Source of the DNA: an uncultured Dehalococcoidia bacterium
GTDB lineage: Bacteria; Chloroflexota; Dehalococcoidia; Lucifugimonadales; UBA3495
Direction: 5' to 3'
NCBI GenBank assembly: GCA_950072105.1
Contig: CATMOE010000010.1
Coordinates: 4,438-68,437, forward strand
Length of the DNA stretch: 64,000 nucleotides
The notes under the pieces: generated by a model
Databases searched by the model: none
Told to the model about the DNA's origin: nothing
Seen by the model: only the letters and a program-made list of their open reading frames with translations
Program-made: the position numbers and the translations under genes
In this document: in pieces, positions 1 through 64,000 of the stretch
How positions within the stretch are numbered: position 1 is the first letter of the stretch
Layout: every line of letters starts with the position of its first letter

Positions 1-2077
1 AGACCTGTGGGTCGGTGACGTGGTACCGCAGAAACATCTGAGTTTGGGCGGTGAACAGCCCTATGGGATATCGTATGTGATCTTGTAGGTCTTGAGGCAT
101 CTGGTCAAAGTCTTTGAGCAGGCCGGGAAATGCCTTCCGGTACATCTGAACCAGCGGATCGCCTGGTTGGATCACGTAAAATTCAATTGACCCGTTGTAG
201 GCATCCACCGCGACTTTGACGCTGTTGCGGATGTAGTTGAACCCTCCTAATATCTCCCGATTCTCCGGCCTAGGTAATGGGCGATCAGTCTGGGCCGAAT
301 ATGGTATTCGATCGGTGGCAGTGTATGCGTCTTGAAGCCACCATAGTTTACCAGCTTGGTCCAGCACGGGGTAGGGGTCGTGATCCAGTTTGAGGAAAGG
401 CGCCACAGCCTTGACTCTGGACCTGATTTCCCTGCGGTACTGGATCCGGCTTTCGGGCGTAATCTGACCGCTTAGCAGGATGTTGATGTCGCCGAACTGG
501 GAGGCGTAAGCGACACGGCGTAAGCGTGAACCCAGCACTACTCCGCCACTGCCGCCGTAGTGTTGTAGTCCTTCGCTGGGTCCTACTTCTGTCAGGGCGC
601 TGTTGACGATGGCGAAGCTATCGGGCGTTTCGCCATAGTACAAGCCAGGGCGCTCAATCTTAAAATCTCCCTTGATAGGAATATCTTGGAGCAGGAACTC
701 CGGGCGGCCTTCGCCCGGCGTGAATTCAGTGGCTGGACTCATAACCAACCCGTAGCCGTGGGTGTATTGCAGCCTTTCATTCACCCAATTCTTGGCATCC
801 TCTGGCAAGTTGTCTTGATTCAACTCGCGGGCTGCTACCAGCACCTGTCGGATCTCGCCGTTCACCGGGTAGCGGTCCCAGTCGATGTTGAGAAAATTGT
901 AGTAAAGCTCCATGAATTGGAGCTGATTGTAGGCATCTTGCAAGGGTTGAAGGTCCCACAGCCGTATATTATCCAGAACGGACGCGCTATCTTCGATGGC
1001 TTCGGCAGTTAGCTTGGGGTTCGCTCGGAATGTAGACTCCTGTATCTGGTCCAAACCGTACGCCCAGCGGGTAGCCTGGATGTTGCGCTGAATATAGACC
1101 CGTTCCAGCTCGAACTCGTTGGGCTCCACCTGGAACCTCTGGAACAGCAAAGGATAAGCGAACCCCACCAACAATGCGGCGATCACCCAAAGACTGAACG
1201 CGCCAGCCATCAGCCTGAGACCGGAAAAGTAAATGCCGACCACGAATCCCAACGCTGCCAGAGCGGCTATGCCGGTCAACAGCCATAAAACCGGCATACG
1301 CGCGTGCACATCGGTGTAGGTAGCGCCAAATACAACCCCGGAGCCGGAAAGCACCAACTCGTATACGCCGAGTGCGTGACCGGCGGCGATGGTCAACATC
1401 AGGATCACCCCCAGCACCGCCAGATGATTGAGCATCCGCGCCGACAGGGGAAACGCAATGCCACGCAAAGAATAAACCGCCGCATACAGGGACAGCGCGG
1501 CTACGATCAGGGTGATCGCCAGGCCGAGAAACCAGCCTTGAAGGAAGTGCAGTAATCGTAAGGTCGCTACGTAGAAGGTGGCATCAAGCCCGAACTGGGG
1601 ATCGGCGACTCCAAATGGAAGCCGGTTGAAATACAGCAGCACTGTCTCCCAACGGTCCTGGGCCACCGAGCCGAATATCAGGCTGGCTATGATCACGGTC
1701 ATGCCCGCGCCGAGCACCACCAGCGCCCAAAGCAAGCGGTAACTCTCAGCCGATAGGGAACGGGTAAACGCACCCCTAGAGTATCGGAACGCAAAGTAAA
1801 GGCTGGCGGTCAGAGCCAGTCCGGAAACCAGGGCGCCGGCTAGGAACAGCCAGATTTTCAAGAAGAGAATCTTAGTGAAAACGCTCCGGTATCCCAGGTG
1901 GTCGAACCACAGCCAATCGGTGTATACCGATCGCGCCCACCACAAAATGAGAAAGCCAAGAACGAAAATGGCCAGCACGGAACCGGCGCGCTGGAACAGA
2001 CGCAGGTTGGACTCCGAAATTCCGGGGGGATTCGGCGCGGGGGGTAGCTCAGCGTCGTTGGAAAGGTTGTAACTCAT
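1..2077 (-). CDS. UPF0182 family integral membrane protein (N-terminal ~690 aa; C-terminus runs off the left window edge)
   Basis: Not in the ORF track because it is open to the window edge. My reverse-strand translation from the ATG at 2075-2077 reads MSYNLSNDAELPPAPNPPGISESNLRLFQRAGSVLAIFVLGFLILWWARSVYTDWLWFDHLGY... It shows several hydrophobic helices, then a soluble part (..RLQYTHGYGLVMSP.., ..IRYPIGLFTAQTQMFLRYH..) typical of UPF0182/COG1615. No stop down to base 1. Confidence 0.75.
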   Translation of the reverse strand, partial: MSYNLSNDAELPPAPNPPGISESNLRLFQRAGSVLAIFVLGFLILWWARSVYTDWLWFDHLGYRSVFTKILFLKIWLFLAGALVSGLALTASLYFAFRYSRGAFTRSLSAESYRLLWALVVLGAGMTVIIASLIFGSVAQDRWETVLLYFNRLPFGVADPQFGLDATFYVATLRLLHFLQGWFLGLAITLIVAALSLYAAVYSLRGIAFPLSARMLNHLAVLGVILMLTIAAGHALGVYELVLSGSGVVFGATYTDVHARMPVLWLLTGIAALAALGFVVGIYFSGLRLMAGAFSLWVIAALLVGFAYPLLFQRFQVEPNEFELERVYIQRNIQATRWAYGLDQIQESTFRANPKLTAEAIEDSASVLDNIRLWDLQPLQDAYNQLQFMELYYNFLNIDWDRYPVNGEIRQVLVAARELNQDNLPEDAKNWVNERLQYTHGYGLVMSPATEFTPGEGRPEFLLQDIPIKGDFKIERPGLYYGETPDSFAIVNSALTEVGPSEGLQHYGGSGGVVLGSRLRRVAYASQFGDINILLSGQITPESRIQYRREIRSRVKAVAPFLKLDHDPYPVLDQAGKLWWLQDAYTATDRIPYSAQTDRPLPRPENREILGGFNYIRNSVKVAVDAYNGSIEFYVIQPGDPLVQMYRKAFPGLLKDFDQMPQDLQDHIRYPIGLFTAQTQMFLRYHVTDPQV

Positions 2078-2101
2078 CGGGGTTCCGCGGCAGCGCCGTC
2101 C

Positions 2102-2905
2102 TTATCGAGAAGGACGCAATTGATTGACGATGGTCGTGCCGGTGGAGCGTCCGTTCAGACAATCCAAAAGAGCTTCGGGTTTCCGTCCGTCGATGATATC
2201 GGCCACGGGAGACCGCTCCAGGGCCCGCAAGCAAGCCGCAAGTTTGGGAATCATACCGCCGCGGACAACGCCCGACTGAAACAGCAGACTGGCCCGGCGC
2301 TGGTCCAGACGGCGAATGACACGGCCCGCGCCATCCATGACGCCTTCCACGTCGGTCAAGAATATCAAGCGCTCCGCTCCCAAAGCATGAGCCAACTCCC
2401 CGGCAACGGTGTCTCCGTTGATGTTGAGCGGGCCACCCGAATGGTCCGAATCGTCCTGACATTGCCTAGCAAGAGGAGCAATCATTGGCATGTAGCCGCC
2501 GTTTAGAAGGGCTGTAATGGCCCCGGTGTTGACCGACGCAATCTCGCCCACATAACCCAATTCCGGGTCCGCGACGCGGGCTTCCAGCAACCCGCCGTCG
2601 ATGCCGCTGATCCCGATGGCGCGCCCGCCTAGAACGTGCATCCGGGCCACCAACTTTTTATTGATCAAGCCGCTGAGAACCGCGACCACAATCTCCAAGC
2701 TGGCCTCGTCGGTGACTCTCAGTCCGTTGACGAAGCGAGGCCGGATTCCCTGACGCTGCATCCATTGGGAGATCACGTTGCCCCCACCGTGGACCACCAC
2801 AACATCCACCCCTTGATTCTGTAGGGTCACCAAGTCTTTTAAGGTGGTGTCGTGACTTCCAAGGGTGCTGCCTCCGATTTTTACCACGATCGGTGGGGCA
2901 GCCAC
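2102..2905 (-). CDS. argB: acetylglutamate kinase
   Basis: 267 aa. IVVKIGGSTLG amino-acid-kinase N-terminus, VVVHGGG motif, and position downstream of argJ. Confidence 0.9.
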   Translation of the reverse strand: MAAPPIVVKIGGSTLGSHDTTLKDLVTLQNQGVDVVVVHGGGNVISQWMQRQGIRPRFVNGLRVTDEASLEIVVAVLSGLINKKLVARMHVLGGRAIGISGIDGGLLEARVADPELGYVGEIASVNTGAITALLNGGYMPMIAPLARQCQDDSDHSGGPLNINGDTVAGELAHALGAERLIFLTDVEGVMDGAGRVIRRLDQRRASLLFQSGVVRGGMIPKLAACLRALERSPVADIIDGRKPEALLDCLNGRSTGTTIVNQLRPSR

Positions 2906-3133
2906 TCAGACCTCCAGTTGCTAGAATTACCAGGATCGGAATAACCGGGAATGAATCTCAAAAGGGATATTTTTGATGCAAGACAAAGAACCCGGGGGAA
3001 GACGCAAGGCTTAGTAAGCTTTATCGAGTTGCCTGAGTCAATGTCGTCCGTATCGGCATGGGGAGATACAGGTTCGGTTTTCGGTTGACTCCACCGGACG
3101 GCGTGGAAAACATGACGAGCGATAGCGGCAACA

Positions 3134-4351
3134 TCACGTGGTGTAAGCGCTATTGATAATGACGTATTCTTCGGTTAGATCACAGCCCCATGCGGTTGCT
3201 TCGCCCTCACCAAGGTTGAGTTGAAGCCGGAAAGTAACCTCCGCGCTCCTCATCAACGCCACCACCGCGTCACGGTGGAAGGGAATGGGCAATCCACTCT
3301 GCATGATGCAAACGCCGTTCACGAAGAGGTCCACCTTGCTCTCTTCGACACGGGCTCCACTACGCCCCAGCGCCATGAGAACCCGGCCCCAGTTGGGATC
3401 GGCGCCGTAAACCGCCGACTTTACCAGGTTGGATGACGCTACGGTGCGCGCGCCGATGCGAGCATCTTGGATCGATGCCGCTCCTGCCACTTCGACTATT
3501 ATAAGACGGGTAGCGCCCTCCCCATCCCGGGCAATCTCCCGGGATAAGTGGATGCAGGCCTCCATCAAAGCGTCTTTGAAGATATCTGCGCCCGGGGACC
3601 CTGCTGAGACGGGGTCGTTGCCCGCCAAACCGTTGGCCAGCACAACGACTATGTCGTTGGTGCTGGAGTCTCCGTCTATCGTCAACATATTGTAGGAGAA
3701 ATCCGCAACTTCCCGTAGTGTCTGCTGCAAGAATTCTTTTTCTACCGCAAGATCTGTCGTCACGAAGGACAGCATGGTTGCCATGTTCGGGTGAATCATG
3801 CCGGAACCTTTGGCAACGCCACCTATACTGGCTTGGTGACCGTCCACTTCAAAAGTGACGGCGACCTCTTTCGGCCTGGTATCGGTCGTCATCATTGCCC
3901 GGGCCAACGCGGAACCACCATCGGCGGCCATTTCGATGACTTCGATGCCGTTGCGAATCAAAGCCATGGGGAGTTCGACGCCGATGACGCCGGTACTACA
4001 AACCACTATTTCATCCGGCTGCACACCTAGGCGATTGCCTGCCAGGACAGCCATTTCCTGGGCATCCTTGTATCCTTGATCACCTACACAAGTGTTGGCG
4101 ATGCCGGCGTTGACCACCAGCCCCCTTATCTGACCTTGGTCGACGTGTTCCTTGGTCACCGTGACGCAGGCAGACCGGATGGCGTTGGTCGTATAGACCC
4201 CGGCGGCAGTGCAAGGCGCCTCCGAAAGAATCAAGCCCAAGTCCAGCTTATCCTCAGCAAAGGTTTTCAGTCCGGCGTAGGTCGCGCCGGCGCTAAAGCC
4301 CCGGGGGGTGGTAACCGTTCCACCGTCTACAAATTCGATTGCACCAGCCAT
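3134..4351 (-). CDS. argJ: bifunctional glutamate N-acetyltransferase / amino-acid acetyltransferase
   Basis: ArgJ-like sequence, including the autoprocessing region ..HPNMATMLSFVTTD.. I prefer the internal Met38 (MAGAIEFVDGG.., cat at 4349-4351). The 37 residues upstream in the track ORF look non-homologous. Confidence 0.9.
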   Translation of the reverse strand: MAGAIEFVDGGTVTTPRGFSAGATYAGLKTFAEDKLDLGLILSEAPCTAAGVYTTNAIRSACVTVTKEHVDQGQIRGLVVNAGIANTCVGDQGYKDAQEMAVLAGNRLGVQPDEIVVCSTGVIGVELPMALIRNGIEVIEMAADGGSALARAMMTTDTRPKEVAVTFEVDGHQASIGGVAKGSGMIHPNMATMLSFVTTDLAVEKEFLQQTLREVADFSYNMLTIDGDSSTNDIVVVLANGLAGNDPVSAGSPGADIFKDALMEACIHLSREIARDGEGATRLIIVEVAGAASIQDARIGARTVASSNLVKSAVYGADPNWGRVLMALGRSGARVEESKVDLFVNGVCIMQSGLPIPFHRDAVVALMRSAEVTFRLQLNLGEGEATAWGCDLTEEYVIINSAYTT

Positions 4352-4553
4352 AAATCCGTCGGTCCTTGAATCGGGAATCCAGGATGATATTAGGGCCACG
4401 AGTATATCACACAGCCCCGGCAACCAAAAATAAAAGGGGGTTCCAGCCAAGGCCCAGGTCATCGGTAATCATCGCTAAATATACTCAGCTACCCAGGCCG
4501 TGGACTCGGCCATGCCCACCGCCTATAATCCTTCGTGGAGAATGTGAATTACG

Positions 4554-5855
4554 ATGGTGGTTTTTCGCCCCTTCCGCGGTTGGAAATACAATCCCGACGT
4601 GGTCGGCGACCTGGCCAAGGTCGTCAGTCCTCCCTACGACTTGATCACCCCTGAGCTTCAGGAGTCTCTCCTTAAACGCAGCCCCTACAACGTAGTGCAC
4701 CTTGAAGCGGGGGAGAACCTGGACTGGAACGCCCCCGGTGGAAATACCTACCGGAACACCACCGACTTGTTCGAGGAGTGGCTGCGGCGGGGAGTGTTGC
4801 GCCGGGAGCCAGAACCATGTTTCTACCTGTCCCAGCACATCTTTACATTCCAAGGTGAAACCAAGAGCCGGATCGGCATTACCGGATGTATCGGCCTGGC
4901 TGAGTACGACAGCCATGAAGTGTTCCCCCACGAATTCACTGAGGAACCCGCGGTGTTGGACCGGGTAGCCCTGATGGAGGCCTGCAACGCCAACTTCAGT
5001 CCGATAATGAGCTTGTACCGAGACCCGGCAAAGTACCTGAACCGGATATTTGAAGAAGTTATGTCCACAACGCCCGACATTCATATTCGCCCAGACGAGG
5101 ATCAAGAACTCAGCCTTTGGCTGCTTTCTTCGCCGGAGCAACAAACGCGGATCCGCCAGTTCTTCAACGACACCCCAGTTTTTCTGGCGGATGGACACCA
5201 TCGATACGAGGCGGCGCTCCGGTTCCAAGCCAAACGAGCCAAAGCCGGTGGATATGAAATCGTATCTCCCCAAGAGAATGACTCCATTATGATGACCCTG
5301 ATCGAATTCGATGATCCGGGCCTGCTGGTGCTGCCTTACCACCGGGTGGTCGAAGGTCTAACCAGTGAGTTGTTGGCCCAGTTGCAGCATCGCTTGCTCC
5401 AGCTATTCGACGTGAATCCCGGCGGGTTGCCACCTGTAGACACCGCGGAAGATCTGTTGGAGCAGGTTGTCGGCCAAAACAACGATGCCAAAGCCGTAGG
5501 GATGTTGGGACCTTCAGGGGAGAGTCCCCGTTTGTTGTCCCTTAAGCAAGAAGTTGATTGGCAAGAATGGGGTCCATTAGCTGTCTCTGAGGCATGGATC
5601 TTGGAGGAGCAGGTCTTGAAGCCGGTCCTTGGCGACTTGTTGCCGGACCGGGTGACCTACATACACGACCATGTGCAGGCCATGGCGCAGGTGAATTCCG
5701 GTGCCTCGCAGATGGCCTTTCTCGTTAAACCCTTCCCCATGGACCAATTCTACGATGTCGTTAGTCAGGGCCAAAGGTTGCCCCGCAAATCCACCTTCTT
5801 CTACCCCAAACTTCCCACGGGCCTGGTCATAAACCAGCTTGACGGCTCTCTCTGA
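4554..5855 (+). CDS. DUF1015 domain-containing protein
   Basis: 433 aa. N-terminus MVVFRPFRGWKYNP..VVSPPYDLI and ..FLADGHHRYEAAL.. are hallmark DUF1015 motifs. Confidence 0.8.
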   Translation: MVVFRPFRGWKYNPDVVGDLAKVVSPPYDLITPELQESLLKRSPYNVVHLEAGENLDWNAPGGNTYRNTTDLFEEWLRRGVLRREPEPCFYLSQHIFTFQGETKSRIGITGCIGLAEYDSHEVFPHEFTEEPAVLDRVALMEACNANFSPIMSLYRDPAKYLNRIFEEVMSTTPDIHIRPDEDQELSLWLLSSPEQQTRIRQFFNDTPVFLADGHHRYEAALRFQAKRAKAGGYEIVSPQENDSIMMTLIEFDDPGLLVLPYHRVVEGLTSELLAQLQHRLLQLFDVNPGGLPPVDTAEDLLEQVVGQNNDAKAVGMLGPSGESPRLLSLKQEVDWQEWGPLAVSEAWILEEQVLKPVLGDLLPDRVTYIHDHVQAMAQVNSGASQMAFLVKPFPMDQFYDVVSQGQRLPRKSTFFYPKLPTGLVINQLDGSL

Positions 5856-5887
5856 TCTAGTCCTTTTAAATTGGGTTGGTACTAGAA

Positions 5888-5956
5888 CCGTCATCCCGGC
5901 GAAGGCCGGGATCCAGCAAACGCGCCACTGGATTCCCGCTTACGCGGGAAAGACGG
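5888..5956. repeat. composite palindromic intergenic element (two hairpins closed by an outer 5-bp stem)
   Basis: Outer stem ccgtc 5888-5892 pairs with gacgg 5952-5956. Hairpin 1 is atcccggc/gccgggat (5893-5912). Hairpin 2 is ttcccgc/gcgggaa (5933-5950). Sits between convergent genes. This is the type that translates to spurious VIPAKAGIQ / IPAYAG peptides. Confidence 0.6.
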
Positions 5957-5982
5957 TCCTGAGGAAGATACGCCGCCGGGAG

Positions 5983-6441
5983 TTACCTTGAGTCTTGCCG
6001 TTGCTGATAACTTTCGGTGATGGCCAATTCGGCCTTTTTACTGTAATCAGCGATGAACTTCTCCAGGCGAAGAATCTCCGCGGATGTCTCTTCATTATCC
6101 CCGGCTGATTGTGCTTGCTGTTTAAGCGACGATACTGAGCGGCGAGCCTCGTCCACCTGTCCCACCAGTTCCAAGGCTTCCAGTTCGTAGACGGCCGTTT
6201 TCTTAAACTCCAGGATCCGACGATGAGTAGCCACTGCGTCGTTCAAACGCTCTTCAATCTCGCCCATGGAGGTTAAAGAAGCGTCAAGTGAAATAGCGCC
6301 GTAGACGACTTGCCGGGGTAATCTTCGAAGCTGGGTCCGGAACTGATCGATCAGCGCCTCGGTCTGCTCTTCTTTGCCCTGTATCTCGGCCAGTCTGATG
6401 CGCAGGCTGCCCATCGCCATTTGCAATTGGGAGGTAGACAA
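5983..6441 (-). CDS. hypothetical coiled-coil protein
   Basis: 152-aa ORF, heptad-like charged sequence, no recognised motif. The TTG start is uncertain; an internal Met8 start is possible. Confidence 0.4.
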   Translation of the reverse strand: MSTSQLQMAMGSLRIRLAEIQGKEEQTEALIDQFRTQLRRLPRQVVYGAISLDASLTSMGEIEERLNDAVATHRRILEFKKTAVYELEALELVGQVDEARRSVSSLKQQAQSAGDNEETSAEILRLEKFIADYSKKAELAITESYQQRQDSR

Positions 6442-6530
6442 TGTCAGGCCCTTACTTCACAGTTCCTTAGACCGGTCGAATAGAAAGCCGAATGGAGATA
6501 ACAGCTCGTCCACGGAGCGATGGCGATGCT

Positions 6531-7643
6531 CTAGCCGGCCCGGAAGCCAACCTTGGGCAGGATGAGTCTCAGCGTCTCCAGCACCTCTTCGATGTCCTCG
6601 CGGGTTACGTGTCCCAGATGGCCTATGCGGAAAATACTGCTCGATAGTTTTCCCTGTCCTCCGGCAAGCACCACATTGTGCTCGTTGCGGGCCAAGCTCC
6701 TCAACATCGAGCCGTCAATTCCCTCGGGAATCTTGATAGCGGTCACCGTATTGGAAGCGTAGGCTTCGTCCGACACCAACAGTTCTAGACCCAGGTCCTT
6801 GATACCGTCACGGGTTAGCTGACTTATGCGGGCATGGCGTTCGAAAACGTTCTCCATCCCTTCCTCCAGCAGCTTATCCAAAGCCAATGACAGACCGTAC
6901 ATCAGAGCTACGTTGGGGGTGAAAGGGGTCTGACCTCGCTCAAGAAACTGGCTGGCCGCTTTCAAGTCGAAATAATAGCGGGGCATAGTGGCTGTTTCCG
7001 CGGCTTCCCAGGCAGTCTTACTCATGGTGATGAATGCCAATCCGGGCGGAATCATGAACCCTTTCTGAGACGCCGTGGCCACGACATCGCAGTTCCAACC
7101 GTCCACCGGCAGGGGTACACAGGCCAAACTGCTCACCGCGTCGACCAGCAGTAGTTTCTGGAATTCTCCCTTTACTACTTCAGCGATGGCTTGGAGAGGA
7201 TGGGTCACGCCCGTCGAAGTTTCGTTATGGGTAACTAGGACCGCTTTTATCCCAGGCTCGGCCTGCAAGGCGGTGCGAATCGCATCGGGTTCTATCGGAG
7301 AACCCCACTCAAAATTCAACCGCTGGACATCGGCGCCGTGGGTCTCCACCATCTCGGTGAACCGGTCTCCAAAGGACCCGGCGGAAGCCGAAAGCACTTT
7401 GTCTCCCGGAGACAGCGTGTTGACGATGGCCGCTTCCAATGCTCCAGTCCCCGAAGCAGTCAATATAAAAATGTCGTTGGTGGTCATGAAGACCTGCTTC
7501 AACTGCTCGGTGGCTGCGGTGATAATCTCCAGAAACTCCGGGCCGCGGTGATCAATCATCGGGTTGGACATCGCCTCGACGATGTCTGAAGGGACCGGCG
7601 TCGGTCCAGGTGTCCGCAGGTTTTGCTTGGGGATATTAACCAT
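6531..7643 (-). CDS. class V aminotransferase (alanine-glyoxylate / serine-pyruvate aminotransferase family)
   Basis: 370 aa. N-terminus ..LRTPGPTPVPSDIVEAMSNPMIDHRGPEF.. and overall class V PLP-enzyme pattern. GGAGAA RBS upstream. Confidence 0.85.
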   Translation of the reverse strand: MVNIPKQNLRTPGPTPVPSDIVEAMSNPMIDHRGPEFLEIITAATEQLKQVFMTTNDIFILTASGTGALEAAIVNTLSPGDKVLSASAGSFGDRFTEMVETHGADVQRLNFEWGSPIEPDAIRTALQAEPGIKAVLVTHNETSTGVTHPLQAIAEVVKGEFQKLLLVDAVSSLACVPLPVDGWNCDVVATASQKGFMIPPGLAFITMSKTAWEAAETATMPRYYFDLKAASQFLERGQTPFTPNVALMYGLSLALDKLLEEGMENVFERHARISQLTRDGIKDLGLELLVSDEAYASNTVTAIKIPEGIDGSMLRSLARNEHNVVLAGGQGKLSSSIFRIGHLGHVTREDIEEVLETLRLILPKVGFRAG

Positions 7644-7927
7644 AAGTTCTCCGATACGGGGCCATCGGCCTTTGAGGCGTTGCCCTTCTAGCTACATTAA
7701 ACGGGATGACTGATGATTCTACAGATTGGTTTGTGTTTCGATTCTATGGACTTTGCCCTCTGCGGAAATCCAAGCGGACTGCTTAACATTAAAACGAGCC
7801 GGTCGTGTGGACCGGCCACGTGGAATCATGAGTGCATCGTTTGTTTTCATTCTCTAGGGACAAAAAAATTATAGCATGGACCATTTCGGGCTGCCAAACT
7901 CGGTCACGCCCCGTCCGGAACACCCGG

Positions 7928-7936
7928 TGATATAAT
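7928..7936 (+). promoter_or_regulatory. extended -10 promoter element (TGaTATAAT) upstream of the Crp/Fnr gene
   Basis: tgatataat at 7928-7936, 37 nt before the ATG at 7973. No convincing -35. Confidence 0.3.
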
Positions 7937-7972
7937 GACCGAAGCTGTCACAGTCACCGGGAGATAGCCAAT

Positions 7973-8656
7973 ATGGTCGACGTAGAATTTTTGACCAGCG
8001 TGCCTATATTCGCTAGTCTGAAAGAAGAGCAGCTCCAATCTCTGCCCGGCAAGTTGCAGCCGCGAAGCTACCAGCGGGGCGAGGTGATTTTCCACGAGGA
8101 CGACCCCGCCGACCGTATGCACATCATCGTCGAGGGCCGGGTGAAGATTTCCATCGCCTCCGAAGACGGGCGGGAACGGGACATAGCCCTATTTCAATCC
8201 GGTGACTGCTTTGGCGAAATGGCCCTGTTGGACGGGTCCAACCGATCGGCGACGGCCACGGCTGTGGACGCCACCGAAACCATGGTCCTCTTGCGGCAAG
8301 ATTTCCTTGATTTCCTAGGCGAAAACCCCGAGCTGGCTGCGGACGTAAACGCCCTTCTTGTCCAGCGGTTGCGCAACGTAAACCAACTGTTGGGAGACAT
8401 GGTCTTCCTGGACGTGCCTACCCGCGTGGCCAAACAGTTATTGACCTTGGCTGAAACGTATGCGGCGGATGCCAAGCCTGGGGACGCGATAGTCGTTCCC
8501 ATGGGACAAGATGAATTGGCCCGCTTGGTGGGCGCCAGCCGGGAAACAGTGAGCCGCGCTCTGAACAGCTATCGCCGAATGGGGTTCGTGGACACGTCGC
8601 ACCGGCGCATCACCATCACCGACCTTCCCGGCCTAGAGAGAATGGCCTCGTTCTGA
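7973..8656 (+). CDS. Crp/Fnr family transcriptional regulator
   Basis: 227 aa. cNMP-binding domain (..GDCFGEMALLDG..RSATA..) and a C-terminal HTH (..SRETVSRALNSY..). Confidence 0.85.
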   Translation: MVDVEFLTSVPIFASLKEEQLQSLPGKLQPRSYQRGEVIFHEDDPADRMHIIVEGRVKISIASEDGRERDIALFQSGDCFGEMALLDGSNRSATATAVDATETMVLLRQDFLDFLGENPELAADVNALLVQRLRNVNQLLGDMVFLDVPTRVAKQLLTLAETYAADAKPGDAIVVPMGQDELARLVGASRETVSRALNSYRRMGFVDTSHRRITITDLPGLERMASF

Positions 8657-8692
8657 GCGTTCCCAGCCTCAACCCCATGCTATAATTTCCCC

Positions 8693-10912
8693 ATGACGCC
8701 TACCTCCGATATTCTCGAAGGATTGAATCCAGGGCAAAAAGAGGCCGTCGAAACTATCGACGGCCCTTTGCTTATCATCGCCGGCCCAGGCTCCGGCAAG
8801 ACCCGGGTCATCACCCACCGTATCGCCTACCTGGTCCGGGTTTGCGGGATCAGCCCCTACCGCATCCTCGCCATGACCTTCACCAACAAGGCCGCCCGGG
8901 AGATGCGGGACCGGCTGCAGCGGTTGGTGGGCACCCGCGCCGAATCGCTGACCGTGGGCACATTTCACTCCTTTTGCGCTCAATTGTTACGGCGGGAAGG
9001 GGGTCAGATCGGCCTTTCCTCGAGTTTCACCATCTACGATGCGGACGACCAGCTTTCGTTGATCAAGCAGGGCCTACAGATGGCGGATCTGGATCCCAAG
9101 CAAACGCCTCCTCAAGCCGTCCGCAGCGTGATATCACGGGCCAAGAGCCTGCTGATGGACTCTCGAGGCCTGGCCCAGCACAGCCAGAATTATTTCGAGG
9201 AGATATCCGCCCGGGTATACCACCACTACGAGGAATTGCTGTCCCGCAACAGCGCCGTGGACTTCGACGACCTGCTCATGAAGTCTGCCCAATTACTACA
9301 AGATCATCCCGAAGTGCGGGATAGGTACCAACAGCGTTACGAGTACTTGATGGTGGACGAGTTCCAGGACACCAACGTGGCCCAGTACCGGCTGTCCAGC
9401 CTTTTGACCGGCGATGATCAGAACATCTGCGTGGTGGGAGATCCGGATCAGTCGATCTACTCATGGCGCAGCGCGGACATCCGCAATATTCTCAGCTTCC
9501 AAAGCGACTACCCTCGGACCAAAACCATAAACCTGGAGCAGAATTACCGGTCCACCAGCAACATCCTGGAAGCCGCCCAAAGCCTGATCTCGGTAAATGG
9601 CATGCGCCTGGAAAAGGGCCTATTCACCGAAAACGCCAAAGGAGAGGCAGTCGTGGTTCACGAGGCCTACGACGAGCAGGAAGAGGCCGGTTTCGCCATC
9701 GGCGAGATCGAGCGGCTGGTGCGCCAGGAAAGGATCAAACCGGGTGACTGCGCGGTGATGTACCGGGTTAACGCCCAGTCTCGGGCTTTGGAAGAGGCCT
9801 GTTTGCACCGGGGGATGCCGTACCGCCTCGTGGGCGGCGTCCGGTTCTACCACCGGCGGGAGGTCAAAGACCTGATGGCTTACCTCCGCCTGATCCACAA
9901 CCCATTGGACGAGGTCAACTTGACCAGGGTCATCGGAGTTCCCCCGAGGGGCATCGGAGCCAAGTCCATGCAGGACCTCACCCGTTGGGCCCGGGAGCAG
10001 GACATCACCCTCATGGGAGCCATGCAGCAGATCGCCGCCGCCCGATCCCAAGGTCAACCCAGTCCGGTCCAGTTGGCTACCCGGGCGTCCAACGCCATCG
10101 CAAACTTCGCCGACATGATCGAGGTACTGGTCCAACGGGCCGACCAGGTCCCAATCTTGGATCTGATCGACCAGGTGTTGGAGGACACCGGTCTCCGGAG
10201 TTTCATCCAGAACAGCGACGACCGGCCCGATGAGCGGTGGGACAACGTCAAGGAGTTCCGGAACACCGCCCAGGAGTTCAACGCCGAGGATCCGGGAGAC
10301 GGATTGGCCAGCTTGCTGGAAAAGGTCTCTCTGGTGGCCGACGTCGATAATTACGAAGATTCGGAAGAGTCATTAACGCTCATCACCTTGCACCAGGCAA
10401 AAGGGCTGGAATTCCCGGTAGTCTTCATCGTCGGTTTGGAGGAAGGCTTACTTCCTCACAGCCGTTCCATGGATAGCGAAGAACAATTGGAAGAGGAGCG
10501 GCGGCTATGCTACGTGGGCATCACCCGCGCCCAGCGGCGGCTCTACTTGGTGAGAGCCTTTCGCCGCGGTTTTATGGGGAACAGCGGCCCTACTATGTCG
10601 TCCCGCTTCCTGCGGGAGATTCCCGCCAACCTGGTAGCCCCCGCTCATCAAACTCAGACTAAACCTAAGCCGTCAACGCCCATCAACCGCAACAACTGGT
10701 CGACGCCCGTCAACGGAGATGTCACCCCCACTCCCGTTCGCGCGGTGCCCGGTATCGGCGATCTCGTCCGTCACACCACCTTCGGAGAAGGAGTGGTCAT
10801 GGAATGCCTGGCCGTCTCCGGCGACCACGAAGTAACCGTCCACTTCAAAGGCCAAGTAGGAATCAAACGCCTCCTCCTCAGCTTCGCCCCCCTGGAAAAG
10901 ATCGAAGGGTAG
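8693..10912 (+). CDS. pcrA: ATP-dependent DNA helicase PcrA/UvrD
   Basis: 739 aa. Walker A AGPGSGKTRV, motifs TFHSFC, VDEFQDTN, QNYRS, VGITRA. C-terminal Tudor-like tail. Confidence 0.9.
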   Translation: MTPTSDILEGLNPGQKEAVETIDGPLLIIAGPGSGKTRVITHRIAYLVRVCGISPYRILAMTFTNKAAREMRDRLQRLVGTRAESLTVGTFHSFCAQLLRREGGQIGLSSSFTIYDADDQLSLIKQGLQMADLDPKQTPPQAVRSVISRAKSLLMDSRGLAQHSQNYFEEISARVYHHYEELLSRNSAVDFDDLLMKSAQLLQDHPEVRDRYQQRYEYLMVDEFQDTNVAQYRLSSLLTGDDQNICVVGDPDQSIYSWRSADIRNILSFQSDYPRTKTINLEQNYRSTSNILEAAQSLISVNGMRLEKGLFTENAKGEAVVVHEAYDEQEEAGFAIGEIERLVRQERIKPGDCAVMYRVNAQSRALEEACLHRGMPYRLVGGVRFYHRREVKDLMAYLRLIHNPLDEVNLTRVIGVPPRGIGAKSMQDLTRWAREQDITLMGAMQQIAAARSQGQPSPVQLATRASNAIANFADMIEVLVQRADQVPILDLIDQVLEDTGLRSFIQNSDDRPDERWDNVKEFRNTAQEFNAEDPGDGLASLLEKVSLVADVDNYEDSEESLTLITLHQAKGLEFPVVFIVGLEEGLLPHSRSMDSEEQLEEERRLCYVGITRAQRRLYLVRAFRRGFMGNSGPTMSSRFLREIPANLVAPAHQTQTKPKPSTPINRNNWSTPVNGDVTPTPVRAVPGIGDLVRHTTFGEGVVMECLAVSGDHEVTVHFKGQVGIKRLLLSFAPLEKIEG

Positions 10913-11049
10913 CTAGCGGTCAGCGGTCAGCGGTCTACCAATTTTTTGAAGGCCATACGCCTATCTTCCCCCTTTCGTAAGGGGGGACCGAGGGGGATTT
11001 CCCCGCCACACCAATCAACTTGCTGAAGGCTGACGGCTGATAGCTCACG
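10910..11049. repeat. MITE/REP-like element bounded by inverted heptamer-repeat blocks
   Basis: Left block TAGCTAGCGGTCAGCGGTCAGCGGTC starts with the pcrA TAG stop (10910-10912). Right block is gctgaaggctgacggctgatagctca (about 11022-11047). An internal hairpin tccccctt/aaggggga lies at about 10966-10990. Confidence 0.6.
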
Positions 11050-11121
11050 CCTCCCCGTCATTGACAGATGCCGCCACCAAGGCGATGATGGTCCAAAATC
11101 CCCCACGTCAGGAGCGACATA

Positions 11122-12216
11122 ATGAAAGCCGCCGTTTTCTACGAAGTCAACCAACCTCTGGTCGTTGAGGAAGTCGAGTTGGACGACCCTAAAGCCGGTG
11201 AGGTGATGGTCAAGATCGGGGCCGCCGGCGTCTGCCGGTCAGACCGGCACTTCATGCACGGGGACGCCCCCATCGCCCGGCCCGTGGTTTTGGGACACGA
11301 GGGAGCGGGCACCGTGGAAAAAGTGGGACCCGGCGTTACGTCGGTTCACCCGGGTGACCAGGTCATCCTTTCATTCGTGCCGGCTTGCGGCCTCTGCAAG
11401 TCTTGCCTAGAAGGGCATTCCAATCTTTGCGACAGCCATGCGGCCACCGGTCCCTTCATGTACGACGGGACTACCCGGCTGCATAAGGGTGACCAAGCCA
11501 TCCACCACATGGGTAAGGTTGCCTGCTTCGCCGAATACGCCGTAGTGCCCGAGACCGGTTGCGTGCCGGTTCCGTCGCCCATCCCCATGGATAAGGCCGC
11601 GATGATCGGCTGCTGCGTGCCCACCGGAGTCGGGGCCGTCCTGTTCAGCGCCAAGGTCACGCCGGGCAGCACCGTAGCGGTTGTAGGCTGCGGCGGAGTG
11701 GGTCTGAACGTCATCATGGGCGCCAAACTGGTGAATGCCGCCAAGATAATCGCCGTGGACATTCGGGAGAGCCAGTTGGAGTTCGCGATGAAATTCGGCG
11801 CAACCCACTCGGTCAATGCCTCGGATCGGGACCCGGTGGCTCAGGTAAAGGAGCTGACCGGCGGCAAGGGCGCCGATTTTACGTTCGAAGTTTTCGGCTC
11901 GGCCGATACCACCAAAGCCGCCTACGACATGTGCGGCAAGCGCGGGACGGTGACCGTCGTGGGCATCGCGCCCATCGGCGCTGAGGCCTCCATCAACGCC
12001 GTCGACCTGGTACGCAACGAAAAAACCCTGCGGGGGACTTACTACGGTTCGGCCCGCTCCCGCACCGACATGCCCACCATGGTGGACATGTACCAATCGG
12101 GAAAACTGAACCTGGACGACTTGGTGGTCCGCCACTACTCCTTGGACCAGATCAACGAAGCCTACGACGACATGGACAAGGGCGAGGTTGGCCGGGGGGC
12201 GATCGTCTTCGACTAG
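11122..12216 (+). CDS. zinc-dependent alcohol dehydrogenase family protein
   Basis: 364 aa. GVCRSD, GHEGAG, and the structural-zinc cluster CGLCKSCLEGHSNLC. Confidence 0.85.
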   Translation: MKAAVFYEVNQPLVVEEVELDDPKAGEVMVKIGAAGVCRSDRHFMHGDAPIARPVVLGHEGAGTVEKVGPGVTSVHPGDQVILSFVPACGLCKSCLEGHSNLCDSHAATGPFMYDGTTRLHKGDQAIHHMGKVACFAEYAVVPETGCVPVPSPIPMDKAAMIGCCVPTGVGAVLFSAKVTPGSTVAVVGCGGVGLNVIMGAKLVNAAKIIAVDIRESQLEFAMKFGATHSVNASDRDPVAQVKELTGGKGADFTFEVFGSADTTKAAYDMCGKRGTVTVVGIAPIGAEASINAVDLVRNEKTLRGTYYGSARSRTDMPTMVDMYQSGKLNLDDLVVRHYSLDQINEAYDDMDKGEVGRGAIVFD

Positions 12217-12420
12217 CTAACAGCGGTCAGCGGTCAGCCGCCAGCCAATAAATCCAGATGTGTTTTTGGGCAGAATAATGCCGCGTTATCGTAGTCCGGC
12301 GCAATTAGGATACCGGAGGCTTTACGCCTTTGGTGGAGATAGTACAGAGTTAATGGTTATGACACTCGGCTTGTGGCCCGCGGTCCTGAGCGCTGAAAGC
12401 TGATGGCTGATAGCTCAAAT
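12214..12420. repeat. second MITE/REP-like element bounded by inverted heptamer-repeat blocks
   Basis: Left block TAGCTAACAGCGGTCAGCGGTCAGCC starts with the ADH TAG stop (12214-12216). Right block gctgaaagctgatggctgatagctca (about 12392-12417) is 23/26 identical to the right block of the first element and overlaps the annotated GNAT start. Confidence 0.6.
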
Positions 12421-12855
12421 TCCGACCCAATCACCGTCAAGCTGGTTGAAACCAAGGCTGAGTTGGAATCGGCCATCAGCGTGCGCTTCCGTGTGTTCGT
12501 TGCGGAGCAAAACGTACCGCCAGAAGAGGAGTTGGACGAGGAAGACGCCGCCGCCACTCACGTCATCGCGTTGCATCACGGAAGCATCGTTGGCACCGGG
12601 CGTCTGCTGTCCGGAGAACCTGCCGTCGCCATCATCGGTCGGATGGCGGTGGATAAGAGTTGGCGCAGGCAAGGGGTAGGAGGCCTGATCCTAGAGTTCC
12701 TGGAGGACGAGGCCCGGACCCAAGGGATGCGCCAAAGCGTCCTTCACGCCCAAGAGTACGTCAAGAGTTTCTATGCCGCCCACGGCTACCGGGAACACGG
12801 GGACCCCTTCATGGAAGTGGACATTCTCCACATCGAGATGCGCAAAGACCTCTAG
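12403..12855 (+). CDS. GNAT family N-acetyltransferase
   Basis: 150 aa. Acetyl-CoA site ..RRQGVGGLILEFLE.. The ATG lies inside the repeat block, so the start is uncertain. Confidence 0.8.
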   Translation: MADSSNSDPITVKLVETKAELESAISVRFRVFVAEQNVPPEEELDEEDAAATHVIALHHGSIVGTGRLLSGEPAVAIIGRMAVDKSWRRQGVGGLILEFLEDEARTQGMRQSVLHAQEYVKSFYAAHGYREHGDPFMEVDILHIEMRKDL

Positions 12856-12862
12856 TTGGGTC

Positions 12863-13168
12863 CTAGGCCGCTACAGGAACCTTTTCAATGACCCTAACTT
12901 CCATCTTGGCGATGTGGCTGGTAGGCAGGCCGCCGAGAGCGGAACGCCCCGGAGAGGCGAAGTAGGCGGCTTCCTTTTCCGGAATCTCTTCAACGCTGTT
13001 AAACGACCGGACCCAAAGAAATTCGGTACGGTCGGCGTTGATCCAACTGGCCTCGATCGGAATTCCCAATCCCTGATGTATGGGCCGGATGTGTTCCTCG
13101 AACAACTTGAGCCAGGAGTCCATCATCCCACTATTGATCGTGTAGATCCGCAACTGTGAAACCATCAC
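12863..13168 (-). CDS. NIPSNAP family protein
   Basis: 101 aa. MMVSQLRIYTI..W..F.. pattern of the NIPSNAP/dimeric alpha-beta barrel. AGGAGAAG RBS. Confidence 0.55.
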   Translation of the reverse strand: MMVSQLRIYTINSGMMDSWLKLFEEHIRPIHQGLGIPIEASWINADRTEFLWVRSFNSVEEIPEKEAAYFASPGRSALGGLPTSHIAKMEVRVIEKVPVAA

Positions 13169-13204
13169 TCTTCTCCTACGTAGATTACGCGGTTAACATT
13201 TGGC

Positions 13205-13228
13205 TTAAAGCTGATCGCTGATAGCTAG
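13205..13228. repeat. solo heptamer-repeat block abutting a stop codon
   Basis: On the minus strand it reads TAGCTATCAGCGATCAGC. Its TAG (13225-13227) is the stop of the enolase-superfamily gene. Confidence 0.55.
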
Positions 13229-14313
13229 GCCACTTGGTATTGCTTGATTGTCTCTTGGTTGAATGCCAGCCCCAACCCGGGTTTGTCCGGCACCACAAGC
13301 TCTCCGTTTTCCATCTTGGGTGTTTCTTCCCAAAGCCGCAGGGTCCAAGGCATGTACTCGACCGTCAATCCGTTGGGTATGGCCGAGATCAAATGAACGT
13401 GGATTTCGGGCACCAGGTGACTTACCACCGGGATGTTGAACGCCTCGGCCATGCCGGCCACCTTTTTCCACTGGGTGATTCCGCCTACCCGAAGCAGGTC
13501 GATCATTACGATGTCGATGGACCGGTTCTCCAACATCTGGCGGAAGGGCGTGATCCCATAGACGTACTCACCGGCCGCGATGGGCGTGGTCAAGGCGTCG
13601 GCCACCCGGGCCAGTCCTTGGTAGTCGTCTTGGGCCACCACGTCTTCCAGCCAAAAGAGGTTGTACTCTTCGACCCTCTTGCCGATCTGTATGGCCTGGT
13701 TTACGTTCCATAGCTGGTTGATGTCGCACATCAGGTCTATGTCCGGTCCGATGCCTTCACGCATCACCCGCATCCGCTCCACTTCCAGAGCGGCCGTGGG
13801 CTCGGCTCCCATCTGCGTCTTCATCTGCTTGAATCCCATCTCTACCAGGCGAGGCCCCGCCTCGGCCAAGTATTCCAGGTTCATCGGCCGCATCAGCGCG
13901 CCGCTGGCGTAGGTAGGCGCCCGGTCCCGGTAGCCGCCCAAGAGCGAGCTAACCGTTACGTTCAACGCCTTGCCTTTAATGTCCCATAGGGCCATGTCCA
14001 CCGCCGAAAGGGCCAGGGTGAAGATGCCTCCCGGTCCGGAGCCGCTGCCGGCGGCGCGCAGGTCCGCCACGATGGACTCGACGGGCATGGGGTCTCGTCC
14101 GATGACCAATCCGCTGAGAGTGTCCACCGCCGCTCTAAGGGCGTTGGTTAACGCAGCTCCGAAAAAAGTTACGCCTACTCCCTGGATGCCCTCATCCGTT
14201 TCCAGTTCCAGTGTTACAAATTCCCGAGTAGCGTCCCCCACCGGCATACCCACTACCAAAGGGTTATCCGCTGGGGTCTGGATGATACGAGTCGTCGCGC
14301 GTGTTACTTTCAT
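13225..14313 (-). CDS. mandelate racemase / muconate lactonizing enzyme family protein (enolase superfamily)
   Basis: 362 aa. N-terminal capping-domain plus barrel pattern (..LMCDINQLW.., ..FWLEDV.., ..IAAGE..). Confidence 0.85.
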   Translation of the reverse strand: MKVTRATTRIIQTPADNPLVVGMPVGDATREFVTLELETDEGIQGVGVTFFGAALTNALRAAVDTLSGLVIGRDPMPVESIVADLRAAGSGSGPGGIFTLALSAVDMALWDIKGKALNVTVSSLLGGYRDRAPTYASGALMRPMNLEYLAEAGPRLVEMGFKQMKTQMGAEPTAALEVERMRVMREGIGPDIDLMCDINQLWNVNQAIQIGKRVEEYNLFWLEDVVAQDDYQGLARVADALTTPIAAGEYVYGITPFRQMLENRSIDIVMIDLLRVGGITQWKKVAGMAEAFNIPVVSHLVPEIHVHLISAIPNGLTVEYMPWTLRLWEETPKMENGELVVPDKPGLGLAFNQETIKQYQVA

Positions 14314-14505
14314 GTCCCTCTTTCTTCTTTAACAATGCATGTTGGGGTATCCGATCCGAACGCAAGACTGGCAAGGTCCGAATTTGGAGCCTCATTCTAT
14401 CACAGGCTCAGCGACCACCGTCGCGCCGAGCCTTTCGTCAGTCTGGCCCTTCCGCAGAAGGGGAATCCAGACCCAGGCGTGGATAAATCCGGATTTGTCC
14501 GGCGG

Positions 14506-14534
14506 TTGACATCGAGTCCTTAGCTGGTTATGAT
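14506..14534 (+). promoter_or_regulatory. sigma70-type promoter for the padR-arsM operon
   Basis: TTGACA (14506-14511), 17-nt spacer, TATGAT (14529-14534), 50 nt before the padR ATG. Confidence 0.45.
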
Positions 14535-14543
14535 ACTTAACGT

Positions 14544-14566
14544 GGTTTAGTAAACCCGGTTTAGTT
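14544..14566 (+). promoter_or_regulatory. candidate PadR operator
   Basis: Perfect palindrome ggttta-g-taaacc (14544-14556). The half-site ggtttagt is repeated 14 nt later (14558-14565). Lies between the -10 and the start codon. Confidence 0.3.
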
Positions 14567-14583
14567 ACGTAGACGCAGGGAAG

Positions 14584-14988
14584 ATGACTATACAGTTAAA
14601 CAAACAATCGATGCGGGACGAGGCGTACTGGGAGAACCTGGTTAAGCGCAGCCTTTGCCGGTTCCTCTTGCTGGGCCAACTGGCCAAGGGTCCAGTGCAT
14701 GGATACCAGCTTAACCTGGCCATCCGGGACGCCTGTCAGGGTTGCTGCGAACCCACCGAGGCCATGGTTTACTCCACTATGAAGGAACTGGTGGAGGGGG
14801 GCTACGTGGTTTACCGGATGGAGGAGCACCTGGGGCGCAAACGTAGGGTCTGCTGGCTAACAGACGAGGGCAAGGAGGCGTTCCGGGCGGCCGGCCGGGT
14901 GTGGCAAAAGATGCTACCCACGGTAGAGGAAACGGTGGCACAAGCGCTTGGAACTCAAGACGATGTTCCAATAGGGCGACAAAACTAA
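14584..14988 (+). CDS. PadR family transcriptional regulator
   Basis: 134 aa. ..LLLGQLAKGPVHGYQL.. winged-helix signature. Confidence 0.8.
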   Translation: MTIQLNKQSMRDEAYWENLVKRSLCRFLLLGQLAKGPVHGYQLNLAIRDACQGCCEPTEAMVYSTMKELVEGGYVVYRMEEHLGRKRRVCWLTDEGKEAFRAAGRVWQKMLPTVEETVAQALGTQDDVPIGRQN

Positions 14989-14999
14989 AGATTAGGAGT

Positions 15000-15785
15000 A
15001 TGGCAATGACTACGAACTCAGAAGAGATCAAGCGGCTGGTGCGAGAGAGATACGGGGCCCGGGCCAAGGGAGTCATCGAACTCACCGTGGTCCAGCCTGA
15101 CTGTGGCAGCGATCCAGGGTGCTGCAGCCCGGCGGACACGGAGCGTGCGCTCCGCCTTTACACGGAGGGTCAGATCGCCGGACTACCCGCGGAATCCATC
15201 GCCGCCTCGGCGGGCTGCGGCAATCCCACCGCCCTGGCCGGTTTGAAAGTCGGTGAGAGGGTGCTTGACCTGGGCTCCGGAGGCGGAATCGACTGCTTTC
15301 TAGCGTCCCAGCAGGTGGGACCGGGAGGCCACGTCACCGGCCTGGACATGACCGACGACATGCTGAATCTAGCCCGTAAGAACCAGGCCAACCTGGGCAT
15401 CACCAACGTGGAGTTCGTCAAAGGCGAGATTGAAAATATGCCACTCCCCGACGCAAACGTGGACGTGGTCATATCCAACTGCGTAGTCTGCCTGTCCCCC
15501 GATAAGGACGCCGTCTTTCGTGAGTCCTTCCGGGTCTTATCCCCCGGCGGCCGCCTTCATCTCTCGGACATGATGTCCATGACCGACGAAGGCCCAACCC
15601 GCACCGACCCCGAAGCCTGGGCTTCATGTATCGCCGGGGCCGAGCACCGGGACATCTACCTGGGACGGCTAAGGGATGCAGGCTTCGTGGACATCGACAT
15701 CTCCGAAGAGAACATCCGGTTCGACGACGAAGGCGTCCCCATGAACGTGGTCAGCGTCAAGGTCGTGGCCAGAAAACCCGCCTAG
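15000..15785 (+). CDS. arsM: arsenite S-adenosylmethionine methyltransferase-like protein
   Basis: I start at the ATG at 15000 (AGGAG RBS). The track ORF is extended upstream into padR. Shows N-terminal Cys cluster CGSDPGCC, CGNP, SAM motif VLDLGSGGG, and VISNCVVCLSPDK. Confidence 0.75.
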   Translation: MAMTTNSEEIKRLVRERYGARAKGVIELTVVQPDCGSDPGCCSPADTERALRLYTEGQIAGLPAESIAASAGCGNPTALAGLKVGERVLDLGSGGGIDCFLASQQVGPGGHVTGLDMTDDMLNLARKNQANLGITNVEFVKGEIENMPLPDANVDVVISNCVVCLSPDKDAVFRESFRVLSPGGRLHLSDMMSMTDEGPTRTDPEAWASCIAGAEHRDIYLGRLRDAGFVDIDISEENIRFDDEGVPMNVVSVKVVARKPA

Positions 15786-15812
15786 AACCCTACCGCTATC
15801 ACAAGGGAAAAA

Positions 15813-15840
15813 GTAGGGGCGCACGGCCGTGCGCCCCTAC
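15813..15840. terminator. perfect 12-bp GC-rich hairpin between convergent genes (terminator-like / REP-like)
   Basis: gtaggggcgcac-ggcc-gtgcgcccctac. No clear U-tract. Lies between the arsM stop and the PIG-L stop. Confidence 0.45.
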
Positions 15841-15914
15841 TACTTTGAGAGCCTGAACCTCCCTCCTTGCGAAGGGGGACTATAGGTGGGTCGTGTTCTG
15901 ATTGGCGCCACCCA

Positions 15915-16637
15915 TTACTCCAGTTGAAAGACCTTGAACGCCTCGGCGAATTCGAACCCCACTTTCTTCCCGGTGCTGTTGCGCCATTGCCTCATGTCGA
16001 CCTCAGCGTCCTCTTCCGATACCTGGGTCTGATGTGCCTTCAAGGCGTCCACGGCGGTATCCATATAGGCGCTCACGTCCACGAACTTGTCGGCCGTGTC
16101 GCCGTGGAACATCATCCAGACTTCCTTCACCTTATGGGGTTCAAGCCCTTCCCGGAGTAACTCTGGGAAAGTTAGGCGGTCTCTGGAACTGGGGAACACG
16201 GCGGACAGGGCCGCTTCTCCCGAGGCGAAGTGGTCGGGATGGCCCAGATAGCCTTCACCGTCCACGCTCCGCACCGGATTCATGCAGATCAGCACATCGG
16301 GCCGGTGTCGGCGGATCTCCCGGGCAATGTCCCGGCGCAGCTCTAACGTCGGCTCCAGCATGGAGTCCTCGTATCCCAAGAAGACGATGTCTTTCAACCC
16401 AAGCACCTTCCCAGCGTCCAGTTGCTCCTGTTTGCGAATCTCCACCAGCCGTCCGCTGGTCATCTCCGGGTCTTCGCTGCCTTTACTGCCGTCGGTGCAC
16501 AGAACGTACACCACCTCCCAACCTTCGGCGCACCACTTGGCCACCGTTCCGGCGCATCCCCACTCGGCGTCGTCGGCATGGGCAACCACCACCATGGCAC
16601 GCTGGTGATGCGCTCCATCGCTAGCCATTGAATCCAT
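15915..16637 (-). CDS. PIG-L/LmbE family deacetylase
   Basis: 240 aa. ..VVAHADDAEWGCAGT.. and ..HPDH.. zinc-site motifs. The start may be Met4 (16628) given GGAGG spacing. Confidence 0.85.
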   Translation of the reverse strand: MDSMASDGAHHQRAMVVVAHADDAEWGCAGTVAKWCAEGWEVVYVLCTDGSKGSEDPEMTSGRLVEIRKQEQLDAGKVLGLKDIVFLGYEDSMLEPTLELRRDIAREIRRHRPDVLICMNPVRSVDGEGYLGHPDHFASGEAALSAVFPSSRDRLTFPELLREGLEPHKVKEVWMMFHGDTADKFVDVSAYMDTAVDALKAHQTQVSEEDAEVDMRQWRNSTGKKVGFEFAEAFKVFQLE

Positions 16638-16660
16638 CCTCCGTTGTGTCTGATGGTCTC

Positions 16661-16716
16661 GATCAAACCCAGAAAAACACCCTCAGGTGTTGGTTTGATC
16701 TACCAGACCTGAGGGT
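16661..16716 (-). promoter_or_regulatory. structured 5' leader of the PIG-L gene (interleaved complementary arms plus U-run)
   Basis: Arms are A 16661-16669 gatcaaacc, B 16679-16688 accctcaggt, A' 16692-16700 ggtttgatc, B' 16707-16716 acctgagggt. A pairs with A' and B with B', giving a pseudoknot topology. On the minus strand the B'/B hairpin is followed by GTTTTTCT. Confidence 0.3.
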
Positions 16717-16879
16717 CCTTGGGCCGAGGTCATCTAATTTCATTCAGTGATTCCCAGTTTAGCACAGGACTGGTGCGGTCTAGTCTCCCGATCCTTGCTA
16801 TCGAAAGGCGCCGATGCTAGCCTTGAAATACCTCGACATTGCCACGTCCGGTTAACGAACTCAGGCGACTGGAGCAACC

Positions 16880-17305
16880 ATGCCCAGACTCTGGGCCAAA
16901 ACGGTAACCTACGATTCCGTCTCCGTGGGCGACCAACTTCCCATCCTGGCCAAGTGGGAGACGGAGGAAACCATCGCCGGCTTCAACTCCCTTTTACATC
17001 CCGGCGACGAGCCAAAAAGTTCTACGCCCTCCGCCGCCGGACAAGCCTCTGTTCCCGCCCTGTCCGCCTACGTTTTGGAGTTGTTGGAGAAGGGCTTCCC
17101 CATCGCCAGCATCCTTGCGGCCGGCAGCAGCCTGGCGATCGAATCGATACTTCCGGTACATGCTGAAGATGTAATTACATTAACTGGACGGGTGGTGGAT
17201 AAACGGCAGGAAGGAGACCGGCGGGTGATAGCTTGCCAGGTGTTGGTGGAAAATCAGGACGGACAAACCGTGGCCGAAGCCTTAGCCGAAGTCTGCTTGC
17301 CGTAA
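16880..17305 (+). CDS. hotdog-fold (MaoC-like) protein
   Basis: 141 aa. Weak resemblance only: the C-terminal ..VITLTGRVVDKR..VIACQVLVENQDG.. pattern is like hotdog dehydratases. Confidence 0.35.
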   Translation: MPRLWAKTVTYDSVSVGDQLPILAKWETEETIAGFNSLLHPGDEPKSSTPSAAGQASVPALSAYVLELLEKGFPIASILAAGSSLAIESILPVHAEDVITLTGRVVDKRQEGDRRVIACQVLVENQDGQTVAEALAEVCLP

Positions 17306-17344
17306 TACAAGTGCCAGATGGGTTACGCGTATGGGGTCCGGTAT

Positions 17345-17836
17345 CTAGAAAGGATGGCGGGAAGACCGGCCGGGCCGGGACCCTCTCCTCCGCTGCCGCC
17401 GGACCTGTCTCGGCGCCCGGATCCGGGGAGGCTTCTTGCCCTCGGCAAGGCCTGCCGCGTCTCTACTCCCGCCTGAGCCAAAGTTCCCCCGCTCACGAGA
17501 CCAAAGAAATTGGGTGTATGCCGCCAACAACAATCCCGGCGCGACGATGATCGCGGTGAGCCAGGGGTTGACAACAAGATCAGGCGAGAAGACCTGAAAT
17601 ATGACCAAGAACCCCCCGGACATAAGCATTGCCCAGGCCACGGTGCCAGTTATGAAATTTCGGTGCCAGGGAGACCGCAGTATCAAGATGGACCATGTCG
17701 GCCAAAGAAGCGGGACCGCCAATCCAATGCTGAATTGAATCACCGGCCATCCGAGGATGAAAGTGAGCGCCAGGAACCAGGGGTTGTAGTACCAGGGGCG
17801 TTTTTGTTCCAGAGATACGGTCTGCTCTTGGGCCAT
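17345..17836 (-). CDS. hypothetical membrane protein with Arg-rich tail
   Basis: 163 aa. About 4 hydrophobic helices, basic C-terminus. No recognised family. Confidence 0.5.
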   Translation of the reverse strand: MAQEQTVSLEQKRPWYYNPWFLALTFILGWPVIQFSIGLAVPLLWPTWSILILRSPWHRNFITGTVAWAMLMSGGFLVIFQVFSPDLVVNPWLTAIIVAPGLLLAAYTQFLWSRERGNFGSGGSRDAAGLAEGKKPPRIRAPRQVRRQRRRGSRPGRSSRHPF

Positions 17837-17901
17837 TGTGTCCGTCCGGGACGAGCGATGGAATTATTGACTGATATTCCGCAGATCAATCGCGCGCTTG
17901 G

Positions 17902-18267
17902 TCAGTTTCGGGCCAGCAATAGGTGGAATTCTAACATCTCTATGGGGCGCTGTTTTCTGATGGACTCCACCGCGTATTCCACGCACATTCGGGCGAACCC
18001 GGAGAACTCAAAAATGTTAGCGCCCAATACGACCAAGGGCACTTCCCGCTCAAACTCCACCCGAAGCTGGCTACCGTCCTCGTGATCGATCTCCAGATCG
18101 ATCCGGCCTTCGGTTAGCTTTTCAATCTTCTCTTGAATGCGCTGGACGAACACTTCGTCTTCCATACCGGTAAACTCCGAGTCACAACCGTCTTCCCGCC
18201 CCGTGGATCTAAGTTGGAGACTGTCATGGGATACTAAGCCAATCTCAATCCGAACCGGCCGTCCCAT
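17902..18267 (-). CDS. hypothetical acidic protein
   Basis: 121-aa ORF. No recognised motif. Confidence 0.4.
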   Translation of the reverse strand: MGRPVRIEIGLVSHDSLQLRSTGREDGCDSEFTGMEDEVFVQRIQEKIEKLTEGRIDLEIDHEDGSQLRVEFEREVPLVVLGANIFEFSGFARMCVEYAVESIRKQRPIEMLEFHLLLARN

Positions 18268-18389
18268 GCCTGAACAAGCTTACCAAGCGAGGCTAGATAA
18301 GTCTAACACATTGCGCCGCCCAACTCGATATCGTACGACCTAATGAGGCCCTATCAGCGTAAATATTAGTATGGTTTAAGTATCATGTC

Positions 18390-18418
18390 TTGACACCCTT
18401 TTGAGGCTTAACGATAAT
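18390..18418 (+). promoter_or_regulatory. sigma70-type promoter in front of the sulfur gene cluster
   Basis: TTGACA (18390-18395), 17-nt spacer, GATAAT (18413-18418), 48 nt before the ATG at 18466. Confidence 0.45.
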
Positions 18419-18465
18419 TGACGAAACGTTCAGGCTGAGAAAGAAGGCCGCACAGGAGGACAATA

Positions 18466-19050
18466 ATGACCACGGTAAAGTACTCGCTGGACCAGTTCGT
18501 CAGCGACATGGAAGGATTGATCTCCGGTAAGCCGGACCAGCAGAAACTATTCGACACAGGATCATCTTGGTTGGAGAAGCTCATCCAGGACCCCAACGCC
18601 CTTCCGGAGCAATACCGGTCGCCCGTGGGCAAGGGCTCAAGGCCCAACCACGGCTCCTACGCCCTGTATCAGGGGGACAGCGGGCTGTTGGTGACCGCCG
18701 TGGTTTGGGGCCCAGGCGACCACGCGTCTCCCCACGATCACGGCACCTGGGGAATGATCGGCGTAATGGACAATGCCCTCACTGAGACCCGTTTTCGCCG
18801 GGTGGACGACCGCACCAAGGAAGGATTTGCGACGCTGGAGAAAGACCGCACATCCCAGTTCAAACCCGGGGAAATAACTCTCCTGATCCCGGAAGTGGAC
18901 GAGATTCACCAGATGGACAACTTCACCGACCGCCCCACCGTGGAGATTCACGTCTATGGCGACGATCTTAGAGGGCTGAACCGGAGCCGGTACAACTTGG
19001 AGACGGGCAAGATCACCCCCTTCGCCACCGAGAAATACGACAACTGCTAG
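18466..19050 (+). CDS. cysteine dioxygenase type I family cupin (thiol dioxygenase)
   Basis: 194 aa. ..ASPHDHGTWGMIGVMDN..E..F.. metal-binding cupin pattern typical of bacterial CDO / 3-mercaptopropionate dioxygenase homologues. AGGAGG RBS. Confidence 0.7.
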   Translation: MTTVKYSLDQFVSDMEGLISGKPDQQKLFDTGSSWLEKLIQDPNALPEQYRSPVGKGSRPNHGSYALYQGDSGLLVTAVVWGPGDHASPHDHGTWGMIGVMDNALTETRFRRVDDRTKEGFATLEKDRTSQFKPGEITLLIPEVDEIHQMDNFTDRPTVEIHVYGDDLRGLNRSRYNLETGKITPFATEKYDNC

Positions 19051-19252
19051 TGGATTCCTGTTTGAGTAAATAATCGAGGGGGGACGCCGGAAACCGGCCT
19101 TCTGTTCACGTCAGCGCATGGGGACAATGCCGCAATCACAACCGCATGAAAAACGATAGATACACCAACGAGACAAGAATCGGCAACTGGCTGGAGTTGA
19201 CATTTTCAGCCGGCGCCATTGTTTCCCAAGTTTCCCAAATCGCAGACCGCCC

Positions 19253-20596
19253 ATGGTGAAGCTGGACGAAACCCCGGCAGCGGGCCGCTTAAGTTCCCTC
19301 CATCATTACGGCTGGGCGATCGTGGGCATGGCCACCGTCCTCCAACTGACCACCAACTTCATCAGCCAGGCTTTCTCCATCCTCATTGTTATCATGCAAG
19401 ATGAGTTTGGCTGGACTCTGACCTCAATCATCTTTGCCTACTTCTTCCGAAGCATCGTCAGCGCGTTGTTGTCGCCGGTGGCTGGCTGGATGGCGGATCG
19501 ATACGGCTCACGTCGGACCCTGGTTATAGCAGGCATATGCTATACCAGCGGTCTGCTCTTACTTAGCACCATCAGCACCCAGTGGCAACTATACCTCTAC
19601 TACAGCTTGATTCTGGGCGTCGCTCAATCCCTGTTCCGGGTCAACATCCCCACCACCGTCGCCGCCTGGTTCAAGAAACGTCTTGGGGTGGCGGTTGGTA
19701 TCCAGCAGTCGGCAGGGGGGATGGGCAGCTCCATCATGGCCCCAGCGCTGGCCCTGCTTCTGTCAAGAACCGATTGGGAGACCGCATTCTGGATCATCCC
19801 GGCGATCGGGGGAACTATCGTCTTTTCCCTGGTGGCCTTTTTCCACGGCGACCCCGCCGACCGGGGAAAGAGACCCTACGGCGCGACTGACAACGACCCA
19901 CCGCCAGTTGATACTAGCAATCCAGCCATAACCAAGCTACGGAGCAAAGCATTCCTCAAGCAGGCCAAGCAAACTCGGGCATTCTGGAACCTCATTGGCA
20001 TCCATTACCTGGGTTGCATGGGGCATTCCATCGTCATGGTGGGCGTCGTATTCTTCGCTACCCGGCCAGAGCAGGGCGTCTCTCTGCAGGCCGCCGCCTT
20101 CATCATCTCGATCTACACCCTGACCGCCAGCGGGAGCCGGTTCGCCGTCCCAGTGCTGGCAGACATGTTCGGGGCCAAATGGGTCATGGCCGTTGCTTAT
20201 ACTATCCAGGGGATCTCGGTGGCGTTGCTCTTCTGGACCCATGACGCCTGGCAGTTCTACCTGTTCGCCACCGTGTTCGGTGTAGGATTGGGCGGCGAGA
20301 TGTCGGCGTTCTTGGTGATAGACCGCCAGTATTTTGGGATGGGCCCCGTCCGCACGATCTTCGGCTTCCAAAACCTGGGGTCCGGAATCGGGATGGCCGT
20401 TGGCGGACTTCTGGGCGGCGTAATATTCGACATTTACGGCTCTTATGACATAGCTTGGGTCATTTCTATCGCTACTAGCTTGGGAGGCGCTGCCTTCATA
20501 TTGCTCTTGGAGCCCACCTCCCGCGTGCTGATTCCCGATTGGGAAGACGCCTTGCCGCCGGAGGCCCGGACACCGTCCCCGGTAGCATCAGGGTGA
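19253..20596 (+). CDS. MFS transporter (paralogue 1)
   Basis: 447 aa, about 12 hydrophobic helices, ..GWMADRYGSRR.. MFS loop motif. Confidence 0.85.
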   Translation: MVKLDETPAAGRLSSLHHYGWAIVGMATVLQLTTNFISQAFSILIVIMQDEFGWTLTSIIFAYFFRSIVSALLSPVAGWMADRYGSRRTLVIAGICYTSGLLLLSTISTQWQLYLYYSLILGVAQSLFRVNIPTTVAAWFKKRLGVAVGIQQSAGGMGSSIMAPALALLLSRTDWETAFWIIPAIGGTIVFSLVAFFHGDPADRGKRPYGATDNDPPPVDTSNPAITKLRSKAFLKQAKQTRAFWNLIGIHYLGCMGHSIVMVGVVFFATRPEQGVSLQAAAFIISIYTLTASGSRFAVPVLADMFGAKWVMAVAYTIQGISVALLFWTHDAWQFYLFATVFGVGLGGEMSAFLVIDRQYFGMGPVRTIFGFQNLGSGIGMAVGGLLGGVIFDIYGSYDIAWVISIATSLGGAAFILLLEPTSRVLIPDWEDALPPEARTPSPVASG

Positions 20597-20601
20597 CGGC
20601 C

Positions 20602-20638
20602 CTCACCCCGGCCCCTCTCCTAGCGGGAGAGGGGTGAC
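20602..20638. repeat. GC-rich palindromic hairpin (REP/terminator-like)
   Basis: cccctctcc (20612-20620), tagcg loop, ggagagggg (20626-20634), extended by tcac/gtga. Lies between the MFS and rhodanese genes. Confidence 0.45.
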
Positions 20639-20695
20639 TCAGATATATTCAGGCGTAAAATCCGAATAACCACTCTCGACGGAGGTGCATCAACC

Positions 20696-22273
20696 ATGGC
20701 TAAGAAGATCGCGGCAGAGGACCTGAGCTCGTTGCTAGAGGGTAACAGCCAGTTTGCGTTGATCGACGTGCGGGAGGCGGGTGAGTATAACAGCACCCAC
20801 ATCATCGACTCCAGCCTGATTCCTCGCAGGCAATTGGAATCCCAGATGTCCGCCGCAGTGCCGGTAAAGGGTTGCCAGGTAGTTATATGCGACGACGACG
20901 GCCGGCGGGCAGGTCTGGCCGCCGAAACTCTGGAGCGCATGGGCTACAGCGATGTTTCGGTATTGGACGGGGGCATCAACCAGTGGTCCACCCTGGACTT
21001 CCCCACCGAGTGGGGGAGCAACGTAATCAGCAAGGTGTTCGGCGAGAAGATGGAAGTAGTCCACCACGTACCCGAGATCGACGCCACCGAGCTGCACGAG
21101 CGGATAGAGCGCGGGGACAAGCTGGTTATCCTGGACACCCGCACCCCGGAAGAGTACCAACGGTTCTGTATCCCCGGCGGCCGGAGCGTTCCCGGCGGTG
21201 AGTTGGCCCTGCGGGTCACCGACATCACCAAAGACCTGGACAAAGACACCACGGTCATCGTCAACTGCGCCGGACGCACCCGCAGCATCATCGGGACCAG
21301 GGTGCTACAACGGATGGGATTGACCAACATCTTTGGATTGAAAAACGGCACCTCGGGCTGGGTGTTGGCCGGCTACGAGCTAGAAACCGGAGCCGACCGG
21401 CTTGACCTGCCCGAGCCCTCTCCCGAAGGCTTAGCCGCCGCCGAAGCCTACGCCGATACGCTTGCCGCCGAAGACGGCGTCCGCTACATGGATATTCCCA
21501 GACTTCAGGCCATGTTGGCTAATAGAGAGAAAGAACCCGCGTTTTTCGTCGACGTGCGCAGAGCCGAAGAGTACGAAGCCGGCCATATCCCCGGCTTCCG
21601 CTGGTTCCCCGGTGGCCAGGTAGTCCAACGGTCCGACGACGTGCTGGTGGTCAAGAATTGCCCGGTGGTCTTCGCTTGCGACCAGAAGGCCCGTTCCACT
21701 TTCATTGCCTCCTGGTACCGCCAATTTGGCTTTGACGAAGTTTACGCCGTGGAAGGCGGTACCTCAGCGTGGGCCGCCGCGGGGTTGGACCTGGAAAAGG
21801 GTGTGCCCGAAGAGGCCCCGTACGGCCTGGCCCAAGCCAAAGAGCGGGTCAGGCCCCTATCTCCTCAGGACCTCCAAGTTGCCTCACCCCAGGTCACATT
21901 ATTTGTGGATACCAGCCAGGACTTCGCCAGAGGCCACGTTCCCGGAGCCCGATGGGCGCCACGGGGTTGGCTGGAGTTTCACATCGCAGGCCTGGCGCCG
22001 GATAAGAAGGCAAGCATCGCGGTCACCGGTAACGACGGGGCCAACGCCGCCTTGGCCGGAGCCACCCTGATGGACCTGGGATATGAGAATGTCTCGGTCC
22101 TGGAAGGCGGAATGGCCGCGTGGAACAGGGCTGGATTGGCTGTGGAATCCGGATTGTCCGGCGTGATGTCCCCGCCTACCGACATGGTGCCCTCCGGACC
22201 GGACCGGAACTACGCCGACATGATGACCTATCTCCGCTGGGAAACCGCCTTGGGAGAGAAATTCGCCGGTTAG
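20696..22273 (+). CDS. four-domain rhodanese-like sulfurtransferase
   Basis: 525 aa. Three CX4R active-site loops (CDDDGRR, CAGRTRS, CDQKARS). The fourth domain lacks the Cys (VTGNDGANA). Confidence 0.85.
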   Translation: MAKKIAAEDLSSLLEGNSQFALIDVREAGEYNSTHIIDSSLIPRRQLESQMSAAVPVKGCQVVICDDDGRRAGLAAETLERMGYSDVSVLDGGINQWSTLDFPTEWGSNVISKVFGEKMEVVHHVPEIDATELHERIERGDKLVILDTRTPEEYQRFCIPGGRSVPGGELALRVTDITKDLDKDTTVIVNCAGRTRSIIGTRVLQRMGLTNIFGLKNGTSGWVLAGYELETGADRLDLPEPSPEGLAAAEAYADTLAAEDGVRYMDIPRLQAMLANREKEPAFFVDVRRAEEYEAGHIPGFRWFPGGQVVQRSDDVLVVKNCPVVFACDQKARSTFIASWYRQFGFDEVYAVEGGTSAWAAAGLDLEKGVPEEAPYGLAQAKERVRPLSPQDLQVASPQVTLFVDTSQDFARGHVPGARWAPRGWLEFHIAGLAPDKKASIAVTGNDGANAALAGATLMDLGYENVSVLEGGMAAWNRAGLAVESGLSGVMSPPTDMVPSGPDRNYADMMTYLRWETALGEKFAG

Positions 22274-22297
22274 GCTCAGTCAAAGTCTAGCAGGCTG

Positions 22298-22372
22298 GTC
22301 CTTCGACAGGCTCAGGACGAACGGAAAGCGATCCAACCAGCCCCACCGTTCGTGGTGAGCTTGTCGAACCAC
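22298..22372. repeat. palindromic repeat family A, copy 1
   Basis: ccttcgacaggctcaggacgaacgg...ccgttcgtggtgagcttgtcgaaccac. The arms are mutually complementary. Near-identical copies lie at 53454-53524 and 61544-61611. Confidence 0.8.
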
Positions 22373-22433
22373 CTTTTGGGTTCACTTCTCAAGATGTACG
22401 GCCAATCCCAATCAACACCGCAAGGAAAACAAG

Positions 22434-23594
22434 ATGACCTATTTCCCATTGACCAAAGGGCAGGAAGAGTGGCGAGACCGGGCGGCGGATATTGCCGCCA
22501 AGGAGCTGGCTCCCCGGGCAGAAGAAACCGACCGGTTGGGACGCTATCCCCAAGAATCACTCGATGCCTTGAAGCGGGAAGGCCTTTTCGGCCTCCGCGT
22601 CTCCAAAGAGCACGGCGGAGTGGGCGCCGACATGGTCACCACTTCCTTGGTTATCGAGGAACTGGCCAAAAAATGCCCCTCGACATGCATGTGCTACAAG
22701 ATGCACCTAGAGGCGGCGGAGATCATCTGCCAGATTCCCACCGACTACCAGATAGAAAAGTTCGTCAAGCCCATGGCCAAAGGAGAGGTGTTCACCAGCA
22801 TCGCCGGCAGCGAGACCTGGGGCGAGGGTGACAACTGGACCGCTGCCCAGACCGCCTCCGCCGTCACCAAGGTGCCCGGCGGATACCAACTGGACGGCAT
22901 CCGAAAGTCCTACGTCACCTCGGCGGGACACGCCACCCACTTCCAATTTCACTGCCGGGTCGGCGAAGACTCTCCGCAAAGCGCCGCCAGCCGTCTGATC
23001 GTCGCGGCGGACGAGATCGATTGGGAGATCCTGGAGCCGTGGAACGGTTTAGGCATGCGAGGCAATTCCAGCTCTCCGGTCAAGTTCAGCGGTTTCGTCC
23101 CGGAAGAGAATCGCCTTGGCGAGGAGCACACCGTTGCCGCAGCGACAACCCACTTTGCCCGCCCGGTGGTCGCCCTCACTTACGCCGCCGCCTACCTAGG
23201 TATCGCCTCTGGCGCCTACGAGTTGGCGATGGAGGAGATGGTCCGCCGCCACCCCAGCGGTGCCAGGCGGCTGGACAGCGCCATCAACCAGCGGCGCATG
23301 GCCGAGATGGGAACCCAGATCGAAGCGGCGCGAGCCCTGCTTTTGTCGGCTTCGTCGTCCTTCGACCAAGACCGGGCGTCCTCCCATCTACTTTACATGC
23401 AGGCCAAGGTCGCCTGCTCCGAAGCAGGAGTAAGGGTGACCCAGGACTTGATGACGTCGTTCGGAGGCGCGGCTTTTGCCGGACGGATGCCCTTCGAGCG
23501 GTATTTCCGGGACGCCCGGGCCGGCATGGTCATGGGCATGGCCAACGACCTGGCCTACCAAAACATGATTCCCCTCATGTTTCCGGAGAATTAA
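22434..23594 (+). CDS. acyl-CoA dehydrogenase-fold flavoprotein (non-canonical; no Glu in the YEGT position)
   Basis: 386 aa. ACAD N-, middle- and C-domain pattern. The C-terminal region ..FERYFRDARAGMVMGMANDL.. aligns to ..RDAKIYQIYEGTSQI.. of classical ACADs, with Gly in place of the catalytic Glu. Confidence 0.8.
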   Translation: MTYFPLTKGQEEWRDRAADIAAKELAPRAEETDRLGRYPQESLDALKREGLFGLRVSKEHGGVGADMVTTSLVIEELAKKCPSTCMCYKMHLEAAEIICQIPTDYQIEKFVKPMAKGEVFTSIAGSETWGEGDNWTAAQTASAVTKVPGGYQLDGIRKSYVTSAGHATHFQFHCRVGEDSPQSAASRLIVAADEIDWEILEPWNGLGMRGNSSSPVKFSGFVPEENRLGEEHTVAAATTHFARPVVALTYAAAYLGIASGAYELAMEEMVRRHPSGARRLDSAINQRRMAEMGTQIEAARALLLSASSSFDQDRASSHLLYMQAKVACSEAGVRVTQDLMTSFGGAAFAGRMPFERYFRDARAGMVMGMANDLAYQNMIPLMFPEN

Positions 23595-23670
23595 GCCCGG
23601 CCTTCACGTATAAGAAAACCGTAGTACAATGAGGCAAGAATAGTCGTGACAATCCATCCTAGGAAGCACC

Positions 23671-24021
23671 ATGCCACTTATTGAGCACAGCGAGATACCG
23701 ATGCCAGCGGCGGTGGACAACCGCCGGGAGCGGGAGATTGTCTCCCACAAACAAGGCGCGGTTTCGCTTACCATCAAAGAGATCGAGCTATACCCCGGCT
23801 GGGAAGGACGCCTGCACACGCACCCGACGGACATCGCCATCATGGTAATGGCCGGTGCCGTGCAACTTGTTCTCGGAGACGAAGTCTCCACCATTCGAGC
23901 GGGCACGACCGTGCTGGCCCCGCCCGGCGTGCCTCACAAGCTGGTTAACCAACTATGGATCCCGGTTCGGTTGCTGGTGACCTATCCAGCCGCCGACCTG
24001 GACACTAACTATCTCGAGTAA
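23671..24021 (+). CDS. cupin domain-containing protein
   Basis: 116 aa. ..GRLHTHPTD..(x)..GVPHKL.. cupin_2 His pattern. Confidence 0.7.
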   Translation: MPLIEHSEIPMPAAVDNRREREIVSHKQGAVSLTIKEIELYPGWEGRLHTHPTDIAIMVMAGAVQLVLGDEVSTIRAGTTVLAPPGVPHKLVNQLWIPVRLLVTYPAADLDTNYLE

Positions 24022-24043
24022 AACTAAGCCCAGGAGTCTAAAC

Positions 24044-25150
24044 ATGGCCACCCAAATCACCCAGACCGCGTTAAAGCCTCAAATCATTCCCACCAACGCC
24101 GGATTGCGCACCTTCGCCGCGCCCCCAACGGCGTTACAAGAAGATATCGTGCCCAATGATTTGTTCTACATCCGCAATCATTGGAAGGACTGCCCGGAGA
24201 TCGACCAGGCCACCTACCGGCTGGCGGTTGACGGCCAAGTAAGCACCCCCTTAAGTTTGAGCTATGAAGACTTGAAACAACTGCCTCAGAAAAGGTTCCA
24301 AGTCACCTTCGAGTGCTGCGGAAACAGCCCCGTGCCCGACTACTGGTCCAAGGCCCTGCGCATCAGCACGGTGATGGAAGGTATCAAGGGACACGGAATC
24401 ATGGGCAACGCCGAGTGGGCTGGGGTTTCTTTACGGGACGTGCTGGAGAAAGCCGGGGTGAAGGATTCCGCGGTAGAGGTCATGTTCGAGGGCGCCGACC
24501 ACGGTCCAGACGAAACCGTGGGGGATCCGCCGGAAGTTACCTACGAGCGCAGCCTGCCCATCGCCAAAGCGATGCACCCCGATACCCTCCTGGCTTACGA
24601 GATGAACGGTGAGCCGTTGCCCCTGAACCACGGCTTCCCTCTGCGTCTGCTGGTTTCGGGCTGGTACGGCATGAACTCGGTCAAGTGGCTGGTGGGCATC
24701 CACGTGCTGGACCACGAGTTCAAAGGCTTCTACATGACCGATAGGTACATCACCACCAATGAACCGGGTTCGGCGGCGCCATATACCTTCTACACCAAGA
24801 TGAAGGTCAAGTCCATCATCACCAACCCCGCCCCTGGTGAGATTGTCCCCGCAACTGGATACACCCTAGCCGGGGCGGCATGGTCCGGTGAAGACCAGAT
24901 CACCAAAGTCGAGATCAGCACCGATGCCGGCGCAACTTGGAACCTGGTAGACACAGTCCGGCCTCGCAGCGACTATTCATGGAACCGGTGGGAGCACCAG
25001 TGGACCCCACCAGGTCCCGGTAAATATACCCTGATGTGCCGGGCCACTAACGACCAAGGCGACACCCAGCCCATGGAATTCCCCAACAAGTGGGACGGCC
25101 GGGGTTACGGCAACAACATGGTGTTCCCCCACGAGGTTGAGGTTCGCTAG
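24044..25150 (+). CDS. sulfite oxidase-fold molybdopterin oxidoreductase
   Basis: 368 aa. ..FYIRNH.., ..FECCGNS.. (Mo-ligand Cys region), ..GFPLRLLVSGWYGMNSVKWL.., plus a C-terminal dimerisation domain. No twin-arginine signal and no haem motif. Confidence 0.85.
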   Translation: MATQITQTALKPQIIPTNAGLRTFAAPPTALQEDIVPNDLFYIRNHWKDCPEIDQATYRLAVDGQVSTPLSLSYEDLKQLPQKRFQVTFECCGNSPVPDYWSKALRISTVMEGIKGHGIMGNAEWAGVSLRDVLEKAGVKDSAVEVMFEGADHGPDETVGDPPEVTYERSLPIAKAMHPDTLLAYEMNGEPLPLNHGFPLRLLVSGWYGMNSVKWLVGIHVLDHEFKGFYMTDRYITTNEPGSAAPYTFYTKMKVKSIITNPAPGEIVPATGYTLAGAAWSGEDQITKVEISTDAGATWNLVDTVRPRSDYSWNRWEHQWTPPGPGKYTLMCRATNDQGDTQPMEFPNKWDGRGYGNNMVFPHEVEVR

Positions 25151-25151
25151 C

Positions 25152-25430
25152 ATGAAGGCTGTTCCCCTTCCCGTTTCGTTTATTCTGGTGCTTTGCCTGA
25201 CCATCGCCCTGATGATTTTCTTCGGGGCATGGGCGGTTTCGGCCGACGTAGGCGAACGGGATAGGGTATTTGCCTTCGCCGTACCCGGCGGTACAGCTGC
25301 CCTGACCTCACATGCCAACGCCACCGGACCACTGGCACTGGGAGAAAGTAGCGCCATTGAAGACGGTCGCACCGCCGCCTCGGAGACATGGTGGGGCAGC
25401 GGCCTGCTCAGAGCGTGCCCGCTGCACTAG
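25152..25430 (+). CDS. small signal-peptide/membrane-anchored hypothetical protein
   Basis: The ATG lies 1 nt after the upstream stop. MKAVPLPVSFILVLCLTIALMIFFGAWAVSA then a soluble tail. No CxxCH. Confidence 0.35.
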   Translation: MKAVPLPVSFILVLCLTIALMIFFGAWAVSADVGERDRVFAFAVPGGTAALTSHANATGPLALGESSAIEDGRTAASETWWGSGLLRACPLH

Positions 25431-25515
25431 GCGCCGAGGCCAACTCCTCCCGATGCTCACTCTCCATGAAGAGATATTTCATTAGACCATCCCCGTGGCT
25501 GAGTATTATTGATTC

Positions 25516-26904
25516 ATGCTTAACCTAAGCGCTTCCAGGCTACCCTGGGGGCTGCATTACTGTTGGATAATCGTGGCCGTCTTGGCCACGGTGCAGATTC
25601 TCGCTACCTCCATCAGCATGGCCGCCGGTATTCTTTTGCCGCCCTTGACCGACCCAGATGGCCGCTTCGGCTGGAGTGTCGGTACTATCGTCATGGGGCT
25701 GGCGGCCTATTACATGGTCGGAGCTATTTTCGCCCCAGTCAGCGGTTGGCTAGGCGACCGGTACGGCGCCCGGCGCATGATGTTCGCCGGCGCCATTCTG
25801 TACGGCGTCAGCATGGTGTTGCTGGGATTTGTCCGCGAGTTATGGCAGTTCTTCATCGTCTTCGGTTTTTTGCTATCACTGACCCAATCCATCGCCATGG
25901 TGCCTTTGATGGCGTCGGTCAGCGGCTGGTTTCGGCGGCGGTTGGGATTGGGAACCGGGATCCTGTGGGCCGCGGGCGGCTTAGGCACGGCCATCGTAGC
26001 ACCGCTTACCGGCTACTTATTGGAGAATTACGGTTGGCAGATGACGTTCTGGAGCATCGGCGTCATCGGCTGCGGGATCTTGATTCTCCTAAACCTCCTG
26101 CTCCGCAATAAGCCGGAGGATATCGGCGTCAAGCCCTATGGGGCAGCCGACGACGACCCACCTCCTACTGTCCGTAGCGCCACAGCGGAAAAACTGCGTC
26201 TAAAAGTGTTCAACCAGCATGTCCGGCGGACCAGAGCATTCTGGAACCTTCCGGCCATTCACGGACTGGGGTGCGCCGGACATGGCATAGTCCTGATCTT
26301 CTCAATTCCATTCGCCGTTGAGCAGGGTGTCGGCCTGACCCAGGCGGCGGTGATCCTTACGATAATTTCTCTGGTCAGCATCTCCAGCAGACTTCTGACC
26401 CCGGTTCTGGCGGAACGGTACGGCTCCAAACGTATCATGGCCAGTTGCCTGTTCGTTCAGGGCATTACCGTGCTTATCCTTTTTGGGGCCCATGACCTGT
26501 GGACTTTTTATCTGTTCGCCGCCCTGTTCGGCATAGGATTCGGCGGCGAGTGGACCGGATATCTGGTGATAAACCGGCAATACTTCGGCAACGGACCCAT
26601 GGGGACCCTCTACGGATCACAGATGACCGGAGCGCTGATGGGACACGCGATAACCACGGCCCTTGGCGGCGTGGTGTTCGAGATATTCAGATCTTCCGGC
26701 ATCTTAGACCCCTACGATGTCATATTCGCCTTGTCCGTCGCCTTCAGCCTGGCGGGAGCGGCAGTTATCTTGACTTTGGAACCCACCTCCAAAACGCTCA
26801 TTCCCGATTGGGAGATGTCGTTACCCGAAGAGGCCCGCTCCGGAGGCGCTGGGATTCCCGGTGCTCGAACCACGCCGCTCGAGCCCGCCGCCGGGGACGG
26901 ATAA
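25516..26904 (+). CDS. MFS transporter (paralogue 2)
   Basis: 462 aa. Collinear with 19253-20596, including ..GWLGDRYGARR.. and the C-terminal ..LEPTSKTLIPDWE..LPEEAR.. (compare ..LEPTSRVLIPDWE..LPPEAR..). Confidence 0.85.
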   Translation: MLNLSASRLPWGLHYCWIIVAVLATVQILATSISMAAGILLPPLTDPDGRFGWSVGTIVMGLAAYYMVGAIFAPVSGWLGDRYGARRMMFAGAILYGVSMVLLGFVRELWQFFIVFGFLLSLTQSIAMVPLMASVSGWFRRRLGLGTGILWAAGGLGTAIVAPLTGYLLENYGWQMTFWSIGVIGCGILILLNLLLRNKPEDIGVKPYGAADDDPPPTVRSATAEKLRLKVFNQHVRRTRAFWNLPAIHGLGCAGHGIVLIFSIPFAVEQGVGLTQAAVILTIISLVSISSRLLTPVLAERYGSKRIMASCLFVQGITVLILFGAHDLWTFYLFAALFGIGFGGEWTGYLVINRQYFGNGPMGTLYGSQMTGALMGHAITTALGGVVFEIFRSSGILDPYDVIFALSVAFSLAGAAVILTLEPTSKTLIPDWEMSLPEEARSGGAGIPGARTTPLEPAAGDG

Positions 26905-26935
26905 AGCCGGCAAAGCTGTAGAGAGGAACGCAAGC

Positions 26936-27610
26936 ATGCCCAAACTTATCGACCTCACCCTAACCCTGGGAAGCCCGCGGGTTTCCGCCGTTCCGGGCCT
27001 GATCGGCGTGACCATGTCGCCGTTGCAGACCCACGAGTCCCACACGCGTTCCAACACCAAACTGACCCTGGCCACCCACATCGGCACCCACGTCGACGCT
27101 CCCTACCACTTTCATCCCGATGGGACCACTGTTGACGATATGCCTTTGGAGCGCTACATGGGACCGGCGCTCCTCTTGGACCTGCGCCAGTCGGCCCAGA
27201 GCAAGACGCCGATCTCCGTAGCGGACTTAGAGCAGGCCGGGGCCGCGCCCGGCACGATAAAGGACAACATCGTAGTTCTGTTCACGGGCTGGGCGCACAA
27301 CGAGTCGGGAAAAGAGGGATTCTACTCCGACGGGCCTTACCTCAGCACGGAGGGGGCGGGTTACCTGGCAAGGCATGAAGTCAACGCCGTAGCTGTCGAC
27401 TTTCCCATCGACAAACATCCGCCGACTCCGCAATCCACAATGAGCGATTTCCCGGTGCACCGGCTTCTGTTGGGCCTGGGCATACCGCTCATCGAAAACC
27501 TGATTAACCTGGACCAACTGGTAGGCTTCAATTTCGAGCTTTGGGCGTTGCCTTTGAAGCTGAAAGGCGGTGACGGGGCCGCCGCTCGCGCCGTCGCCCG
27601 CATTCTCTAA
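26936..27610 (+). CDS. cyclase family protein (kynurenine formamidase-like fold)
   Basis: Start moved to the ATG at 26936 (GAGAGGA RBS). ..HIGTHVDAPYHF.. signature. Confidence 0.8.
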   Translation: MPKLIDLTLTLGSPRVSAVPGLIGVTMSPLQTHESHTRSNTKLTLATHIGTHVDAPYHFHPDGTTVDDMPLERYMGPALLLDLRQSAQSKTPISVADLEQAGAAPGTIKDNIVVLFTGWAHNESGKEGFYSDGPYLSTEGAGYLARHEVNAVAVDFPIDKHPPTPQSTMSDFPVHRLLLGLGIPLIENLINLDQLVGFNFELWALPLKLKGGDGAAARAVARIL

Positions 27611-27631
27611 ACTCAATCCGGAAGTACTCCC

Positions 27632-28285
27632 ATGACCGGCAAATCCACCGGCAAGAGCGCCACCTCCATACTCCTGGCCACCGGAAATCCGGCCAAGCAG
27701 CAGAAACTCGCCTGGCTGGTTGAAGCCCTTAACTTGTCTCCCACGACTCCCCAACAGTTAGGCCTATCCGGAGTCCCCGAAGAGAAAGGCGGCACCCACC
27801 ACGAGATTGCCCGGGCCAAAGCGCGAGAGTGGTCGCTGGCGGGGTCAACATTGGCCATCGCCTCCGACGGCGGCTTGGTCCTTCCGGCGCTGGGCGATAG
27901 CTGGGAAAGCCTCTACACCCACCGATTCGCCGGACCGGCGGCCGACGACCAAGAGAGAACGCGCCGGTTATTGGAGTTGATGGAACCCTACCAAGGCGGC
28001 GAACGCGAGGCTTCTTGGGTGGAAGGCTTATGCGTTGCCGACCGGGGCCGGGTATTGGCCTCCTGGGAACTTCGGGGAGGCACTGGGGTTATCGCCGAAA
28101 CGCCGGACGACGGCCCCGCGATTCCCGGATTCTGGGCCTTTTCAGTCTGGTATTTCCCTCAATTTGGCCGGACTTACAATCAACTCACCCCGGTCGAGCT
28201 TGAGTCTCTTGATGACCATTGGACCAGCCTGCGCCGGTTGGTAAGACGGTACTTCCAATCTCACTTCGTGTCCACCGGACATTGA
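27632..28285 (+). CDS. divergent Ham1/ITPase-like (non-canonical NTP pyrophosphatase family) protein
   Basis: 217 aa. ..ILLATGNPAKQQKL.., ..IASDGGLVLPAL.. resemble Ham1 motifs, but the rest is divergent. Confidence 0.45.
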   Translation: MTGKSTGKSATSILLATGNPAKQQKLAWLVEALNLSPTTPQQLGLSGVPEEKGGTHHEIARAKAREWSLAGSTLAIASDGGLVLPALGDSWESLYTHRFAGPAADDQERTRRLLELMEPYQGGEREASWVEGLCVADRGRVLASWELRGGTGVIAETPDDGPAIPGFWAFSVWYFPQFGRTYNQLTPVELESLDDHWTSLRRLVRRYFQSHFVSTGH

Positions 28286-28364
28286 TTACCCACCTGTGGT
28301 ACCCAAGCTCCCGGATACGCTACAATGGTTTCACCCGTTACCACCCTGACTACATTATTGGAGT

Positions 28365-29321
28365 TTGCCATTGACTTCCGCCATTAAGATGCCCGCCTCC
28401 ATCGACGAGGTCCAGAAGATTCTCCGCGAGCAGCATTACATCAGCGACCGCAGCTTGGCGGTGCCCATATTCTTGAGCTTAAAGCTGCAACGGCCCCTGT
28501 TCCTAGAGGGTGAGGCCGGTGTCGGCAAAACGGAGATTGCCCGGGCCCTGGCTGCCGCGCTGGATACTGAGTTGATCCACCTTCAGTGCTACGAAGGCCT
28601 GGACATCAACCACGCCGTCTACGAATGGAATCACGCCCGCCAGATCCTGGAAATACGCCTGATGGAATCGTCCGGCCAGGTCGACCGGGAGAGCGCCACC
28701 GCCGACCTGTTCAGCGAGCGGTTCTTGATCAAACGCCCCCTTCTGCAGGCCATCGACGAAAGCCGGGAGAAGTCTCCAGTCCTGCTCATCGACGAGTTGG
28801 ACCGGGCCGATGAGGAGTTCGAGGGATTCCTGCTGGAGATGCTGGGTAACTTCCAGATCACGATTCCAGAATTGGGTACTTACAAGGCAGTCCATCCACC
28901 CATCGTTATAATCACCTCCAACCGGACTCGGGAAGTCCACGACGCGCTGAAGCGCCGCTGCCTGTACTACTGGATAGAATATCCAGACTTCCAGAAAGAG
29001 CTCCAAATCATCACCGACAAGATCCCCGAAGCTCCCCGCCAGTTGGCGCAACAGGTGACTGGATTCATTCAGGAATTGCGGGAGACCGAACTTTATAAGA
29101 TTCCGGGGGTGTCGGAAACCCTGGACTGGACGTCGGCCCTCCTGGCTTTAAATCAGTCCGAGTTGGACCCCCAGGTTATCGACGACACCATGGGTATCGT
29201 GCTCAAGTACCAGGACGACATCGAAATGGTGCGAGGCGAGCCGGTGCGGGCCATGTTGGAGCGGTCCAAAAACCGAGGCCCCCGACGGGGAAGACGGGGT
29301 GGCGGCGGTGGCGGTCCGTGA
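28365..29321 (+). CDS. MoxR-family AAA+ ATPase (CoxD-like)
   Basis: 318 aa. Walker A GEAGVGKTE, Walker B LLIDELDRA, Gly/Arg-rich tail. The exact start (TTG 28365/28371 or ATG 28389) is uncertain. Confidence 0.85.
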   Translation: MPLTSAIKMPASIDEVQKILREQHYISDRSLAVPIFLSLKLQRPLFLEGEAGVGKTEIARALAAALDTELIHLQCYEGLDINHAVYEWNHARQILEIRLMESSGQVDRESATADLFSERFLIKRPLLQAIDESREKSPVLLIDELDRADEEFEGFLLEMLGNFQITIPELGTYKAVHPPIVIITSNRTREVHDALKRRCLYYWIEYPDFQKELQIITDKIPEAPRQLAQQVTGFIQELRETELYKIPGVSETLDWTSALLALNQSELDPQVIDDTMGIVLKYQDDIEMVRGEPVRAMLERSKNRGPRRGRRGGGGGGP

Positions 29322-30631
29322 CCTCGCCTGCCAACGGCGCCCATCAGGACGACGGCCACATCCTACACAACCTGATGATGTTCGGCGAGACGTTGCGCAA
29401 GATTGGGTTGGACGTGGGTTCAGGCAACATGCTGGACCTGGTTCGTGCGTTGGAGTACACCCCCATCAGCCTTAAACAGGAATTCCAGCAAGCGGCGCGC
29501 TCAATACTGGTCCACCGGAAACAGGACATTGCCCTGTTCGACGAAGCCTTCCAGGTGTTCTGGCGGCGTCCGGCCAGCGGCCAAACCACCCTCGACCTGC
29601 GGTCAATGGGAGAGCAACGCCGTTACCGGAACCCTCAAGTCGCTCCACCTAAGGGCGGCGACGAGGGTAACAGCACAGCCACCGAGGGAGATGACGATGA
29701 TGCCGGCGACCGGGTGGACCTGACCAGGACCTACAGCGCCAGGGAAGTGCTGCGGCAGAAAGACTTTTCAGACTTCAATGGCTTGGAGATCTCCGAAGCC
29801 AAACGAATGATGTCGGACCTGTCTTGGGACCTAGGAAACCGGCGAACCCGCCGGACCGCGCCGGGAAATGGCTCTTGGATAGACCTGCGCCGCACCCTAA
29901 GGCAGAACCTCAAGTACGGCGGCGAACTCTTGGAGTTGCCGCGACGGGAGCGCAAAGACAAGCCCCGGCACCTGATCTTGATATGCGACGTCAGCGGCTC
30001 CATGGAACGGTACACCCGGATGCTGCTACACTTCATCCACTCTGTAGCAAAGGGCCAGCGGCAGGTGGAGGCATTTTTATTCGCCACCCAGTTAACCCGG
30101 ATCACCCGGTATCTGAACTACCGCAGCATCGATCAGGCGGTCACTGAAGTGTCCCGGGCCGTCCCTGACTGGGCCGGGGGCACTCGCATCGGGCAAGCGC
30201 TCAAGACGTTCAATTTCCAGTGGTTGCGGCGAGTCCGGGGCAGTGGGGCCGTGGTGCTGGTGATTTCCGACGGATGGGACCGGGGCGAGCCGGAGTTGCT
30301 ATCTCAAGAGATTTCACGGCTGCAACGCAGTTGCCACCGGCTGATCTGGCTCAACCCACTGCTGGGGTCCGCCGATTACCAACCGTTGACCCGGGGAATC
30401 CAAGCCGCTCGACCCTACATAGACGACTTTTTACCGGTCAACAACCTAAATAGCCTGGATGCCCTTGCTCAACACTTGAGCAACCTGAATCCTCAACGCA
30501 GTCTCGGACCCCGTTACCGTCCTCCACTGCCCGACGAGCCGGCCCCCGAGGCATCGACAACCGAACGCCAGGAGATCAATCCGGCCCTCGGGCCCACATT
30601 CCGGCATCCGCTGTGGGGCCGCAATCCATAA
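29318..30631 (+). CDS. VWA domain-containing protein (CoxE-like)
   Basis: 437 aa. MIDAS-type ..LICDVSGSM.. and ..VISDGWD.. Shows a 4-nt GTGA overlap with the MoxR gene. Confidence 0.8.
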   Translation: MTSPANGAHQDDGHILHNLMMFGETLRKIGLDVGSGNMLDLVRALEYTPISLKQEFQQAARSILVHRKQDIALFDEAFQVFWRRPASGQTTLDLRSMGEQRRYRNPQVAPPKGGDEGNSTATEGDDDDAGDRVDLTRTYSAREVLRQKDFSDFNGLEISEAKRMMSDLSWDLGNRRTRRTAPGNGSWIDLRRTLRQNLKYGGELLELPRRERKDKPRHLILICDVSGSMERYTRMLLHFIHSVAKGQRQVEAFLFATQLTRITRYLNYRSIDQAVTEVSRAVPDWAGGTRIGQALKTFNFQWLRRVRGSGAVVLVISDGWDRGEPELLSQEISRLQRSCHRLIWLNPLLGSADYQPLTRGIQAARPYIDDFLPVNNLNSLDALAQHLSNLNPQRSLGPRYRPPLPDEPAPEASTTERQEINPALGPTFRHPLWGRNP

Positions 30632-30664
30632 CCTATGCCCTGCTATATGAATCAAGAGGTTTAG

Positions 30665-31366
30665 ATGCCCTCCTGTCCTTACTGCGCTCATCAGGTCGAA
30701 TCGAATCACATTTTCTGCGGCGGTTGCGGCAAGGCCCTCCCCGCGGAATCCACCGCAGACCCCGAAGAGGCGCTGACCGGGCAGCCACCGCGCACTTTGG
30801 CCTACCGGATCTCGCCAACCCGTATCCTGGTGATGACGTTCCTGTCCGACGGGCTCTATCTGTTCTATTGGTTCTACATCACGTGGCAACAATATCGAGA
30901 CCACACCGGAAACCAAGTGTTCCCCATGTGGCACACTTTGAGCCTAATGATTCCAATCTACGGGCTATTCCGTACTCACGCCCACATGCGCTCTTTCAAG
31001 GAACTGATGCAAGACGCCGGCGTTTTTTGCTCCATCGCAGTAGGATGGGCAGTAGTTCTCGTTTTGATCTCCACCGCGTTGGATAATGCATCACTCAGGG
31101 TAAATGGGGGCTTTTTCAATTTCGGTGAAGTCTCGTTTGGGGCTGCCTTGATCAGCGCCTTGCTGGACCTGGCATCCATCGCTGTTGTTTTGGGGCTTCT
31201 TTTACACGTTCAGCAGAACTTGAACCGGTACTGGGCCAGCCTGGACAACGTGACTCTGGTTGACCTGAACGTTGGTGCGGGAGAGGTTATCCTAGCCGTC
31301 GTCGGGGTCCTAACCTGGATAATTAGCTTGATTAGCATCATCAGCCCGGCATTTCGGACGCTTTAA
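30665..31366 (+). CDS. zinc-ribbon membrane protein (DUF4234-like)
   Basis: 233 aa. N-terminal CPYC..(x)..CGGCG zinc ribbon followed by about 4 hydrophobic helices (..LYLFYWFYITW..). Confidence 0.55.
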   Translation: MPSCPYCAHQVESNHIFCGGCGKALPAESTADPEEALTGQPPRTLAYRISPTRILVMTFLSDGLYLFYWFYITWQQYRDHTGNQVFPMWHTLSLMIPIYGLFRTHAHMRSFKELMQDAGVFCSIAVGWAVVLVLISTALDNASLRVNGGFFNFGEVSFGAALISALLDLASIAVVLGLLLHVQQNLNRYWASLDNVTLVDLNVGAGEVILAVVGVLTWIISLISIISPAFRTL

Positions 31367-31416
31367 CCGGCGGGCAAACCGCCCTTGGCGATCACGACCC
31401 GCCAGGGACATCTCGG

Positions 31417-32199
31417 TCAGCGGCTCAAGCTGAATCGCTCCCGCAGACCGAGCTCCACGATGACAAAGGCCGCCCCCGCCAACAGACCTCCGGCAACTGC
31501 GTCCAGGATGAAATGATTGCCGGTGATGGTGATCGCCAAGAAGGTAACTCCCGGATACAAAATCCCCAAATATTTCGCCCACCCCGGTAGACTCCGCAGG
31601 CACAGAACACCCAGGATAACCGTCCAGCAGAAGTGGAGGCTGGGCATGGCGGCGTCGAGATTGTAGGTGGGAGCCATCGCTGGCCCCCCGTATAAGGAAG
31701 GTCCCAGAACTTGGATGGTATTTACAAAATGGGCGGTCATACCGAAAGGCGGAGAAACCGGGAAAATAGCGAAAACCAACAATGCGAGTACCAGGCTGAC
31801 CGCGACAACCGTCCGGTAGTAGTAAAACCGGGACCGGCTCCGAATGAAAAGGACTAGGCCCACTCCCAAGACAACAGGCCAGTAAGTAATGATGTAAACC
31901 CAGTTCAGAACTACCACCAGGATTTCGGCGTTTCCCAGCATCCAGGCTTGCCACGCCGGTTCCCAGAACATCCCGACCTTTCTTTCCAAGGAGACGACTC
32001 GGAGGGCGTTTTGCAGTCCGGCTTCGTCCGGTTGGGAATAGAACAACCCCCGGGTAATCAGGTAAATAAGATAGAACCCAATTATCAGTCCCAAGTCGGC
32101 GGCATGGGGCTTCCATATCCGCAAATGCTTCACCCCAATCGTTCCAGCGCATCGGCCATTTTGGAAATCTCTATTCCTCGACCATGCTACTCTGCGCAT
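31417..32199 (-). CDS. PAP2-superfamily-like integral membrane protein
   Basis: 260 aa, multi-pass. ..AMPSLHFCW.. and ..GNHFILD.. resemble PAP2_C / phosphatidic-acid-phosphatase-type motifs. Confidence 0.5.
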   Translation of the reverse strand: MRRVAWSRNRDFQNGRCAGTIGVKHLRIWKPHAADLGLIIGFYLIYLITRGLFYSQPDEAGLQNALRVVSLERKVGMFWEPAWQAWMLGNAEILVVVLNWVYIITYWPVVLGVGLVLFIRSRSRFYYYRTVVAVSLVLALLVFAIFPVSPPFGMTAHFVNTIQVLGPSLYGGPAMAPTYNLDAAMPSLHFCWTVILGVLCLRSLPGWAKYLGILYPGVTFLAITITGNHFILDAVAGGLLAGAAFVIVELGLRERFSLSR

Positions 32200-32355
32200 C
32201 TGGCTGCTTCAACTGCCAGCCTTGGGGATTACTTCTCATGCCGCCAACCTTTCCGGATAGCGTTTGACTGGCTACGGAACGGATAGTATCCTTGGGCCTG
32301 CTCCATCAAATGGGGCTAGTCGCCTGCCTCAATCAGTTTGGAGGGACCGGGCCAC

Positions 32356-32820
32356 ATGGCTTCCAGAAACCGCGTGTTCACCGATGATCAGAGAGACTTG
32401 CTGTCCAACGTCCTAAACCGGCTCATCCCGCCGGAAGGCGAGCTACCCGGCGCGGGCGATCTGGGTTTAGCCGCCTTTCTGGAGGGAGTGGTCGAAGGGG
32501 AAGCCCGAAAAAATAGAATGTTCAATGAGGGGCTGGCACAGATAGAGATCGCCGCCGTGATCAGGGAACCGTCCGGCTTTCAAGCCCTCAACGACGAAGG
32601 AAAAGACGCGGCTCTGAAAGAGGTTGAGGCATCACATCCGGAGTTCTTTGACGAATTGGTGCGGCAGACCTACAACGGGTATTATACCAATCCCAACATC
32701 TTCCAGCTCATCGGTTACCCGGAACGACTCGCTCAGGGGACCAGCGGCAGCCTAGACTTACTGGACGAGAGCCTTCTGGAACAACAGCGAAAGCGAGCGC
32801 CTTTTTGGAGAAAATCCTAA
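32356..32820 (+). CDS. gluconate 2-dehydrogenase subunit 3 family protein
   Basis: Start taken at the ATG at 32356 (GGAGGG RBS). ..LNRLIPPEGELPGAGDLG.. is typical of this small-subunit family. No GMC large subunit is adjacent. Confidence 0.5.
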   Translation: MASRNRVFTDDQRDLLSNVLNRLIPPEGELPGAGDLGLAAFLEGVVEGEARKNRMFNEGLAQIEIAAVIREPSGFQALNDEGKDAALKEVEASHPEFFDELVRQTYNGYYTNPNIFQLIGYPERLAQGTSGSLDLLDESLLEQQRKRAPFWRKS

Positions 32821-32938
32821 CCGTAGCCGTATATCGTCCGGAAATCCACATTCGATTGGCAAGCAGCAACTAACGGGGATATCCCCACCGTTGCAAGCCT
32901 GATTCCCATTCTGCGATCATCCGGTTTCTAAGCCAACA

Positions 32939-33844
32939 TCAGGCCGTTAGAGCCAACTCTAGCTGGCGCTGCTGTCCCCGGAGATTTTTCGTGGGCTCCA
33001 TCACCTGTAGACCCCATTCCCATCGGGCCTTGTCCACCGCTTTGAGCACCATGCTGGTGTAGTCCTTTGGAGCGTAGGTCTTACGATACATCTTGTCGTA
33101 CGCCGTGGTCAGGTGCGGGTAGGTTTCTCGAAGCATCGGCATGAACCACTCTTTAGAGCCGGGCTTCAAGAACAATACGTTGGCTCCCAAGAATTGAGCC
33201 TTATGCTCGGCAGCGGCGGCAGCCACTTCGTTGATGCTTTCTTCGCTGTCCGAGATACCGGGAAGCAGGGGAGCCATCATAACCCCGGCGGTTATCCCGT
33301 TCTCCACCAGGAACTGCATGGCCTCCATGCGGGCCATGGGTCCGGGGGCCCCTGGCTCATTAGTCTTCCAGACCTGCTCGTCCATGCTGCCGATACTGAA
33401 GTTGATCCTCACGTCAGCCACTTCGCTCAGTTCTTGCAAAACGTCCAGGTCCCGGCGCACCAGAACCCCTTTGGTGGTCAAGGATGCCGGGTTGCCGAAC
33501 TCGGTGAGCACTTGCAGGATTCGCCTGGTCAACCCGTACTCTGCTTCGGCGGGTTCGTAGGGGTCCGACGCAGTGCCTATGGCAATAGCCTCTCCCATCC
33601 ACCTGGGCCGCCTTAGCTCCTCCCGAAGAACCTCCGGGGCGTTAACCTTGGCGAAAACCCTCTGCTCGAACTCCAATCCGGAGTCCATTCCCCAGTATTC
33701 GTGGGTAGGCCGGGCGTAACAGTAAGTGCAGGCGTGGCGGCAGCCGCGGTAGGGATTCAACGTCCACCGGAAGGGAAACCCCGGGACGTCCAAACGGTTG
33801 AGCATAGACTTGCAGTGGATTTCCTGTACGTCAGCGCCTGCCAT
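32939..33844 (-). CDS. radical SAM protein (SplB / Rv2578c-like)
   Basis: 301 aa. CRHACTYCYAR CxxxCxxC cluster near the N-terminus. AGGAG RBS. Confidence 0.85.
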   Translation of the reverse strand: MAGADVQEIHCKSMLNRLDVPGFPFRWTLNPYRGCRHACTYCYARPTHEYWGMDSGLEFEQRVFAKVNAPEVLREELRRPRWMGEAIAIGTASDPYEPAEAEYGLTRRILQVLTEFGNPASLTTKGVLVRRDLDVLQELSEVADVRINFSIGSMDEQVWKTNEPGAPGPMARMEAMQFLVENGITAGVMMAPLLPGISDSEESINEVAAAAAEHKAQFLGANVLFLKPGSKEWFMPMLRETYPHLTTAYDKMYRKTYAPKDYTSMVLKAVDKARWEWGLQVMEPTKNLRGQQRQLELALTA

Positions 33845-34036
33845 GGAGACTCCTTAAGTAGGGCAACAAATTAACTCATTTGTTCTAATACTAAGGGCGG
33901 CCACACTCAAGGTCAAGGGAAGGATGTCATATTTGTCGTGGTACGATCGGCCCGGCTCTCACAAGCCGGCCGTCTTAGAGGCACGGTTAAGTGCGGGTGA
34001 AAACCCGGTATCAAGGTTTACGGGATCAGAGGAACC

Positions 34037-35440
34037 CTACCGCCGATAGAGGTTTCCAGCGGAGGTTCGTTCGCAGTTCAGACGGCGGTTCAGGTGCAAG
34101 CCTTCCAGGATAAAGTCCACCGCTGAGGCTACAACCTCGGCTCTCTCGTCGCTGGTCAATTGCTTCACGGCGTCGGCCAATCCGTCAACCTCCGTCAGCA
34201 ATGCCATATATTCGGCGGCCGGCTTTTCGCTACTCGTCTCCGCCGTGTGGCCCATATCGAATGCCGTAACGATCCGCTCCAACTGGTCCACGTCAAACCG
34301 TGAGCCGAAGATACGCAGCACGGCGCGGCGCGTAAGATCGTCGGTAACCCGGCTTTCCCGGCCTTCCTCAAAGGTTTCCAGTTCTATCTTGCCGGAAAAC
34401 GAAGCCACGATATACGGCAGGTCGGTGGTCCTGGGACAGACCCATTGATCACCGTGGATGATTGAGCGGCGCAGCGCGTTTCCCAACAGCGTTTCGTAGT
34501 TGGAGATGGATACTCGAACACTCACTCCGGAGCGCTGATTGATCTCGCTACTCTCCCTTGCCTGACTGGTGATCTCCGCCAGAATCTCTTTTATGTAGTC
34601 CGGAATCACCATGCTGTCCTCGTCGGGGAACCGGGTCCGCTCCTGATCCATGATGGTGATTTCGTCTTCAGTGGTCTTGGGGTAGTGGGTATGGATCTGA
34701 GACCCGTAGCGGTCTTTCAGCGGCGTCACGATGCGTCCGCGGTTGGTGTAGTCCTCTGGGTTAGCGGTGGAAACCACGTAAACGTCCAAGGGCAACCGGA
34801 TGCGGTAACCCTTGATCTGCACGTCACGCTCTTCCATGAGATTGAACAACCCCACCTGGATGCGCTCGGCTAGATCGGGCAGCTCATTGATACAAAAGAT
34901 TCCCCGGTTGGTGCGCGGCACCAGACCGTAGTGGATAACCAACTCATCCGAAAGGTAATGCCCTTCGGCGACCTTGATCGGGTCGATCTCACCGATAAGG
35001 TCGGCGATGGAGATGTCCGGAGTGGCTAGTTTCTCCGAATAACGCTCGTCTCTGGAAAGCCATTGGATCCCGGTTTCGTCTCCGTCGGCGGCGATTTTAT
35101 CCCGGCAGACCCGGCAGACCGGGGCGTAGGGGTTATCGTTTATCTCGCAGTCCGCGATCTTAGGAATCGATTCGTCCAACAGTGTGACCAGACTGCGGAT
35201 CACCCGGGACTTGGCCTGGCCTCGCTCTCCAAGAAGAATCACGTCCTGGCCTGCCAAGATGGCGTTCTCCAGTTGAGGAATGACTGTATGCTCAAAGCCA
35301 ATTATGCCGGGGAAAACGATCTCTTCCGCTTTGATCTTGGCTATAAGATTCTTGCGCATCTCTTCGCGTACCGGTATCACCTGATAACCGCTGGCACGCA
35401 GTTCTCCGATGGTTCCTGGCAAGGTCGTTGAGGTCATCAT
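34037..35440 (-). CDS. AAA+ ATPase, Mg-chelatase ChlI/BchI-like
   Basis: 467 aa. Walker A-like GERGQAKS, Walker B ..FCINELPDL.., ..VSTANPEDY..RGRI.. No D/H chelatase partner or VWA partner is adjacent. Confidence 0.6.
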   Translation of the reverse strand: MMTSTTLPGTIGELRASGYQVIPVREEMRKNLIAKIKAEEIVFPGIIGFEHTVIPQLENAILAGQDVILLGERGQAKSRVIRSLVTLLDESIPKIADCEINDNPYAPVCRVCRDKIAADGDETGIQWLSRDERYSEKLATPDISIADLIGEIDPIKVAEGHYLSDELVIHYGLVPRTNRGIFCINELPDLAERIQVGLFNLMEERDVQIKGYRIRLPLDVYVVSTANPEDYTNRGRIVTPLKDRYGSQIHTHYPKTTEDEITIMDQERTRFPDEDSMVIPDYIKEILAEITSQARESSEINQRSGVSVRVSISNYETLLGNALRRSIIHGDQWVCPRTTDLPYIVASFSGKIELETFEEGRESRVTDDLTRRAVLRIFGSRFDVDQLERIVTAFDMGHTAETSSEKPAAEYMALLTEVDGLADAVKQLTSDERAEVVASAVDFILEGLHLNRRLNCERTSAGNLYRR

Positions 35441-35711
35441 TAAAGCTCCGCTTCAGAATCGTATCAGTATAGCCCATGCAGGCTGGAGGCGATAGAGAAT
35501 GCCATAACCATCGGTCGATCTGTTCAGATGCCCCAGCTGTATTGCAAATGTTACGTTTGGGAGGAAGTAATAAGTTTCGCGAACCAAGCTTCCAGCCTCA
35601 CAGGGTGGCCCAGCAAGGTAGGATTGGCTAGAGATAATTTCCAAGCAGCGGCGCCTTAGTCTATAATTACTATTAAGAAACCATCAAGAACCGTCCTTTC
35701 GGAGCAGCGTG

Positions 35712-36083
35712 ATGTTCCATCGACTCGCCCTTCCATTAATATTCTTCCTGTTCCCCCGCGTGGGGCCGCCTCTTTTCCGGTTCATCAGGCTCATTTGGCG
35801 GCTGAACTTCGACAAGCGCGTGCCCCTGGTTTTGCGGGCATTGGTTCCGCTGGCCATCGTTTACTTTCTGCTTCCCATTGATTTGATACCGGACACCCTT
35901 GGCTATCTGGGCAAATTCGACGACCTTATTATCTTGGCGATGGCGGCGTTGCTGTTGACGAAGCTGGCGCCGCGGCACGTGGTAGACGAGCACAGTGGCA
36001 ACAAGCCGAAAGATGACCGTCCCCAAGAAAAGGACCCTGACAAGATTGTGGAGGGGTCCTCCCACATCGTCGACGATGAGTAA
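35712..36083 (+). CDS. DUF1232 (YkvA-like) membrane protein
   Basis: ..YFLLPIDLIPDTLGYLGKFDDLIIL.. is the DUF1232 signature. ATG at 35712, 7 nt after GGAG. Confidence 0.7.
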   Translation: MFHRLALPLIFFLFPRVGPPLFRFIRLIWRLNFDKRVPLVLRALVPLAIVYFLLPIDLIPDTLGYLGKFDDLIILAMAALLLTKLAPRHVVDEHSGNKPKDDRPQEKDPDKIVEGSSHIVDDE

Positions 36084-36152
36084 TCCTCGAGAATCCCGGC
36101 GAACAGCCGGAATTTAATCCCATTTTCAAGCCGCTTGAATACACGCCGATAA

Positions 36153-37382
36153 ATGCTAGCTGATCCCACTTCCCCGACGTCCATCGTCCCGCCATCTGGG
36201 ATGGCCCTCTACATCCATGTCCCCTTCTGCAAGACGAAGTGCCCCTACTGCGACTTCAATACCTACCAAGGTATCGAACGGATGATGGATCCTTATATGG
36301 GCGCCGTGACTCAAGAAATCACCCAGTGGGGGCGGGTGCTGGAAGGGGCGTCCATAAACTCGGTGTTTTTCGGTGGGGGTACGCCATCTTATCTCAAAGA
36401 AGGTTCCATCGACCGCATATTGGAGTCGGCTCGCTCCTCTTTCCAGCTTAAGGACGGCGCGGAAATCACGATAGAAGCCAACCCCGGCGACCTGGACCTG
36501 CCAGCCTGTCAGCGGCTGATTAACGCCGGGGTTAACCGTCTCAGCATTGGTGTGCAGAGTCTGGACAACGAATTATTGAGTCTCCTGGGCCGCCGTCACG
36601 ACGCCGATCAAGCCATGGCGGCTCTGGCAATCGCCCGGAGCGGCGGGTTTTCCAACATCAACCTGGATTTTATGTACGGACTGCCTCACCAGACGATGCT
36701 CCAGTGGCAGGACACCATGCAGCGTATGGTGTCCCAGCATCCCGACCACATTTCCCTATATTGCCTCACCCTTGAAGAAGGCACGCCGCTGCATCGATGG
36801 GTTGAAACGGGAAAGCTTCCCCAGGCTGACGAGGACCTGGCCGCCGACATGTATCACTACGCCGCCGATCTGATGGAACAAGAAGGCTACCAACATTACG
36901 AGATCTCCAACTGGTGCCTGCCAGGCTCTGAGTGCCGGCACAATCTGTGCTACTGGCTCAATCAACCGTATCTTGGCGTTGGTCCCGGAGCTCACTCCAG
37001 CCTAGGCGCGTACCGTTTCTGGGACATTTCTTCCCCCGGAACCTACATCGCTTCGGTCAACGACTGGGCAACCAAGAACCCCCAGCCGGCCATCGGACTA
37101 ACCGAAGAGGTCTTGAATAGCGTATTGCCCGTGGACCACCACGAACACATCGATGAGAACACTTTCTTGGCGGAGACCATGTTTTTGGGACTACGGCTGC
37201 TTGAAGGCATGGATCTAGCCGAAGTCTCAGCCCGCATAGGAATAGACCTGGGCGAGCGTTACCGGTCGGAGATCCAGGACCTCACCGAATTGGGGCTGCT
37301 GGAGCAAGAAGGACCTCTGCTACGCCTAACCAAACCAGCCCACCTGATCGCCAACCAGGTTTTCACCCGGTTCGTTGGGTGA
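36153..37382 (+). CDS. hemW: radical SAM family haem chaperone HemW
   Basis: ..LYIHVPFCKTKCPYCDFN.., ..FFGGGTPS.., HemN_C-type C-terminus. The start may be Met17 (36201). Confidence 0.85.
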   Translation: MLADPTSPTSIVPPSGMALYIHVPFCKTKCPYCDFNTYQGIERMMDPYMGAVTQEITQWGRVLEGASINSVFFGGGTPSYLKEGSIDRILESARSSFQLKDGAEITIEANPGDLDLPACQRLINAGVNRLSIGVQSLDNELLSLLGRRHDADQAMAALAIARSGGFSNINLDFMYGLPHQTMLQWQDTMQRMVSQHPDHISLYCLTLEEGTPLHRWVETGKLPQADEDLAADMYHYAADLMEQEGYQHYEISNWCLPGSECRHNLCYWLNQPYLGVGPGAHSSLGAYRFWDISSPGTYIASVNDWATKNPQPAIGLTEEVLNSVLPVDHHEHIDENTFLAETMFLGLRLLEGMDLAEVSARIGIDLGERYRSEIQDLTELGLLEQEGPLLRLTKPAHLIANQVFTRFVG

Positions 37383-37391
37383 GTTTGGGGC

Positions 37392-37724
37392 ATGCTGCTT
37401 CCCCGTCGCGAGAGCGCGTACATTCCACCCGCAAAATTAACCGGGTATCTCCTATCTGAAACACACCCTGTTGGCAGATTTAAGGCTCGATTTTTTTATG
37501 CCGTCGGATACGATTCCACTAATGCCCAATCACTTGAGCGGGCGTTGATCAACATCGCCCATGAACAGGAAGTCACTGATACTATTTCCACGTCCTACGG
37601 TACAATATATGTCATAGACGGTACTCTCCAAACACCGAGGGGAACCGATTTACAAATTAGAACAGTGTGGATCATAGTGCCAGGTGAATCTAGTTCGCGA
37701 TTGGTAACCGCCTATCCAGGTTGA
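37392..37724 (+). CDS. DUF6883 domain-containing protein (candidate toxin-like partner)
   Basis: 110 aa. ..KLTGYLLSETHPVGRFKARFF..GY.. and the C-terminal ..RLVTAYP match my memory of the DUF6883 pattern. Starts 9 nt after the hemW stop. Visibly AT-richer than flanks. Confidence 0.55.
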   Translation: MLLPRRESAYIPPAKLTGYLLSETHPVGRFKARFFYAVGYDSTNAQSLERALINIAHEQEVTDTISTSYGTIYVIDGTLQTPRGTDLQIRTVWIIVPGESSSRLVTAYPG

Positions 37725-37746
37725 GCGTTCATCGGGGAGAGTTTTT

Positions 37747-37977
37747 ATGGTTAAAGAGCTAGACACCGTCGTCCTGACCCACGCCATAAAAGAACACGGA
37801 CTGGAAGGTGGCGATATCGGAGCGGTAGTTCATTGCTATCCCGAGGGAACTGCTTTTGAAGTCGAGTTCCTCACCGCCGAGGGCAAAACCATAGCTTTGC
37901 TTACCCTAGACGAGACTGACGTCCGGCCCATGGGCGGCAGCGAGATCCTCCACGTTCGAGAATTCACGCCGGTGTAG
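37747..37977 (+). CDS. DUF4926 domain-containing protein
   Basis: 76 aa. MVKELDTVVLTHAIKEHGLEGGDIGAVVH..FEVEF.. pattern. GGGGAGAG RBS. Confidence 0.6.
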   Translation: MVKELDTVVLTHAIKEHGLEGGDIGAVVHCYPEGTAFEVEFLTAEGKTIALLTLDETDVRPMGGSEILHVREFTPV

Positions 37978-38123
37978 CAGAATTCCGGAAATCGCATATG
38001 GTGCGACCCTACGTTTCTCACTACCAGTTAGGGATTCCTTCAATTGATAGCTCAGGCGTATGGGTTTGGCTACCCCATTCTCGCCGCCGATGCTATTCTT
38101 TAGGGACACCGCCCTCAAGGACT

Positions 38124-38260
38124 AACCGCCCATGTACGTAATCGGCACCGCGGGCCACGTGGACCACGGCAAGTCTACCTTGGTCAAAGCCCTGACCAAC
38201 ATTGATCCCGACCGGCTCAAAGAGGAAAAAGAGCAGGTAGTGACAGTTCTTCCGAGATAA
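38124..38260 (+). pseudogene. duplicated 5' fragment of selB (RBS region plus first 34 codons, then 8 unrelated codons and TAA)
   Basis: 38124-38237 matches 39158-39271 at 109/114 positions. ATG at 38132 encodes [34 protein letters not shown], then QVVTVLPR and a stop at 38258-38260. Confidence 0.85.
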
Positions 38261-39157
38261 TCATCGCTTAGAAAGATTCAATATGATTCGTGAGTTACAA
38301 ACAGTTGTGCTTACGCACGATATCAAAGAGTTTGACTTAAAGATGGGCGACATTGGCACCGTAGTCCATCGGCACGGCGGCGACGAGTTCGAAGTTGAAT
38401 TTCGTATGACCGGAGGTAGGTCGAAAGCCGTAATTACTCTAACCGGGAATGATTTACTCTCCGAAAATCTTGGATCTGAAGAGGTGCCTTCTGGAAAATC
38501 AACTGAACACCCCTATGACCAGCAGATCCAAGAGGAGATATTGCCGTTTCTTCAAGACACGGCGTTTAATCATCTTGGGCATCTGAAGCGTGGCCTTCTG
38601 AGCACATTCTCGGTGATGTTGGATCAACATTGCTCTATCGATTGCGATGCCACGACACTATCTCTGGCGCTTCATGGCCATGGTCTAGGATTTGCCAGAT
38701 TATTCAAGGACCCGAACTTCAGAACCTTGACGACCGTATACTTCAATCTCGCAAACGATAATGATTACCTGGAAGCATGTTCGTTCCTCCGATTGTCGCT
38801 TCCTTCCGCGGAGCGTTTACAGGCGTTTAGAGAATTGAGCCAAAAAATACCGGAATTAGTATCTTCCAGGTATCCGGGTGGGCGGACACCACCTTTGAAC
38901 ATGGAATCGATGTTGTTCAGTAAGCTCTTTGAGATGTTGCTGTGCTACTCTCATGCAATCGCTGGCTTCAGTAACGCTATATACCGGTCCAACTTGATAC
39001 TTGAAGAGGAACTACTTTCTTAAAGTGCGGCACTACATAATGGGCGGTTCGGTGTACCACCCTAAGTACGCGATATTCCAATCAACACACGTAATGTCAG
39101 GCGTCTCTAGTGGCTAAAATGAGAAACTTTAAATCCGTCCATGTGCTAAATCGAGGA
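38238..39157 (+). mobile_element. 920-bp AT-richer insert bracketed by the 114-bp selB-5' direct repeats (single-gene cassette; no recombinase)
   Basis: Bounded by direct repeats 38124-38237 and 39158-39271. Composition is visibly lower in GC than neighbours. Contains only ORF 38283-39023. Confidence 0.45.
38283..39023 (+). CDS. DUF4926-like N-terminal domain fused to an unrecognised ~180-aa C-terminal domain
   Basis: 246 aa. Residues 1-60 (MIRELQTVVLTHDIKEFDLKMGDIGTVVH..FEVEF..) are about half identical to ORF 37747-37977. I cannot assign the C-terminal part to any family. Confidence 0.6.
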   Translation: MIRELQTVVLTHDIKEFDLKMGDIGTVVHRHGGDEFEVEFRMTGGRSKAVITLTGNDLLSENLGSEEVPSGKSTEHPYDQQIQEEILPFLQDTAFNHLGHLKRGLLSTFSVMLDQHCSIDCDATTLSLALHGHGLGFARLFKDPNFRTLTTVYFNLANDNDYLEACSFLRLSLPSAERLQAFRELSQKIPELVSSRYPGGRTPPLNMESMLFSKLFEMLLCYSHAIAGFSNAIYRSNLILEEELLS

Positions 39158-39271
39158 AACCGCCCATGTACGTAATCGGTACCGCGGGCCACGTGGACCA
39201 CGGCAAGTCCACCTTGGTCAAAGCCCTGACCAACATAGACCCCGACCGGCTCAAAGAGGAAAAAGAGCGGG
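39158..39271. repeat. right copy of the 114-bp direct repeat (native selB RBS plus first 35 codons)
   Basis: Direct comparison with 38124-38237 shows differences only at codons 5, 15, 24, 25 (all synonymous third positions) and codon 35 (CGG versus CAG at the junction). Confidence 0.85.
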
Positions 39272-41031
39272 AGATGACCATTGACCTGGGCTTTGCCTGG
39301 CTGACCTTGCCCAGCGGACGGGAAATCTCCATCGTCGATGTGCCCGGACACGAGCGGTTCATCAAGAACATGCTGGCCGGCGTCGGCGGAGTTGACCTAG
39401 CCATGCTGATCGTCGCGGCCGACGAAAGCGTCATGCCCCAGACCCGGGAACACCTGGCTATCCTCGATATCCTCCAGATCCGCAAAGGGATAGTCGTCAT
39501 CACCAAGACGGACACGGTTGACGAGGAACTGGTGGAGTTGGTCAAGGCCGAAGTGGAAGATTTCCTGGAAGGGACGTCCTTCCAGGGATGCCCCACGGTG
39601 GGCGTTTCCGCCTACACCGGCGACGGCCTTGACGAGCTCAAGTCCGTCCTAGATCAGGTGCTAGATAACACAGAGTCTCGGCGGGACCTGGGACGGCCCA
39701 GGCTGCCCGTGGACCGTAGTTTTACCATCTCTGGGTTCGGGACCGTGGTCACCGGAACGCTTATCGACGGTGCTCTTACCGTGGGCCAGGAGGTGGAGCT
39801 GGCCAATTCGGGCCGCCACGCCCGGATCCGCGGTCTCCAAAGCCACCAATCCAAAGTGGACCAAGCCCAACCCGGCGTTCGTTTAGCGGTAAATCTATCG
39901 GGCCTGTCCCGCAACGACGTGCCGCGGGGCGAAGTGCTTACTTCCGCCGGTTGGCTGCGCCGGACCAATCGATTGGACGCCAGGGTCAGGATGGTCAAAG
40001 GCGCGCCCCACTCCCTTCGTCACAACGAGGGCGTCACATTCCATCTATTTACCAGCGAGACCACCGCTCGCGTCAGGCTTCTGGACGCCGACCGCTTGGC
40101 CGCTGGGGAAGACGGCTGGGTCCAGATACTCCTCACCGAACCCCTGCCCATGGTCAAGGGCGACTTCTTCGTTCTGCGCTCGTCCGAAGACACACTGGGC
40201 GGCGGACAAGTGGTGGACCCCAACCCACGCCGCAGGCATCGCCGCTTCGTCGCTGAAGTCGTGGACCGGTTGATGACGCTGGACCAGGGTTCCGGCGAAG
40301 ACGTTCTCCTTAGTGTGGCCGACCAGTGGGGCCCCTGCGACACTTCGGTTCTGTCCCAGCGCTCCAATCTTCCCGTTTCCGAAGTTCTAGAGCGCATCGA
40401 AGCGCTGGAGTCTCAGGGCGACGTGGTAGTCCTGGGCGAATTGGGAACCGACAGCGGCGCCGTCGTTTACTCCACTCAAGGATGGAGCGCCATGACCGGC
40501 AAGCTTTTCCAGGCATTGCGCGCGTACCACGACCAATATCCTCTGCGCCGGGGGGCTCCCTCCCAAGAGATCCGCAGCCGGTTGGGTCTCTCTCAGCCCA
40601 TTTTCCTTAGGGCGCAAGCCCGGTTGACTGACCAAGAGTACTTAGTAGAAGAGGGGACGCATCTACGCCTTCCCGACCATCAAGTTGCCATGACTCCGGA
40701 GATGGAGGAAAAGGTTTCGGCATACATCAAAGCGTTGGAGCAAGACCCCTACTCTCCGCCCAGCGACCGGCCTTTGGACCCCGAGTTGCTGGGCGTTCTG
40801 GCGGAAGAGGGCAAGGTTGTACGGGTGAACGATACGATAGTGTTCGCCGCTTCTGCTTACCAAGAAATGACCGATCGCATCACCGAACACCTGAAGTCCA
40901 ACGGCAGCATTACGGTGGCCGAAGCCAGGACCATGTTCGACACCAGCCGCAAGTACATTCTTCCCCTTTTAGAGTATTTGGATCAACAGCGCGTTACTCG
41001 CCGGGTTGGCGACGAACGGGTGCTGCGGTAA
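39166..41031 (+). CDS. selB: selenocysteine-specific translation elongation factor
   Basis: 621 aa. G-motifs [21 protein letters not shown]. Long C-terminal winged-helix extension characteristic of bacterial SelB. Confidence 0.9.
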
Positions 41032-41037
41032 CCGGCC

Positions 41038-42246
41038 ATGCCCCTAGACCTGGGACAAACAATGCTCCAGTTGGACCTGGTGAGCCGGGGTCTGGTTGCC
41101 GATAGCGGCCAACGGGAAGCCCGCCTGACGGCCTTTGTCGACGCCGCATCCAAGGTCGACGCCGCGACGGCCATCGCCAAGACTGGATATGACCCAGAGC
41201 GCCCCTTTCTCGCCGCCCAGGTGCTGGACAGTTTGCTGGGCGCCTACGCCCCGGTAGAACCGCCCATGGACTGGTGCACGGTGGCCGTGGACGGGTCACA
41301 CATCGACGTGGACCGCCACCTACCCGTGGGCTGCTACCTGATCAACATGGGCGGCTGTTCATTGACCTACGGCTCTCAGCCTGACGCCAGTTTCTTCAGT
41401 CAGCCTAGCCTTTACCACCGGCCGGAAGACTTGTATCTAACCGATCCGTCAAACCCAAACTATGAAGAACCGGTGGCCGGTCCCCTGCTAGGTTTGATCC
41501 GTACTGTTCAGGAGTTGGAGCGCCTAGCCCAAGCGGTAGCAGACGTCCCAGCCGGTCTGCCCACTCTGGCGTTGGTCGACGGCTCCTTGGTCATGTGGGG
41601 ACTGTCGGGCCGGGGCTATCCTCCGTTCGTCAAAGAAGCCATCATCCAAGAGCGGCTGTTGCCGGCCCTGAACCAACTGCGGGAAGAGTCCCAACATCGC
41701 CCGCTTTGCCTGGCAGCCTACGTTTCCCTGCCCCGCAGCGCCGAGGTAGTAAACGCGGCCCGGACCAGTCTGTGCCCTACGGAACTTTCCCAGTGCCGGA
41801 GCCGTTGCAACAATCGCCGCAGCATCCAGGCGCCCTGCGACCTATCGAACGATTTCATCGACCGGGACTTGTTTCAACGAACGCTAGACCCGGGCTGGCG
41901 GTCGGCAACCTATTTGACCAACTCCTCGGTACCCAGGGAGAGCTACGGCGAACACCAGATCTGCTTCTTTTACCTGAACTGCGGCGAGGAGATCGGACGG
42001 ATCGAGCTGCCCCAGTGGGTCGCCCAAGACGAGAGGTTGCTATCCCTGTGCCACAGCCTGGTGCTAGACCAGTGCCGGCGCGGCCAGGGCTACCCGGTGG
42101 CCATCTCCGAGGCCCATGAGCAAGCGGTAATCAACGGCGCCGACCGCCAATTTTTCAAGCAGATGCTAGCGGAAGCCCTGGAACGAGAAGGCTTGCCGGT
42201 GTACACATCGGAAAAAGACCGCTCCAAACGCACGCCCTGGCTGTGA
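41038..42246 (+). CDS. nurA: NurA-domain nuclease
   Basis: 402 aa. ..VAVDGSHIDVDRH.. and ..LALVDGSLVMWGL.. NurA catalytic-Asp motifs. ATG lies 6 nt after the selB stop. No HerA in the window. Confidence 0.75.
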   Translation: MPLDLGQTMLQLDLVSRGLVADSGQREARLTAFVDAASKVDAATAIAKTGYDPERPFLAAQVLDSLLGAYAPVEPPMDWCTVAVDGSHIDVDRHLPVGCYLINMGGCSLTYGSQPDASFFSQPSLYHRPEDLYLTDPSNPNYEEPVAGPLLGLIRTVQELERLAQAVADVPAGLPTLALVDGSLVMWGLSGRGYPPFVKEAIIQERLLPALNQLREESQHRPLCLAAYVSLPRSAEVVNAARTSLCPTELSQCRSRCNNRRSIQAPCDLSNDFIDRDLFQRTLDPGWRSATYLTNSSVPRESYGEHQICFFYLNCGEEIGRIELPQWVAQDERLLSLCHSLVLDQCRRGQGYPVAISEAHEQAVINGADRQFFKQMLAEALEREGLPVYTSEKDRSKRTPWL

Positions 42247-42324
42247 CGCCACGGACTCAAATCGTTGGCCCTCCAAAGATCAAGCTAATCTTGAATCAAC
42301 TAAAAATCCCCGGGGAGGCGTTAC

Positions 42325-43299
42325 ATGTTGCGTACCCGTATCTGTGACCTGCTGGGAATAGAGCACCCCATCATCAGCGCTCCCATGGCGGGCACGGCGA
42401 CAGCCGAGCTGGCGGCCGCTGTCTCCAACGCCGGTGGCTTTGGGATGATCGGATCGCGCGGGCAGCCAGACCCCGAGTGGCTGCGAGAGCAGATCTATAC
42501 CACCAGAGAGCTTACCGACCGGCCTTTTGGCGTGGGGTTCATCTCCTCTGCGCCGGGAATGGAGAGAGCAGTTGAGGTGGCCATCGAGGAGAAGGTTGCG
42601 GCCATCAGCCATTCCTTCGCCGACGTGACTCCCTATGTCGCCGCCGCCCAGGCGGCCGGGATAAAGGTCCTGGCTCAAGTACAAACGGTGGCCCTCGCGG
42701 AAAGCGCAGCCCTCGCCGGGGTTGACGTGATCACGGCCCAGGGCACCGAAGCCGGGGGTCATACCGGACACAACAGTACGCTACCCCTGGTCGCGGCAGT
42801 TGTCGATATCGCCGGCGGCATCCCAGTACTGGCCTCGGGAGGTATCGGCGATGGTCGCGGCCTGGCCGCGGTATTGATGTTGGGGGCAGAGGGAGCCTGG
42901 ATCGGGACCCGGTTCGTCGCCAGCCTTGAGTGGGGCGGTCCCGATTGGGCTCGGCAAAAGGTCGCTGAAGCATCTACCGACGACACCTTGCTGACCAGGG
43001 TCTACGACCTGGCAGGGGCGGCGCCCTTCCCGCCGGAAATTGGTCACCGCGTGCTGCGCAACGACTTCACCGATACATGGCACGGGCGCGATCAGGAAAT
43101 AATCGCCCGTCGGCAAGAGTTACAAGACCAAATTGACGCTGCCGGACGGGCGGGAGATACCCGCATCGCCTCGGTGAACGCCGGTGGCGCTACCGGACTG
43201 ATTGACCGGGTTGAGCCGGCAGGAGACATTGTCCGGAGAATCGTGGCCGAGACCGAGGCGATCTTACGGAGTCGACCCGGACAGGTGCTGGGCGGATAA
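42325..43299 (+). CDS. nitronate monooxygenase (NMO/2-nitropropane dioxygenase family)
   Basis: 324 aa. ..IISAPMAGTATAELAAAVSNAGGFGMIG.. and ..GTEAGGH.. motifs. Confidence 0.85.
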   Translation: MLRTRICDLLGIEHPIISAPMAGTATAELAAAVSNAGGFGMIGSRGQPDPEWLREQIYTTRELTDRPFGVGFISSAPGMERAVEVAIEEKVAAISHSFADVTPYVAAAQAAGIKVLAQVQTVALAESAALAGVDVITAQGTEAGGHTGHNSTLPLVAAVVDIAGGIPVLASGGIGDGRGLAAVLMLGAEGAWIGTRFVASLEWGGPDWARQKVAEASTDDTLLTRVYDLAGAAPFPPEIGHRVLRNDFTDTWHGRDQEIIARRQELQDQIDAAGRAGDTRIASVNAGGATGLIDRVEPAGDIVRRIVAETEAILRSRPGQVLGG

Positions 43300-43318
43300 G
43301 ACTGCGCAACTCCAAATC

Positions 43319-44590
43319 TCAACGCATGGCACCGGCCTTCTGCGGTTCGCTTTTCGGTAAACTTTGTTCCGCCGCCAAGTAATCCGTAAACTCCTGGATA
43401 CTGCCGAAGCTGGCGACCAACTTCAGGAAATCCTCCAATGAATCGCTGCGCCGCCGCAACTCTTTCAACTGTTCGTTGATGGGGCTTACCGACGCCGGAC
43501 TGGCGGCGTAGGAGCCGTGAAAAGCGAAGAAGGCTTGGTTGATTTTCCTGATCAATCTGCCATTGGCTGCTAGGAACTGGCGGCGTTCCTCCATGTACGC
43601 CTCGGCCTCCTCAATCTTGCCTTGGGCCAAAAGCTCCTCGGCCTCCATCCGGGTCTCCCGCAACGCCTCGTTGAAATCGAATACCTCTGGTGCCGCTCCC
43701 GCCGCTGGACCCGAGTTCCGGTTAACGACTTCACCGGTCATGGCGGTGTAGGCCAGATCGCCGATCTCCTCTCCACCCATGGTGGCTGCTGTTTCGTTCA
43801 GCGTGGTCATTTCCGAGCTGTCCCAGAAGTGCTGACCCAAAGGTTGGAAGAAAAACCAATGGTGCAGCCATTCATGGGCGGTGATCACCACGGCGTGGTG
43901 GAGACTGCTTGTATCGGACACTACGCTGGGGTAAGTGGCAACCCCTCCCGTGTCCTCCACCAACGCCGCCAAGTTTTCTTCCCGCAAAACCAACCCCTCG
44001 ATTCTGTCCCTCACCTCGTCGCTGATACCGGGCTCTAAAAGGATTGTCTGTTGGCGGTGGATCCGGTCCCGGGGAGATAGCACTAGAACGGTGGGAGAAC
44101 TGGAATACACCGTGTCCACCGGAGGAAAAAGAAAGCCGATGCGAGACTTGAAATTTGCCTCGCCGAGAATGGTGCTTATCTCGGCCTCCACGGCCTCTTC
44201 CACTTGGGGCCGCAGGGCCCGGCGCCGTTCTTCAATCTGCTCAATCTCGGCCCTCAGTGACAGAGTTTCCGCGTCAGAAAGGGGTTCACCGGTAGTGGTT
44301 GACGACAACAATCGACGCTCTGCGTCTCTTTGTTGCCGTCCCAACTTAAAAAATTCTTGGGCAAGCTGGTTCTTAATGCTCCGGCCATTTTCAGACGCCC
44401 ACGGGAGGAGGAGACCGGCTTGGCGCACCCATTTATCCAGGAAGTTGGACAGTTCCCATTGCAGCAGGCTGTAATGGTAGGGCGACACCGCCAGGTCCAA
44501 TGGGGAGGGCCGGAAGTCGCCTCCACCGGCGGCCAGCACCGCCACGGACAAGAAAACAAACAAGGCAGCGGTGCGGAGGACCTTGGGCAT
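43319..44590 (-). CDS. hypothetical membrane-anchored protein with HExxH motif (putative metallopeptidase)
   Basis: 423 aa. N-terminal hydrophobic anchor MPKVLRTAALFVFLSVAVLAAG, coiled-coil stretches, and HEWLH within ..VVITAHEWLHHWFF.. Confidence 0.4.
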   Translation of the reverse strand: MPKVLRTAALFVFLSVAVLAAGGGDFRPSPLDLAVSPYHYSLLQWELSNFLDKWVRQAGLLLPWASENGRSIKNQLAQEFFKLGRQQRDAERRLLSSTTTGEPLSDAETLSLRAEIEQIEERRRALRPQVEEAVEAEISTILGEANFKSRIGFLFPPVDTVYSSSPTVLVLSPRDRIHRQQTILLEPGISDEVRDRIEGLVLREENLAALVEDTGGVATYPSVVSDTSSLHHAVVITAHEWLHHWFFFQPLGQHFWDSSEMTTLNETAATMGGEEIGDLAYTAMTGEVVNRNSGPAAGAAPEVFDFNEALRETRMEAEELLAQGKIEEAEAYMEERRQFLAANGRLIRKINQAFFAFHGSYAASPASVSPINEQLKELRRRSDSLEDFLKLVASFGSIQEFTDYLAAEQSLPKSEPQKAGAMR

Positions 44591-44598
44591 GCGAACGA

Positions 44599-45762
44599 TC
44601 AGGCGAGGACGCGGTACCGGTAGCTGGAGGTCAGCAGGTCTCCCTCTTCAAAGCGGCTGAACCTTAAGGGGTTAATGTCGATGGAAGAGGCCCTGCCCTG
44701 GGTGATCAACTCGGCCATGGTCAATCCAATCATCGGCGAAAGCTTGAACCCGTGGCCGCTGAACCCCACGGCGCAATACAGACCCTCGATACCCGGCACC
44801 CGGTCCAAGATGGGGTGCCAGTCCGGCGTCACCGTAAAGAGACCCGACCAGCCACCGCGGAAATAGGAGTCGGCCATGGCCGGCATCCGGCGGGCCAGCT
44901 TGCCCAACGCCTCGGTCACCTCCGGCATGTCCACGCCTTCGTTGTAGCTGTCCACCTCGACTTCTTCCTCGCCAAACCCAATAAATGTCATGTTGGAACC
45001 GTCAGGACGGAAGGAGAAGGACTGGGCGATGTCTCCGACGATGGGATGATCCGGTATCCGGTCCAGGGGCCTGGTAAGCGTGGCTACTTGGTGCCGCACG
45101 GCGGATAGCGGCAGATCGATCCCCACTTTGGCCATTACCTGACGCGACCAAGGACCGGAAGCCACCACCGCCACGTTGGTCTCTCGCCTGCCTTCAGCCG
45201 TCAAAACCGCTTGTACCCGGCCGCCGGAAATCTCGATCCTCACGGCGGGGTTGCGCAGTTCGATCCGCGCCCCCATGTCTTTGGCTCTGTTGGCGTAAGA
45301 GGTGGTTAGCTGGTAGGGGTCGGCGTAACCTGACTCCGGCTCCCAGGCCAGGGCCTCGGACTCGTCGATCTCCACCATGGGAGCCAGTTCCCGCACCTGG
45401 GCGGCATCGACCAAGCCGGTGCTGATGCCCAAGTCTTGCTGCATGGCGATGTTCTTTTCCAACCCCGGACGGTCAACGTCCTCGACGATTACCAGGTACC
45501 CGGTTTTGACGAAGCCAGAGGTCCCGCCAACCATCTCGCCGAAATTCCTGAAGTACTTCAGGCTCTCCCAGGCCATGGAGGCGGTCACCGGATTGGAGTA
45601 ATGCATCCGGCAGATGGCCTGGGAACGGCCCGTGGAACCGGAACCCAGCACGTCTTGTTCCACCAGGACGGAGTTGGTTACTCCCAGTTTGGCCAGGTTG
45701 TACAGCATGCTGCACCCCATCACCCCGCCGCCGATGATTACTACGTCTGCTGATTGTTGCAT
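44599..45762 (-). CDS. FAD-dependent oxidoreductase (DAO / sarcosine-oxidase-beta-like)
   Basis: 387 aa. N-terminal dinucleotide fold DVVIIGGGVMGCS. Confidence 0.85.
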   Translation of the reverse strand: MQQSADVVIIGGGVMGCSMLYNLAKLGVTNSVLVEQDVLGSGSTGRSQAICRMHYSNPVTASMAWESLKYFRNFGEMVGGTSGFVKTGYLVIVEDVDRPGLEKNIAMQQDLGISTGLVDAAQVRELAPMVEIDESEALAWEPESGYADPYQLTTSYANRAKDMGARIELRNPAVRIEISGGRVQAVLTAEGRRETNVAVVASGPWSRQVMAKVGIDLPLSAVRHQVATLTRPLDRIPDHPIVGDIAQSFSFRPDGSNMTFIGFGEEEVEVDSYNEGVDMPEVTEALGKLARRMPAMADSYFRGGWSGLFTVTPDWHPILDRVPGIEGLYCAVGFSGHGFKLSPMIGLTMAELITQGRASSIDINPLRFSRFEEGDLLTSSYRYRVLA

Positions 45763-45815
45763 TTCTCGCTGTCTCCAACGGGTGCCTTAAAAGTAAACTG
45801 GGAATCTTCCTTCTT

Positions 45816-46916
45816 TCAGTCTACCAACAAGGGCAATTGTTCGTCGGGCGGACCGCTGGTGTTCGCAGCGTCCAAGTCCAATGGATAATATACTCTCGAA
45901 CGGGTTTTGCCTTCCAGCCTAAATACACCCACATTCACCATCTCGTTCAGATCCCGTGAGGCCGTAGCCGGGGAAACGCCGGTGATTTCCATGTAATCCG
46001 ACCGGGTCATCTGCCCGGTCTGGAGTGCGAAGACGTAGGCGTCTACGTGGCGCTGGGGCCAACCGCTGGCGGCCCAAGTGTCACGAACTAGCTGCATCAT
46101 CCGGTGCCATCCCGTCGTCCTTGCCACTAGATCGTCGGAAGCAGTCTTCAGTACCATGATGGAGAACTCCAGCCAGGGCGTGGCATCATACCCCACGGAG
46201 AACTCTTGCCCCAATGACCTACCGATGGCAGAAAAGTAATCGTCTTTGAGGTTCAAGAAAACCGACTCGGTGGAGATCAACTTCCTGAACCCGTAGGGCG
46301 ACCGCTGCAGCAGCAGGGTTTCCAGCCCTCGAGCCGTCCTTCCGTTTCCGTCCCAAAAGGGGTGGATGGCAACCAGATGCAGGTGGGCGATCCCAGCTTT
46401 CAGAACAGGGTGCACTCCGTCATCCTCCTTCAGCCATAGGGCGAAGGAACGCATCAACCCGGGAACGTCCCTCTGGTTCGGTGTTCGGAAATCGCCGACG
46501 GAGTTAGGTCCCTTCCGGTACACACCCGGTGTGAGCATTTCCGAGGCAGTCGATATGAAATATCGGTTGAGCTGCCGCATCACAAGTTCGTCTACCGGAA
46601 TATCTCCTTGATCGCTGATGAAGTCGATGAAGTCGTAGGCCTGAATAGCGTTGATGTTGGCCTGCTCATCCTCGGTAAATTTGCCCGTGAACCCCCCGCC
46701 GGCCAGATTCCTTACGGCTGTTTCGTCAAGGGTAGCTCCCTCGATCCTGGTCGTACCGGAGGACCGTCGAACTTGGACATCCCGATGAAACCAGGCTTCG
46801 TGCTTGGGCATCAACAGCATATTCTCGATCAACCATTGGTTCCGTTCGATTCCATCCAGGCAAACCTCGATATTGGGTGTAATGGTATAATTCGGCTGGA
46901 AGATACTATCATTCAT
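45816..46916 (-). CDS. Fic family protein (class II, N-terminal inhibitory motif) with C-terminal winged-helix
   Basis: Canonical Fic motif HPFWDGNGRTAR. N-terminal TTRIEG fits the (S/T)xxxE(G/N) inhibitory helix. Start taken at Met18 (46916), because the longer ORF start lies upstream of the only -10-like element. Confidence 0.85.
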   Translation of the reverse strand: MNDSIFQPNYTITPNIEVCLDGIERNQWLIENMLLMPKHEAWFHRDVQVRRSSGTTRIEGATLDETAVRNLAGGGFTGKFTEDEQANINAIQAYDFIDFISDQGDIPVDELVMRQLNRYFISTASEMLTPGVYRKGPNSVGDFRTPNQRDVPGLMRSFALWLKEDDGVHPVLKAGIAHLHLVAIHPFWDGNGRTARGLETLLLQRSPYGFRKLISTESVFLNLKDDYFSAIGRSLGQEFSVGYDATPWLEFSIMVLKTASDDLVARTTGWHRMMQLVRDTWAASGWPQRHVDAYVFALQTGQMTRSDYMEITGVSPATASRDLNEMVNVGVFRLEGKTRSRVYYPLDLDAANTSGPPDEQLPLLVD

Positions 46917-46954
46917 GGCATAGCAACCTAAGTAATACTCTCTGTTTGATAGAT

Positions 46955-46971
46955 ATGATAGTATCATTATA
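46955..46971 (-). promoter_or_regulatory. palindrome overlapping a TATAAT box upstream of fic
   Basis: Perfect inverted repeat atgata-g-tatcat (46955-46967). The minus-strand TATAAT is at 46966-46971. No good -35. Confidence 0.3.
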
Positions 46972-47043
46972 TAACATTCGGGTCAACCTGCCCTACACAG
47001 AACCAACTCCAGCCGTCCCACACGCAGTGACCGGCCACGCCTG

Positions 47044-47073
47044 TTGACAGTTGTTGACGTTCTCAGGTAGACT
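47044..47073 (+). promoter_or_regulatory. sigma70-type promoter of the sulfite-reductase leader
   Basis: TTGACA (47044-47049), 18-nt spacer, TAGACT (47068-47073). Confidence 0.4.
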
Positions 47074-47093
47074 TCATTCCAATGAGTCTCGTA

Positions 47094-47174
47094 TCGATTA
47101 ACTGCTGCATCTGTACCTGTCCCCCCACAGAGGGGGCAGGCTAGTCGTTCGTCCAACGACATCGTCTTAATCGA
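47094..47174 (+). ncRNA. structured leader: closing helix P1 enclosing two hairpins (candidate riboswitch aptamer or sRNA, class unknown)
   Basis: P1 is tcgattaa 47094-47101 with ttaatcga 47167-47174. P2 is 47116-47140 (9 bp, one bulged T, 6-nt loop). P3 is gtcgtt-cgtcc-aacgac 47144-47160. Confidence 0.4.
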
Positions 47175-47182
47175 CACCTGCG

Positions 47183-47218
47183 CCCACCAAGCACGCCGTT
47201 TGGTGGGTTTTTTATTTT
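47183..47218 (+). terminator. intrinsic terminator in the sulfite-reductase leader
   Basis: cccaccaa (47183-47190), 9-nt loop, ttggtggg (47200-47207), then TTTTTTATTTT. No U-run in the opposite orientation. The AGGAGG RBS lies 10 nt downstream. Confidence 0.7.
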
Positions 47219-47239
47219 GCCAAATCGTAGGAGGCCACG

Positions 47240-49114
47240 TTGACAAGTCCGACCGGAGGAACCCAGGTAATAAACCAGGAAAAGATTCACCAAGAGAGCA
47301 TGGCGCTGGCCCCGTCTGCTACGGGGATCATCCCCTTCATGGACGAAGAGATCGTCCGCCTGGAAGAGGAGTCCCAAAAGTTCCAGAACGGTGAACTGGA
47401 AAACGCCGAATTCACCCCTTTCCGGCTACGCCAGGGAGTGTATGGCCAGCGCCAAGCCGACGTTCAGATGATACGAGTCAAACTGCCCGGTGGGATCATC
47501 ACCGCCGACGGTTTGCAAATGTTTGGGAAGATCACCGAACGGTATGCGCCTCTGCAAAAAGGTCACATCACCACACGGGAGAACATCCAGATCCACCACA
47601 TTCCCTTGGACGAGTGCCCAGAAGTTTTGCGTTTGCTGGCAGAGGTGGGGTTGAGCACCAGAGAAGCGTGCGGCAACACCGTCAGAAACGTGATCAGCTC
47701 GCCTGGCGCGGGGATATGCCCCGACGAAGTTTTCGACCCGACACCCCACCTGACAGCCTACGTGCGGTTCGGCATTCGCCATCCCATCACGCAGAACTTC
47801 CCTCGCAAGTTCAAGACGGCCTTCACCGGATGCGACTCCCATGACACCGTGGCCGCCGCCATCCAGGACCTGACCTTCGTCTCTCAGATCAGAGAGACTG
47901 ACGGCGTTACCCAACGGGGGTTCAGAATATTCGTGGGCGGCGGCACATCCATCATGCCCCGGCTAGCCAAACCTTTGTACGACTTCCTGCCTGAGGACGA
48001 CTACTTGCGGCTGAGTTTGGCCATCTGGACGGTCTTCAACAACGCCCAGATGTTGCGCAAGAACCGTATGATGGCCCGGCTCAAGGTTCTCATCGACCGG
48101 ATCGGGCTGGATGATTTTCGCGCGCAAGTTGAGGAAGAACTGGAGAAGATAGGCCCCATAGACCCCAAGCCTTTGATGGAAGCCGAAGAGATCCATAGAG
48201 AAACCGCGCCGGCTGTGGAGCATCTCTCCTTCCCGGCCCTCAAACTCAACGGATCCTCTAACAACGGTCACCACGGAGACGATGAGTTCGATCACTGGAC
48301 GGAAACAAACGTTTCCGCTCAGAAGCAAGAAGGCTATTACCTGGTCTACGTCAAAATGACCCGTGGCGACATCACCGCAGCCCAGTTCCACGGTCTGGCA
48401 GACATTGTCCGCCGCTACACCGGCGGCCGCGCCCGAACCAACCAGGAGCAGAACCTGGCCCTCCGCTGGGTCCCTGGCCAGTCATTGAAAGAAGTATGGC
48501 AAGCATTGAAAGCCATTGGTTTGGCCGATGCCGACGTCCACACCATCGCTGACGTCGTTTCCTGCCCCGGAACCGACAGCTGCAAGCTGGGCATCACCTC
48601 GTCGATGGGCCTGTCCAAGGCCGTGACGGATGATATGGCGGGCTGGAACGGTTTGATGGAGGACGAAGGGGTCCGTAAGATCCGCATCAAGATAAGCGGC
48701 TGCCCCAACGGATGCGGGCTGCACCACATCGCCAACATAGGCTTCCACGGCGCGGCCGTTAAAGGCCCCGACGGCGATCAGATCCCGGCCTACGAGCTGT
48801 TCCTAGGCGGCAACTACGGCGATAACCGAGTGGAGGACTCCAGCATCGGCACGCGGATTCCCAAGGTGAAAGTCCCCGCCAAGGCCGTTCCGGGCGTCAT
48901 CAAACAGATCACCACCTACTACAAAGAGAACCGCCAGAACCAGGAGAGCTTCAACAAGTTCCTGGAAAGGGTCGGTATCGCCCAACTAACCGCCGTCGCC
49001 GCCCAAGCCCAGAGTATCACCGAGTCCACCGAAGCGGGTTCCGACCTTTACTTCGATTGGGAGCGGACCAACATATACAAGCTGGAACGCGGTGAAGGTG
49101 AGTGCATGGTCTAG
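47240..49114 (+). CDS. sulfite/nitrite reductase hemoprotein (ferredoxin-dependent type)
   Basis: 624 aa. Siroheme-[4Fe-4S] Cys motifs ..SCPGTDSCKLG.. and ..SGCPNGCGLHH.. TTG start 5 nt after AGGAGG. Confidence 0.85.
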   Translation: MTSPTGGTQVINQEKIHQESMALAPSATGIIPFMDEEIVRLEEESQKFQNGELENAEFTPFRLRQGVYGQRQADVQMIRVKLPGGIITADGLQMFGKITERYAPLQKGHITTRENIQIHHIPLDECPEVLRLLAEVGLSTREACGNTVRNVISSPGAGICPDEVFDPTPHLTAYVRFGIRHPITQNFPRKFKTAFTGCDSHDTVAAAIQDLTFVSQIRETDGVTQRGFRIFVGGGTSIMPRLAKPLYDFLPEDDYLRLSLAIWTVFNNAQMLRKNRMMARLKVLIDRIGLDDFRAQVEEELEKIGPIDPKPLMEAEEIHRETAPAVEHLSFPALKLNGSSNNGHHGDDEFDHWTETNVSAQKQEGYYLVYVKMTRGDITAAQFHGLADIVRRYTGGRARTNQEQNLALRWVPGQSLKEVWQALKAIGLADADVHTIADVVSCPGTDSCKLGITSSMGLSKAVTDDMAGWNGLMEDEGVRKIRIKISGCPNGCGLHHIANIGFHGAAVKGPDGDQIPAYELFLGGNYGDNRVEDSSIGTRIPKVKVPAKAVPGVIKQITTYYKENRQNQESFNKFLERVGIAQLTAVAAQAQSITESTEAGSDLYFDWERTNIYKLERGEGECMV

Positions 49115-49123
49115 GGTACGGGA

Positions 49124-49948
49124 GTGGCAGCCTCGCTAAGCGGCAAAGTCGTCGCCTTTTTGGAATCCCGCATGCAATCGGAGATGGCGGGGCTGATTGA
49201 ACGCCATGGAGGCACACCCTACCCTGCTCCGGTCCTTCAGGAGGTCTATCTGAAGGACAGCCCTGAAGTGCGGCGATTGATTCAGGATATCTGCGCCGAA
49301 CAGGTCGATATAGTCGTCCTGCTCACCGGCGTGGGCACCCAAGCCCTCGTCGAGACCGCCGCGTCCATGGGCCTGGAGCAAGATTTTCTCCGGAGCCTGA
49401 ACACCCGGACCATCATCGCCCGCAGCCCCAAGCCCGCCAGGGTGCTGCGCCGGCACAAGATTCACATCGACGTCATGCCGCCGGAACCCTACACCTCACA
49501 GGACTTGATCCAGGCCATACAGGATATGGACTTGTCCGGAAAAGAAGTGGCGGTGCAGGCATACGGCGGGCCCAACAGCTTCCTCAAACGCAGTTTGCAA
49601 GAAAGCGGCGCTAATGTTCGAGAAGTCACGCTGTATACCTGGGGGCTTCCCGAGGATACGGCGCCGGTGGTGCGGCTGATCGACGATCTGGCCCTGGGCG
49701 CGATCGATGCCATGGCATTCACCAGCCAACCCCAGGTTGAAAACCTGCTGACCGTCGCCGCTCAGATGGGAAGGGACGAATCCTTGAGGAAAAGTCTTGA
49801 CCAACCGTCGCTGGCGATCGCTTCCATAGGACCGGTTTGCAGCCGGAAGCTGAGGGAGAAGCACATCAAGATCGACGTGGAACCGGAGCACGTTCACATG
49901 GGCAACCTGATAGTCGCCCTAGCCGAACACTTGGGTCCGGACGTTTAA
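49124..49948 (+). CDS. hemD: uroporphyrinogen-III synthase family protein
   Basis: 274 aa. Two-lobed HemD-like pattern (..VVLLTGVGT.., ..AMAFTSQPQV.., ..IASIGPV..). Context is directly after a siroheme enzyme. Confidence 0.65.
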   Translation: MAASLSGKVVAFLESRMQSEMAGLIERHGGTPYPAPVLQEVYLKDSPEVRRLIQDICAEQVDIVVLLTGVGTQALVETAASMGLEQDFLRSLNTRTIIARSPKPARVLRRHKIHIDVMPPEPYTSQDLIQAIQDMDLSGKEVAVQAYGGPNSFLKRSLQESGANVREVTLYTWGLPEDTAPVVRLIDDLALGAIDAMAFTSQPQVENLLTVAAQMGRDESLRKSLDQPSLAIASIGPVCSRKLREKHIKIDVEPEHVHMGNLIVALAEHLGPDV

Positions 49949-49962
49949 AGGGCGGCCAAACT

Positions 49963-50364
49963 CTAGCCGCTTTTCAGCCAGTTCTTGATCCGGTCCCACG
50001 GGGACTGGACCTCATCCACGGATCTTCCCCGCCACTTCTTCTCATAGGAAATGGATCTGGGCGTGACAAAAAACAGAAGGTAGGACACGGCGAGTAAACC
50101 AAGGCCTACCCAGATCAATGGCCAAAACCAGATTCCCGCTATCAAAACGACCGCGCCGGTCAGCATTGCCTTTCCGGGTGAGACTCTTGGCAACCGCCAA
50201 CGATAATTTGGACCTGCCGCAGGGGCCTCCCGGCTGGCGCGAATCGGCCTGGGACCTCGATCGACAACGCTTCTCCGTTCCCCTTCCTGCGGCTGTTCGC
50301 TGGGAGGCGCCTCGCCGACCCTCTTCAAGATTTCCTCTATCTCGTCTTGGTACTTCTCAGGCAT
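49963..50364 (-). CDS. hypothetical membrane protein
   Basis: 133 aa. Charged N-terminus, two central hydrophobic helices. GGAGG RBS. Confidence 0.45.
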   Translation of the reverse strand: MPEKYQDEIEEILKRVGEAPPSEQPQEGERRSVVDRGPRPIRASREAPAAGPNYRWRLPRVSPGKAMLTGAVVLIAGIWFWPLIWVGLGLLAVSYLLFFVTPRSISYEKKWRGRSVDEVQSPWDRIKNWLKSG

Positions 50365-50771
50365 ACCGCCTCCAGTCAGGTAACTCTCGGTTGTGCCAGT
50401 AATTCTCTCTGGACCAGGCTGAAGGTTGGCTCCGATCGGTTCCGGCCCGATACCACCGTTAGGCTATCGATTCCCAGGCTGCATCTGAGCCTAAATAGAT
50501 ACAGGGGTGAATTATACCGTACCCTGACAGTCGCCGGGAAGAGGAGAATCCACTGAATTTCCCGTCCGTTCTCGATTCCGTCCCAGGACTAGTTGCGAAA
50601 TCACAACGGCCTGGCCTTCTTGGAGCACCTTTCTAGTCATTGGAGCCTTATTCTTCACTCTTGTGAATTGGCTCTTCATTGGGGTAGGATGCCGGAAGCA
50701 GGTACAATTCTCAACCGGTCCCCATGGAACCCCCGTGGTGGGAAAAGGATTATCACGTGGTTGAACAACTG

Positions 50772-51794
50772 ATGTTGAGTGTGGTCGACCAGTCTCCTGT
50801 GAGGGACGGCGACTCCGCCGGAGACGCTCTCCGAGATACCATCGAATTGGCGGCGGTGGTGGAAAAACTAGGATACCAACGGTATTGGCTGGCTGAGCAC
50901 CACAGCATCGCCAACTTCGCCGGGACCAGCCCGGAAATACTGATCGGACAGGTGGCCGCCCGCACCAAGACCATCCGGGTGGGCAGCGGCGGCGTGATGC
51001 TTTCCCATTACAGCGCGTTCAAGGTGGCGGAAAACTTCCGAATGTTGGAGGCGCTCTATCCCGGGCGCATCGACCTGGGCATCGGACGCGCCCCAGGAAG
51101 CGACCAACTGACCAACGCGGCCCTGTCCTACCCCAAACGCCCCGCTGACATCAGCCATTTCCCCCAACAGGTAACCGACGTGCTGGGCCACCTCGGGGGC
51201 AGTCTTGACGCCGAGCACATCTTTGCCGGCATCCGCGCCGGCCCCGTCCCCACAGGAATGCCCCATGTCTGGCTTCTGGGTTCCCGTTACGAAAGCGCAT
51301 ATATGGCGGCAAGCCTGGGCCTGCCCTTCGCCTACGCCCACTTTTTCGGCCTAGGAGTCGAAGAAGGTCCGCAAATAGTGGATGGATACCGTAAAAGCTT
51401 CAAACCGTCGGAATACCTGTCCGAGCCCAAGGTCAACATCGGCGTTCAGGTACTTTGCGCTGACACCGAAGAAGCGGCCCTACGCATAGCCTCGAGCCGC
51501 AACCTGGCCCGCCTCAAGTCGGTCACCGGACGGGCGAGGGGCGTACCCACCATCGAAGAAGCGCTGGCCTACGAGTACGCGCCCAACGAGGTAGCCTATA
51601 CCCAGCAATATACCAGGCTCTGCGTCGATGGCACGCCGGAGCAGGTGAAAGAACGGCTGGACGAACTGGCCGAGATGTACCAGACCCAAGATCTGAGCAT
51701 CGTTACGATCTGCTACGCCTTTGCCGACCGGGTCCGCTCCTACGAGTTGGTGGCTCAGGTCTGCGGGCTGGAGCAAGGGCCGGGTAGCTGCTAG
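50772..51794 (+). CDS. LLM class flavin-dependent oxidoreductase (luciferase family group 1)
   Basis: Start taken at MLSVVDQSPV.. (ATG 50772), as in this family. ..YQRYWLAEHH.. signature. Confidence 0.85.
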   Translation: MLSVVDQSPVRDGDSAGDALRDTIELAAVVEKLGYQRYWLAEHHSIANFAGTSPEILIGQVAARTKTIRVGSGGVMLSHYSAFKVAENFRMLEALYPGRIDLGIGRAPGSDQLTNAALSYPKRPADISHFPQQVTDVLGHLGGSLDAEHIFAGIRAGPVPTGMPHVWLLGSRYESAYMAASLGLPFAYAHFFGLGVEEGPQIVDGYRKSFKPSEYLSEPKVNIGVQVLCADTEEAALRIASSRNLARLKSVTGRARGVPTIEEALAYEYAPNEVAYTQQYTRLCVDGTPEQVKERLDELAEMYQTQDLSIVTICYAFADRVRSYELVAQVCGLEQGPGSC

Positions 51795-52646
51795 ATCCCC
51801 TTGAACCACTGGCCAAAATCGGCGGCCAATCCGCTATCCCCCTCCACCGCCAACCGGCCGGCGGCGATGGCCGGAGACGGGGCTAAGCGTCCGTTGAGCA
51901 GCAGCAGGAAGGTTTCCGTGTCGCATCGAAACGTCACGTCGGCGCGACCCTCCCCGGCATCTTCCAAACGGAACTGATCGCCAGCCATGGCAATCTCCAC
52001 GCTGATCGGGACTGGTTTACTCACGTCGAAGCGATAGCGTACCGGAGCCGGCAAGCTGGGGGCCCGGCCAAAATGCCCAGGGAAGAGACCCGGACGCAAT
52101 AGAGTTGGCGAGCAGAATCATGATTGAGGGCAGACACTCCCGGGATAGACCGGCATCCGGCTCCAGCGCGGAGCGGATGTCCCACTCGTGCAGAGCCAGT
52201 TCTTTTAACCTCAAGTCGATGAAATTACCTGCCGGGACGATACCGCCCGGGTGATAGCAGGGCGTTTCCAGCCGTTCCGGCCCCAACCCCGCCAGCACAT
52301 CGGCCAACTGACCGTCCCGCTGTTTGAGGGTCGCAAGCAATTGGTCGCCAAGCATCTCGGCGTTTGCGATGGCCCCTTGGGCGATGCGCTCACCGGAGGA
52401 CGCTCCGGTGGCGGTACCGGGATCAGGCCGGCCTTCGGGAGCGGTCGTATCTCCCTACAACCCGCACTCCACGGTTGTCGCATATAACTCCGATACTCCG
52501 CTCAAATGGGCTACAACGTGGCGCACCTCCCAACGGTCGCAGGCGCTTTGATGGGTCCACGCCGTTTCCGCCAGACCGGCCAGGTACCCTTGCACACGCT
52601 CCATCTCCGATCGGAGCACCTTCACCCGGTTCTCATGCATGGTCAT
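51791..52646 (-). pseudogene. disrupted DinB/mycothiol-dependent maleylpyruvate isomerase-family gene with SCP2-like C-terminus
   Basis: Three ORF pieces: 52455-52646, 52017-52355, 51791-52099. Pieces 1 and 2 share a frame and are separated by a TAG at 52455-52457. Read-through gives continuous sensible sequence. Piece 3 is in another frame, with a frameshift near 52020-52100. Confidence 0.6.
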
Positions 52647-52701
52647 GCTGATTTCCTTCTCGCCGGTGGTTGCTTGCGGTCACCCCGTTGAATCCCGTCT
52701 C

Positions 52702-53415
52702 CTACGACTCCAGTTGGTCGGCGAGATCCACAAAGTTGCTGGCAACGAAGTCGAAAGACGGGTCGGGAGTGGGGTCCGGTTTGTTGTTGGGGCCGCGCTC
52801 CATGGGACGGGGGACGAAGGCCGACTTGAGGCCAACCTTCTGCGCAGACAATAGATCGCCCTGGTGGGCCGCCACCATCATTACCTGGTGGGGTTTCAAG
52901 CCCAACAGGTCCACCGCCGTTTGGTAGCTCTCCGGGTCCGGTTTGTAATGTCTGGCCAACTCCGCGCCAAGGATGCAATCCCAGGGCAGGCCGGCGTATT
53001 TTCCCATGTTAGTCATTAAAGCAACGTTGCCGTTGGACATGGGCGCCAGGATGAAACGGCGTTTTAGCCGCCACAGTCCCGGCGCCGAATCGGGCCAGCC
53101 GTCCAGACGATGCCAGGCCAGGTTGAACTCGGCTTTAGTCTCCTCGCTGAGGCCATGGATCTCGAACTCGCCCAGCACGTCCTCCAGAGCCATCCTGTGC
53201 AGCGCGTCCAAGTTGGTCCAAGGCAACTCCCCGCTGCGTACTTTATCCATGTAGGGCCGGTATTTGGACCGCCAGGAATCTGCGAATGCCTCCCAGTCGG
53301 CCTTCAGACCGTTGGCTTTGCCGAATTCCTGGCCTTGCCTGGTAATGGAAGTCCGCCAATCAACCACCGTGCCAAAGACATCAAATATCAGGGCCTTCAC
53401 GCCGGAAGAGTCCAT
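52702..53415 (-). CDS. haloacid dehalogenase type II (HAD superfamily)
   Basis: 237 aa. ..ALIFDVFGTVVDW.. nucleophile motif and the type II dehalogenase pattern. Confidence 0.85.
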   Translation of the reverse strand: MDSSGVKALIFDVFGTVVDWRTSITRQGQEFGKANGLKADWEAFADSWRSKYRPYMDKVRSGELPWTNLDALHRMALEDVLGEFEIHGLSEETKAEFNLAWHRLDGWPDSAPGLWRLKRRFILAPMSNGNVALMTNMGKYAGLPWDCILGAELARHYKPDPESYQTAVDLLGLKPHQVMMVAAHQGDLLSAQKVGLKSAFVPRPMERGPNNKPDPTPDPSFDFVASNFVDLADQLES

Positions 53416-53453
53416 CTTCTTTTCCTCCCCAAATCCGTATAGCCAAAGTGGAC

Positions 53454-53524
53454 GATCCTTCGACAGGCTCAGGACGAACGGGGGAAATCAACCCCCTCCG
53501 TTCGTGGTGAGCTTGTCGAACCAC
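53454..53524. repeat. palindromic repeat family A, copy 2
   Basis: gatccttcgacaggctcaggacgaacggg..ccgttcgtggtgagcttgtcgaaccac. The arms are identical to copy 1. Confidence 0.8.
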
Positions 53525-53663
53525 ATTTCTAGGCAGTTACTAGATGCTCGTGGCCGAGGCTCATAGCCGCCCAGCATTGGCAAGATACCCACCGGTGGAC
53601 GGCTTGTCAAATGGCCGGTGATATAATCCTGGGCATCTTCCCGGTAAAGCTTAAAGAGGCAAA

Positions 53664-54626
53664 TTGAAACGAATTATTATCGACACCGACCCGGGCATCG
53701 ACGACGCAGCCGCCATCCTGCTGGCCTTGGCCAGCCCCGAACTGTCGGTGGACGCCGTCACTACCGTATTCGGTAACGGCCCGGTGGACAGATGCACCGC
53801 CAACGCTAGCCGGGTACTGCTGGCCGCCGGACGCACCGATATACCGGTTTATCAGGGAGCAGCCAAACCCTTGGTACGCCCGCCCAATGCCGGATGGGCC
53901 CTCCACATTCACGGCGACGATGCCCTGGGGAACACCGGCTTTCCCCTACCCGCCGAAACACCTCAACCCGGCGAAACCCGGCATGCGGCGCTGGAATTAG
54001 TCGACAGGGTTATGGCTTCCCCGGGGGAGATCACCATTGTGGCGCTGGGGCGATTGACCAACGTAGCGCTAGCCTTGAGCCTTGAGTCTCGGTTTGCCCA
54101 AAGCGTGGCTCGTATCGTCGTTATGGGGGGAGCGGTATACGTGCCGGGTAACGTCTCCCCAGTGGCGTCGGCCAACTTATACGAAGACCCGGAGGCGGCG
54201 TCCATCGTGTACTCCTCCGGAGCTCCCCTGGCCCAGGTCGGGCTGGACGTTTGCAACATGGTAAACATCAGCCGGGATCAGTTGGAACAGATCCAGCGAG
54301 CGGGAAAGGCCACCACGAGATTGCTGGCGGCCGCTACACCCTCGCTACACGATTCCTACGTGGCGCGCGGGCTTCTGAAAGAAGAGGAGGGGGTGCGTTA
54401 CAACGACATGCCGGCCATCGCCTTCATGGTAGACCCGGACCTGTTTGGCTGCTCGGACATGTTCGTGGAAATCGAAACCCAAAGCCCCACCTCCCGAGGC
54501 CAGACAGTGGCCCAACGTGCCGGCCCCGGCGTACCCCCGCCCAACGTCACCGTCTGCCTGGAGGTAGACGGTGACAGAGTTGCCCGGCTGTTCACGGAGC
54601 GTATCGTTGGCTACGGCGCACCGTGA
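53664..54626 (+). CDS. nucleoside hydrolase
   Basis: 320 aa. N-terminal IIIDTDPGIDDAAAI aspartate cluster. TTG start after AAGAGG. Confidence 0.85.
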   Translation: MKRIIIDTDPGIDDAAAILLALASPELSVDAVTTVFGNGPVDRCTANASRVLLAAGRTDIPVYQGAAKPLVRPPNAGWALHIHGDDALGNTGFPLPAETPQPGETRHAALELVDRVMASPGEITIVALGRLTNVALALSLESRFAQSVARIVVMGGAVYVPGNVSPVASANLYEDPEAASIVYSSGAPLAQVGLDVCNMVNISRDQLEQIQRAGKATTRLLAAATPSLHDSYVARGLLKEEEGVRYNDMPAIAFMVDPDLFGCSDMFVEIETQSPTSRGQTVAQRAGPGVPPPNVTVCLEVDGDRVARLFTERIVGYGAP

Positions 54627-54674
54627 ACACCAGTCAACTAGAACTACGTCTCAGACAAGTCGTACCGATGCCGA

Positions 54675-55145
54675 TTAAAGGCCGTCTACCGCCGCTTGGA
54701 CCTCGTCGTAATCAGGCTCGACTCCGGGATTGGGGCCGATCCATGTGTATCGGATCACGCCTTCCTTGTCTACGACAAAGACGGCTCTCTTGGCCGCCAC
54801 GTAGCCGTCCATGCCGGCGAAATTCTCCAGAGCCACGTCGTACTGGTTGACCACCTGACGGGTGAAATCGCTCAGCAGCGGGAAATTCAGGTTATTCTGG
54901 TCGCTGAAAACCTTCTGGGCGAACGCCCCATCTACGCTGATGCCGAGTACCTGACTGTTCAGGGAATTAAACCGTTCCATCCGGTCCCTGAAAGTGCACA
55001 TCTCAGTAGTGCAAACCCCGGTAAACGCTCCTGGGTAGAAGGCCAAGACCACGCTTTTGCCTCGAAACTCTGCCAAAGACCGCTGTTGCCGGTCAGCATC
55101 GTAAAGGGTGAAATCCGGCGCCGGTTGTCCCACTTCCACTGCCAT
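54675..55145 (-). CDS. peroxiredoxin (AhpC/TSA-Bcp type)
   Basis: 156 aa. ..FYPGAFTGVCTTEMC.. peroxidatic/resolving Cys region. AGGAGG RBS. Confidence 0.85.
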   Translation of the reverse strand: MAVEVGQPAPDFTLYDADRQQRSLAEFRGKSVVLAFYPGAFTGVCTTEMCTFRDRMERFNSLNSQVLGISVDGAFAQKVFSDQNNLNFPLLSDFTRQVVNQYDVALENFAGMDGYVAAKRAVFVVDKEGVIRYTWIGPNPGVEPDYDEVQAAVDGL

Positions 55146-55367
55146 AAATATCCTCCTGCACAGCCGCCAGCCAATCGCCGGCCGCTGGAAATCAATTATT
55201 CTAGCCGTATCTGTTCGGCTTTGGCCTATGTTAACACAGGCTCGGCGATCGGAAGCACCGGAGGCTACCTTTCAGCTTGGAAACAGCTACATCGTGGTAC
55301 AATTGCCCGGCTCCGTCTAGAAGGGCGGCAGATCAATCACTAGAGCGATCACGGGAGCAAGCAAGCT

Positions 55368-56969
55368 ATGTATTTTGATTCACGGCGTTCCACGGTCCTG
55401 GCAACCCACGGTATGGTCGCGACCAGCCAGCCCCTAGCGGCAATGGCCGGTGTACGCGTCTTGATGGACGGGGGCAACGCCGTGGACGCCGCCATCGCCA
55501 GCGCCGCGGTGCTCAACGTGGTGGAGCCGGTATCCACCGGCGTGGGCGGCGACATGTTCGCTCTGATATGGAACAACAAGGAAAAGAGTGTCCGGTCGAT
55601 AAACGGCAGCGGCCGCGCCCCCATGGGAGCGACGATCGATGCGCTGAAAGCCGAAGGACACAGCATGATGCCGCAAAAAGGCGTCCACTCTGTTACCGTG
55701 CCAGGAGCCGTCCATGGATGGGAAACCCTGCTGGAAAGCTGCGGGACCATGCCACTGTCCCATCTCCTGCAACCCGCGATAAAGTACGCCGAGGAAGGTT
55801 TTCCCGTATCCGACATCATCTCCTTCCAATGGTCCAAAATGGTGGAGACGCTATCCCGGCTCCCCTCCGGTCAGGAGATGTTGCTAAATGGAAAGGCCCC
55901 CAAGCACGGCGAGATGATGCGCATCCCCACGTTGGGCCGTACCCTGAGGGCCGTGGCCGAGGGAGGGTCGGAAGCCTTCTATAAAGGCGATATCGCGGCG
56001 AAGTTGGCGGAGTTCATACAGGAGCAGGGCGGGTGTATGACCACCGCCGACATGGCCAATCACACTTCCGATTGGCAGGACCCCATCTCCACCGACTACC
56101 GGGGCGTGACCTGCTGGGAATGCCCGCCCAGCGACCAGGGTGTGGCCGCTCTGGAAGCGTTGAACATCATCGAAGGTTACGACATCGCGGCGATGGGTTC
56201 CCAGACCGCCGACACGTATCACCATCTGATCGAGGCGATGCGTCTGGCTTTTGCCGACGCCTTCCAATACGTCGCCGACCCCGACTTCGCCCAGGTGCCG
56301 ACCGCCGAAATGCTGTCCAAAGACTTTGCCAAAAAGCGCCGCGCGCTGATAGATCCCAGGCGGGCTTTGGAAACCGTCCCTTACGGCAAGATCCAAGGCG
56401 GCAGCGACACCGTCTACATCAGCGCGGTGGACGGTGAAGGCAACGCTTGCTCCTTCATCTACAGCATCTATTCCAACTTTGGGTCCGGCATGGTGGTGCC
56501 AGGAACCGGCATAGTGCTGCACAATAGGGGCGCCCTCTTCTCGCTGGAACCCGGCCACGTCAACGCTCTGGAGGGAGGCAAACGACCCTACCACACCATA
56601 ATCCCCGGGCTGGCGACCAAGGACAACGAACTGTACCTTTGCTACGGCGTGATGGGCGCATTCATGCAACCCCAGGGGCACCTCCAAGTGATCAGCAACC
56701 TGGTGGACCACGGCATGGACGCTCAGGCTGCCCTTAATGCCCTGCGGTTCATCGTCACGGAAGCCGACGTTTCCTTGGAAGAAGGCATCTCTCCCCAGGT
56801 GTTAGCCGATCTGGATAACCGGGGACATAACACCAAGATGATCAGCAGCTACTACCGGGGCATGTCCGGCGGGATGGGCGGCGCCCAGTTGATCCAACGA
56901 GACCCCGGCACCGGCGTCCTACACGGCGCGTCCGAACCCCGTAAAGACGGCTGCGCCATCGGCTGGTAA
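55368..56969 (+). CDS. ggt: gamma-glutamyltransferase family protein
   Basis: 533 aa. Autoprocessing site ..GGSDTVYISAVD.. and overall GGT pattern. No signal peptide seen. Confidence 0.85.
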   Translation: MYFDSRRSTVLATHGMVATSQPLAAMAGVRVLMDGGNAVDAAIASAAVLNVVEPVSTGVGGDMFALIWNNKEKSVRSINGSGRAPMGATIDALKAEGHSMMPQKGVHSVTVPGAVHGWETLLESCGTMPLSHLLQPAIKYAEEGFPVSDIISFQWSKMVETLSRLPSGQEMLLNGKAPKHGEMMRIPTLGRTLRAVAEGGSEAFYKGDIAAKLAEFIQEQGGCMTTADMANHTSDWQDPISTDYRGVTCWECPPSDQGVAALEALNIIEGYDIAAMGSQTADTYHHLIEAMRLAFADAFQYVADPDFAQVPTAEMLSKDFAKKRRALIDPRRALETVPYGKIQGGSDTVYISAVDGEGNACSFIYSIYSNFGSGMVVPGTGIVLHNRGALFSLEPGHVNALEGGKRPYHTIIPGLATKDNELYLCYGVMGAFMQPQGHLQVISNLVDHGMDAQAALNALRFIVTEADVSLEEGISPQVLADLDNRGHNTKMISSYYRGMSGGMGGAQLIQRDPGTGVLHGASEPRKDGCAIGW

Positions 56970-57098
56970 GGATTGTAGAGGCCGGATCAGCTTGTAAGTC
57001 TTCCTGCGTTGACACTAACCGAACCCGCAGGTAGACTCCGAAATGTATCGCAAGTTCACACCGTCCTTAAAAGTTGGTTTGCATCGATAGGAGTTCCC

Positions 57099-58064
57099 AT
57101 GGCACAGCCAGATAAGAACCGGTCCTTTTACTCCAAATATTTTCGGGAAGGCGAAGTTCTGCACGGATTGCAGGTCCAGCCGGACGACCGCGAGTGGGTT
57201 CTATCCGTGCCTAAAGACGACGTTAAACCACATGATGTAGTCCTGTATCTGGGATGCAACGTGTTGAAAACCAGCAATCTAGTTCAGACGGTGGTGGATA
57301 TATTCAAGTTGATGGATGTGGACTTCGTCGCGGTGGGCGGCGCCTCTTATTGCTGCGGGATCCAGCATTTCCAGCGAGGGGACGAGTCAGCGGCTCGCTC
57401 GATGTCGCGCACAACCATGGATAATTTCAAAAAGTTCCAGCCCGAGCAGGTGGTGATGTGGTGTCCTTCCTGCATCTACTTCTACGATGACATCATGGAC
57501 CTAAAGGAAGAGATGCCCTTCCAGCACGTGACCGAATTCCTGATGCAGAACCTGGACAAGCTGGACTTCAAGCCCCAGCCGGAAGCGAAAGTGAGCCTGC
57601 ACTACCATACGGGAAGGGAACAATCGGACATTGAGGCCCGCTCCGCTTTTCAACTTCTGTCCTTATTACCGGGCATCGAAGTGGCCGACTTGGGTAGCGA
57701 TGCCCGGCTCAGCCGCCACTGCACGGCCGCGGCAAGGGAAAAAACCGGCGCCGAGATATGGGACGGCATCATCAAGGGATCATTCGACCGGGCCGTGGAA
57801 GAAAACGTGGACATCTACTCCACCCTATACCACGGTTGCCAGCGTGACCTTTGCCGCCACGAAAAAGACTACCCCCTAAGGGTTGACCACTACCTGACGT
57901 TGGTGGGACGGGCGCTGGGCATCGAACATGAGGACCTGTACAAGAAATACATGATGATGGGCGACCTGGAAGGCATCCTAGCTGAAACCAGCCCCTGTTC
58001 CGTTGCCAGCGGCATCAAGCCGGAAGAGGCCCGAGAGATCATACAGAAGACTTTCGTGAGCTAG
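57099..58064 (+). CDS. CCG-domain (HdrB/GlpC/LutA-like cysteine-rich) protein
   Basis: Start taken at the ATG at 57099 (TAGGAG RBS). ..LYLGCNVL..(x)..ASYCCGI.. and a second ..WCPSC.. cysteine-rich repeat. Confidence 0.65.
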   Translation: MAQPDKNRSFYSKYFREGEVLHGLQVQPDDREWVLSVPKDDVKPHDVVLYLGCNVLKTSNLVQTVVDIFKLMDVDFVAVGGASYCCGIQHFQRGDESAARSMSRTTMDNFKKFQPEQVVMWCPSCIYFYDDIMDLKEEMPFQHVTEFLMQNLDKLDFKPQPEAKVSLHYHTGREQSDIEARSAFQLLSLLPGIEVADLGSDARLSRHCTAAAREKTGAEIWDGIIKGSFDRAVEENVDIYSTLYHGCQRDLCRHEKDYPLRVDHYLTLVGRALGIEHEDLYKKYMMMGDLEGILAETSPCSVASGIKPEEAREIIQKTFVS

Positions 58065-58306
58065 GGCGGCCCTGACTTCTCGGAACCGGCTTCGTCCGGC
58101 GGCAGATGTCTGCTGCCGGCGGTTAGCCAGTTAGATCGCGTCATCACCTCTTTGGCAAACAACTCCATGAACCGCATCACCTTGTCTTGCTCCAATTTCT
58201 GATGTGCGTGTTGGCCCCGAACCACTGAACGTCGTGCCGGCGCTCCAGACCGGTTGACCCTCCCCCACGGTTCCCATACAATTGGCTTCCGAATCGTTCC
58301 TAGCAT
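58061..58306 (-). pseudogene. probable relic of the C-terminal end of an LLM-class oxidoreductase gene
   Basis: Only residues ..GQHAHQKLEQDKVMRFMELFAKEVM.. (about 58136-58216) resemble the conserved LLM C-terminal helix. The rest of the ORF is non-homologous. Confidence 0.25.
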
Positions 58307-58350
58307 ATTGAACGCAACGCCCTCGCGTATATCGGGAGGCAGGAGGAACC

Positions 58351-59178
58351 ATGGCGCAAGAAGGATATTCGCATCCGGAGTTCTTGGTGGATGCCGAGTG
58401 GGTGGACGCCCATAAGGACGATGCCAACGTTGTTATCGTTGATTGCGACGTCGAGGTAGGCTTTGTCCGGGGCCACATCCCCGAGTCCGTGTTGGTGCCC
58501 GACAACTACGAGAAGAACCCGGACACGGGCCGGGTCCTTCTGATGGAACCGGACCAGTTCAAGGCCATGTGTCAGGGACTGGGTATCGGTGACGACACTC
58601 TAGTCATCGCATACGACAACTCCCAGAGCCTCACTGCCGCCCGGCTGTGGTGGGCGCTTAACACCTATGGCCACGGCAACGTCAAGGTGCTGGACGGCGG
58701 GTGGCGCCGCTGGGTGTCCGAGGGCCACAAGATCAGCTTCGACCGTGCCCACCCCAACACCAACGTGACCTTCACTCCCAAGCGCGATGAGTCGCTGCTA
58801 GTCAAGGTCGACGAACTCAAAGCCGCCTGTAATCTGGACAGCGCGGTTATCTGGGACGTGCGGAGCAACGGAGAGTGGGACGGCAGCGCTGGCCGGGGCA
58901 ACAAGCGAGTCGGCCACGTACCGGGAGCGGTGCATCTGGAATGGTTCAACCTGATGGACCGGGACACGCACCAGTTCAAGTCCGCCGGAGACATACGGCG
59001 CATCTTGTCTGAGAATGGCATCACGCCGGACAAGAACGTTTACACGTATTGACAGGGTGGCATCCGAGCGGCGAACAGTGTGTTCGTCATGCAGTTGGTG
59101 GGATACAACAACACTAAGAACTACGATGGCTCCATGGGCGAATGGGCCAACATGGAGGACACTCCGCTGGAGGTCTAA
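58351..59178 (+). CDS. two-domain rhodanese (thiosulfate/3-mercaptopyruvate sulfurtransferase family) with predicted selenocysteine (TGA 59050-59052) in the catalytic loop
   Basis: The track ORF stops at TGA after ..NVYTY. The same frame continues QGGIRAANSVFVMQLVGYNNTKNYDGSMGEWANMEDTPLEV to TAA at 59176-59178. TGA therefore sits where the family has the catalytic Cys (Y-C-x-G-x-R-A), and the tail carries the conserved YDGSxxEW. Confidence 0.7.
59060..59092 (+). promoter_or_regulatory. SECIS-like hairpin 8 nt downstream of the in-frame TGA
   Basis: Lower stem gcat (59060-59063) pairs with atgc (59089-59092). A 6-nt bulge follows. Upper stem is ggcgaaca (59070-59077) with tgttcgtc (59081-59088, one G-U). 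Apical loop is GUG. Confidence 0.5.
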
Positions 59179-59249
59179 GCGGCAACCAAGCAATGAAATG
59201 ATATGAGGAGCTTCGGACGGACGACATAGCAACATACGTTATTGGCGCA

Positions 59250-59516
59250 GTGCTAAGTGTGAAAGACCCAGAGAAGTTCGCCGCCTACCAACAGGCCGCC
59301 GGACCCACCGTGGCCCTATACGGCGGCAAGATCTTGGGTGGCGGTACCAACATTGAAGTTGCCGACGGAACCTGGTCACCCATCGGCATGGTGGTGATCG
59401 AGTTCGAAACCATGGCCAAGGCCAAGGAGTGGTACACATCGCCGGAATACACCGCGGTAAAATCCGGGCGGTTGGACAGCACCGACGGCGGCTTGGTATT
59501 CCTGGACGCGGGTTAA
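59250..59516 (+). CDS. DUF1330 domain-containing protein
   Basis: ..VIEFETMAKAKEWYTSPEY.. is the DUF1330 signature. Homology seems to begin upstream of the GTG at 59250 (..ATYVIGAV..), where no canonical start codon exists. Confidence 0.65.
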   Translation: MLSVKDPEKFAAYQQAAGPTVALYGGKILGGGTNIEVADGTWSPIGMVVIEFETMAKAKEWYTSPEYTAVKSGRLDSTDGGLVFLDAG

Positions 59517-59576
59517 TCCACTGGTCCAGGACCATCCGCGACGACTGCTGTATCACTTGATTGACAGTTTCGAGAC

Positions 59577-60080
59577 GTGACTGTGGCCGAAGCCGAAGAC
59601 CACTCGGATATGACCCCCATATCGCGTCCCGCGGCGCGGGTGGTGTTGATCGACGCCAAGGACCGGTGCCTGTTGTTTAGGTGGAAACCTCCCAACGTAT
59701 GGATCACGCTGGGCGGTGGATTGGAGGCGAGCGAGACTTACGAACAGGCTGCGCTACGGGAGCTATGGGAGGAAACCGGGCTAACCGGTGTCGAATTGGG
59801 ACCTTGGGTTTGGAGCCGTACCACCGTTTTCAAATGGCGGGGCGTGCTATACGAGGCACACGAGCAGTTTTATCTCATCCGTGTCCAGGAGCATACCGTA
59901 TCCTTGGACGGTCTTGACTCCGTAGAAGTCGAGGAAATGACCGAGTATAAGTGGTGGTCCACCGAAGAAATCCTGGCCGCCAAGGATGTGGAGACGTTCG
60001 CCTCAAGAAGGCTGGGCGAGCTTTTACCGCCATTGATCGCCGGGAAAATCCCACCAGTCCCCATAGAAACCGGCACGTAA
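59577..60080 (+). CDS. NUDIX hydrolase
   Basis: 167 aa. Nudix box GGGLEASETYEQAALRELWEETG. The start may be the internal ATG (Met12). Confidence 0.8.
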   Translation: MTVAEAEDHSDMTPISRPAARVVLIDAKDRCLLFRWKPPNVWITLGGGLEASETYEQAALRELWEETGLTGVELGPWVWSRTTVFKWRGVLYEAHEQFYLIRVQEHTVSLDGLDSVEVEEMTEYKWWSTEEILAAKDVETFASRRLGELLPPLIAGKIPPVPIETGT

Positions 60081-60160
60081 ATCAACGGATCTTCACTGCG
60101 TAGCTCATCCTTTTCTGTCCGCCCCATCACAACCACGCCCCGGTGTCCCTCGCCCTCTCC

Positions 60161-60946
60161 CTACAACCCCAACCGCCGCACCAGTTCCTCGGCCGTGACC
60201 GTGGTTCCGCTTAGGCCCTTAGCGTCCTGGGCGGCTAGGTACTTGGCGGCTTTGACCATGTCGGCGGGGGTGGCCCAGGTCGATATGTCGGCGTCGGGGC
60301 GCTGGGCTAGGAAGCCCTCGGTGACCACCGGACGCAGGGGCTTTAATACGTTGACCGAGATGTTGTAGGGTCCCAACTCGGCCGCCAGACCCCAGGTGAA
60401 TCGCTCCAGCCCTACTTTGGCGGCGCCGTAATTCTGGCCGATCAGGGCGATGTCCGTGCTGTCGGCCGACAGGGTGGAAGAAAATATGTTGGTGGCCGCG
60501 TGAGAAGAGATGTTGATGATGCTGCCGCCGCCCTGTTCAATCATAATAGGGACCACCGACTTGCAGGCGATGAATGGCGCGCGCAGGTCGATGTCCATGA
60601 CCAAGTCCCACTCCTTAACCGTCATCTCCAGGAAAGGTGTGTAGCTGGCGATGGCGGCGTTGTTGATCAGCACATCCACCGCCCCGAATTCGTCAAGAGT
60701 ACGGTTCACCATGTGGCGGATGCTGTCCACTTCCCGCACGTTGGTGGGTATCGCCAGGGCTTTACCGCCGGCGTCTTCAATTTCTCCCACGGTGGAATGG
60801 ATGGTGCCCGGCAACATGGGGCGCGATTCCTCGGACCGGGCAGCCACCACCACGTAGGCGCCTTCTTCCGCCAAGCCTAACGCCATCGCCTTGCCGATAC
60901 CCCGGCTGGAACCAGTAACGATGACAACTTTTTCCGCTAAAGACAT
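60161..60946 (-). CDS. SDR family oxidoreductase
   Basis: 261 aa. TGSSRGIG cofactor motif, NNAA, and a YxxxK-type site (YGAAK). Confidence 0.85.
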   Translation of the reverse strand: MSLAEKVVIVTGSSRGIGKAMALGLAEEGAYVVVAARSEESRPMLPGTIHSTVGEIEDAGGKALAIPTNVREVDSIRHMVNRTLDEFGAVDVLINNAAIASYTPFLEMTVKEWDLVMDIDLRAPFIACKSVVPIMIEQGGGSIINISSHAATNIFSSTLSADSTDIALIGQNYGAAKVGLERFTWGLAAELGPYNISVNVLKPLRPVVTEGFLAQRPDADISTWATPADMVKAAKYLAAQDAKGLSGTTVTAEELVRRLGL

Positions 60947-61048
60947 CCTGCCGTCCTGTGGCCAAGACCCAACCGCACGACTCCTGCCCTGACCGTACTA
61001 AGGTTGTTTCCACTAAAGATCAGAACTGTAACCCGGCTTTGCTACCCT

Positions 61049-61360
61049 CTACTTTTCAGCCTGGTATGCAAGACGGATCTGGTAGCTGCTGAACTCGCCA
61101 TGACCCATGATGTAATCCGTGGGAGGCCCCGAGTGGGCTTGCTTGAAGCTATCGCTACGAAGCCACTGGTTATGATGCTCCTCCGACTCCCAACGGCTGA
61201 CCACTAGATATTCCTCGTGCTCTGAGTCGCCTTCTTGCCGCCACAACTCGAAATCCACGAATCCAGGCTCCCGAGCGACTTCACCCCGGCTACGAAACAA
61301 CTCTTCCAGTTCCTTGCCGTATCCCTTTTTAATCTTGATACGGTTGGTCCCTACGAACAT
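61049..61360 (-). CDS. antibiotic biosynthesis monooxygenase (ABM) family protein
   Basis: Start taken at MFVGTNRIKIKKG.. (cat 61358-61360, GAGGAG RBS 8 nt upstream). ..PGFVDFELW.. ABM pattern. Confidence 0.7.
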   Translation of the reverse strand: MFVGTNRIKIKKGYGKELEELFRSRGEVAREPGFVDFELWRQEGDSEHEEYLVVSRWESEEHHNQWLRSDSFKQAHSGPPTDYIMGHGEFSSYQIRLAYQAEK

Positions 61361-61543
61361 ATCTTCAACTCCTCTTCCAGAAACCTGTACCAACGAAGCG
61401 GCCCTATGACATTCGGACGTTGACCGCCGCCGGCCACAATGGCTAATATAGTAATCCCAATCCCCTTAGAAACAGGCCGTTGGTCCATTGACTCGAGACT
61501 GTGGACACCGGCCTGTTTCTTTTTCACCTCGTCCTGGATCCGA

Positions 61544-61611
61544 GTCCTTCGACGAGCTCAGGACGAACAGAGGGGAACCCCGCACCGTTCGGGGTGAGCT
61601 CGTCGAACCAC
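61544..61611. repeat. palindromic repeat family A, copy 3 (with compensatory stem changes)
   Basis: agtccttcgacgagctcaggacgaacag..ccgttcggggtgagctcgtcgaaccac. acgagc/gctcgt replaces acaggc/gcttgt of copies 1 and 2, so pairing is preserved. Confidence 0.8.
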
Positions 61612-61638
61612 GTCCCATGGCTTGCGCCAACAAGGCCT

Positions 61639-63645
61639 CTAGTTGTCAGCGGCCTGGACCGCGGCAGCCCGCCCCACGAAAACGTCGTACAGATCCCCGG
61701 CGAGCTCCATCACCGTAGCCAGGTCTTCTTGCAGCAGATACGCTTCATCCAACAACGATCGAGCCGCTTCATCAATCTTGTTCAAGTAACCCTCTTTGGA
61801 TGCGTAGCGCTCCTCGATAGAAAGGCGGGGGTCTCCCGAAGCCTCCCGGTCTTCAGCCTTGGCCGGGAAGGGGATGGTAGACCCCTTCAGAGTGCCGCCC
61901 GAGGCCCCGCCTGTCGACATGATTTCGCCGTTGCCTCCGATATCGGCGTGGCGCAGGTTCCAACCGGTGTACGTCGCCAGAGGGACCGTGATGAAAGGCA
62001 TCAATATGCCGGAGGTCTCGTTGCCGTCCCCGTCGACGGCGGACACCAGGTTCGGGTAGAGATTGCCTACCACCGGGGGGACCTTGGTTGGTACACCGGG
62101 GTCCGTGCCGAAGTCCAAGCGGGTAAACCGGCGTAGATGGACCGGCGGTTCAACACCTGGGATCGATGTCAATGTTTTCAACGCGGTTTCCGGGGAAACG
62201 GCGGTGCCATCGGAAATCTTAGGGTATCGGCTGGGGGGCGCGGGGTGTCCTGACGTGACCCAACGGTCTAGATTGACCAAGGCCGCCCGGAGCAGCGACC
62301 GATAGTCCAGGCAGTGATACAGCCGCTGGGTTCGTACGCCTTCAGCGTCTGTGTCGGTCAGTGGAAGGCCTCCTAAAGAGTGCTGCATTCCCCCCAAGAT
62401 GTAGATCCGCACGGCCTCGGGCGGATCCATATCATGGCTACCGGTCAGGTCGGTGTGCACCAACGCGCCGTGGCCGCCCCAGTACTCGGATGGAGTGCTC
62501 ACGTACATAATCTTGGGCAGCGGCCCTTGGACGGTCAACCGGGACAACAGGCCGTCGGTGATCCCGGTCTCCGGGTCGGTCTGTTCCGCGTCGCTGAAAG
62601 GGAACAAGCTATTTGTGCTTCGGCTGGCCTGGCTGGAGGGTTGGGCGAATCGCTGGTTGAACTCGCCCCGCTTGCCCCCGGCCACGTGGGGAATAAAACC
62701 GTCGAATACCGTGCGGCCTTCCTGGTCCCGGTTCACTGCCAGATGGAGAAACTGGCGCAGCCACCGGCCGGTCTGGGACACACCGAATGCATAGGCATGC
62801 TCCACGTCTCCGGCGCACGGGTTCCCGCTGTCCGCGGAACCCTGTTTCAGAAAGGACACGATGTCCCGGGTGGCCAGATGGCCTAGCCCAACCACGGGGG
62901 CGCCGGTGGTGGTGTACCTTACCTGGTAAACCTTGCCTGGAATAAACCCGGATTCCATGTAGATGTGCGAGGCGTTGGGCGCGCGGCGCCCGTCTTCCAA
63001 CCGGGCGAAGGCCCATTCTTCACGGGGAATGACCCGTTCCTCCCCATCCTCATGGTCTTGGACGGTGAGCACCGAGTCCCAGCTCTCAAGATTATTGGCC
63101 GGATAGGGCCGGTGTGCTCTATCGGAAAGATACTGAACCTGAGCCGGGGCGTTGATCTGGAAGGTGACCACTATCTCGCCGGAAACCGGACCGTCGGCAG
63201 TCCTGGCTTCGGGAAGCCGGGCCCGCAGCACTCCCGGCACGTCGGGAACATCGTGCTGCCAGCCGCACCAAACCACCGTATATCCCTGCCGCATCAGAAA
63301 CCCATTACCGGGGTTCGGCGGAGCGTCTGGGGCAACCTCTGGGGCGCTGTTGATGTTTCTCAAGGCCGTCGCTTTGCCCCGGTTGGGCACGTCCAACAGC
63401 ACACGGTGATTCCCTTTGGCCGGGTCCACCGGCACGAGGATGCGAAAGTCGGAGGAGAAAATCACCTGTCCCTGGGCGTCTACCGACGCCAGCTCCAAGT
63501 CGGCGATCCCCTGGTTAGCCGGATGGGCAGGGTCGATGGCGAAGTCAACAACTCCTTCCAATTGCTCGTAGGCCCCGGTGTTTCCAAACACCTGTCCTTC
63601 GGCAAACGGCTTCCGGTTATTAATCTCAAATCTGGTCACTGGCAT
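61639..63645 (-). CDS. large conserved hypothetical protein (function unknown; possibly hydrolase-like)
   Basis: 668-aa uninterrupted ORF with a GGAGG RBS. I recognise no catalytic motif with confidence. Confidence 0.6.
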   Translation of the reverse strand: MPVTRFEINNRKPFAEGQVFGNTGAYEQLEGVVDFAIDPAHPANQGIADLELASVDAQGQVIFSSDFRILVPVDPAKGNHRVLLDVPNRGKATALRNINSAPEVAPDAPPNPGNGFLMRQGYTVVWCGWQHDVPDVPGVLRARLPEARTADGPVSGEIVVTFQINAPAQVQYLSDRAHRPYPANNLESWDSVLTVQDHEDGEERVIPREEWAFARLEDGRRAPNASHIYMESGFIPGKVYQVRYTTTGAPVVGLGHLATRDIVSFLKQGSADSGNPCAGDVEHAYAFGVSQTGRWLRQFLHLAVNRDQEGRTVFDGFIPHVAGGKRGEFNQRFAQPSSQASRSTNSLFPFSDAEQTDPETGITDGLLSRLTVQGPLPKIMYVSTPSEYWGGHGALVHTDLTGSHDMDPPEAVRIYILGGMQHSLGGLPLTDTDAEGVRTQRLYHCLDYRSLLRAALVNLDRWVTSGHPAPPSRYPKISDGTAVSPETALKTLTSIPGVEPPVHLRRFTRLDFGTDPGVPTKVPPVVGNLYPNLVSAVDGDGNETSGILMPFITVPLATYTGWNLRHADIGGNGEIMSTGGASGGTLKGSTIPFPAKAEDREASGDPRLSIEERYASKEGYLNKIDEAARSLLDEAYLLQEDLATVMELAGDLYDVFVGRAAAVQAADN

Positions 63646-63840
63646 CGCTTACCTCCAGGTGGACCGTATATTTCTTCTAGCTTTATTTTTTCGGGGGTTA
63701 TTATCGCACTCATTTGGGCACTGACCGCATGATACCGACAGCCATTAACCCTGGCAAGCTTCATCGCCCTGGCCCGGACGATCCCGCCGATCCAGTCTGC
63801 TACAATTCCTGGGTCCGAAATTCTGGGGGAGGTAGCGGAA

Positions 63841-64000
63841 ATGCCACTGGAACGTTTTAACCCTGAGGGATTAGCCCAACCGGGTGGTTACCACCACGTT
63901 GTTAAGGACGGCAACACGATCTACGTTGCGGGTCAGGTGAGCCGGGACAAGGAAGGCAAAACCGTCGGCGTGGGTGACGCCGCCGCCCAGGCCGAACAGA
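63841..64000 (+). CDS. RidA/YjgF family protein (N-terminal part; runs off the right edge)
   Basis: MPLERFNPEGLAQPGGYHHVVKDGNTIYVAGQVSRDKEGK.. matches the RidA N-terminal pattern. GGGGGAGG RBS. Confidence 0.75.
   Translation, partial: MPLERFNPEGLAQPGGYHHVVKDGNTIYVAGQVSRDKEGKTVGVGDAAAQAEQ

What the first reader, a model, noticed from the sequence alone, without database searches (positions are those of the whole stretch)
18390..27610. Candidate organosulfur (mercapto-acid / sulfinate type) catabolic island ending in cytoplasmic sulfite oxidation
**Seen in sequence.**
- A near-consensus promoter (18390-18418) is followed by nine co-oriented genes.
- In order they are: a cysteine-dioxygenase-family cupin, an MFS transporter, a 4-domain rhodanese, an ACAD-fold protein, a cupin, a sulfite-oxidase-fold Mo enzyme, a small exported protein, a second paralogous MFS transporter and a cyclase-family hydrolase.

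**Established knowledge (as I recall).**
- In Advenella mimigardefordensis DPN7, 3-mercaptopropionate is oxidised by a CDO-homologous dioxygenase to 3-sulfinopropionate.
- That product is activated to the CoA ester.
- The ester is desulfinated by an ACAD-fold desulfinase, releasing sulfite.

**Inference.**
- This cluster contains the dioxygenase-like and ACAD-fold parts plus a sulfite-detoxifying enzyme, transporters and sulfane-sulfur carriers.
- It may therefore encode uptake and desulfurisation of a thiol or sulfinate organosulfur compound.
- A CoA-ligase or CoA-transferase is missing in the window. The pathway may differ from the known one.
Basis: partly seen in the sequence, partly recalled or inferred. 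Interest (0 to 1): 0.6.

Follow-up and report, generated by a model that had tools for sequence, protein, structure and literature searches.

The report
SAR202 thiol-to-sulfate oxidation gene cluster

Summary
A TTGACA-17-GATAAT promoter at 18390-18418 precedes nine co-oriented genes with the stated folds.

- **Synteny.** 80 species-level loci (SAR202/Dehalococcoidia MAGs) carry the dioxygenase. Among the 76 loci with an ORF-level call, the order dioxygenase, four-domain rhodanese, sulfite-oxidase-family enzyme recurs in 64-69. Both promoter hexamers are kept in 40 loci while the flanks diverge.
- **Dioxygenase.** It is neither Arg-type CDO nor Gln-type 3-mercaptopropionate dioxygenase. It sits in a separate, well-supported clade: 3-His iron site, Glu-His-Tyr instead of Ser-His-Tyr, Ser/Thr at the Gln/Arg position, and the carboxylate-binding Arg168 invariant.
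- **Rhodanese.** It is the full-length counterpart of the sulfurtransferase next to CDO-family genes in Ralstonia. In one Variovorax record it is fused to a CDO-like domain.
- **Mo enzyme.** SorA-like, with no signal peptide and no cytochrome partner.
- **Accessory genes.** The ACAD-fold gene is present in only 2 of the 80 other species and fails the desulfinase tests. The two MFS transporters and the cyclase are also accessory.

Best reading (0.5): mercapto-carboxylate to sulfinate to sulfite to sulfate. Main rival (0.2): persulfide or thiosulfate oxidation. The substrate is unknown. This is a new variant of the known thiol dioxygenase-rhodanese unit.

The parts
18390..18418 (+). Sigma-70-type promoter, TTGACA-17-GATAAT
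   Evidence: Read directly. The only 11/12 match in the region. Hexamers conserved in 40 related loci with diverged flanks.
18466..19050 (+). Thiol dioxygenase of the CDO/MDO family (194 aa), Glu-His-Tyr clade
   Evidence: PF05995. Solved MDO structures match at E about 4e-19. 3-His site, His157, Tyr159 and Arg168 kept; Ser155 is Glu and Gln62 is Ser/Thr. Sits in a separate well-supported clade.
19253..20596 (+). MFS transporter 1, oxalate/formate-antiporter or monocarboxylate-transporter type; accessory
   Evidence: PF07690. Best NCBIfam model is the SfMCT L-lactate transporter, 159 bits, below its cut-off. At this position in 6 of 80 loci.
20696..22273 (+). Four-domain rhodanese sulfurtransferase (525 aa)
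   Evidence: Four rhodanese stretches. Loops are CDDDGRR, CAGRTRS and CDQKARS; domain 4 has no Cys. Present next to the dioxygenase in 69 of 76 loci. Full-length 36-38% homologues in Proteobacteria, with the domain-2 loop invariant.
22297..22373 (.). REP-like imperfect hairpin, 28-nt arms, between the rhodanese and ACAD genes
   Evidence: The arm motif occurs at least 101 times in the genome at up to 3 mismatches.
22434..23594 (+). ACAD-fold flavoprotein lacking the catalytic Glu; accessory, function unknown
   Evidence: Pfam and NCBIfam, all below family cut-offs. M-G-M replaces Y-E-G across the family. In the cluster in only L030, L035 and L089 besides the window.
23671..24021 (+). Small metal-binding cupin (116 aa), always directly upstream of the Mo enzyme
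   Evidence: PF07883. H49, H51, D54 and H89 are invariant. AlphaFold2 pLDDT 89. Only generic fold matches: RemF, DddK, TM1459. Present in 39 loci.
24044..25150 (+). SorA-like sulfite-oxidase-family molybdoenzyme (368 aa), cytoplasmic
   Evidence: PF00174 plus PF03404. SorA structure 2blf matches at E 4e-56. Cys ligand and the Arg55, His57 and Tyr236 equivalents kept; Arg109 is Pro; no twin-arginine signal. No CxxCH motif nearby.
25152..25430 (+). Small protein (92 aa) with one N-terminal hydrophobic segment and a conserved C-terminal TWWG..ACPLH motif
   Evidence: No Pfam match. Conserved after the Mo enzyme in 31 loci.
25516..26904 (+). MFS transporter 2, paralogue of MFS 1 (43-44% identity)
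   Evidence: An MFS of this family is in the cluster in 32 loci.
26936..27610 (+). Cyclase-family metal hydrolase, kynurenine formamidase or isatin hydrolase type; accessory
   Evidence: PF04199. Solved structure 4cz1 matches at E 3e-17. The HxGTHxDxPxH motif is invariant, and the start at 26936 comes from the family alignment. Present in 25 loci.
27632..28285 (+). Ham1/RdgB-like NTP pyrophosphatase; conserved neighbour, probably not part of the pathway
   Evidence: PF01725. RdgB/YggV structures match at E 5e-13. Stays next to the dioxygenase gene even where the rhodanese and Mo genes are missing, in L030, L031 and L035.
28365..29321 (+). MoxR-type AAA+ ATPase; membership of the pathway unresolved
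   Evidence: PF07728 and PF00004. Syntenic in 40 loci.
29318..30631 (+). VWA_CoxE protein, overlapping the MoxR gene by 4 nt; membership unresolved
   Evidence: PF05762 at 213 bits. Syntenic in 27 loci.
30665..31366 (+). Zinc-ribbon membrane protein, last co-oriented gene
   Evidence: No Pfam match. Sequence starts CPYC..CGGCG. Found in only one other locus.

Best explanation
A promoter-driven operon conserved across SAR202 oxidises the sulfur of a small mercapto-carboxylic acid to sulfate inside the cell.

**Step 1 (inferred from residues).** The iron thiol dioxygenase binds the substrate through its thiolate and a carboxylate held by the invariant Arg168 equivalent. It adds O2 to give a sulfinate.

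**Step 2 (inferred, enzyme unknown).** Sulfite leaves the sulfinate. This could happen spontaneously, as with sulfinosuccinate or 3-sulfinopyruvate. It could also need help from the small metal cupin or, in some genomes, an ACAD-fold protein.

**Step 3 (inferred from fold and residues).** The signal-less SorA-like molybdoenzyme oxidises sulfite to sulfate. Its electron acceptor is unknown.

**The rhodanese.** The four-domain rhodanese is the obligatory partner of the dioxygenase; the shown part is adjacency in 69 of 76 loci, the same pairing in Proteobacteria, and a natural fusion. It probably handles sulfane sulfur or sulfite, for example persulfide plus sulfite giving thiosulfate, or the reverse.

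**Accessory genes in this genome.** Two monocarboxylate-type MFS transporters may carry substrate or product. A cyclase-family amidohydrolase may free the thiol acid from a conjugate.
For: - **Conserved order.** Dioxygenase, rhodanese, Mo enzyme recur across 80 species loci at 66-96% dioxygenase identity, with three different upstream flanks.
- **Conserved promoter**.
- **Dioxygenase residues.** 3-His, His157, Tyr159 and Arg168 are invariant. Arg168 binds the iron-coordinated carboxylate in Av3MDO (PMC8050391) and its equivalent does so in MSDO (bioRxiv 10.64898/2026.05.19.726356).
- **Mo enzyme residues.** The Cys ligand and the SorA Arg55, His57 and Tyr236 equivalents are kept.
- **Moco supply.** MoaC is present in the genome.
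- **Same pairing elsewhere.** Ralstonia has a CDO-family gene beside a 545-aa homologue of this rhodanese plus metC. Variovorax has a 750-aa CDO-like::4x-rhodanese fusion. P. protegens lists a rhodanese next to CDO/3MDO (PMC13541209). The Advenella and Variovorax Msdo genes cluster with a rhodanese (PMC5373536).
- **An organic acid substrate.** The monocarboxylate-type MFS genes, the amidohydrolase and the ACAD-fold accessory genes point that way.
Against: - No enzyme of this clade has been assayed.
- The substrate pocket differs from every characterised enzyme: Ser155 is Glu and Gln62/Arg60 is Ser/Thr.
- No dedicated C-S cleaving enzyme is identified in the core.
- A plain thiol dioxygenation needs no sulfurtransferase, so the strict pairing hints at chemistry not covered here.
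- The Mo enzyme lacks the SorA Arg109 equivalent (invariant Pro) and has no known electron acceptor.
- The second Mo paralogue in relatives also lacks the Arg55 equivalent, so not all of these enzymes need be sulfite oxidisers.
Confidence: 0.5

Rival explanations
1. **Sulfane-sulfur oxidation.** The four-domain rhodanese picks up sulfane sulfur from thiosulfate, polysulfide or organic persulfides. The CDO-like enzyme then acts as a cupin-type persulfide dioxygenase, on a small persulfide-carboxylate or on the rhodanese-bound persulfide, and releases sulfite. The Mo enzyme makes sulfate. This would work like the ETHE1/CstB persulfide dioxygenase-rhodanese systems, but with an unrelated fold.
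For: - The dioxygenase-rhodanese pairing is strict, and a natural fusion exists. This mirrors the PDO-rhodanese fusions described in PMC9163753 and bioRxiv 10.64898/2026.02.20.707092.
- SAR202 versions carry extra loop cysteines in domains 1, 3 and usually 4, which suits a sulfur relay.
- The conserved core contains no C-S lyase or desulfinase.
Against: - Every characterised member of the family (CDO, MDO, MSDO) oxidises thiols, not persulfides.
- Arg168 and the monocarboxylate-type transporters, amidohydrolase and ACAD-fold accessory genes fit an organic acid better.
- No sulfide:quinone oxidoreductase gene is in the cluster.
Confidence: 0.2
2. **The first reader's route.** 3-Mercaptopropionate is oxidised to 3-sulfinopropionate, activated to the CoA ester by an enzyme encoded elsewhere, and desulfinated by the ACAD-fold protein as in Advenella mimigardefordensis.
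For: - The ACAD-fold protein lacks the catalytic Glu and has Gly there, as does the desulfinase, whose motif is A-G-G (PMC8360864).
- The desulfinase model is among its NCBIfam hits, at E 1e-37.
- The dioxygenase is nearest to MDOs among solved structures.
Against: - The ACAD gene is absent from the cluster in 78 of 80 species loci. Elsewhere it sits with unrelated neighbours or between transposases.
- It scores 129 bits against a 600-bit cut-off, and the Rv1679/FadE16 and acryloyl-CoA reductase models score higher.
- There is no Arg in residues 56-156, where Arg84 of the desulfinase would align. The role of Arg84 is from my recollection of Schurmann et al. 2015.
- No CoA ligase or transferase is in the window.
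Confidence: 0.1
3. **Different Mo chemistry.** The Mo enzymes are not sulfite oxidisers. They act on organic S(IV)/S-oxide compounds, for example sulfinate to sulfonate, and the MFS transporters export the product. The cluster would then detoxify or convert thiols rather than mineralise them.
For: - The SorA Arg109 equivalent is an invariant Pro in the window-type enzyme.
- The paralogue in relatives also lacks the Arg55 equivalent.
- Both are cytoplasmic and have no cytochrome partner.
- A luciferase-like monooxygenase lies next to one cluster architecture.
Against: - The window enzyme keeps the Arg55, His57, Tyr236 and Cys equivalents of SorA. SorA is its best match in both the solved structures and NCBIfam.
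- No sulfite-oxidase-family enzyme with sulfinate oxidase activity is known to me.
Confidence: 0.1

Closest known systems
Thiol dioxygenase-sulfurtransferase two-gene unit of Proteobacteria (3mdo or CDO-family gene with a roughly 530-aa four-domain rhodanese: Ralstonia solanacearum CJO94_18780/18785; P. protegens HH203_RS07000/RS06995)
   Same: - A CDO-family cupin sits next to a full-length, collinear homologue of the window rhodanese (36-38% identity over 95-98% of its length).
- The C(A/G)GRTRS loop in domain 2 and the C-terminal YLxWE motif are invariant.
- In one Variovorax record the two are fused.
   Different: - The dioxygenase here belongs to another clade, Glu-His-Tyr with Ser/Thr at position 62.
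- The SAR202 rhodanese has extra loop cysteines in domains 1, 3 and usually 4.
- The unit is extended by a cupin, one or two cytoplasmic sulfite-oxidase-family enzymes and a small membrane protein.
- There is no LysR or TetR regulator and no metC.
Mercaptosuccinate degradation in Variovorax paradoxus B4 and Advenella mimigardefordensis (Msdo)
   Same: - A CDO-homologous dioxygenase makes an unstable sulfinate that releases sulfite.
- The gene clusters with a rhodanese.
- In V. paradoxus a molybdopterin oxidoreductase is proposed to oxidise the sulfite (PMC5373536).
   Different: - Msdo has His-His-Tyr and Arg66 (bioRxiv 10.64898/2026.05.19.726356). The window enzyme has Glu-His-Tyr and Ser.
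- Among solved structures, Msdo matches the window enzyme only at E 1e-8, against about 4e-19 for MDOs.
3-Mercaptopropionate dioxygenase (Pa3MDO 3uss/4tlf, Av3MDO 6xb9)
   Same: - Best solved relatives, at about 30% identity.
- The 3-His site, His157, Tyr159 and the carboxylate-binding Arg168 are conserved.
   Different: - Gln62 is Ser/Thr and Ser155 is Glu.
- The window enzyme sits in a separate, well-supported clade.
SorA sulfite dehydrogenase of Starkeya novella (2blf)
   Same: - Same two-domain fold.
- The Cys ligand and the Arg55, His57 and Tyr236 equivalents are kept.
   Different: - No twin-arginine signal and no SorB-type cytochrome c.
- The Arg109 equivalent is Pro, with a 7-residue insertion after it.
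- It scores 260 bits against the 600-bit SorA model cut-off.
3-Sulfinopropionyl-CoA desulfinase AcdDPN7 (5af7/5ahs)
   Same: - ACAD fold.
- The catalytic Glu is replaced, with Gly at that position.
   Different: - Far below the family cut-off.
- No Arg where Arg84 would align.
- No CoA-activating partner.
- The gene is accessory to the cluster.

Membership tests
Thiol dioxygenase superfamily (CDO_I, PF05995) | Cupin with a 3-His iron site | tested here: met
   The His89, His91 and His142 equivalents are conserved in 120-121 of 121 family sequences. Pfam score is 26 bits against a cut-off of 23.
Thiol dioxygenase superfamily (CDO_I, PF05995) | Outer-sphere Ser-His-Tyr triad | tested here: not met
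   His and Tyr are invariant, but Ser is an invariant Glu. MSDO likewise departs, with His at this position.
Arg-type cysteine dioxygenase | Arg60 binding the substrate carboxylate, and the Cys93 partner of the Cys-Tyr crosslink | tested here: not met
   Position 62 (Pseudomonas numbering) is Ser/Thr. The position after the second His that corresponds to the crosslink Cys is Thr. Solved CDOs match only at E 0.008 or worse.
Gln-type 3-mercaptopropionate dioxygenase | Gln62 | tested here: not met
   Ser in 108 and Thr in 13 of 121 sequences. A separate well-supported clade from the Pa, Av and Re MDOs.
Gln-type 3-mercaptopropionate dioxygenase | Arg168 that holds the iron-bound carboxylate | tested here: met
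   Arg in 120 of 121 sequences.
Mercaptosuccinate dioxygenase | His-His-Tyr triad plus Arg66 | tested here: not met
   The window enzyme has Glu-His-Tyr and Ser. The Ralstonia and Variovorax His-His-Tyr proteins form another clade.
Dioxygenase-partnered four-domain sulfurtransferase | Full-length collinear homology, the domain-2 loop C(A/G)GRTRS, and adjacency to a CDO-family gene | tested here: met
   Adjacent in 69 of 76 SAR202 loci.
3-Sulfinopropionyl-CoA desulfinase (NF042439) | Score above the curated cut-off | tested here: not met
   129 bits against 600.
3-Sulfinopropionyl-CoA desulfinase (NF042439) | Arg84 at the sulfinate site (recalled from Schurmann et al. 2015) | tested here: not met
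   5af7 aligns collinearly, query 4-369 to chain 2-367. The window protein has no Arg between residues 56 and 156. A residue-by-residue alignment to 5af7 was not obtained.
3-Sulfinopropionyl-CoA desulfinase (NF042439) | Absence of the catalytic Glu of the Y-E-G motif | tested here: met
   M-G-M, conserved in 115 family sequences. The desulfinase has A-G-G (PMC8360864).
SorA/SorT sulfite dehydrogenases | Mo-ligand Cys and the active-site Arg55, His57 and Tyr236 | tested here: met
   Alignment to 2blf and family consensus.
SorA/SorT sulfite dehydrogenases | Second active-site Arg (SorA Arg109, chicken Arg190) | tested here: not met
   Invariant Pro in the motif ECCGNSPVP.
SorA/SorT sulfite dehydrogenases | Twin-arginine export signal and a cytochrome c partner | tested here: not met
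   No RR motif in the N-terminus, and the ORF cannot extend further upstream. No CxxCH motif in any ORF of 60 aa or more in 18000-31500.
ETHE1/CstB persulfide dioxygenases | Metallo-beta-lactamase fold with a 2-His-1-Asp iron site | tested here: not met
   The dioxygenase is a cupin. Whether it works like a persulfide dioxygenase cannot be tested with these tools.
DddK-type DMSP lyase (for the 116-aa cupin) | Catalytic Tyr two residues after the metal-binding Glu (recalled from the DddK structure papers) | tested here: not met
   Fold match at TM 0.84 but only 18% identity. The motif is HTHPTDIAI, with no Tyr.

The most novel reading that the evidence does not exclude
The CDO-like enzyme and its four-domain rhodanese could form a cupin-type persulfide or thiosulfate-oxidising machine. 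Sulfane sulfur would be relayed along the rhodanese cysteines and dioxygenated to sulfite, which the signal-less SorA-like enzyme turns into sulfate. That would give SAR202 a cytoplasmic, O2-dependent sulfur-oxidation route independent of Sox, Dsr, Apr and ETHE1. It would also explain the so far unexplained dioxygenase-rhodanese pairing across bacteria.
Probability: 0.12. Interest if true: 0.8.

Novelty: new variant of a known kind. Interest (0 to 1): 0.5.

Why it matters
- **Ecology.** SAR202 is one of the most abundant bacterial lineages of the dark ocean and is thought to feed on organosulfur compounds. The SAR202 papers I could read mention rhodanese, apr and 'a sulfite oxidase', but not this cluster (PMC5864207, PMC9416657, PMC5395668). 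A strongly promoted, widely conserved operon from thiol to sulfate would name a concrete route by which dissolved organic thiols are mineralised there.
- **Testable enzymes.** It offers three tractable proteins: an uncharacterised thiol dioxygenase clade, a cytoplasmic SorA-like enzyme with no known acceptor, and a four-domain rhodanese.
- **An open question.** Why bacterial thiol dioxygenases are so regularly paired, and sometimes fused, with this sulfurtransferase is unexplained.

Tried and rejected
- **RNA elements.** An Rfam scan of 16500-32500 at E <= 0.1 found no riboswitch or leader.
- **Terminators.** The terminator-like count equals chance, so no internal terminator could be assigned.
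- **Small cupin.** The structure model was good (pLDDT 89), but the fold search gave only generic mini-cupins. The DddK resemblance was rejected for lack of the catalytic Tyr.
- **Sequencing runs.** The tool for public runs was closed, so there is no evidence on transcription or operon continuity.
- **Literature.** Brandt et al. 2014 (PMC4215256) is not held. Statements about V. paradoxus B4 therefore come second-hand from PMC5373536.
- **Desulfinase alignment.** I could not get a residue-level alignment to 5af7, because only the top five alignments are printed. The Arg84 test rests on collinearity and on the absence of any Arg in a 100-residue span.
- **Own-genome paralogues.** Neighbourhoods of the dioxygenase (C45, C1), Mo enzyme (C29) and cupin (C40) paralogues were listed but gave no obvious sulfur context and were not pursued.
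- **Shadow ORFs.** Many 'conserved' minus-strand ORF clusters in the synteny analysis were Arg/Pro-rich shadow frames of real genes and were discarded.
- **HAM-MoxR-VWA.** I considered these part of the pathway. They are left unresolved because the RdgB-like gene stays beside the dioxygenase gene even where the sulfur genes are deleted, which fits a conserved neighbour better.

Full report
**What is there**

The window lies in a 4.08-Mb, 164-contig MAG. Related contigs carry record titles naming SAR202 cluster, Dehalococcoidia or Chloroflexota MAGs.

- A TTGACA-17-GATAAT promoter, read directly. It is the only 11/12 match between 17000 and 32500.
- Nine + strand genes separated by 1-202 nt.
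- Pfam confirms each fold: CDO_I cupin, MFS_1, four rhodanese stretches, the three ACAD domains, Cupin_2, Oxidored_molyb plus Mo-co_dimer, a 92-aa protein with no family, a second MFS_1, and Cyclase.

- The cyclase gene probably starts at 26936, not 26861.
- Rhodanese domain 4 has lost its loop Cys in this genome.
- Four more co-oriented genes follow up to 31366: RdgB-like, MoxR, VWA_CoxE and a zinc-ribbon membrane protein.

None of the window ORFs scanned is a CoA ligase or transferase.

**Synteny**

A scan of one genome per species returned 258 species with a relative of the dioxygenase. The best 80 loci (66-96% identity) were fetched with 10-kb flanks. I used tblastn with the window proteins and an independent ORF clustering.

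Of the 76 loci with an ORF-level dioxygenase call:

| Gene | Loci |
|---|---|
| Four-domain rhodanese | 69 |
| Sulfite-oxidase-family gene | 64 |
| RdgB-like | 48 |
| MoxR | 40 |
| Small cupin | 39 |
| MFS | 32 |
| Small membrane protein | 31 |
| VWA | 27 |
| Cyclase | 25 |

Many loci are cut by contig ends or by the 10-kb flank, so these are lower bounds.

Three architectures recur, each with a different upstream flank.
- **A:** dioxygenase, rhodanese, cupin, Mo enzyme, (cyclase), RdgB-like, MoxR, VWA.
- **B:** as A, with a second Mo paralogue before the cupin, and the small protein plus an MFS after the Mo enzyme.
- **C:** dioxygenase, rhodanese, Mo paralogue, Uma2 gene(s), a very divergent ACAD-fold protein, small protein, MFS, RdgB-like, MoxR.

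The window is type B, with the ACAD-fold gene where relatives have the second Mo paralogue.

Selfish elements have landed between the genes in various species without breaking order or orientation. They include restriction-modification genes, Uma2, transposases and HEPN-like genes.

**Promoter**

The hexamers TTGAC(A/G)-17-(C/G)ATAAT are present upstream of the dioxygenase gene in 40 loci. Spacer and flanks are almost unconserved. Architecture C has its own conserved TTGCCA-18-TA(A/C)ACT. This is the pattern expected of a functional promoter. No conserved operator and no Rfam element was found.

**The dioxygenase**

The best solved relatives are the 3-mercaptopropionate dioxygenases of Pseudomonas, Azotobacter and Ralstonia (E about 4e-19). 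Mercaptosuccinate dioxygenase follows at 1e-8 and cysteine dioxygenases at 0.008 or worse.

Across 121 family sequences:
- the three iron histidines, His157, Tyr159 and Arg168 are essentially invariant;
- the Gln/Arg position is Ser (108) or Thr (13).

Arg168 holds the iron-bound carboxylate in Av3MDO (PMC8050391). Its equivalent Arg175 does so in MSDO (bioRxiv 10.64898/2026.05.19.726356). A substrate with a thiol and a nearby carboxylate is therefore the most economical inference.

In a library clustered at 50% identity, only 15 representatives match at E <= 1e-30, out of 1240 at E <= 1e-3. In a tree of 93 representatives the window protein sits in a well-supported clade (100/99, then 99/96) that mostly carries Glu at the triad position. 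That clade is apart from the clade holding the three characterised MDOs and from the His-His-Tyr pair of Ralstonia and Variovorax.

**The rhodanese**

Full-length homologues (36-38% identity, 95-98% coverage) occur in 104 proteobacterial replicons of the plasmid collection.
- In Ralstonia solanacearum the homologue lies beside a CDO-family gene and metC.
- In Variovorax paradoxus VAI-C a 750-aa protein carries an N-terminal CDO-like cupin in front of the four rhodanese domains.
- In Shinella it sits among flavin oxidoreductases and a TauE sulfite exporter.

Only the domain-2 loop C(A/G)GRTRS is invariant across phyla. SAR202 proteins add cysteines in domains 1, 3 and usually 4.

Published clusters agree. 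P. protegens lists a rhodanese next to CDO/3MDO and LysR (PMC13541209). The Advenella and Variovorax Msdo genes cluster with a rhodanese (PMC5373536).

**The Mo enzyme**

- SorA of Starkeya is the best structure (E 4e-56) and the best NCBIfam model (260 bits against a cut-off of 600).
- The Mo-ligand Cys and the equivalents of SorA Arg55, His57 and Tyr236 are kept.
- The Arg109 equivalent is an invariant Pro in the motif ECCGNSPVP.
- The N-terminus has no twin-arginine motif and the ORF cannot extend upstream.
- No CxxCH motif exists in any ORF of the region.
- The genome has MoaC.

'Cytoplasmic sulfite oxidation' is thus plausible but not proven, and the electron acceptor is unknown. The second paralogue in relatives also lacks the Arg55 equivalent and may act on something else.

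**The ACAD-fold protein**

- It lacks the catalytic Glu (M-G-M for Y-E-G) throughout its family, and it has no alternative Glu of the isovaleryl-CoA dehydrogenase type.
- All NCBIfam hits are far below their cut-offs. Rv1679/FadE16 scores highest at 203 bits; the desulfinase model scores 129 against 600.
- No Arg lies in residues 56-156, where the desulfinase Arg84 would align.
- It is inside the cluster in only two other species loci and one metagenome contig.
- Elsewhere it follows an MFS gene, stands alone, or is paired with the divergent ACAD-fold protein between transposases.
- A REP-like hairpin, whose arm motif occurs at least 101 times in the genome, sits just upstream of it.

It is an accessory, mobile addition. 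Its role here is unknown.

**The remaining genes**

- **Cupin.** It has a complete H-x-H..D..H metal site but only generic structural neighbours.
- **Cyclase-family protein.** It resembles kynurenine formamidase and isatin hydrolase.
- **MFS genes.** They score best against the SfMCT lactate transporter and oxalate/formate antiporter models.
- **RdgB-like gene.** It resembles housekeeping RdgB. It stays next to the dioxygenase gene even in loci that have lost the rhodanese and Mo genes (L030, L031, L035).

I therefore treat it and the MoxR-VWA pair as conserved neighbours whose link to the pathway is open.

**Reading**

| Reading | Confidence |
|---|---|
| Best: a mercapto-carboxylate is dioxygenated to a sulfinate, sulfite is released, and the cytoplasmic SorA-like enzyme makes sulfate; the rhodanese is an obligatory partner handling sulfane sulfur or sulfite | 0.5 |
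| Rival: a persulfide or thiosulfate oxidation system, in which the cupin enzyme plays the part ETHE1-type enzymes play elsewhere | 0.2 |
| The Mo enzymes act on organic S(IV) compounds | 0.1 |

**Novelty**

The SAR202 literature available to me does not describe this cluster. Landry et al. mention only 'a sulfite oxidase'. I class it as a new variant of the known thiol dioxygenase-sulfurtransferase unit, with moderate interest. It is abundant and conserved in a major ocean lineage, its components are testable, but no function has been shown.

Noticed in passing
window 22297-22373: Imperfect 28-nt-arm hairpin between the rhodanese and ACAD genes. Its arm motif TTCGACAGGCTCAGGACGAACGG occurs at least 101 times in the 4.08-Mb genome at up to 3 mismatches, so it is a REP-like dispersed element.
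   Followed up: partly
L047:15043-16197, L035:11926-13086, L087:9470-10624: A very divergent ACAD-fold protein of about 386 aa (Pfam hits weak, at or below cut-off) replaces cupin plus Mo enzyme in 24 related clusters. It is paired with the window-type ACAD gene in L035 and, between transposases, in L087. The two may form a two-subunit flavoenzyme.
   Followed up: partly
L080:12348-13541, L047:13105-14355: A second sulfite-oxidase-family paralogue (about 35% identical to the window enzyme) has an acidic, signal-less N-terminus. It lacks the SorA Arg55 equivalent (VQH for RNH), so it is probably not a sulfite oxidiser.
   Followed up: partly
L091:4332-6584 (Variovorax paradoxus VAI-C, CP063167.1): A 750-aa protein annotated 'sulfurtransferase' is a natural fusion of an N-terminal CDO-like cupin (PHDHTTW...HFYG) to the four rhodanese domains.
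   Followed up: partly
L004:14077-15980, L081:15833-19954, L019:16301-17530, L049:10626-11756, L018:14907-16200: In relatives the spacers of this cluster have taken up restriction-modification genes, a 1373-aa type IIG-like enzyme, transposases, Uma2 genes and tandem HEPN-like genes. Gene order is not disturbed. The cluster looks like an insertion hot spot.
   Followed up: partly
window 15915-16637 (- strand): A PIG-L/LmbE-family deacetylase, the family of the bacillithiol and mycothiol enzymes BshB and MshB, lies upstream beyond two small conserved genes of unknown function (17345-17836 and 17902-18267). It is syntenic in 21 loci. A link to low-molecular-weight thiol metabolism is possible but untested.
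   Followed up: no
window 47240-49948 and 55368-56969: A sulfite/nitrite reductase haemoprotein gene (NIR_SIR), followed by a HemD-type gene, and a gamma-glutamyltranspeptidase lie 20-30 kb downstream. Both are further sulfur- or thiol-related functions in the same window.
   Followed up: no
window 26861-26936: The longest ORF of the cyclase gene overlaps the end of MFS 2 by 44 nt. The first 25 codons are absent or unconserved in 25 relatives, so the real start is probably the ATG at 26936.
   Followed up: yes
genome contig C17:44539-47247: A second Ham1-like gene lies about 2 kb upstream of the genome's MoaC gene.
   Followed up: no
genome contigs C98, C37, C12, C1 and C10:74121-76754: The oxalate/formate-antiporter or monocarboxylate-type MFS family of the two cluster transporters has at least seven further paralogues in this genome. 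One on C98 is 67% identical to MFS 1.
   Followed up: no

Follow-up and report, generated by a model that had tools for sequence, protein, structure and literature searches.

A DUF6883-DUF4926 locus between hemW and selB of an uncultured Dehalococcoidia bacterium: a probable type II toxin-antitoxin module beside a decayed second allele

Related toxin systems

The described system closest to the locus analyzed here is the CDI toxin CdiA-CT of Klebsiella pneumoniae 342, a BECR-fold tRNase (CdiA-CT Kp342; PDB entry 6CP9), to which the tRNase domains of CdiA-CT EC3006 and colicin D are related. The toxin is made up of five helices followed by four strands (PMC9086364, Table 1), while its immunity protein, CdiI, is almost entirely β-structured (PMC9086364). 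CdiA-CT Kp342 requires a Lys-Tyr-Thr triad together with a His and an Arg (K157, Y160, H170, R252, and T255; PMC9086364). The DUF6883 protein of the present locus resembles this toxin in its predicted BECR fold of approximately 110 residues with N-terminal helices ahead of a four-stranded antiparallel sheet, in the presence of Lys, Tyr, and His near the N-terminus and an Arg-x-x-Thr motif in the last strand, in the same order, and in the position of the (predicted) protective gene directly downstream. In contrast, there is no detectable sequence similarity between the two (13–16% identity in the structural alignment, no HMM match), and CdiA-CT is the tip of a secreted protein whereas the DUF6883 protein is a stand-alone cytoplasmic one. 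Likewise, CdiI has no detectable sequence relation to the 76-aa DUF4926 protein, and neither this protein nor its 246-aa relative matched 6CP9 in searches of PDB sequences.

Type II systems of the RelE/ParE kind in which the toxin gene comes first, such as HigBA and BrnTA, provide a second point of comparison. These systems also pair two small genes that run in the same direction and are separated by a short gap or overlap by 4 nt, have toxins of the BECR superfamily (to which DUF6883 is predicted to belong), and occur as chromosomal and plasmid copies in strain-variable islands with frequent toxin decay and orphan antitoxins. They differ in that the fold match to DUF6883 is far weaker (TM 0.34–0.53) than that to the CdiA-CT Kp342 type, and in that DUF4926 contains no recognizable HTH, RHH, AbrB, or Phd domain.

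The DUF6883/DUF4926 pair is not named in any NCBIfam or PADLOC model, and searches of the anti-phage defense models of PADLOC-DB v2 with the three proteins of the locus and the C-terminal domain of the longest gave no match at E values up to 1. The literature searched contains no experimental report of toxicity, RNase activity, or neutralization for either family, in agreement with an earlier note on this DNA that knew of no established function. The earlier note had also proposed a candidate novel system; the candidate stands, and its novelty is tempered by a bioRxiv preprint of 2026 that deals with BECR ribonucleases (10.64898/2026.08.28.747851), the accessible text of which uses "DUF6883 domain" and "DUF4926 protein" once each.

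Organization of the islet

The 64,000-nt stretch of DNA that was analyzed (the window) contains an islet with a GC content of 45–52% (approximately positions 37350–39150), compared to 55–65% in the flanks. The features of the islet and its borders are as follows.

36153–37382, + strand: hemW/HemN-like radical SAM gene, left border of the variable slot
37392–37724, + strand: tox1, 110-aa DUF6883 protein, predicted toxin of module 1
37725–37746: 22-nt spacer between tox1 and AT1
37747–37977, + strand: AT1, 76-aa DUF4926 protein, predicted antitoxin of module 1
37978–38131, + strand: native upstream intergenic region of selB, stranded before the stub (from alignment with the relative L001)
38124–38244, + strand: 5' stub of selB, left copy of a 121-nt direct repeat
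38132–38260, + strand: open reading frame of the selB stub, 42 aa
38237–38260, + strand: putative remnant of the module 2 toxin gene, last ~8 codons (from the relatives L086, L087, and L083)
38261–38282, + strand: 22-nt toxin-antitoxin spacer of module 2
38283–39023, + strand: AT2L, 246-aa predicted long-form antitoxin of module 2 (DUF4926 plus C-terminal domain)
39024–39165, + strand: intergenic region that travels with AT2L, now 5' of functional selB
39166–41031, + strand: intact selB, right border of the slot (Pfam)

The hemW-like gene product contains Radical_SAM (E 4.9e-29) and HemN_C (E 1.8e-14) domains in Pfam, and the gene is syntenic in the relatives L001, L006, L081, and L091–L096. 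The product of intact selB contains GTP_EFTU, SelB beta-barrel, and SelB winged-helix domains. Three small genes in an AT-richer islet between hemW and selB, as described in the earlier note, are therefore present, and the family assignments made there (DUF6883 for the first protein, a DUF4926-like protein 22 nt downstream, and a third protein half identical to the second over its first ~60 residues) are borne out by the matches given below. Scanning of 36900–39400 for promoters and terminators detected no promoter or operator upstream of tox1 and returned fewer sites than shuffled sequence, and the window as a whole gave no match in scans for tRNAs and Rfam families. An 18-nt inverted repeat (37383–37400 / 39426–39443) is 83% complementary with its arms 2 kb apart, and was treated as a chance occurrence.

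The predicted toxin

The tox1 protein matches PF21814 (DUF6883) with an E value of 2.7e-31 and a score of 108.5 bits over profile positions 2–108 of 110 (gathering threshold, 27 bits), and 762 homologues of it were found. All of the conserved DUF6883 residues are retained (K15, Y19, H25, K31, T91, W93, R103, and T106); K15, Y19, H25, and T106 are invariant in the family alignment (A1), and R103 is conserved to at least 90% within a 12-sequence subset (A2). The AF2 model of the protein (pLDDT 96.4, pTM 0.88) consists of three helices (residues 13–20, 29–37, and 42–58) followed by a four-stranded sheet (residues 60–67, 70–80, 86–95, and 103–109), with the R-x-x-T motif in the last strand.

Comparison of this model with the PDB using Foldseek gave a single strong match, to chains A, C, E, and G of 6CP9 (E 2e-5, probability 1.00, TM 0.73/0.69). 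These chains are the toxin and not the immunity protein, because the published secondary structures describe the former as helical and then stranded and the latter as nearly all β (PMC9086364, Table 1). The residues K15, Y19, H25, R103, and T106 of DUF6883 resemble K157, Y160, H170, R252, and T255 of CdiA-CT Kp342, a pairing made on order and spacing. The weaker Foldseek matches are to RelE-family folds and include HP0892 and one chain from the RelBE1 complex entry of Mycobacterium tuberculosis. Searches of PDB sequences with phmmer and with the DUF6883 profile found no BECR protein; matches of the profile to the designed "Pizza" propellers were rejected as spurious, each being the sum of six weak repeat matches. 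Taken over all three proteins of the locus and two profiles, the searches of PDB sequences gave no genuine match.

The DUF6883 protein is consequently predicted, on the basis of its model, to be a BECR-fold ribonuclease. By analogy with CdiA-CT Kp342, its target would most likely be tRNA, cleaved through Lys15, Tyr19, His25, Arg103, and Thr106. The dN/dS of tox1 is 0.19–0.28; the value between the window and L006 is 0.7, from few substitutions, and may reflect a recent relaxation of selection.

The predicted antitoxin and its pairing with DUF6883

The AT1 protein matches PF16277 (DUF4926) with an E value of 2.5e-21 and a score of 75.3 bits (gathering threshold, 29.1 bits), the domain spanning residues 4–60. 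Its C-terminus carries the conserved tail R.M...EILHVRE, and the EILHVR motif is found in 56 of 81 DUF4926 sequences. Other DUF4926 antitoxins carry different C-terminal additions, among them a DUF2281-like tail, a 219-aa form, and the helical domain of AT2L. Pfam detects no HTH, RHH, AbrB, Phd, or other known DNA-binding domain in AT1 or AT2L. The dN/dS of AT1 is 0.05–0.17.

The association of the two families is close from both directions. A DUF4926 gene lies directly downstream and on the same strand in 79 of 80 DUF6883 genome loci, with a gap of mostly −4 to +30 nt, and all 78 of the downstream open reading frames submitted to Pfam are PF16277, as are the two DUF4926 proteins of the window and that of L083. 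These loci come from Chloroflexota, Nitrospirota, Cyanobacteriota, Planctomycetota, Desulfobacterota, Gemmatimonadota, Bacteroidota, and candidate phyla. Conversely, DUF6883 lies directly upstream in 58 of 71 DUF4926 loci of a metagenome survey. RefSeq annotates both genes as neighbors on the plasmids pNHAL01 of Nitrosococcus and pTP143 of Thermus. In viral sequences, the pair was found on only one IMG/VR contig (L090), and tblastn searches with tox1 and AT1 against 50,697 GenBank phage genomes gave no match.

Decay of the pair is asymmetric. Of the 80 genome loci, 13 have a broken or truncated toxin and two an affected antitoxin; L001, which is closely related to the window, has a frameshifted toxin next to an intact antitoxin. 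Among the metagenome loci with an intact antitoxin, 13 retain only remnants of the toxin and another 13 have no toxin.

As is typical of type II systems, the genes are small, adjacent, co-directional, tightly spaced, and paired in unrelated genomes, and one partner has, in its model, the fold of a growth-inhibiting enzyme. The near-obligate pairing in fixed order, the predicted BECR fold, the decay of the toxin with retention of the antitoxin, and the foreign composition together support the conclusion that DUF6883/DUF4926 behaves as a toxin-antitoxin module in which the DUF6883 protein would be the toxic component. The suggestion of such a module in the earlier note is thereby strengthened: of the checks that it had recommended, the co-occurrence survey and the structure prediction for the first protein came out in its favor.

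The second module and recombination at selB

The direct repeat of 121 nt (38124–38244 and 39158–39278) is 93% identical between its copies, far above chance. Its left copy is a selB stub that encodes the first ~37 codons, including the P-loop, and residues 3–33 of the stub open reading frame match GTP_EFTU in Pfam; the right copy includes the first ~113 nt of intact selB. L081, L086, L087, and L091–L093 carry this stub as well. Upstream of the stub, 37978–38131 aligns with the region 5' of intact selB in L001, with the last ~75 nt nearly identical, and is unrelated to the region now 5' of selB in the window (39024–39165) apart from the ~20 nt that immediately precede the ATG. This intergenic homology supports a recombination model, and with the repeat and the stub in relatives it confirms the recombination scar reported earlier.

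The stub open reading frame ends in-frame with VVTVLPR-stop. The equivalent tails of relatives are RPSLVTVFPG-stop (L087) and RPSIVTLYPR (L086), and the C-terminal consensus of DUF6883 is RPRFVTAYP. The interpretation of 38237–38260 as the end of a second toxin gene is based on L086, L087, and L083, since the 24-nt tail in the window resembles selB and the 3' end of tox1 about equally (~13/24 each, counted by eye) and its first 8 nt (38237–38244) overlap the selB repeat and may derive from either selB or tox2. The spacer that follows is equal in length to that between tox1 and AT1. In the distant relative L083, a DUF6883 pseudogene in two frames is followed after 18 nt by P0124, a 250-aa orthologue of AT2L, and then by selB-NurA.

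AT2L is composed of a DUF4926 domain (residues 4–58; E 2.7e-13, 49.5 bits), a linker, and an orphan domain of ~170 aa that is predicted to be helical (about residues 75–246). Its N-terminus is 48–53% identical to AT1 (tblastn E 7e-14 to 9e-14), and it is still under purifying selection, with a dN/dS of 0.20–0.25 in both domains at a dS of ~0.45, in copies that all share the deletion junction. The toxin tail, the spacer, and the arrangement in L083 indicate that the 246-aa protein is the surviving long-form antitoxin of a second DUF6883 module, the toxin of which was deleted in the clade of the window and pseudogenized in L083. AT2L may not neutralize DUF6883, because the EILHVR tail of the short antitoxins is absent from it. 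Recent tandem duplication was rejected as the source of the two DUF4926 genes, for which the earlier note had spoken of paralogous duplication; their identity of ~50% and differing downstream intergenic regions indicate two distinct alleles joined by recombination.

Close relatives hold different cargo in the slot between hemW and selB, as expected of the hotspot that had been postulated there. In the sister genomes L006, L095, and L096, a DUF433/DUF5615 (PIN-like) pair directly follows DUF6883-DUF4926; these families are unrelated to those of the window and absent from it. The presence of this second pair shows that the slot collects toxin-antitoxin-like pairs. The hemW-selB gap is a site at which modules accumulate and are exchanged among strains of a marine Dehalococcoidia/Chloroflexota lineage.

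Proposed function and alternative explanations

The explanation preferred here, to which a probability of roughly 0.72 is assigned, is that a type II toxin-antitoxin system of uncharacterized families is present in the islet one and a half times, module 1 looking intact and module 2 being a decayed allele. In module 1 (37392–37977), the DUF6883 toxin would cut tRNA in the manner of CdiA-CT Kp342, and AT1, produced from the same transcript, would bind the toxin directly and block it. In module 2 (38237–39023), recombination with a copy of the selB 5' end would have removed the toxin gene save for its last ~8 codons. AT2L would persist, probably as protection against DUF6883 toxins, either of the neighboring module or incoming, or in a regulatory role.

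An extension of the protective role is that orphan DUF4926 genes, including the 246-aa form that selection would have kept after the loss of its toxin, serve as immunity against external DUF6883-type toxins, which would reach the cell on plasmids or be delivered as warheads by polymorphic toxins of the phage MuF or other types, with the rare C-terminal domain adding a new sensing or regulatory function. This possibility is considered unlikely.

A different view, regarded as quite unlikely, sees in the pair not an autonomous toxin-antitoxin system but a toxin-immunity cassette left stranded from a secreted polymorphic toxin system of the CDI, T6SS, or phage MuF type; DUF6883 would then normally be the C-terminal warhead of a large delivered protein, DUF4926 its immunity protein, and the lone DUF4926 genes, the 246-aa form among them, orphan immunity genes. 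The closest structural match is indeed a CDI toxin domain, and MuF-type phage proteins are known to carry polymorphic toxin domains (PMC5576092). BFVD contains 473–497-aa phage "minor capsid" proteins and one 316-aa protein that match the DUF6883 model (24–27% identity), and the DUF6883-like domain in the phage proteins matches it with a TM of 0.83–0.90 and 26–27% identity, which suggests that a domain of this modeled type is also used as a delivered warhead. The phage proteins differ from that of the window, which is the domain alone; their MuF domain and the position of the match within them are presumed. Against a cassette, all 120 homologues among the matches listed (of 762) are stand-alone proteins of 94–128 aa with DUF6883 as the sole Pfam domain, in the 80 genome loci the gene begins at a start codon of its own and is preceded by no delivery-domain open reading frame, and the pair is found on plasmids as well as in phyla and settings that lack CDI or T6SS genes. 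Orphan DUF4926 genes are common and are compatible with a cassette and with the preferred toxin-antitoxin reading alike.

The proposal in the earlier note that the 246-aa protein is an orphan effector fusion would make AT2L a self-contained conflict protein, with the C-terminal domain as the effector and DUF4926 in the role of sensor, adaptor, or intramolecular inhibitor. Judged from its dN/dS of about 0.2, the C-terminal domain is real and under purifying selection; it may have an activity, and it occurs alone in four homologues (P0125–P0128, 171–198 aa), all of them on contigs shorter than 2 kb that show neither DUF4926 nor DUF6883 in the vicinity. It is also very rare, with about nine clusters among 5.8 billion and 1.84 billion proteins, and, as had been remarked of these ~180 aa, it has no recognizable relatives: searches of Pfam, NCBIfam, PADLOC, PHROGs, and PDB sequences gave no match for it. 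Across eight sequences (23–37% identity to distant members) invariance is confined to F68, F72, L87, and C97, with no invariant Asp, Glu, His, Lys, Arg, or Ser of the enzyme type. An AF2 model of the 246-aa protein made without an alignment (pLDDT 42) was unusable for a fold search. An XRE-type helix-turn-helix was considered for the motif TLSRAL.G.G and rejected at a profile-profile (hhalign) probability of 0.4%, the XRE alignment comprising six sequences, one of them from L014. An effector function is improbable given these invariants and the fact that, in two independent lineages, the gene follows DUF6883 remnants exactly where an antitoxin gene would lie; moreover, other DUF6883-linked DUF4926 proteins likewise bear variable, non-enzymatic-looking C-terminal additions. 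DUF4926 is thus a modular adaptor in the limited sense that its additions vary, and the coupling to effectors envisaged earlier is not borne out.

Finally, a non-toxic housekeeping pair linked by pathway, for example an RNA-processing enzyme and a small partner, is highly improbable: purifying selection on both genes, the possible co-transcription of tox1 with hemW, which ends 9 nt before it, and the literature searched, which holds no experimental toxicity for the pair, would fit, but the pair is distributed patchily, varies between strains, has a foreign GC content, and is carried on plasmids, the upstream gene is often and asymmetrically pseudogenized, the fold is common to dedicated toxins, and the gene neighbors are unrelated across the 80 loci.

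Significance

The loci form a decay series, from the intact pair through frameshifted and deleted toxins to the lone antitoxin, that can be used to study the erosion of such modules and the persistence of antitoxins. The C-terminal domain of AT2L is among the rarest conserved domains measured here. If orphan DUF4926 genes do confer immunity to external toxins, the selB-proximal slot would be a small "immunity island" and not a graveyard of addiction modules. The family extends over many phyla, among them hard-to-culture marine Chloroflexota, and the Nitrosococcus and Thermus plasmids and cyanobacteria offer cultured sources from which the module can be cloned. With the toxin-antitoxin reading, two domains of unknown function gain a testable function, as an RNase toxin resembling colicin D and CdiA-CT Kp342, with candidate catalytic residues named, and as a new family of small antitoxins.

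Organization of the hemW-selB region

The ORF map of the region between hemW and selB agrees exactly with the three-gene layout read from the sequence in the earlier note, and Pfam bears out the family assignments made there, as listed below.

Features of the hemW-selB region (window positions)
36153-37382, + strand: hemW-like radical SAM/HemN_C protein, 409 aa (ORF map)
37392-37724, + strand: 110-aa ORF, module 1 predicted toxin (Pfam DUF6883, E 2.7e-31)
37747-37977, + strand: 76-aa ORF, module 1 predicted antitoxin, 22 nt past the preceding ORF (Pfam DUF4926, E 2.5e-21)
38132-38260, + strand: 42-aa ORF, a duplicate of the selB start, the stub (ORF map)
38283-39023, + strand: 246-aa ORF (Pfam DUF4926, residues 4-58, E 2.7e-13)
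39166-41031, + strand: intact selB (ORF map)
41038-42246, + strand: NurA-domain gene (ORF map)

The islet was also described as AT-richer, and its GC content is 45-52% versus 55-65% outside. The selB stub and the start of intact selB are the two copies of a 121-nt direct repeat (93% identical, 1034 nt apart). The closest genomes are two marine MAGs, Dehalococcoidia ALOHA_A2.5_21 (locus L006) and Chloroflexota SAT91 (locus L001), with selB proteins 97-98% identical to that of the window; locus L083 is a distant relative (selB 74% identical). Scans of the whole 64-kb window (1-64000) for tRNA genes and for Rfam families at the gathering score returned neither, and therefore no selC (tRNA-Sec) lies near selB.

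The NurA-domain nuclease gene starts 6 nt past the selB stop codon and is also found in L001, L006 and L083, the adjacency being kept even in the distant L083 (NurA 62% identical). Such a pairing with NurA is unusual for a selenocysteine elongation factor.

Pairing of DUF6883 and DUF4926

A DUF6883 scan of one genome per species yielded 80 loci spread over many phyla. In 79 of these, DUF6883 is immediately followed by a co-directional DUF4926 gene, with a gap typically of -4 to +30 nt, and Pfam matched PF16277 to all 78 submitted downstream ORFs, to the two DUF4926 proteins of the window and to that of L083. The antitoxin-side survey covered 80 loci from metagenomes and one from a virus, and DUF6883 is directly upstream of DUF4926 in 58 of the 71 loci having room upstream. 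RefSeq annotation also places the two genes side by side on Nitrosococcus halophilus and Thermus parvatiensis plasmids. DUF6883 and DUF4926 form a conserved operon, and their co-occurrence, for which the earlier note had taken a chance level as the outcome that would count against it, is near-obligate.

The sole exception among the 80 loci (L014, Microseira sp. BLCC-F43, ORF 2884-3489) has the DUF6883 ORF joined in frame to a DUF2281-like tail (ADIQLEREIIRGQ...RDFAEFLQQK). Because such a tail is normally the C-terminus of the 101-aa long DUF4926 antitoxins of cyanobacteria (L017, L022, L056), an in-frame deletion has taken out the DUF4926 domain here; the DUF6883 protein of this locus carries a Y108 to G substitution as well.

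Two further occurrences were recorded. Among viral contigs, the pair was found on one only (L090:2663-3228, IMG/VR contig 3300007520_001356), where a 113-aa DUF6883-like gene overlaps a 77-aa DUF4926 gene, with large opposite-strand ORFs on both sides; the toxin there has Arg at the otherwise invariant His25 position (YLLNTTRMP). On Agrobacterium pusense pAt1 (L173:1932-2312), the gene for a distant DUF6883 protein (30% identical) comes just after, and overlaps, a gene annotated "BPTD_3080 family restriction endonuclease"; no DUF4926 lies downstream, where the next gene encodes a 419-aa hypothetical protein. Here the domain may have another partner or serve another purpose.

The antitoxins linked to DUF6883 are mostly 76-80 aa long, and an R.M...EILHVR tail past the DUF4926 domain is conserved in 56/81 sequences. 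Cyanobacterial antitoxins have a DUF2281-like helix in place of this tail, one form is 219 aa, and the forms in the window and L083 bear an orphan C-terminal domain. The C-terminal parts would be variable accessories, and DUF4926 is the best candidate for binding the toxin because it is the sole constant element of these antitoxins.

DUF6883 as a predicted toxin

Alignment of 63 DUF6883 homologues reveals invariant K15, Y19, H25, G28, K31, G39, T91, W93 and T106, and R103 reaches at least 90% conservation in a 12-sequence subset. In the AlphaFold2 model built from the 63-homologue alignment (pLDDT 96.4), a four-stranded sheet follows three helices. The structure check proposed for the 110-aa protein returned a tRNase toxin as a strong match: all four Foldseek matches in the PDB at E <= 0.001 are chains of 6CP9, the CdiA-CT toxin-immunity complex of Klebsiella pneumoniae 342 (E 2e-5, TM 0.73/0.69), and RelE-family proteins match far more weakly. 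PDB sequence searches linked DUF6883 to no solved structure.

In 6CP9, the toxin chain consists of five helices and then four strands, and the immunity protein is almost all beta (PMC9086364). CdiA-CT Kp342 is a BECR-fold tRNase that cuts uncharged tRNA-Ile in its acceptor stem; EF-Tu, EF-Ts and GTP stimulate the enzyme, and it uses a Lys-Tyr-Thr triad together with His and Arg (K157, Y160, H170, R252, T255) (PMC9086364). In DUF6883, these residue types are conserved and follow one another as in that toxin, R-x-x-T falling within the last strand, which suggests that its conserved residues may be equivalent to the catalytic set. The DUF6883 gene looks like a toxin gene. BFVD, a library of viral structures, has a DUF6883-like domain within phage "minor capsid" proteins of 473-497 aa (TM 0.83-0.90, 26-27% identity), which would fit use as a polymorphic-toxin warhead (PMC5576092).

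BFVD entries A0A8S5PTW3, A0A8S5QFC3 and A0A8S5MSY7 are phage proteins of 316-497 aa with a domain matching the DUF6883 model (TM 0.73-0.90, 24-27% identity), and their annotation is either minor capsid protein or zinc metallopeptidase.

Decay and selection

Decay of the pair is asymmetric. Of the 80 genome loci, 13 have an interrupted or shortened toxin ORF and 2 an affected antitoxin; in the metagenome survey, 13 loci have toxin remnants only and 13 no toxin trace, the antitoxin being intact in each. L001, of the window's own lineage, likewise has a frameshifted toxin and an intact antitoxin. In loci with an intact pair, purifying selection acts on both genes (dN/dS 0.19-0.28 for the toxin, 0.05-0.17 for the antitoxin). 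Module 1 of the window is predicted to be functional because its toxin retains all conserved residues.

Synonymous divergence, from small counts of 5-27 substitutions, is uneven across the islet. Between the window and L006, dS is 0.06 for the module 1 toxin, 0.33 for its antitoxin, 0.17 for hemW and 0.10 for selB; between the window and L001 it is 0.74 for the antitoxin and about 0.17-0.20 for the flanks. This unevenness suggests allele exchange with breakpoints inside module 1.

The 246-aa protein as a probable long antitoxin

The approximately 180 C-terminal residues of the 246-aa protein form a very rare domain, with three close homologues among 5.8 billion clustered proteins. Exhaustive HMMER searching of 1.84 billion representatives identified six proteins with this domain, and a profile search found no homologues beyond that set. 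P0124 (250 aa) has the same architecture as the 246-aa protein, while four proteins, P0125-P0128 (171-198 aa), consist of the C-terminal domain alone. The 246-aa ORF is a real, maintained gene, given a dN/dS of 0.20-0.25 in both halves (dS about 0.45).

Genomic context is decisive for the predicted identity of this protein. In L083, P0124 starts 18 nt past a DUF6883 pseudogene split over two frames, with selB-NurA directly downstream. In the window's clade, the stub ORF ends differently from selB, as ...RPSLVTVFPG-stop in L087, ...RPSIVTLYPR in L086 and, after a further 29-nt deletion, ...VVTVLPR-stop in the window; by sequence, this tail appears to be the DUF6883 C-terminus (consensus RPRFVTAYP). 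The spacer between the tail and the 246-aa gene is 22 nt, the same length as that of module 1. Taken together, the L083 context, the tail remnant and the spacer argue that the 246-aa protein is a long-form antitoxin left from a second module after deletion of its toxin. Since the deletion junction is common to the window, L081, L086 and L087, the orphan antitoxin has been kept under selection since toxin loss.

The earlier note had instead read the protein as a fusion of DUF4926 to an effector. This part of its interpretation does not stand: the gene occupies the antitoxin position behind DUF6883 remnants, and the C-terminal domain lacks a catalytic-type signature, because the only invariant positions in an alignment of about 170 residues are F68, F72, L87 and C97.

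A 69-76-aa ORF (MGKKRLHLEFSEEFDEVLEELKQTFEKRSKVEVIRTAVTLL...) lies upstream of and divergent from the stand-alone homologue P0126 (L085:44-271, minus strand) and looks like a putative ribbon-helix-helix protein.

Proposed recombination in the hemW-selB slot

Intergenic comparison indicates that the region preceding the stub matches that preceding intact selB in L001, and that the region preceding the window's real selB differs from it and travels with the long antitoxin. In the window as in L083, the repeat begins just 4-8 nt ahead of the selB ATG and ends at an illegitimate junction, at the 3' end of the second toxin in the window and mid-hemW in L083. In the simplest model, two slot alleles would have recombined, one end anchored by selB 5' end homology and the other illegitimate.

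A chimeric ORF in L083 (3086-3667; same in L084:2-523) joins selB codons 1-54 to hemW residues ~256-408. Its 162-nt selB part shares 99% identity with the start of the real selB, which lies 1.7 kb further downstream; the locus has a truncated hemW, and the upstream genes are unlike those of the window.

Cargo states of the hemW-selB slot
State 1: module 1 toxin and antitoxin (L001, L094)
State 2: module 1 toxin and antitoxin plus DUF433 and a DUF5615/PIN-like gene (L006, L095, L096)
State 3: window type (L081, L091-L093)
State 4: L083 type

The term hotspot, proposed earlier for this selB-proximal site, is justified because the slot has these four cargo states within the lineage. Where the window has the stub and long antitoxin, sister genomes have the DUF433/DUF5615 pair (L006:3656-4266, L095:1259-1865, L096:1816-2412), whose genes (93 aa and 109 aa) overlap by 1 nt; the pair is toxin-antitoxin-like, of another family.

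Classification

The toxin-antitoxin interpretation of the earlier note is thus retained, along with its hotspot. The DUF6883-DUF4926 pair appears to work in the manner of a type II toxin-antitoxin module in which the toxin gene comes first and the toxin is a predicted BECR RNase: it has the genomic organization and predicted fold of such a module, and DUF6883 belongs at the sequence level to no characterised BECR family. Neither NCBIfam nor PADLOC has a model naming the pair. The only paper found mentioning both domains is a 2026 preprint on BECR classification (bioRxiv 10.64898/2026.08.28.747851), and the toxin assignment of DUF6883 has probably already been proposed by computation.

What the first reader, a model, noticed from the sequence alone, without database searches (positions are those of the whole stretch)
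47044..47239. Promoter, three-helix structure and intrinsic terminator directly upstream of the sulfite-reductase/hemD operon: candidate riboswitch or attenuator of unrecognised class
**Seen in sequence.**
- TTGACA-N18-TAGACT lies at 47044-47073.
- About 20 nt downstream, an 8-bp closing helix (47094-47101 with 47167-47174) encloses two strong hairpins at 47116-47140 and 47144-47160.
- Next comes a canonical intrinsic terminator: an 8-bp GC-rich stem at 47183-47207 plus TTTTTTATTTT.
- AGGAGG at 47229-47234 and the TTG start at 47240 follow.
- The U-tract exists only in the + orientation. The terminator therefore belongs to this leader, not to the divergent fic gene.

**Established knowledge.** A promoter, a junction-type aptamer, a terminator and an RBS form the standard architecture of transcriptional riboswitches.

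**Inference.**
- I could not match the sequence to any riboswitch class I know (SAM-I/II, purine, TPP, cobalamin, ZTP, guanidine).
- It may be a new sulfur-, siroheme- or selenium-responsive element, or an independent ~135-nt sRNA.
Basis: partly seen in the sequence, partly recalled or inferred. Interest (0 to 1): 0.6.

Follow-up and report, generated by a model that had tools for sequence, protein, structure and literature searches.

The report
Cysteine-sensing leader-peptide transcription attenuator
The "riboswitch-like" leader before the sulfite-reductase operon of this marine SAR202 bacterium is most likely a classic ribosome-sensed attenuator, in which a 20-codon mini-gene with four cysteine codons decides whether an RNA terminator forms; this is a known kind of switch that I found no report of in this group.

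Summary
It starts 8 nt after the -10 box, so the mRNA is probably leaderless. It has four Cys codons in six (47103-47120).

The last Cys codon lies in the 5' arm of hairpin 1 (region 1, 47116-47124). The 3' arm (region 2, 47132-47140) can pair instead with CCUGCGCCC (region 3, 47177-47185), which overlaps the base of the terminator (47182-47208).

The layout recurs in relatives:
- 65 of 66 distinct orthologous SAR202 leaders have it.
- All three helices are 82-92% paired across 57 leaders, with compensatory changes.
- A second copy in nearly every genome of the family precedes a moeB/moeZ-like plus cysteine-synthase operon.

Verdict: a ribosome-mediated, cysteine-responsive transcription attenuator, not a riboswitch. 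It is a new member of a known kind. The closest relatives are trp/his-type attenuators, the mycobacterial polycysteine leaderless sORFs and the cysS uORFC-8-2 motif. No transcript data could be obtained, so the transcription start, translation and regulated read-through remain inferred.

The parts
47044..47049 (+). -35 box TTGACA. It lies inside a direct repeat TGTTGAC-N3-TGTTGAC (47042-47058).
   Evidence: A -35 box matching at least 5 of 6 positions is present in 63 of 66 distinct orthologous leaders.
47068..47073 (+). -10 box TAGACT
   Evidence: A TANNNT box lies 6-9 nt upstream of the sORF start in 63 of 66 leaders.
47082..47144 (+). Leader short ORF, ATG to TAG, encoding MSLVSINCCICTCPPTEGAG*. 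It is probably leaderless: the transcription start is inferred at A47081 or A47082, and there is no room for a Shine-Dalgarno sequence.
   Evidence: Across distinct leaders, 65 of 66 have a -10 box, an in-frame start and an open frame, against 1 of 66 in each other frame.
47103..47120 (+). Regulatory Cys codons: TGC TGC (47103-47108), TGT (47112-47114) and TGT (47118-47120).
   Evidence: Orthologs average 3.4 Cys codons in the last 8 codons before the Pro-Pro codons. Cys makes up 19.9% of sORF residues against 1.07% in the genome's long ORFs.
47116..47124 (+). Region 1 (CCUGUCCCC), the 5' arm of hairpin 1:2. It includes the last Cys codon and lies inside the footprint of a ribosome stalled at the Cys codons.
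47132..47140 (+). Region 2 (GGGGGCAGG). It pairs with region 1 (anti-antiterminator) or with region 3 (antiterminator).
47144..47160 (+). Spacer hairpin GUCGUU-CGUCC-AACGAC, enclosed by the 2:3 helix in the read-through fold. Its sequence is not conserved.
47177..47185 (+). Region 3 (CCUGCGCCC). It pairs with region 2. Its last 3-4 nt (47182-47185) form the base of the terminator stem.
   Evidence: 87% of cells paired across 57 leaders, against 38-58% when partners are slid
47182..47218 (+). Intrinsic terminator (3:4): stem 47182-47192 with 47198-47208, then a U-tract to 47218.
   Evidence: 11 pairs; -18.2 kcal/mol; 92% paired, with compensatory changes
47229..47242 (+). Shine-Dalgarno AGGAGG (47229-47234) and the TTG start (47240) of the sulfite-reductase gene
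   Evidence: The layout is conserved in orthologs.
47240..49948 (+). Regulated operon: a NirA/Sir-type siroheme sulfite reductase (47240-49114) and uroporphyrinogen-III synthase HemD (49124-49948).
   Evidence: Pfam and NCBIfam

Best explanation
The element is a ribosome-mediated, cysteine-responsive transcription attenuator.

1. Transcription starts at about 47081/47082 from the TTGACA-N18-TAGACT promoter. The RNA therefore begins with the AUG of a 20-codon leader ORF (inferred).
2. A ribosome translating this ORF meets four Cys codons at 47103-47120.
3. When Cys-tRNA(Cys) is plentiful, the ribosome runs on to the stop codon. In this genome that is UAG 47142. In most relatives it is a UAG in the loop of hairpin 1. 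The ribosome then covers region 2 (47132-47140), or region 2 re-pairs with region 1 after release.
4. Region 3 is then free, the terminator 47182-47208 plus U-tract forms, and transcription ends in a leader RNA of about 135 nt.
5. When Cys-tRNA(Cys) is scarce, the ribosome stalls on the Cys codons. Its footprint (to about 47130) hides region 1.
6. Region 2 then pairs with CCUGCGCCC (47177-47185). This takes the bottom G-C pairs of the terminator stem next to the U-tract, so RNA polymerase reads through into sir-hemD.

The same device controls a second operon (moeB/moeZ-like E1 enzyme plus cysteine synthase). Together they form a small ribosome-sensed cysteine regulon.

Shown: the sequence anatomy, its conservation, covariation, the geometry and the gene associations. 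Inferred: the transcription start, translation of the sORF, stalling and regulated read-through.
For: **The sORF**
- 65 of 66 distinct orthologous leaders have a -10 box, an in-frame ATG or GTG 5-11 nt later and an open frame into the conserved core. Each of the other two frames scores 1 of 66.
- Cys makes up 19.9% of sORF residues, against 1.07% in the genome's long ORFs.
- TGT and TGC interchange (145:96). The number and spacing of Cys codons vary (CxCxC, CCxC, CCCC) and the N-terminal residues are not conserved. So Cys codons, not a peptide, are selected in this lineage.

**The helices, on 57 leaders**
- 1:2 is 82% paired and 3:4 is 92% paired with compensatory swaps.
- 2:3 is 87% paired, against 38-58% for slid partners, with 15 double-change cells.

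**Geometry**
- With the A site on the last Cys codon, all 58 leaders fold so that nt +14 to about +19 capture at least 3 nt (mean 4.7) of the terminator's 5' arm.
- For the window this holds for stalls at Cys codons 2-4.

**Stop codon**
- The loop sequence is conserved where it holds the stop codon (ACAUAG) and is variable in lineages where the stop has moved downstream.

**Regulon**
- Covariance model R1 finds two copies per genome in most genomes of one SAR202 family, and at least one copy in 22 of its 23 sampled genomes.
- In all 14 second copies examined, the copy precedes a MoeB/MoeZ-type adenylyltransferase gene plus a cysK/cysM cysteine synthase gene (NCBIfam on the window genome's own pair). 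Its terminator 5' arm (CCUGCGCC) is itself the antiterminator target.
- A different poly-Cys sORF plus terminator precedes cysH-sat/cysC in another SAR202 family.

**Rfam**
- No family matches, even at E = 10.
Against: - The 5' end, the 3' end at the U-tract, translation of the sORF and cysteine-dependent read-through are all unverified.
- In this window the antiterminator overlaps only 3-4 nt of the 11-bp terminator arm. At equilibrium the full-length RNA can hold the GCAGG/CCUGC helix and the complete terminator together. Antitermination must therefore be kinetic here. The overlap is larger (5-8 nt) in other lineages and complete in the second operon.
- By a crude promoter-distance test, leaderless long genes look rare in this genome (21 of 4634). 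Efficient leaderless initiation is therefore assumed, not shown.
- Related sequences inflate the shuffle controls of the covariation counts.
Confidence: 0.88

Rival explanations
1. A metabolite-binding riboswitch. A three-way-junction aptamer (47094-47174) would bind a sulfur- or siroheme-related ligand and control the terminator directly.
For: The naked RNA folds stably (z = -4.4). Its minimum-energy fold contains the closing helix and two hairpins. The promoter-structure-terminator-RBS layout resembles transcriptional riboswitches.
Against: - The closing helix is not conserved (mean z -0.29; lost at 83% identity).
- Its 5' arm lies in codons 5-7 of a conserved ORF.
- The spacer hairpin varies in sequence and is often absent.
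- The conserved positions are Cys, Pro and stop codons and mutually exclusive helices.
- No Rfam match.
Confidence: 0.03
2. The ~135-nt terminated transcript is mainly a trans-acting small RNA, or a dual-function RNA encoding a Cys-rich micropeptide. Its position before sir would be incidental.
For: The element has its own strong promoter and terminator. Leader RNAs and leader peptides of attenuators can act in trans, for example rnTrpL/peTrpL (PMC7298713). The peptide ending CxCPPT is conserved.
Against: - The element always lies directly upstream of, and co-oriented with, cysteine-pathway operons.
- The N-terminal two-thirds of the peptide is not conserved.
- The conserved peptide ending coincides with RNA region 1 and the stop-codon position.
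- No candidate target was found or looked for.
Confidence: 0.05
3. Hairpin 1, or the nascent peptide (Pro-Pro-Thr-stop), is the sensor. An RNA-binding protein would bind the conserved ACAUAG loop, or ribosome arrest would depend on the peptide. The Cys codons would be secondary.
For: The hairpin-1 loop and the Pro-Pro-Thr-stop ending are strongly conserved. In 6 of 80 related leaders the sORF shows amino-acid-level conservation (RFEDDLFHLC; 89 synonymous against 18 non-synonymous codon differences). This hints that nascent peptides can matter in this family.
Against: - Where the stop codon has moved out of the loop, the loop sequence is free to vary.
- The Pro codons co-vary with region 2, as RNA pairing requires.
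- Cys-codon enrichment is the most constant feature.
- No candidate binding-protein gene is linked.
Confidence: 0.04

Closest known systems
Classical leader-peptide transcription attenuators of amino-acid operons (E. coli trpL, Salmonella hisL, and the leu, thr, ilv and pheA leaders)
   Same: - A short leader ORF enriched in codons for the pathway's end product.
- Four regions forming mutually exclusive 1:2, 2:3 and 3:4 helices, with 3:4 an intrinsic terminator.
- The position of the ribosome decides which fold forms.
   Different: - The sensed amino acid is cysteine.
[quoted passage not shown]
- In this window the antiterminator overlaps only the bottom 3-4 bp of the terminator.
- The host is Chloroflexota (the SAR202 group), not Proteobacteria.
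Mycobacterial polycysteine leaderless sORFs, the 'Cys ribulon' (Ms5788A and others; Canestrari et al., bioRxiv 10.1101/834739)
   Same: - Leaderless short ORFs with Cys-codon runs upstream of cysteine-metabolism operons.
- Several operons are co-regulated through ribosome stalling.
- One target pathway also involves a MoeZ-type enzyme and a cysteine synthase (from my own knowledge of the mycobacterial CysO/CysM/MoeZ route).
   Different: - The characterised mycobacterial case acts on translation: the stalled ribosome opens a duplex that hides the downstream ribosome-binding site.
- Here a conserved intrinsic terminator and antiterminator are present, and pairing with the sir Shine-Dalgarno region is not conserved (mean z +0.23).
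- The sequences are unrelated and the phylum differs.
uORFC-8-2 motif upstream of cysS in Rhodobacterales (Brewer et al. 2021, PMC8632094)
   Same: - A predicted ribosome-mediated attenuator with conserved Cys codons (UGC/UGU) inside the first stem.
- A 3' intrinsic terminator.
- An occasional, unsupported three-stem junction was noted there too.
   Different: - It controls the Cys-tRNA synthetase gene, not biosynthesis genes.
- It has two tandem Cys codons.
- The paper describes a conserved AUG but no leaderless start.
- The sequence and the phylum differ.
Leaderless leader peptides of Deinococcus deserti, including the 10-residue, 2-Cys peptide before cysS (de Groot et al. 2014, PMC4007540)
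   Same: - The transcription start coincides with the start codon of a leader peptide.
- The peptides are predicted to drive transcription attenuation of amino-acid or tRNA-synthetase genes.
   Different: - The transcription starts were mapped experimentally there, not here.
- The target genes and sequences differ.
[quoted passage not shown] 2005, PMC1262725)
   Same: Short ORFs with runs of Cys codons near the stop codon, upstream of cysteine-synthesis operons.
   Different: Those lack recognisable terminators, and a Rho-dependent mechanism was proposed. Here the terminator and antiterminator are explicit and co-vary.

Membership tests
Ribosome-mediated (leader-peptide) transcription attenuator | A short ORF in the leader, enriched in codons for the amino acid made by the downstream operon | tested here: met
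   The sORF 47082-47144 has 4 Cys codons in 6. 65 of 66 orthologous leaders keep such a frame, against 1 of 66 in each other frame. Cys is 19.9% of residues against 1.07% genome-wide.
Ribosome-mediated (leader-peptide) transcription attenuator | An intrinsic terminator between the leader ORF and the first structural gene | tested here: met
   Stem 47182-47208 (11 pairs, -18.2 kcal/mol) plus a U-tract. It is 92% paired in 57 leaders, with A-U/G-C swaps.
Ribosome-mediated (leader-peptide) transcription attenuator | An alternative antiterminator helix that is mutually exclusive with the terminator | tested here: met
   47132-47140 pairs with 47177-47185. The helix is 87% paired across 57 leaders, against 38-58% for slid partners, with 15 compensatory cells. 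Caveat: the overlap with the terminator is only 3-4 nt in this window. It is 5-8 nt in other lineages and complete in the second operon.
Ribosome-mediated (leader-peptide) transcription attenuator | The regulatory codons are placed so that a stalled ribosome masks region 1 and frees region 2, while a ribosome at the stop codon masks region 2 | tested here: met
   The last Cys codon (47118-47120) lies inside region 1. The footprint edge is near 47130, and region 2 starts at 47132. In all 58 leaders the captured terminator nucleotides pair with nt +14 to about +19 after the last Cys codon. The footprint size is taken from general knowledge.
Ribosome-mediated (leader-peptide) transcription attenuator | The controlled genes belong to the pathway of the sensed amino acid | tested here: met
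   The operons are sulfite reductase plus HemD (siroheme supply) and MoeB/MoeZ-like plus CysK/CysM. In another family the controlled genes are cysH-sat/cysC.
Ribosome-mediated (leader-peptide) transcription attenuator | The leader ORF is translated, and read-through rises when the charged tRNA is limiting | not testable with these tools
The organism is uncultured.
Mycobacterial-type polycysteine leaderless sORF attenuator (Cys ribulon) | The transcript begins with the AUG or GUG of the sORF (leaderless) | tested here: inconclusive
   The -10 box ends 6-9 nt before the start codon in 63 of 66 leaders, and there is no room for a Shine-Dalgarno sequence. No transcription-start data were available.
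Mycobacterial-type polycysteine leaderless sORF attenuator (Cys ribulon) | At least two consecutive Cys codons in the sORF | tested here: met
   TGC TGC at 47103-47108
Mycobacterial-type polycysteine leaderless sORF attenuator (Cys ribulon) | Attenuation works by hiding the downstream ribosome-binding site in an RNA duplex (translational control) | tested here: not met
   Pairing of the leader's 5' end with the sir Shine-Dalgarno and start region exists in the window (-17.4 kcal/mol, z -2.5). It is lost in the 96%-identical relative and absent overall (mean z +0.23; 1 of 66 below -2). A terminator is present instead.
Metabolite riboswitch (any Rfam class) | A conserved aptamer fold supported by covariation, or a match to a known class | tested here: not met
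   No Rfam 15 match at the gathering score or at E = 10. The junction-closing helix is not conserved.

The most novel reading that the evidence does not exclude
SAR202 bacteria may run a small cysteine regulon (sir-hemD and moeZ-cysM) entirely through leaderless sensor ORFs, with no dedicated regulator protein. In part of the family the nascent peptide itself may help arrest the ribosome. The candidates are the conserved Cys-Pro-Pro-Thr-stop ending and, in some lineages, the amino-acid-conserved block R-F-E-D-D-L-F-H-L-C with only 1-2 Cys codons. The device would then be a combined peptide-arrest and tRNA-charging sensor, not a pure codon counter.
Probability: 0.12. Interest if true: 0.6.

Novelty: new member of a known kind. 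Interest (0 to 1): 0.35.

Why it matters
- SAR202 is one of the most abundant uncultured bacterial groups of the dark ocean and is linked to sulfur cycling. Almost nothing is known about how it regulates genes.
- This gives a concrete, testable regulatory device for its assimilatory sulfur pathway.
- The cysteine leader supports annotating the NirA-like gene as a sulfite reductase and not a nitrite reductase.
- It ties a MoeB/MoeZ-like plus CysM pair to cysteine synthesis.
- It adds a terminator-based, apparently leaderless cysteine attenuator to a short list of cases. The best-studied of these, in mycobacteria, works on translation.
- For annotation pipelines it is a warning: structured leaders with terminators that match no Rfam family should be checked for short ORFs before being called new riboswitches.

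Tried and rejected
- **Rfam.** Searching the whole window at gathering scores and 46900-47400 at E up to 10 gave only chance terminator-like hits (RybB, SpF10).
- **Translational layer.** Pairing of the leader's 5' end with the sir Shine-Dalgarno region is strong in the window but not conserved.
- **More regulon members in this genome.**
  - A scan for -10 box plus start plus Cys-rich sORFs, and a scan for sORFs with at least 3 Cys followed by a terminator, found only the sir and moeZ leaders.
  - A CxCxC sORF overlapping the start of a JAB/MPN gene on contig C24 is kept only within the genus and absent in other genera, so it is probably chance.
- **Leaderless usage.** A crude test for widespread leaderless long genes found few.
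- **Phyletic range.** The covariance model found only one weak hit in 120 other Dehalococcoidia genomes. This sequence family is confined to one SAR202 family and a few neighbours.
- **Other mechanisms considered.** ANTAR-type, T-box and TnrA-box ideas were considered from memory and dropped once the sORF explained the conserved positions.

Full report
**Observation.**
- TTGACA (47044-47049), an 18-nt spacer, then TAGACT (47068-47073).
- TCGATTAA (47094-47101), complementary to TTAATCGA (47167-47174).
- Hairpins at 47116-47140 and 47144-47160.
- A terminator at 47182-47208 followed by a T-run.
- AGGAGG (47229-47234) and TTG at 47240.

The consensus scan ranks the promoter (10 of 12) and the terminator (11 pairs) as the best sites in 5 kb. 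The leader folds better than 200 shuffles (z = -4.4). The downstream genes are a 624-aa NIR_SIR siroheme reductase and HemD. The upstream gene is a divergent Fic gene. Rfam 15 has no match in the whole window at gathering scores, and nothing but chance terminator look-alikes at E up to 10.

Eight nucleotides after the -10 box an ATG (47082) opens a 20-codon frame, MSLVSINCCICTCPPTEGAG*, ending at TAG 47142-47144. Codons 8, 9, 11 and 13 are Cys (47103-47120). There is no room for a Shine-Dalgarno sequence. If the promoter is used, the mRNA is leaderless or has a 1-nt leader.

**Source genome and relatives.** The genome is a SAR202-type Dehalococcoidia metagenome-assembled genome. I collected 80 orthologous loci upstream of the same reductase gene and read their leaders.
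- Of 66 distinct leaders containing the conserved core, 65 have a TANNNT box, an in-frame ATG or GTG 5-11 nt later and an open frame into the core. Each of the other two frames scores 1 of 66.
- 63 of 66 also have a -35 box matching at least 5 of 6 positions. The gap between the -10 box and the start codon is 6-9 nt.
- The peptides are 16-30 residues long (median 17) and 19.9% Cys. The genome's long ORFs are 1.07% Cys.
- TGT and TGC interchange (145:96).
- The Cys pattern varies (CxCxC, CCxC, CCCC) and the N-terminal residues are not conserved. In this lineage selection therefore acts on Cys codons and on the frame, not on a peptide sequence.
- Most peptides end Cys-Pro-Pro-Thr-stop, with the UAG in the loop of hairpin 1. 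In this window, and independently in another clade, that stop is lost and the frame runs through region 2 to the next stop. The loop sequence is free to vary exactly in those lineages.

**RNA switch.** The last Cys codon and the Pro codons form the 5' arm of hairpin 1 (region 1, 47116-47124). The 3' arm is region 2, GGGGGCAGG (47132-47140). Region 2 is also complementary to CCUGCGCCC (region 3, 47177-47185). The last nucleotides of region 3 are the base of the terminator stem (3:4, 47182-47208).

On a MAFFT alignment of 57 distinct leaders (A1):
- Helix 1:2 is 82% paired.
- The terminator is 92% paired, with clear compensatory swaps: A-U to G-C 29:26, and G-C to A-U 30:19.
- The antiterminator 2:3 is 87% paired, against 38-58% when the partners are slid by 1-3 columns. 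It has 15 double-change cells.

Duplex energies of region 2 with region 3 average -16.4 kcal/mol, against -11.9 for shuffled region 2.

**Geometry.** I assumed a ribosome footprint reaching about 12 nt beyond the first base of the A-site codon, a value from general knowledge.
- A ribosome stalled on the last Cys codon covers the RNA to about 47130. Region 1 is hidden and region 2 is just free.
- Constrained folding of the nascent window RNA then gives the 2:3 helix enclosing the spacer hairpin, for stalls at Cys codons 2-4.
- Without a ribosome, or with one at the stop codon, the terminator forms.
- Across 58 distinct leaders the stalled fold always captures at least 3 nt (mean 4.7) of the terminator's 5' arm. 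The capturing nucleotides lie +14 to about +19 after the last Cys codon.

**Weak point for this window.** The overlap between antiterminator and terminator is only 3-4 nt. At equilibrium the full-length RNA can hold the GCAGG/CCUGC part and the complete terminator together. Read-through must therefore rest on kinetic competition for the G-C pairs next to the U-tract. Other lineages overlap by 5-8 nt.

**Regulon.** A covariance model of the leader (R1) gave these results:
- It finds two copies per genome in most genomes of one SAR202 family, and at least one copy in 22 of the 23 family genomes sampled.
- Matches in sister families of the same order are weak or absent.
- It finds only one weak hit in 120 other genomes drawn across the class.

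The second copy was examined in 14 genomes, including this one (contig C59).
- It precedes a 280-aa MoeB/MoeZ-type adenylyltransferase gene and a 316-aa CysK/CysM cysteine synthase gene (NCBIfam assignments for the window genome's own pair).
- Its sORF ends ...CTCPxT*. The -10 box lies 9-11 nt before the ATG.
- Its terminator 5' arm is CCUGCGCC itself, so antiterminator and terminator are fully exclusive there.

In another SAR202 family a different sORF (VKKVSNCFCCMCC...) plus a terminator precedes cysH and a sat/cysC fusion. All controlled genes belong to sulfur assimilation or cysteine synthesis. This is the expected signature of a cysteine sensor. It also argues that the NirA-like enzyme, which falls below every NCBIfam equivalog cut-off, is a sulfite reductase.

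- The closing helix, and with it the three-way junction, is not conserved: z = -1.3 in the window and a mean of -0.29 over 56 leaders. It is lost in the 83%-identical relative, and its 5' arm lies in codons 5-7 of the sORF.
- The second hairpin is a spacer hairpin of variable sequence, present in about half of the leaders.
- A pairing of the leader's 5' end with the sir Shine-Dalgarno and start region appears in the window's minimum-energy fold. It is lost in the 96%-identical relative and absent overall. I therefore see no conserved translational layer.

**Comparison with what is known.** The mechanism is that of the classical trp/his-type attenuators.
- Cysteine versions were predicted without terminators in Actinobacteria (PMC1262725).
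- They were shown experimentally in Mycobacterium smegmatis as leaderless polycysteine sORFs acting on translation (10.1101/834739).
- They were predicted with a terminator upstream of cysS in Rhodobacterales (uORFC-8-2, PMC8632094).
- Leaderless leader peptides were mapped in Deinococcus deserti (PMC4007540).
- A full-text search found no paper linking SAR202 with attenuators.
- Earlier notes of this scan report similar Cys-sORF attenuators in Chloroflexota, Acidobacteria and other phyla. They agree with this reading but are not independent evidence.

I therefore file the element as a new member of a known kind: terminator-based, apparently leaderless, cysteine-sensing, in SAR202.

**Limits.** The transcription start, translation of the sORF, stalling and regulated read-through are inferences from anatomy and comparative evidence. 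A crude test suggests that leaderless long genes are rare in this genome.

Noticed in passing
L037, L038, L039, L047, L050 and L107 (sir leaders of other SAR202 lineages) and L149 (G027, minus strand): In 6 of 80 sir leaders, and before an unrelated operon in G027, the leaderless sORF encodes a block conserved at the amino-acid level, R-[F/L]-E-D-D-L-F-[H/Y]-L-C, with only 1-2 Cys codons. There are 89 synonymous against 18 non-synonymous pairwise codon differences. This suggests the nascent peptide itself is under selection, possibly as an arrest peptide.
   Followed up: partly
window 47042-47058: A direct repeat TGTTGAC-N3-TGTTGAC with a 10-bp period overlaps the -35 box. It is conserved as TGTTGACAATTGTTGAC in many sir promoters, and the second copy degenerates to TTCCCGAC in others. 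It could be a binding site for a transcription factor acting on top of the attenuator.
   Followed up: no
L154 (G024, another SAR202 family), about 180-330: A different GTG-initiated poly-Cys sORF (VKKVSNCFCCMCCTTTRGA...) with a strong terminator precedes cysH (APS/PAPS reductase) and a bifunctional sat/cysC gene. Cysteine attenuators in SAR202 therefore exist in more than one sequence family.
   Followed up: partly
genome contig C24, minus strand, sORF start at plus-strand position about 23176: The sORF MPLLSCRCICYIQNM... overlaps the start of a 162-aa JAB/MPN (Mec-like) gene, with no terminator. A shortened version is kept only in the same genus and is absent in other genera. It is probably chance.
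   Followed up: yes
window 47080-47098 with 47222-47243: The 5' end of the leader can pair with the Shine-Dalgarno and TTG start of sir (-17.4 kcal/mol, z = -2.5). The pairing is not kept even in the 96%-identical relative.
   Followed up: yes
window 47240-49114: The reductase scores below the curated cut-off of every NCBIfam equivalog. NirA family is the best hit, at 238 bits against a cut-off of 523. Its cysteine-sensing leader argues for sulfite rather than nitrite reduction.
   Followed up: partly
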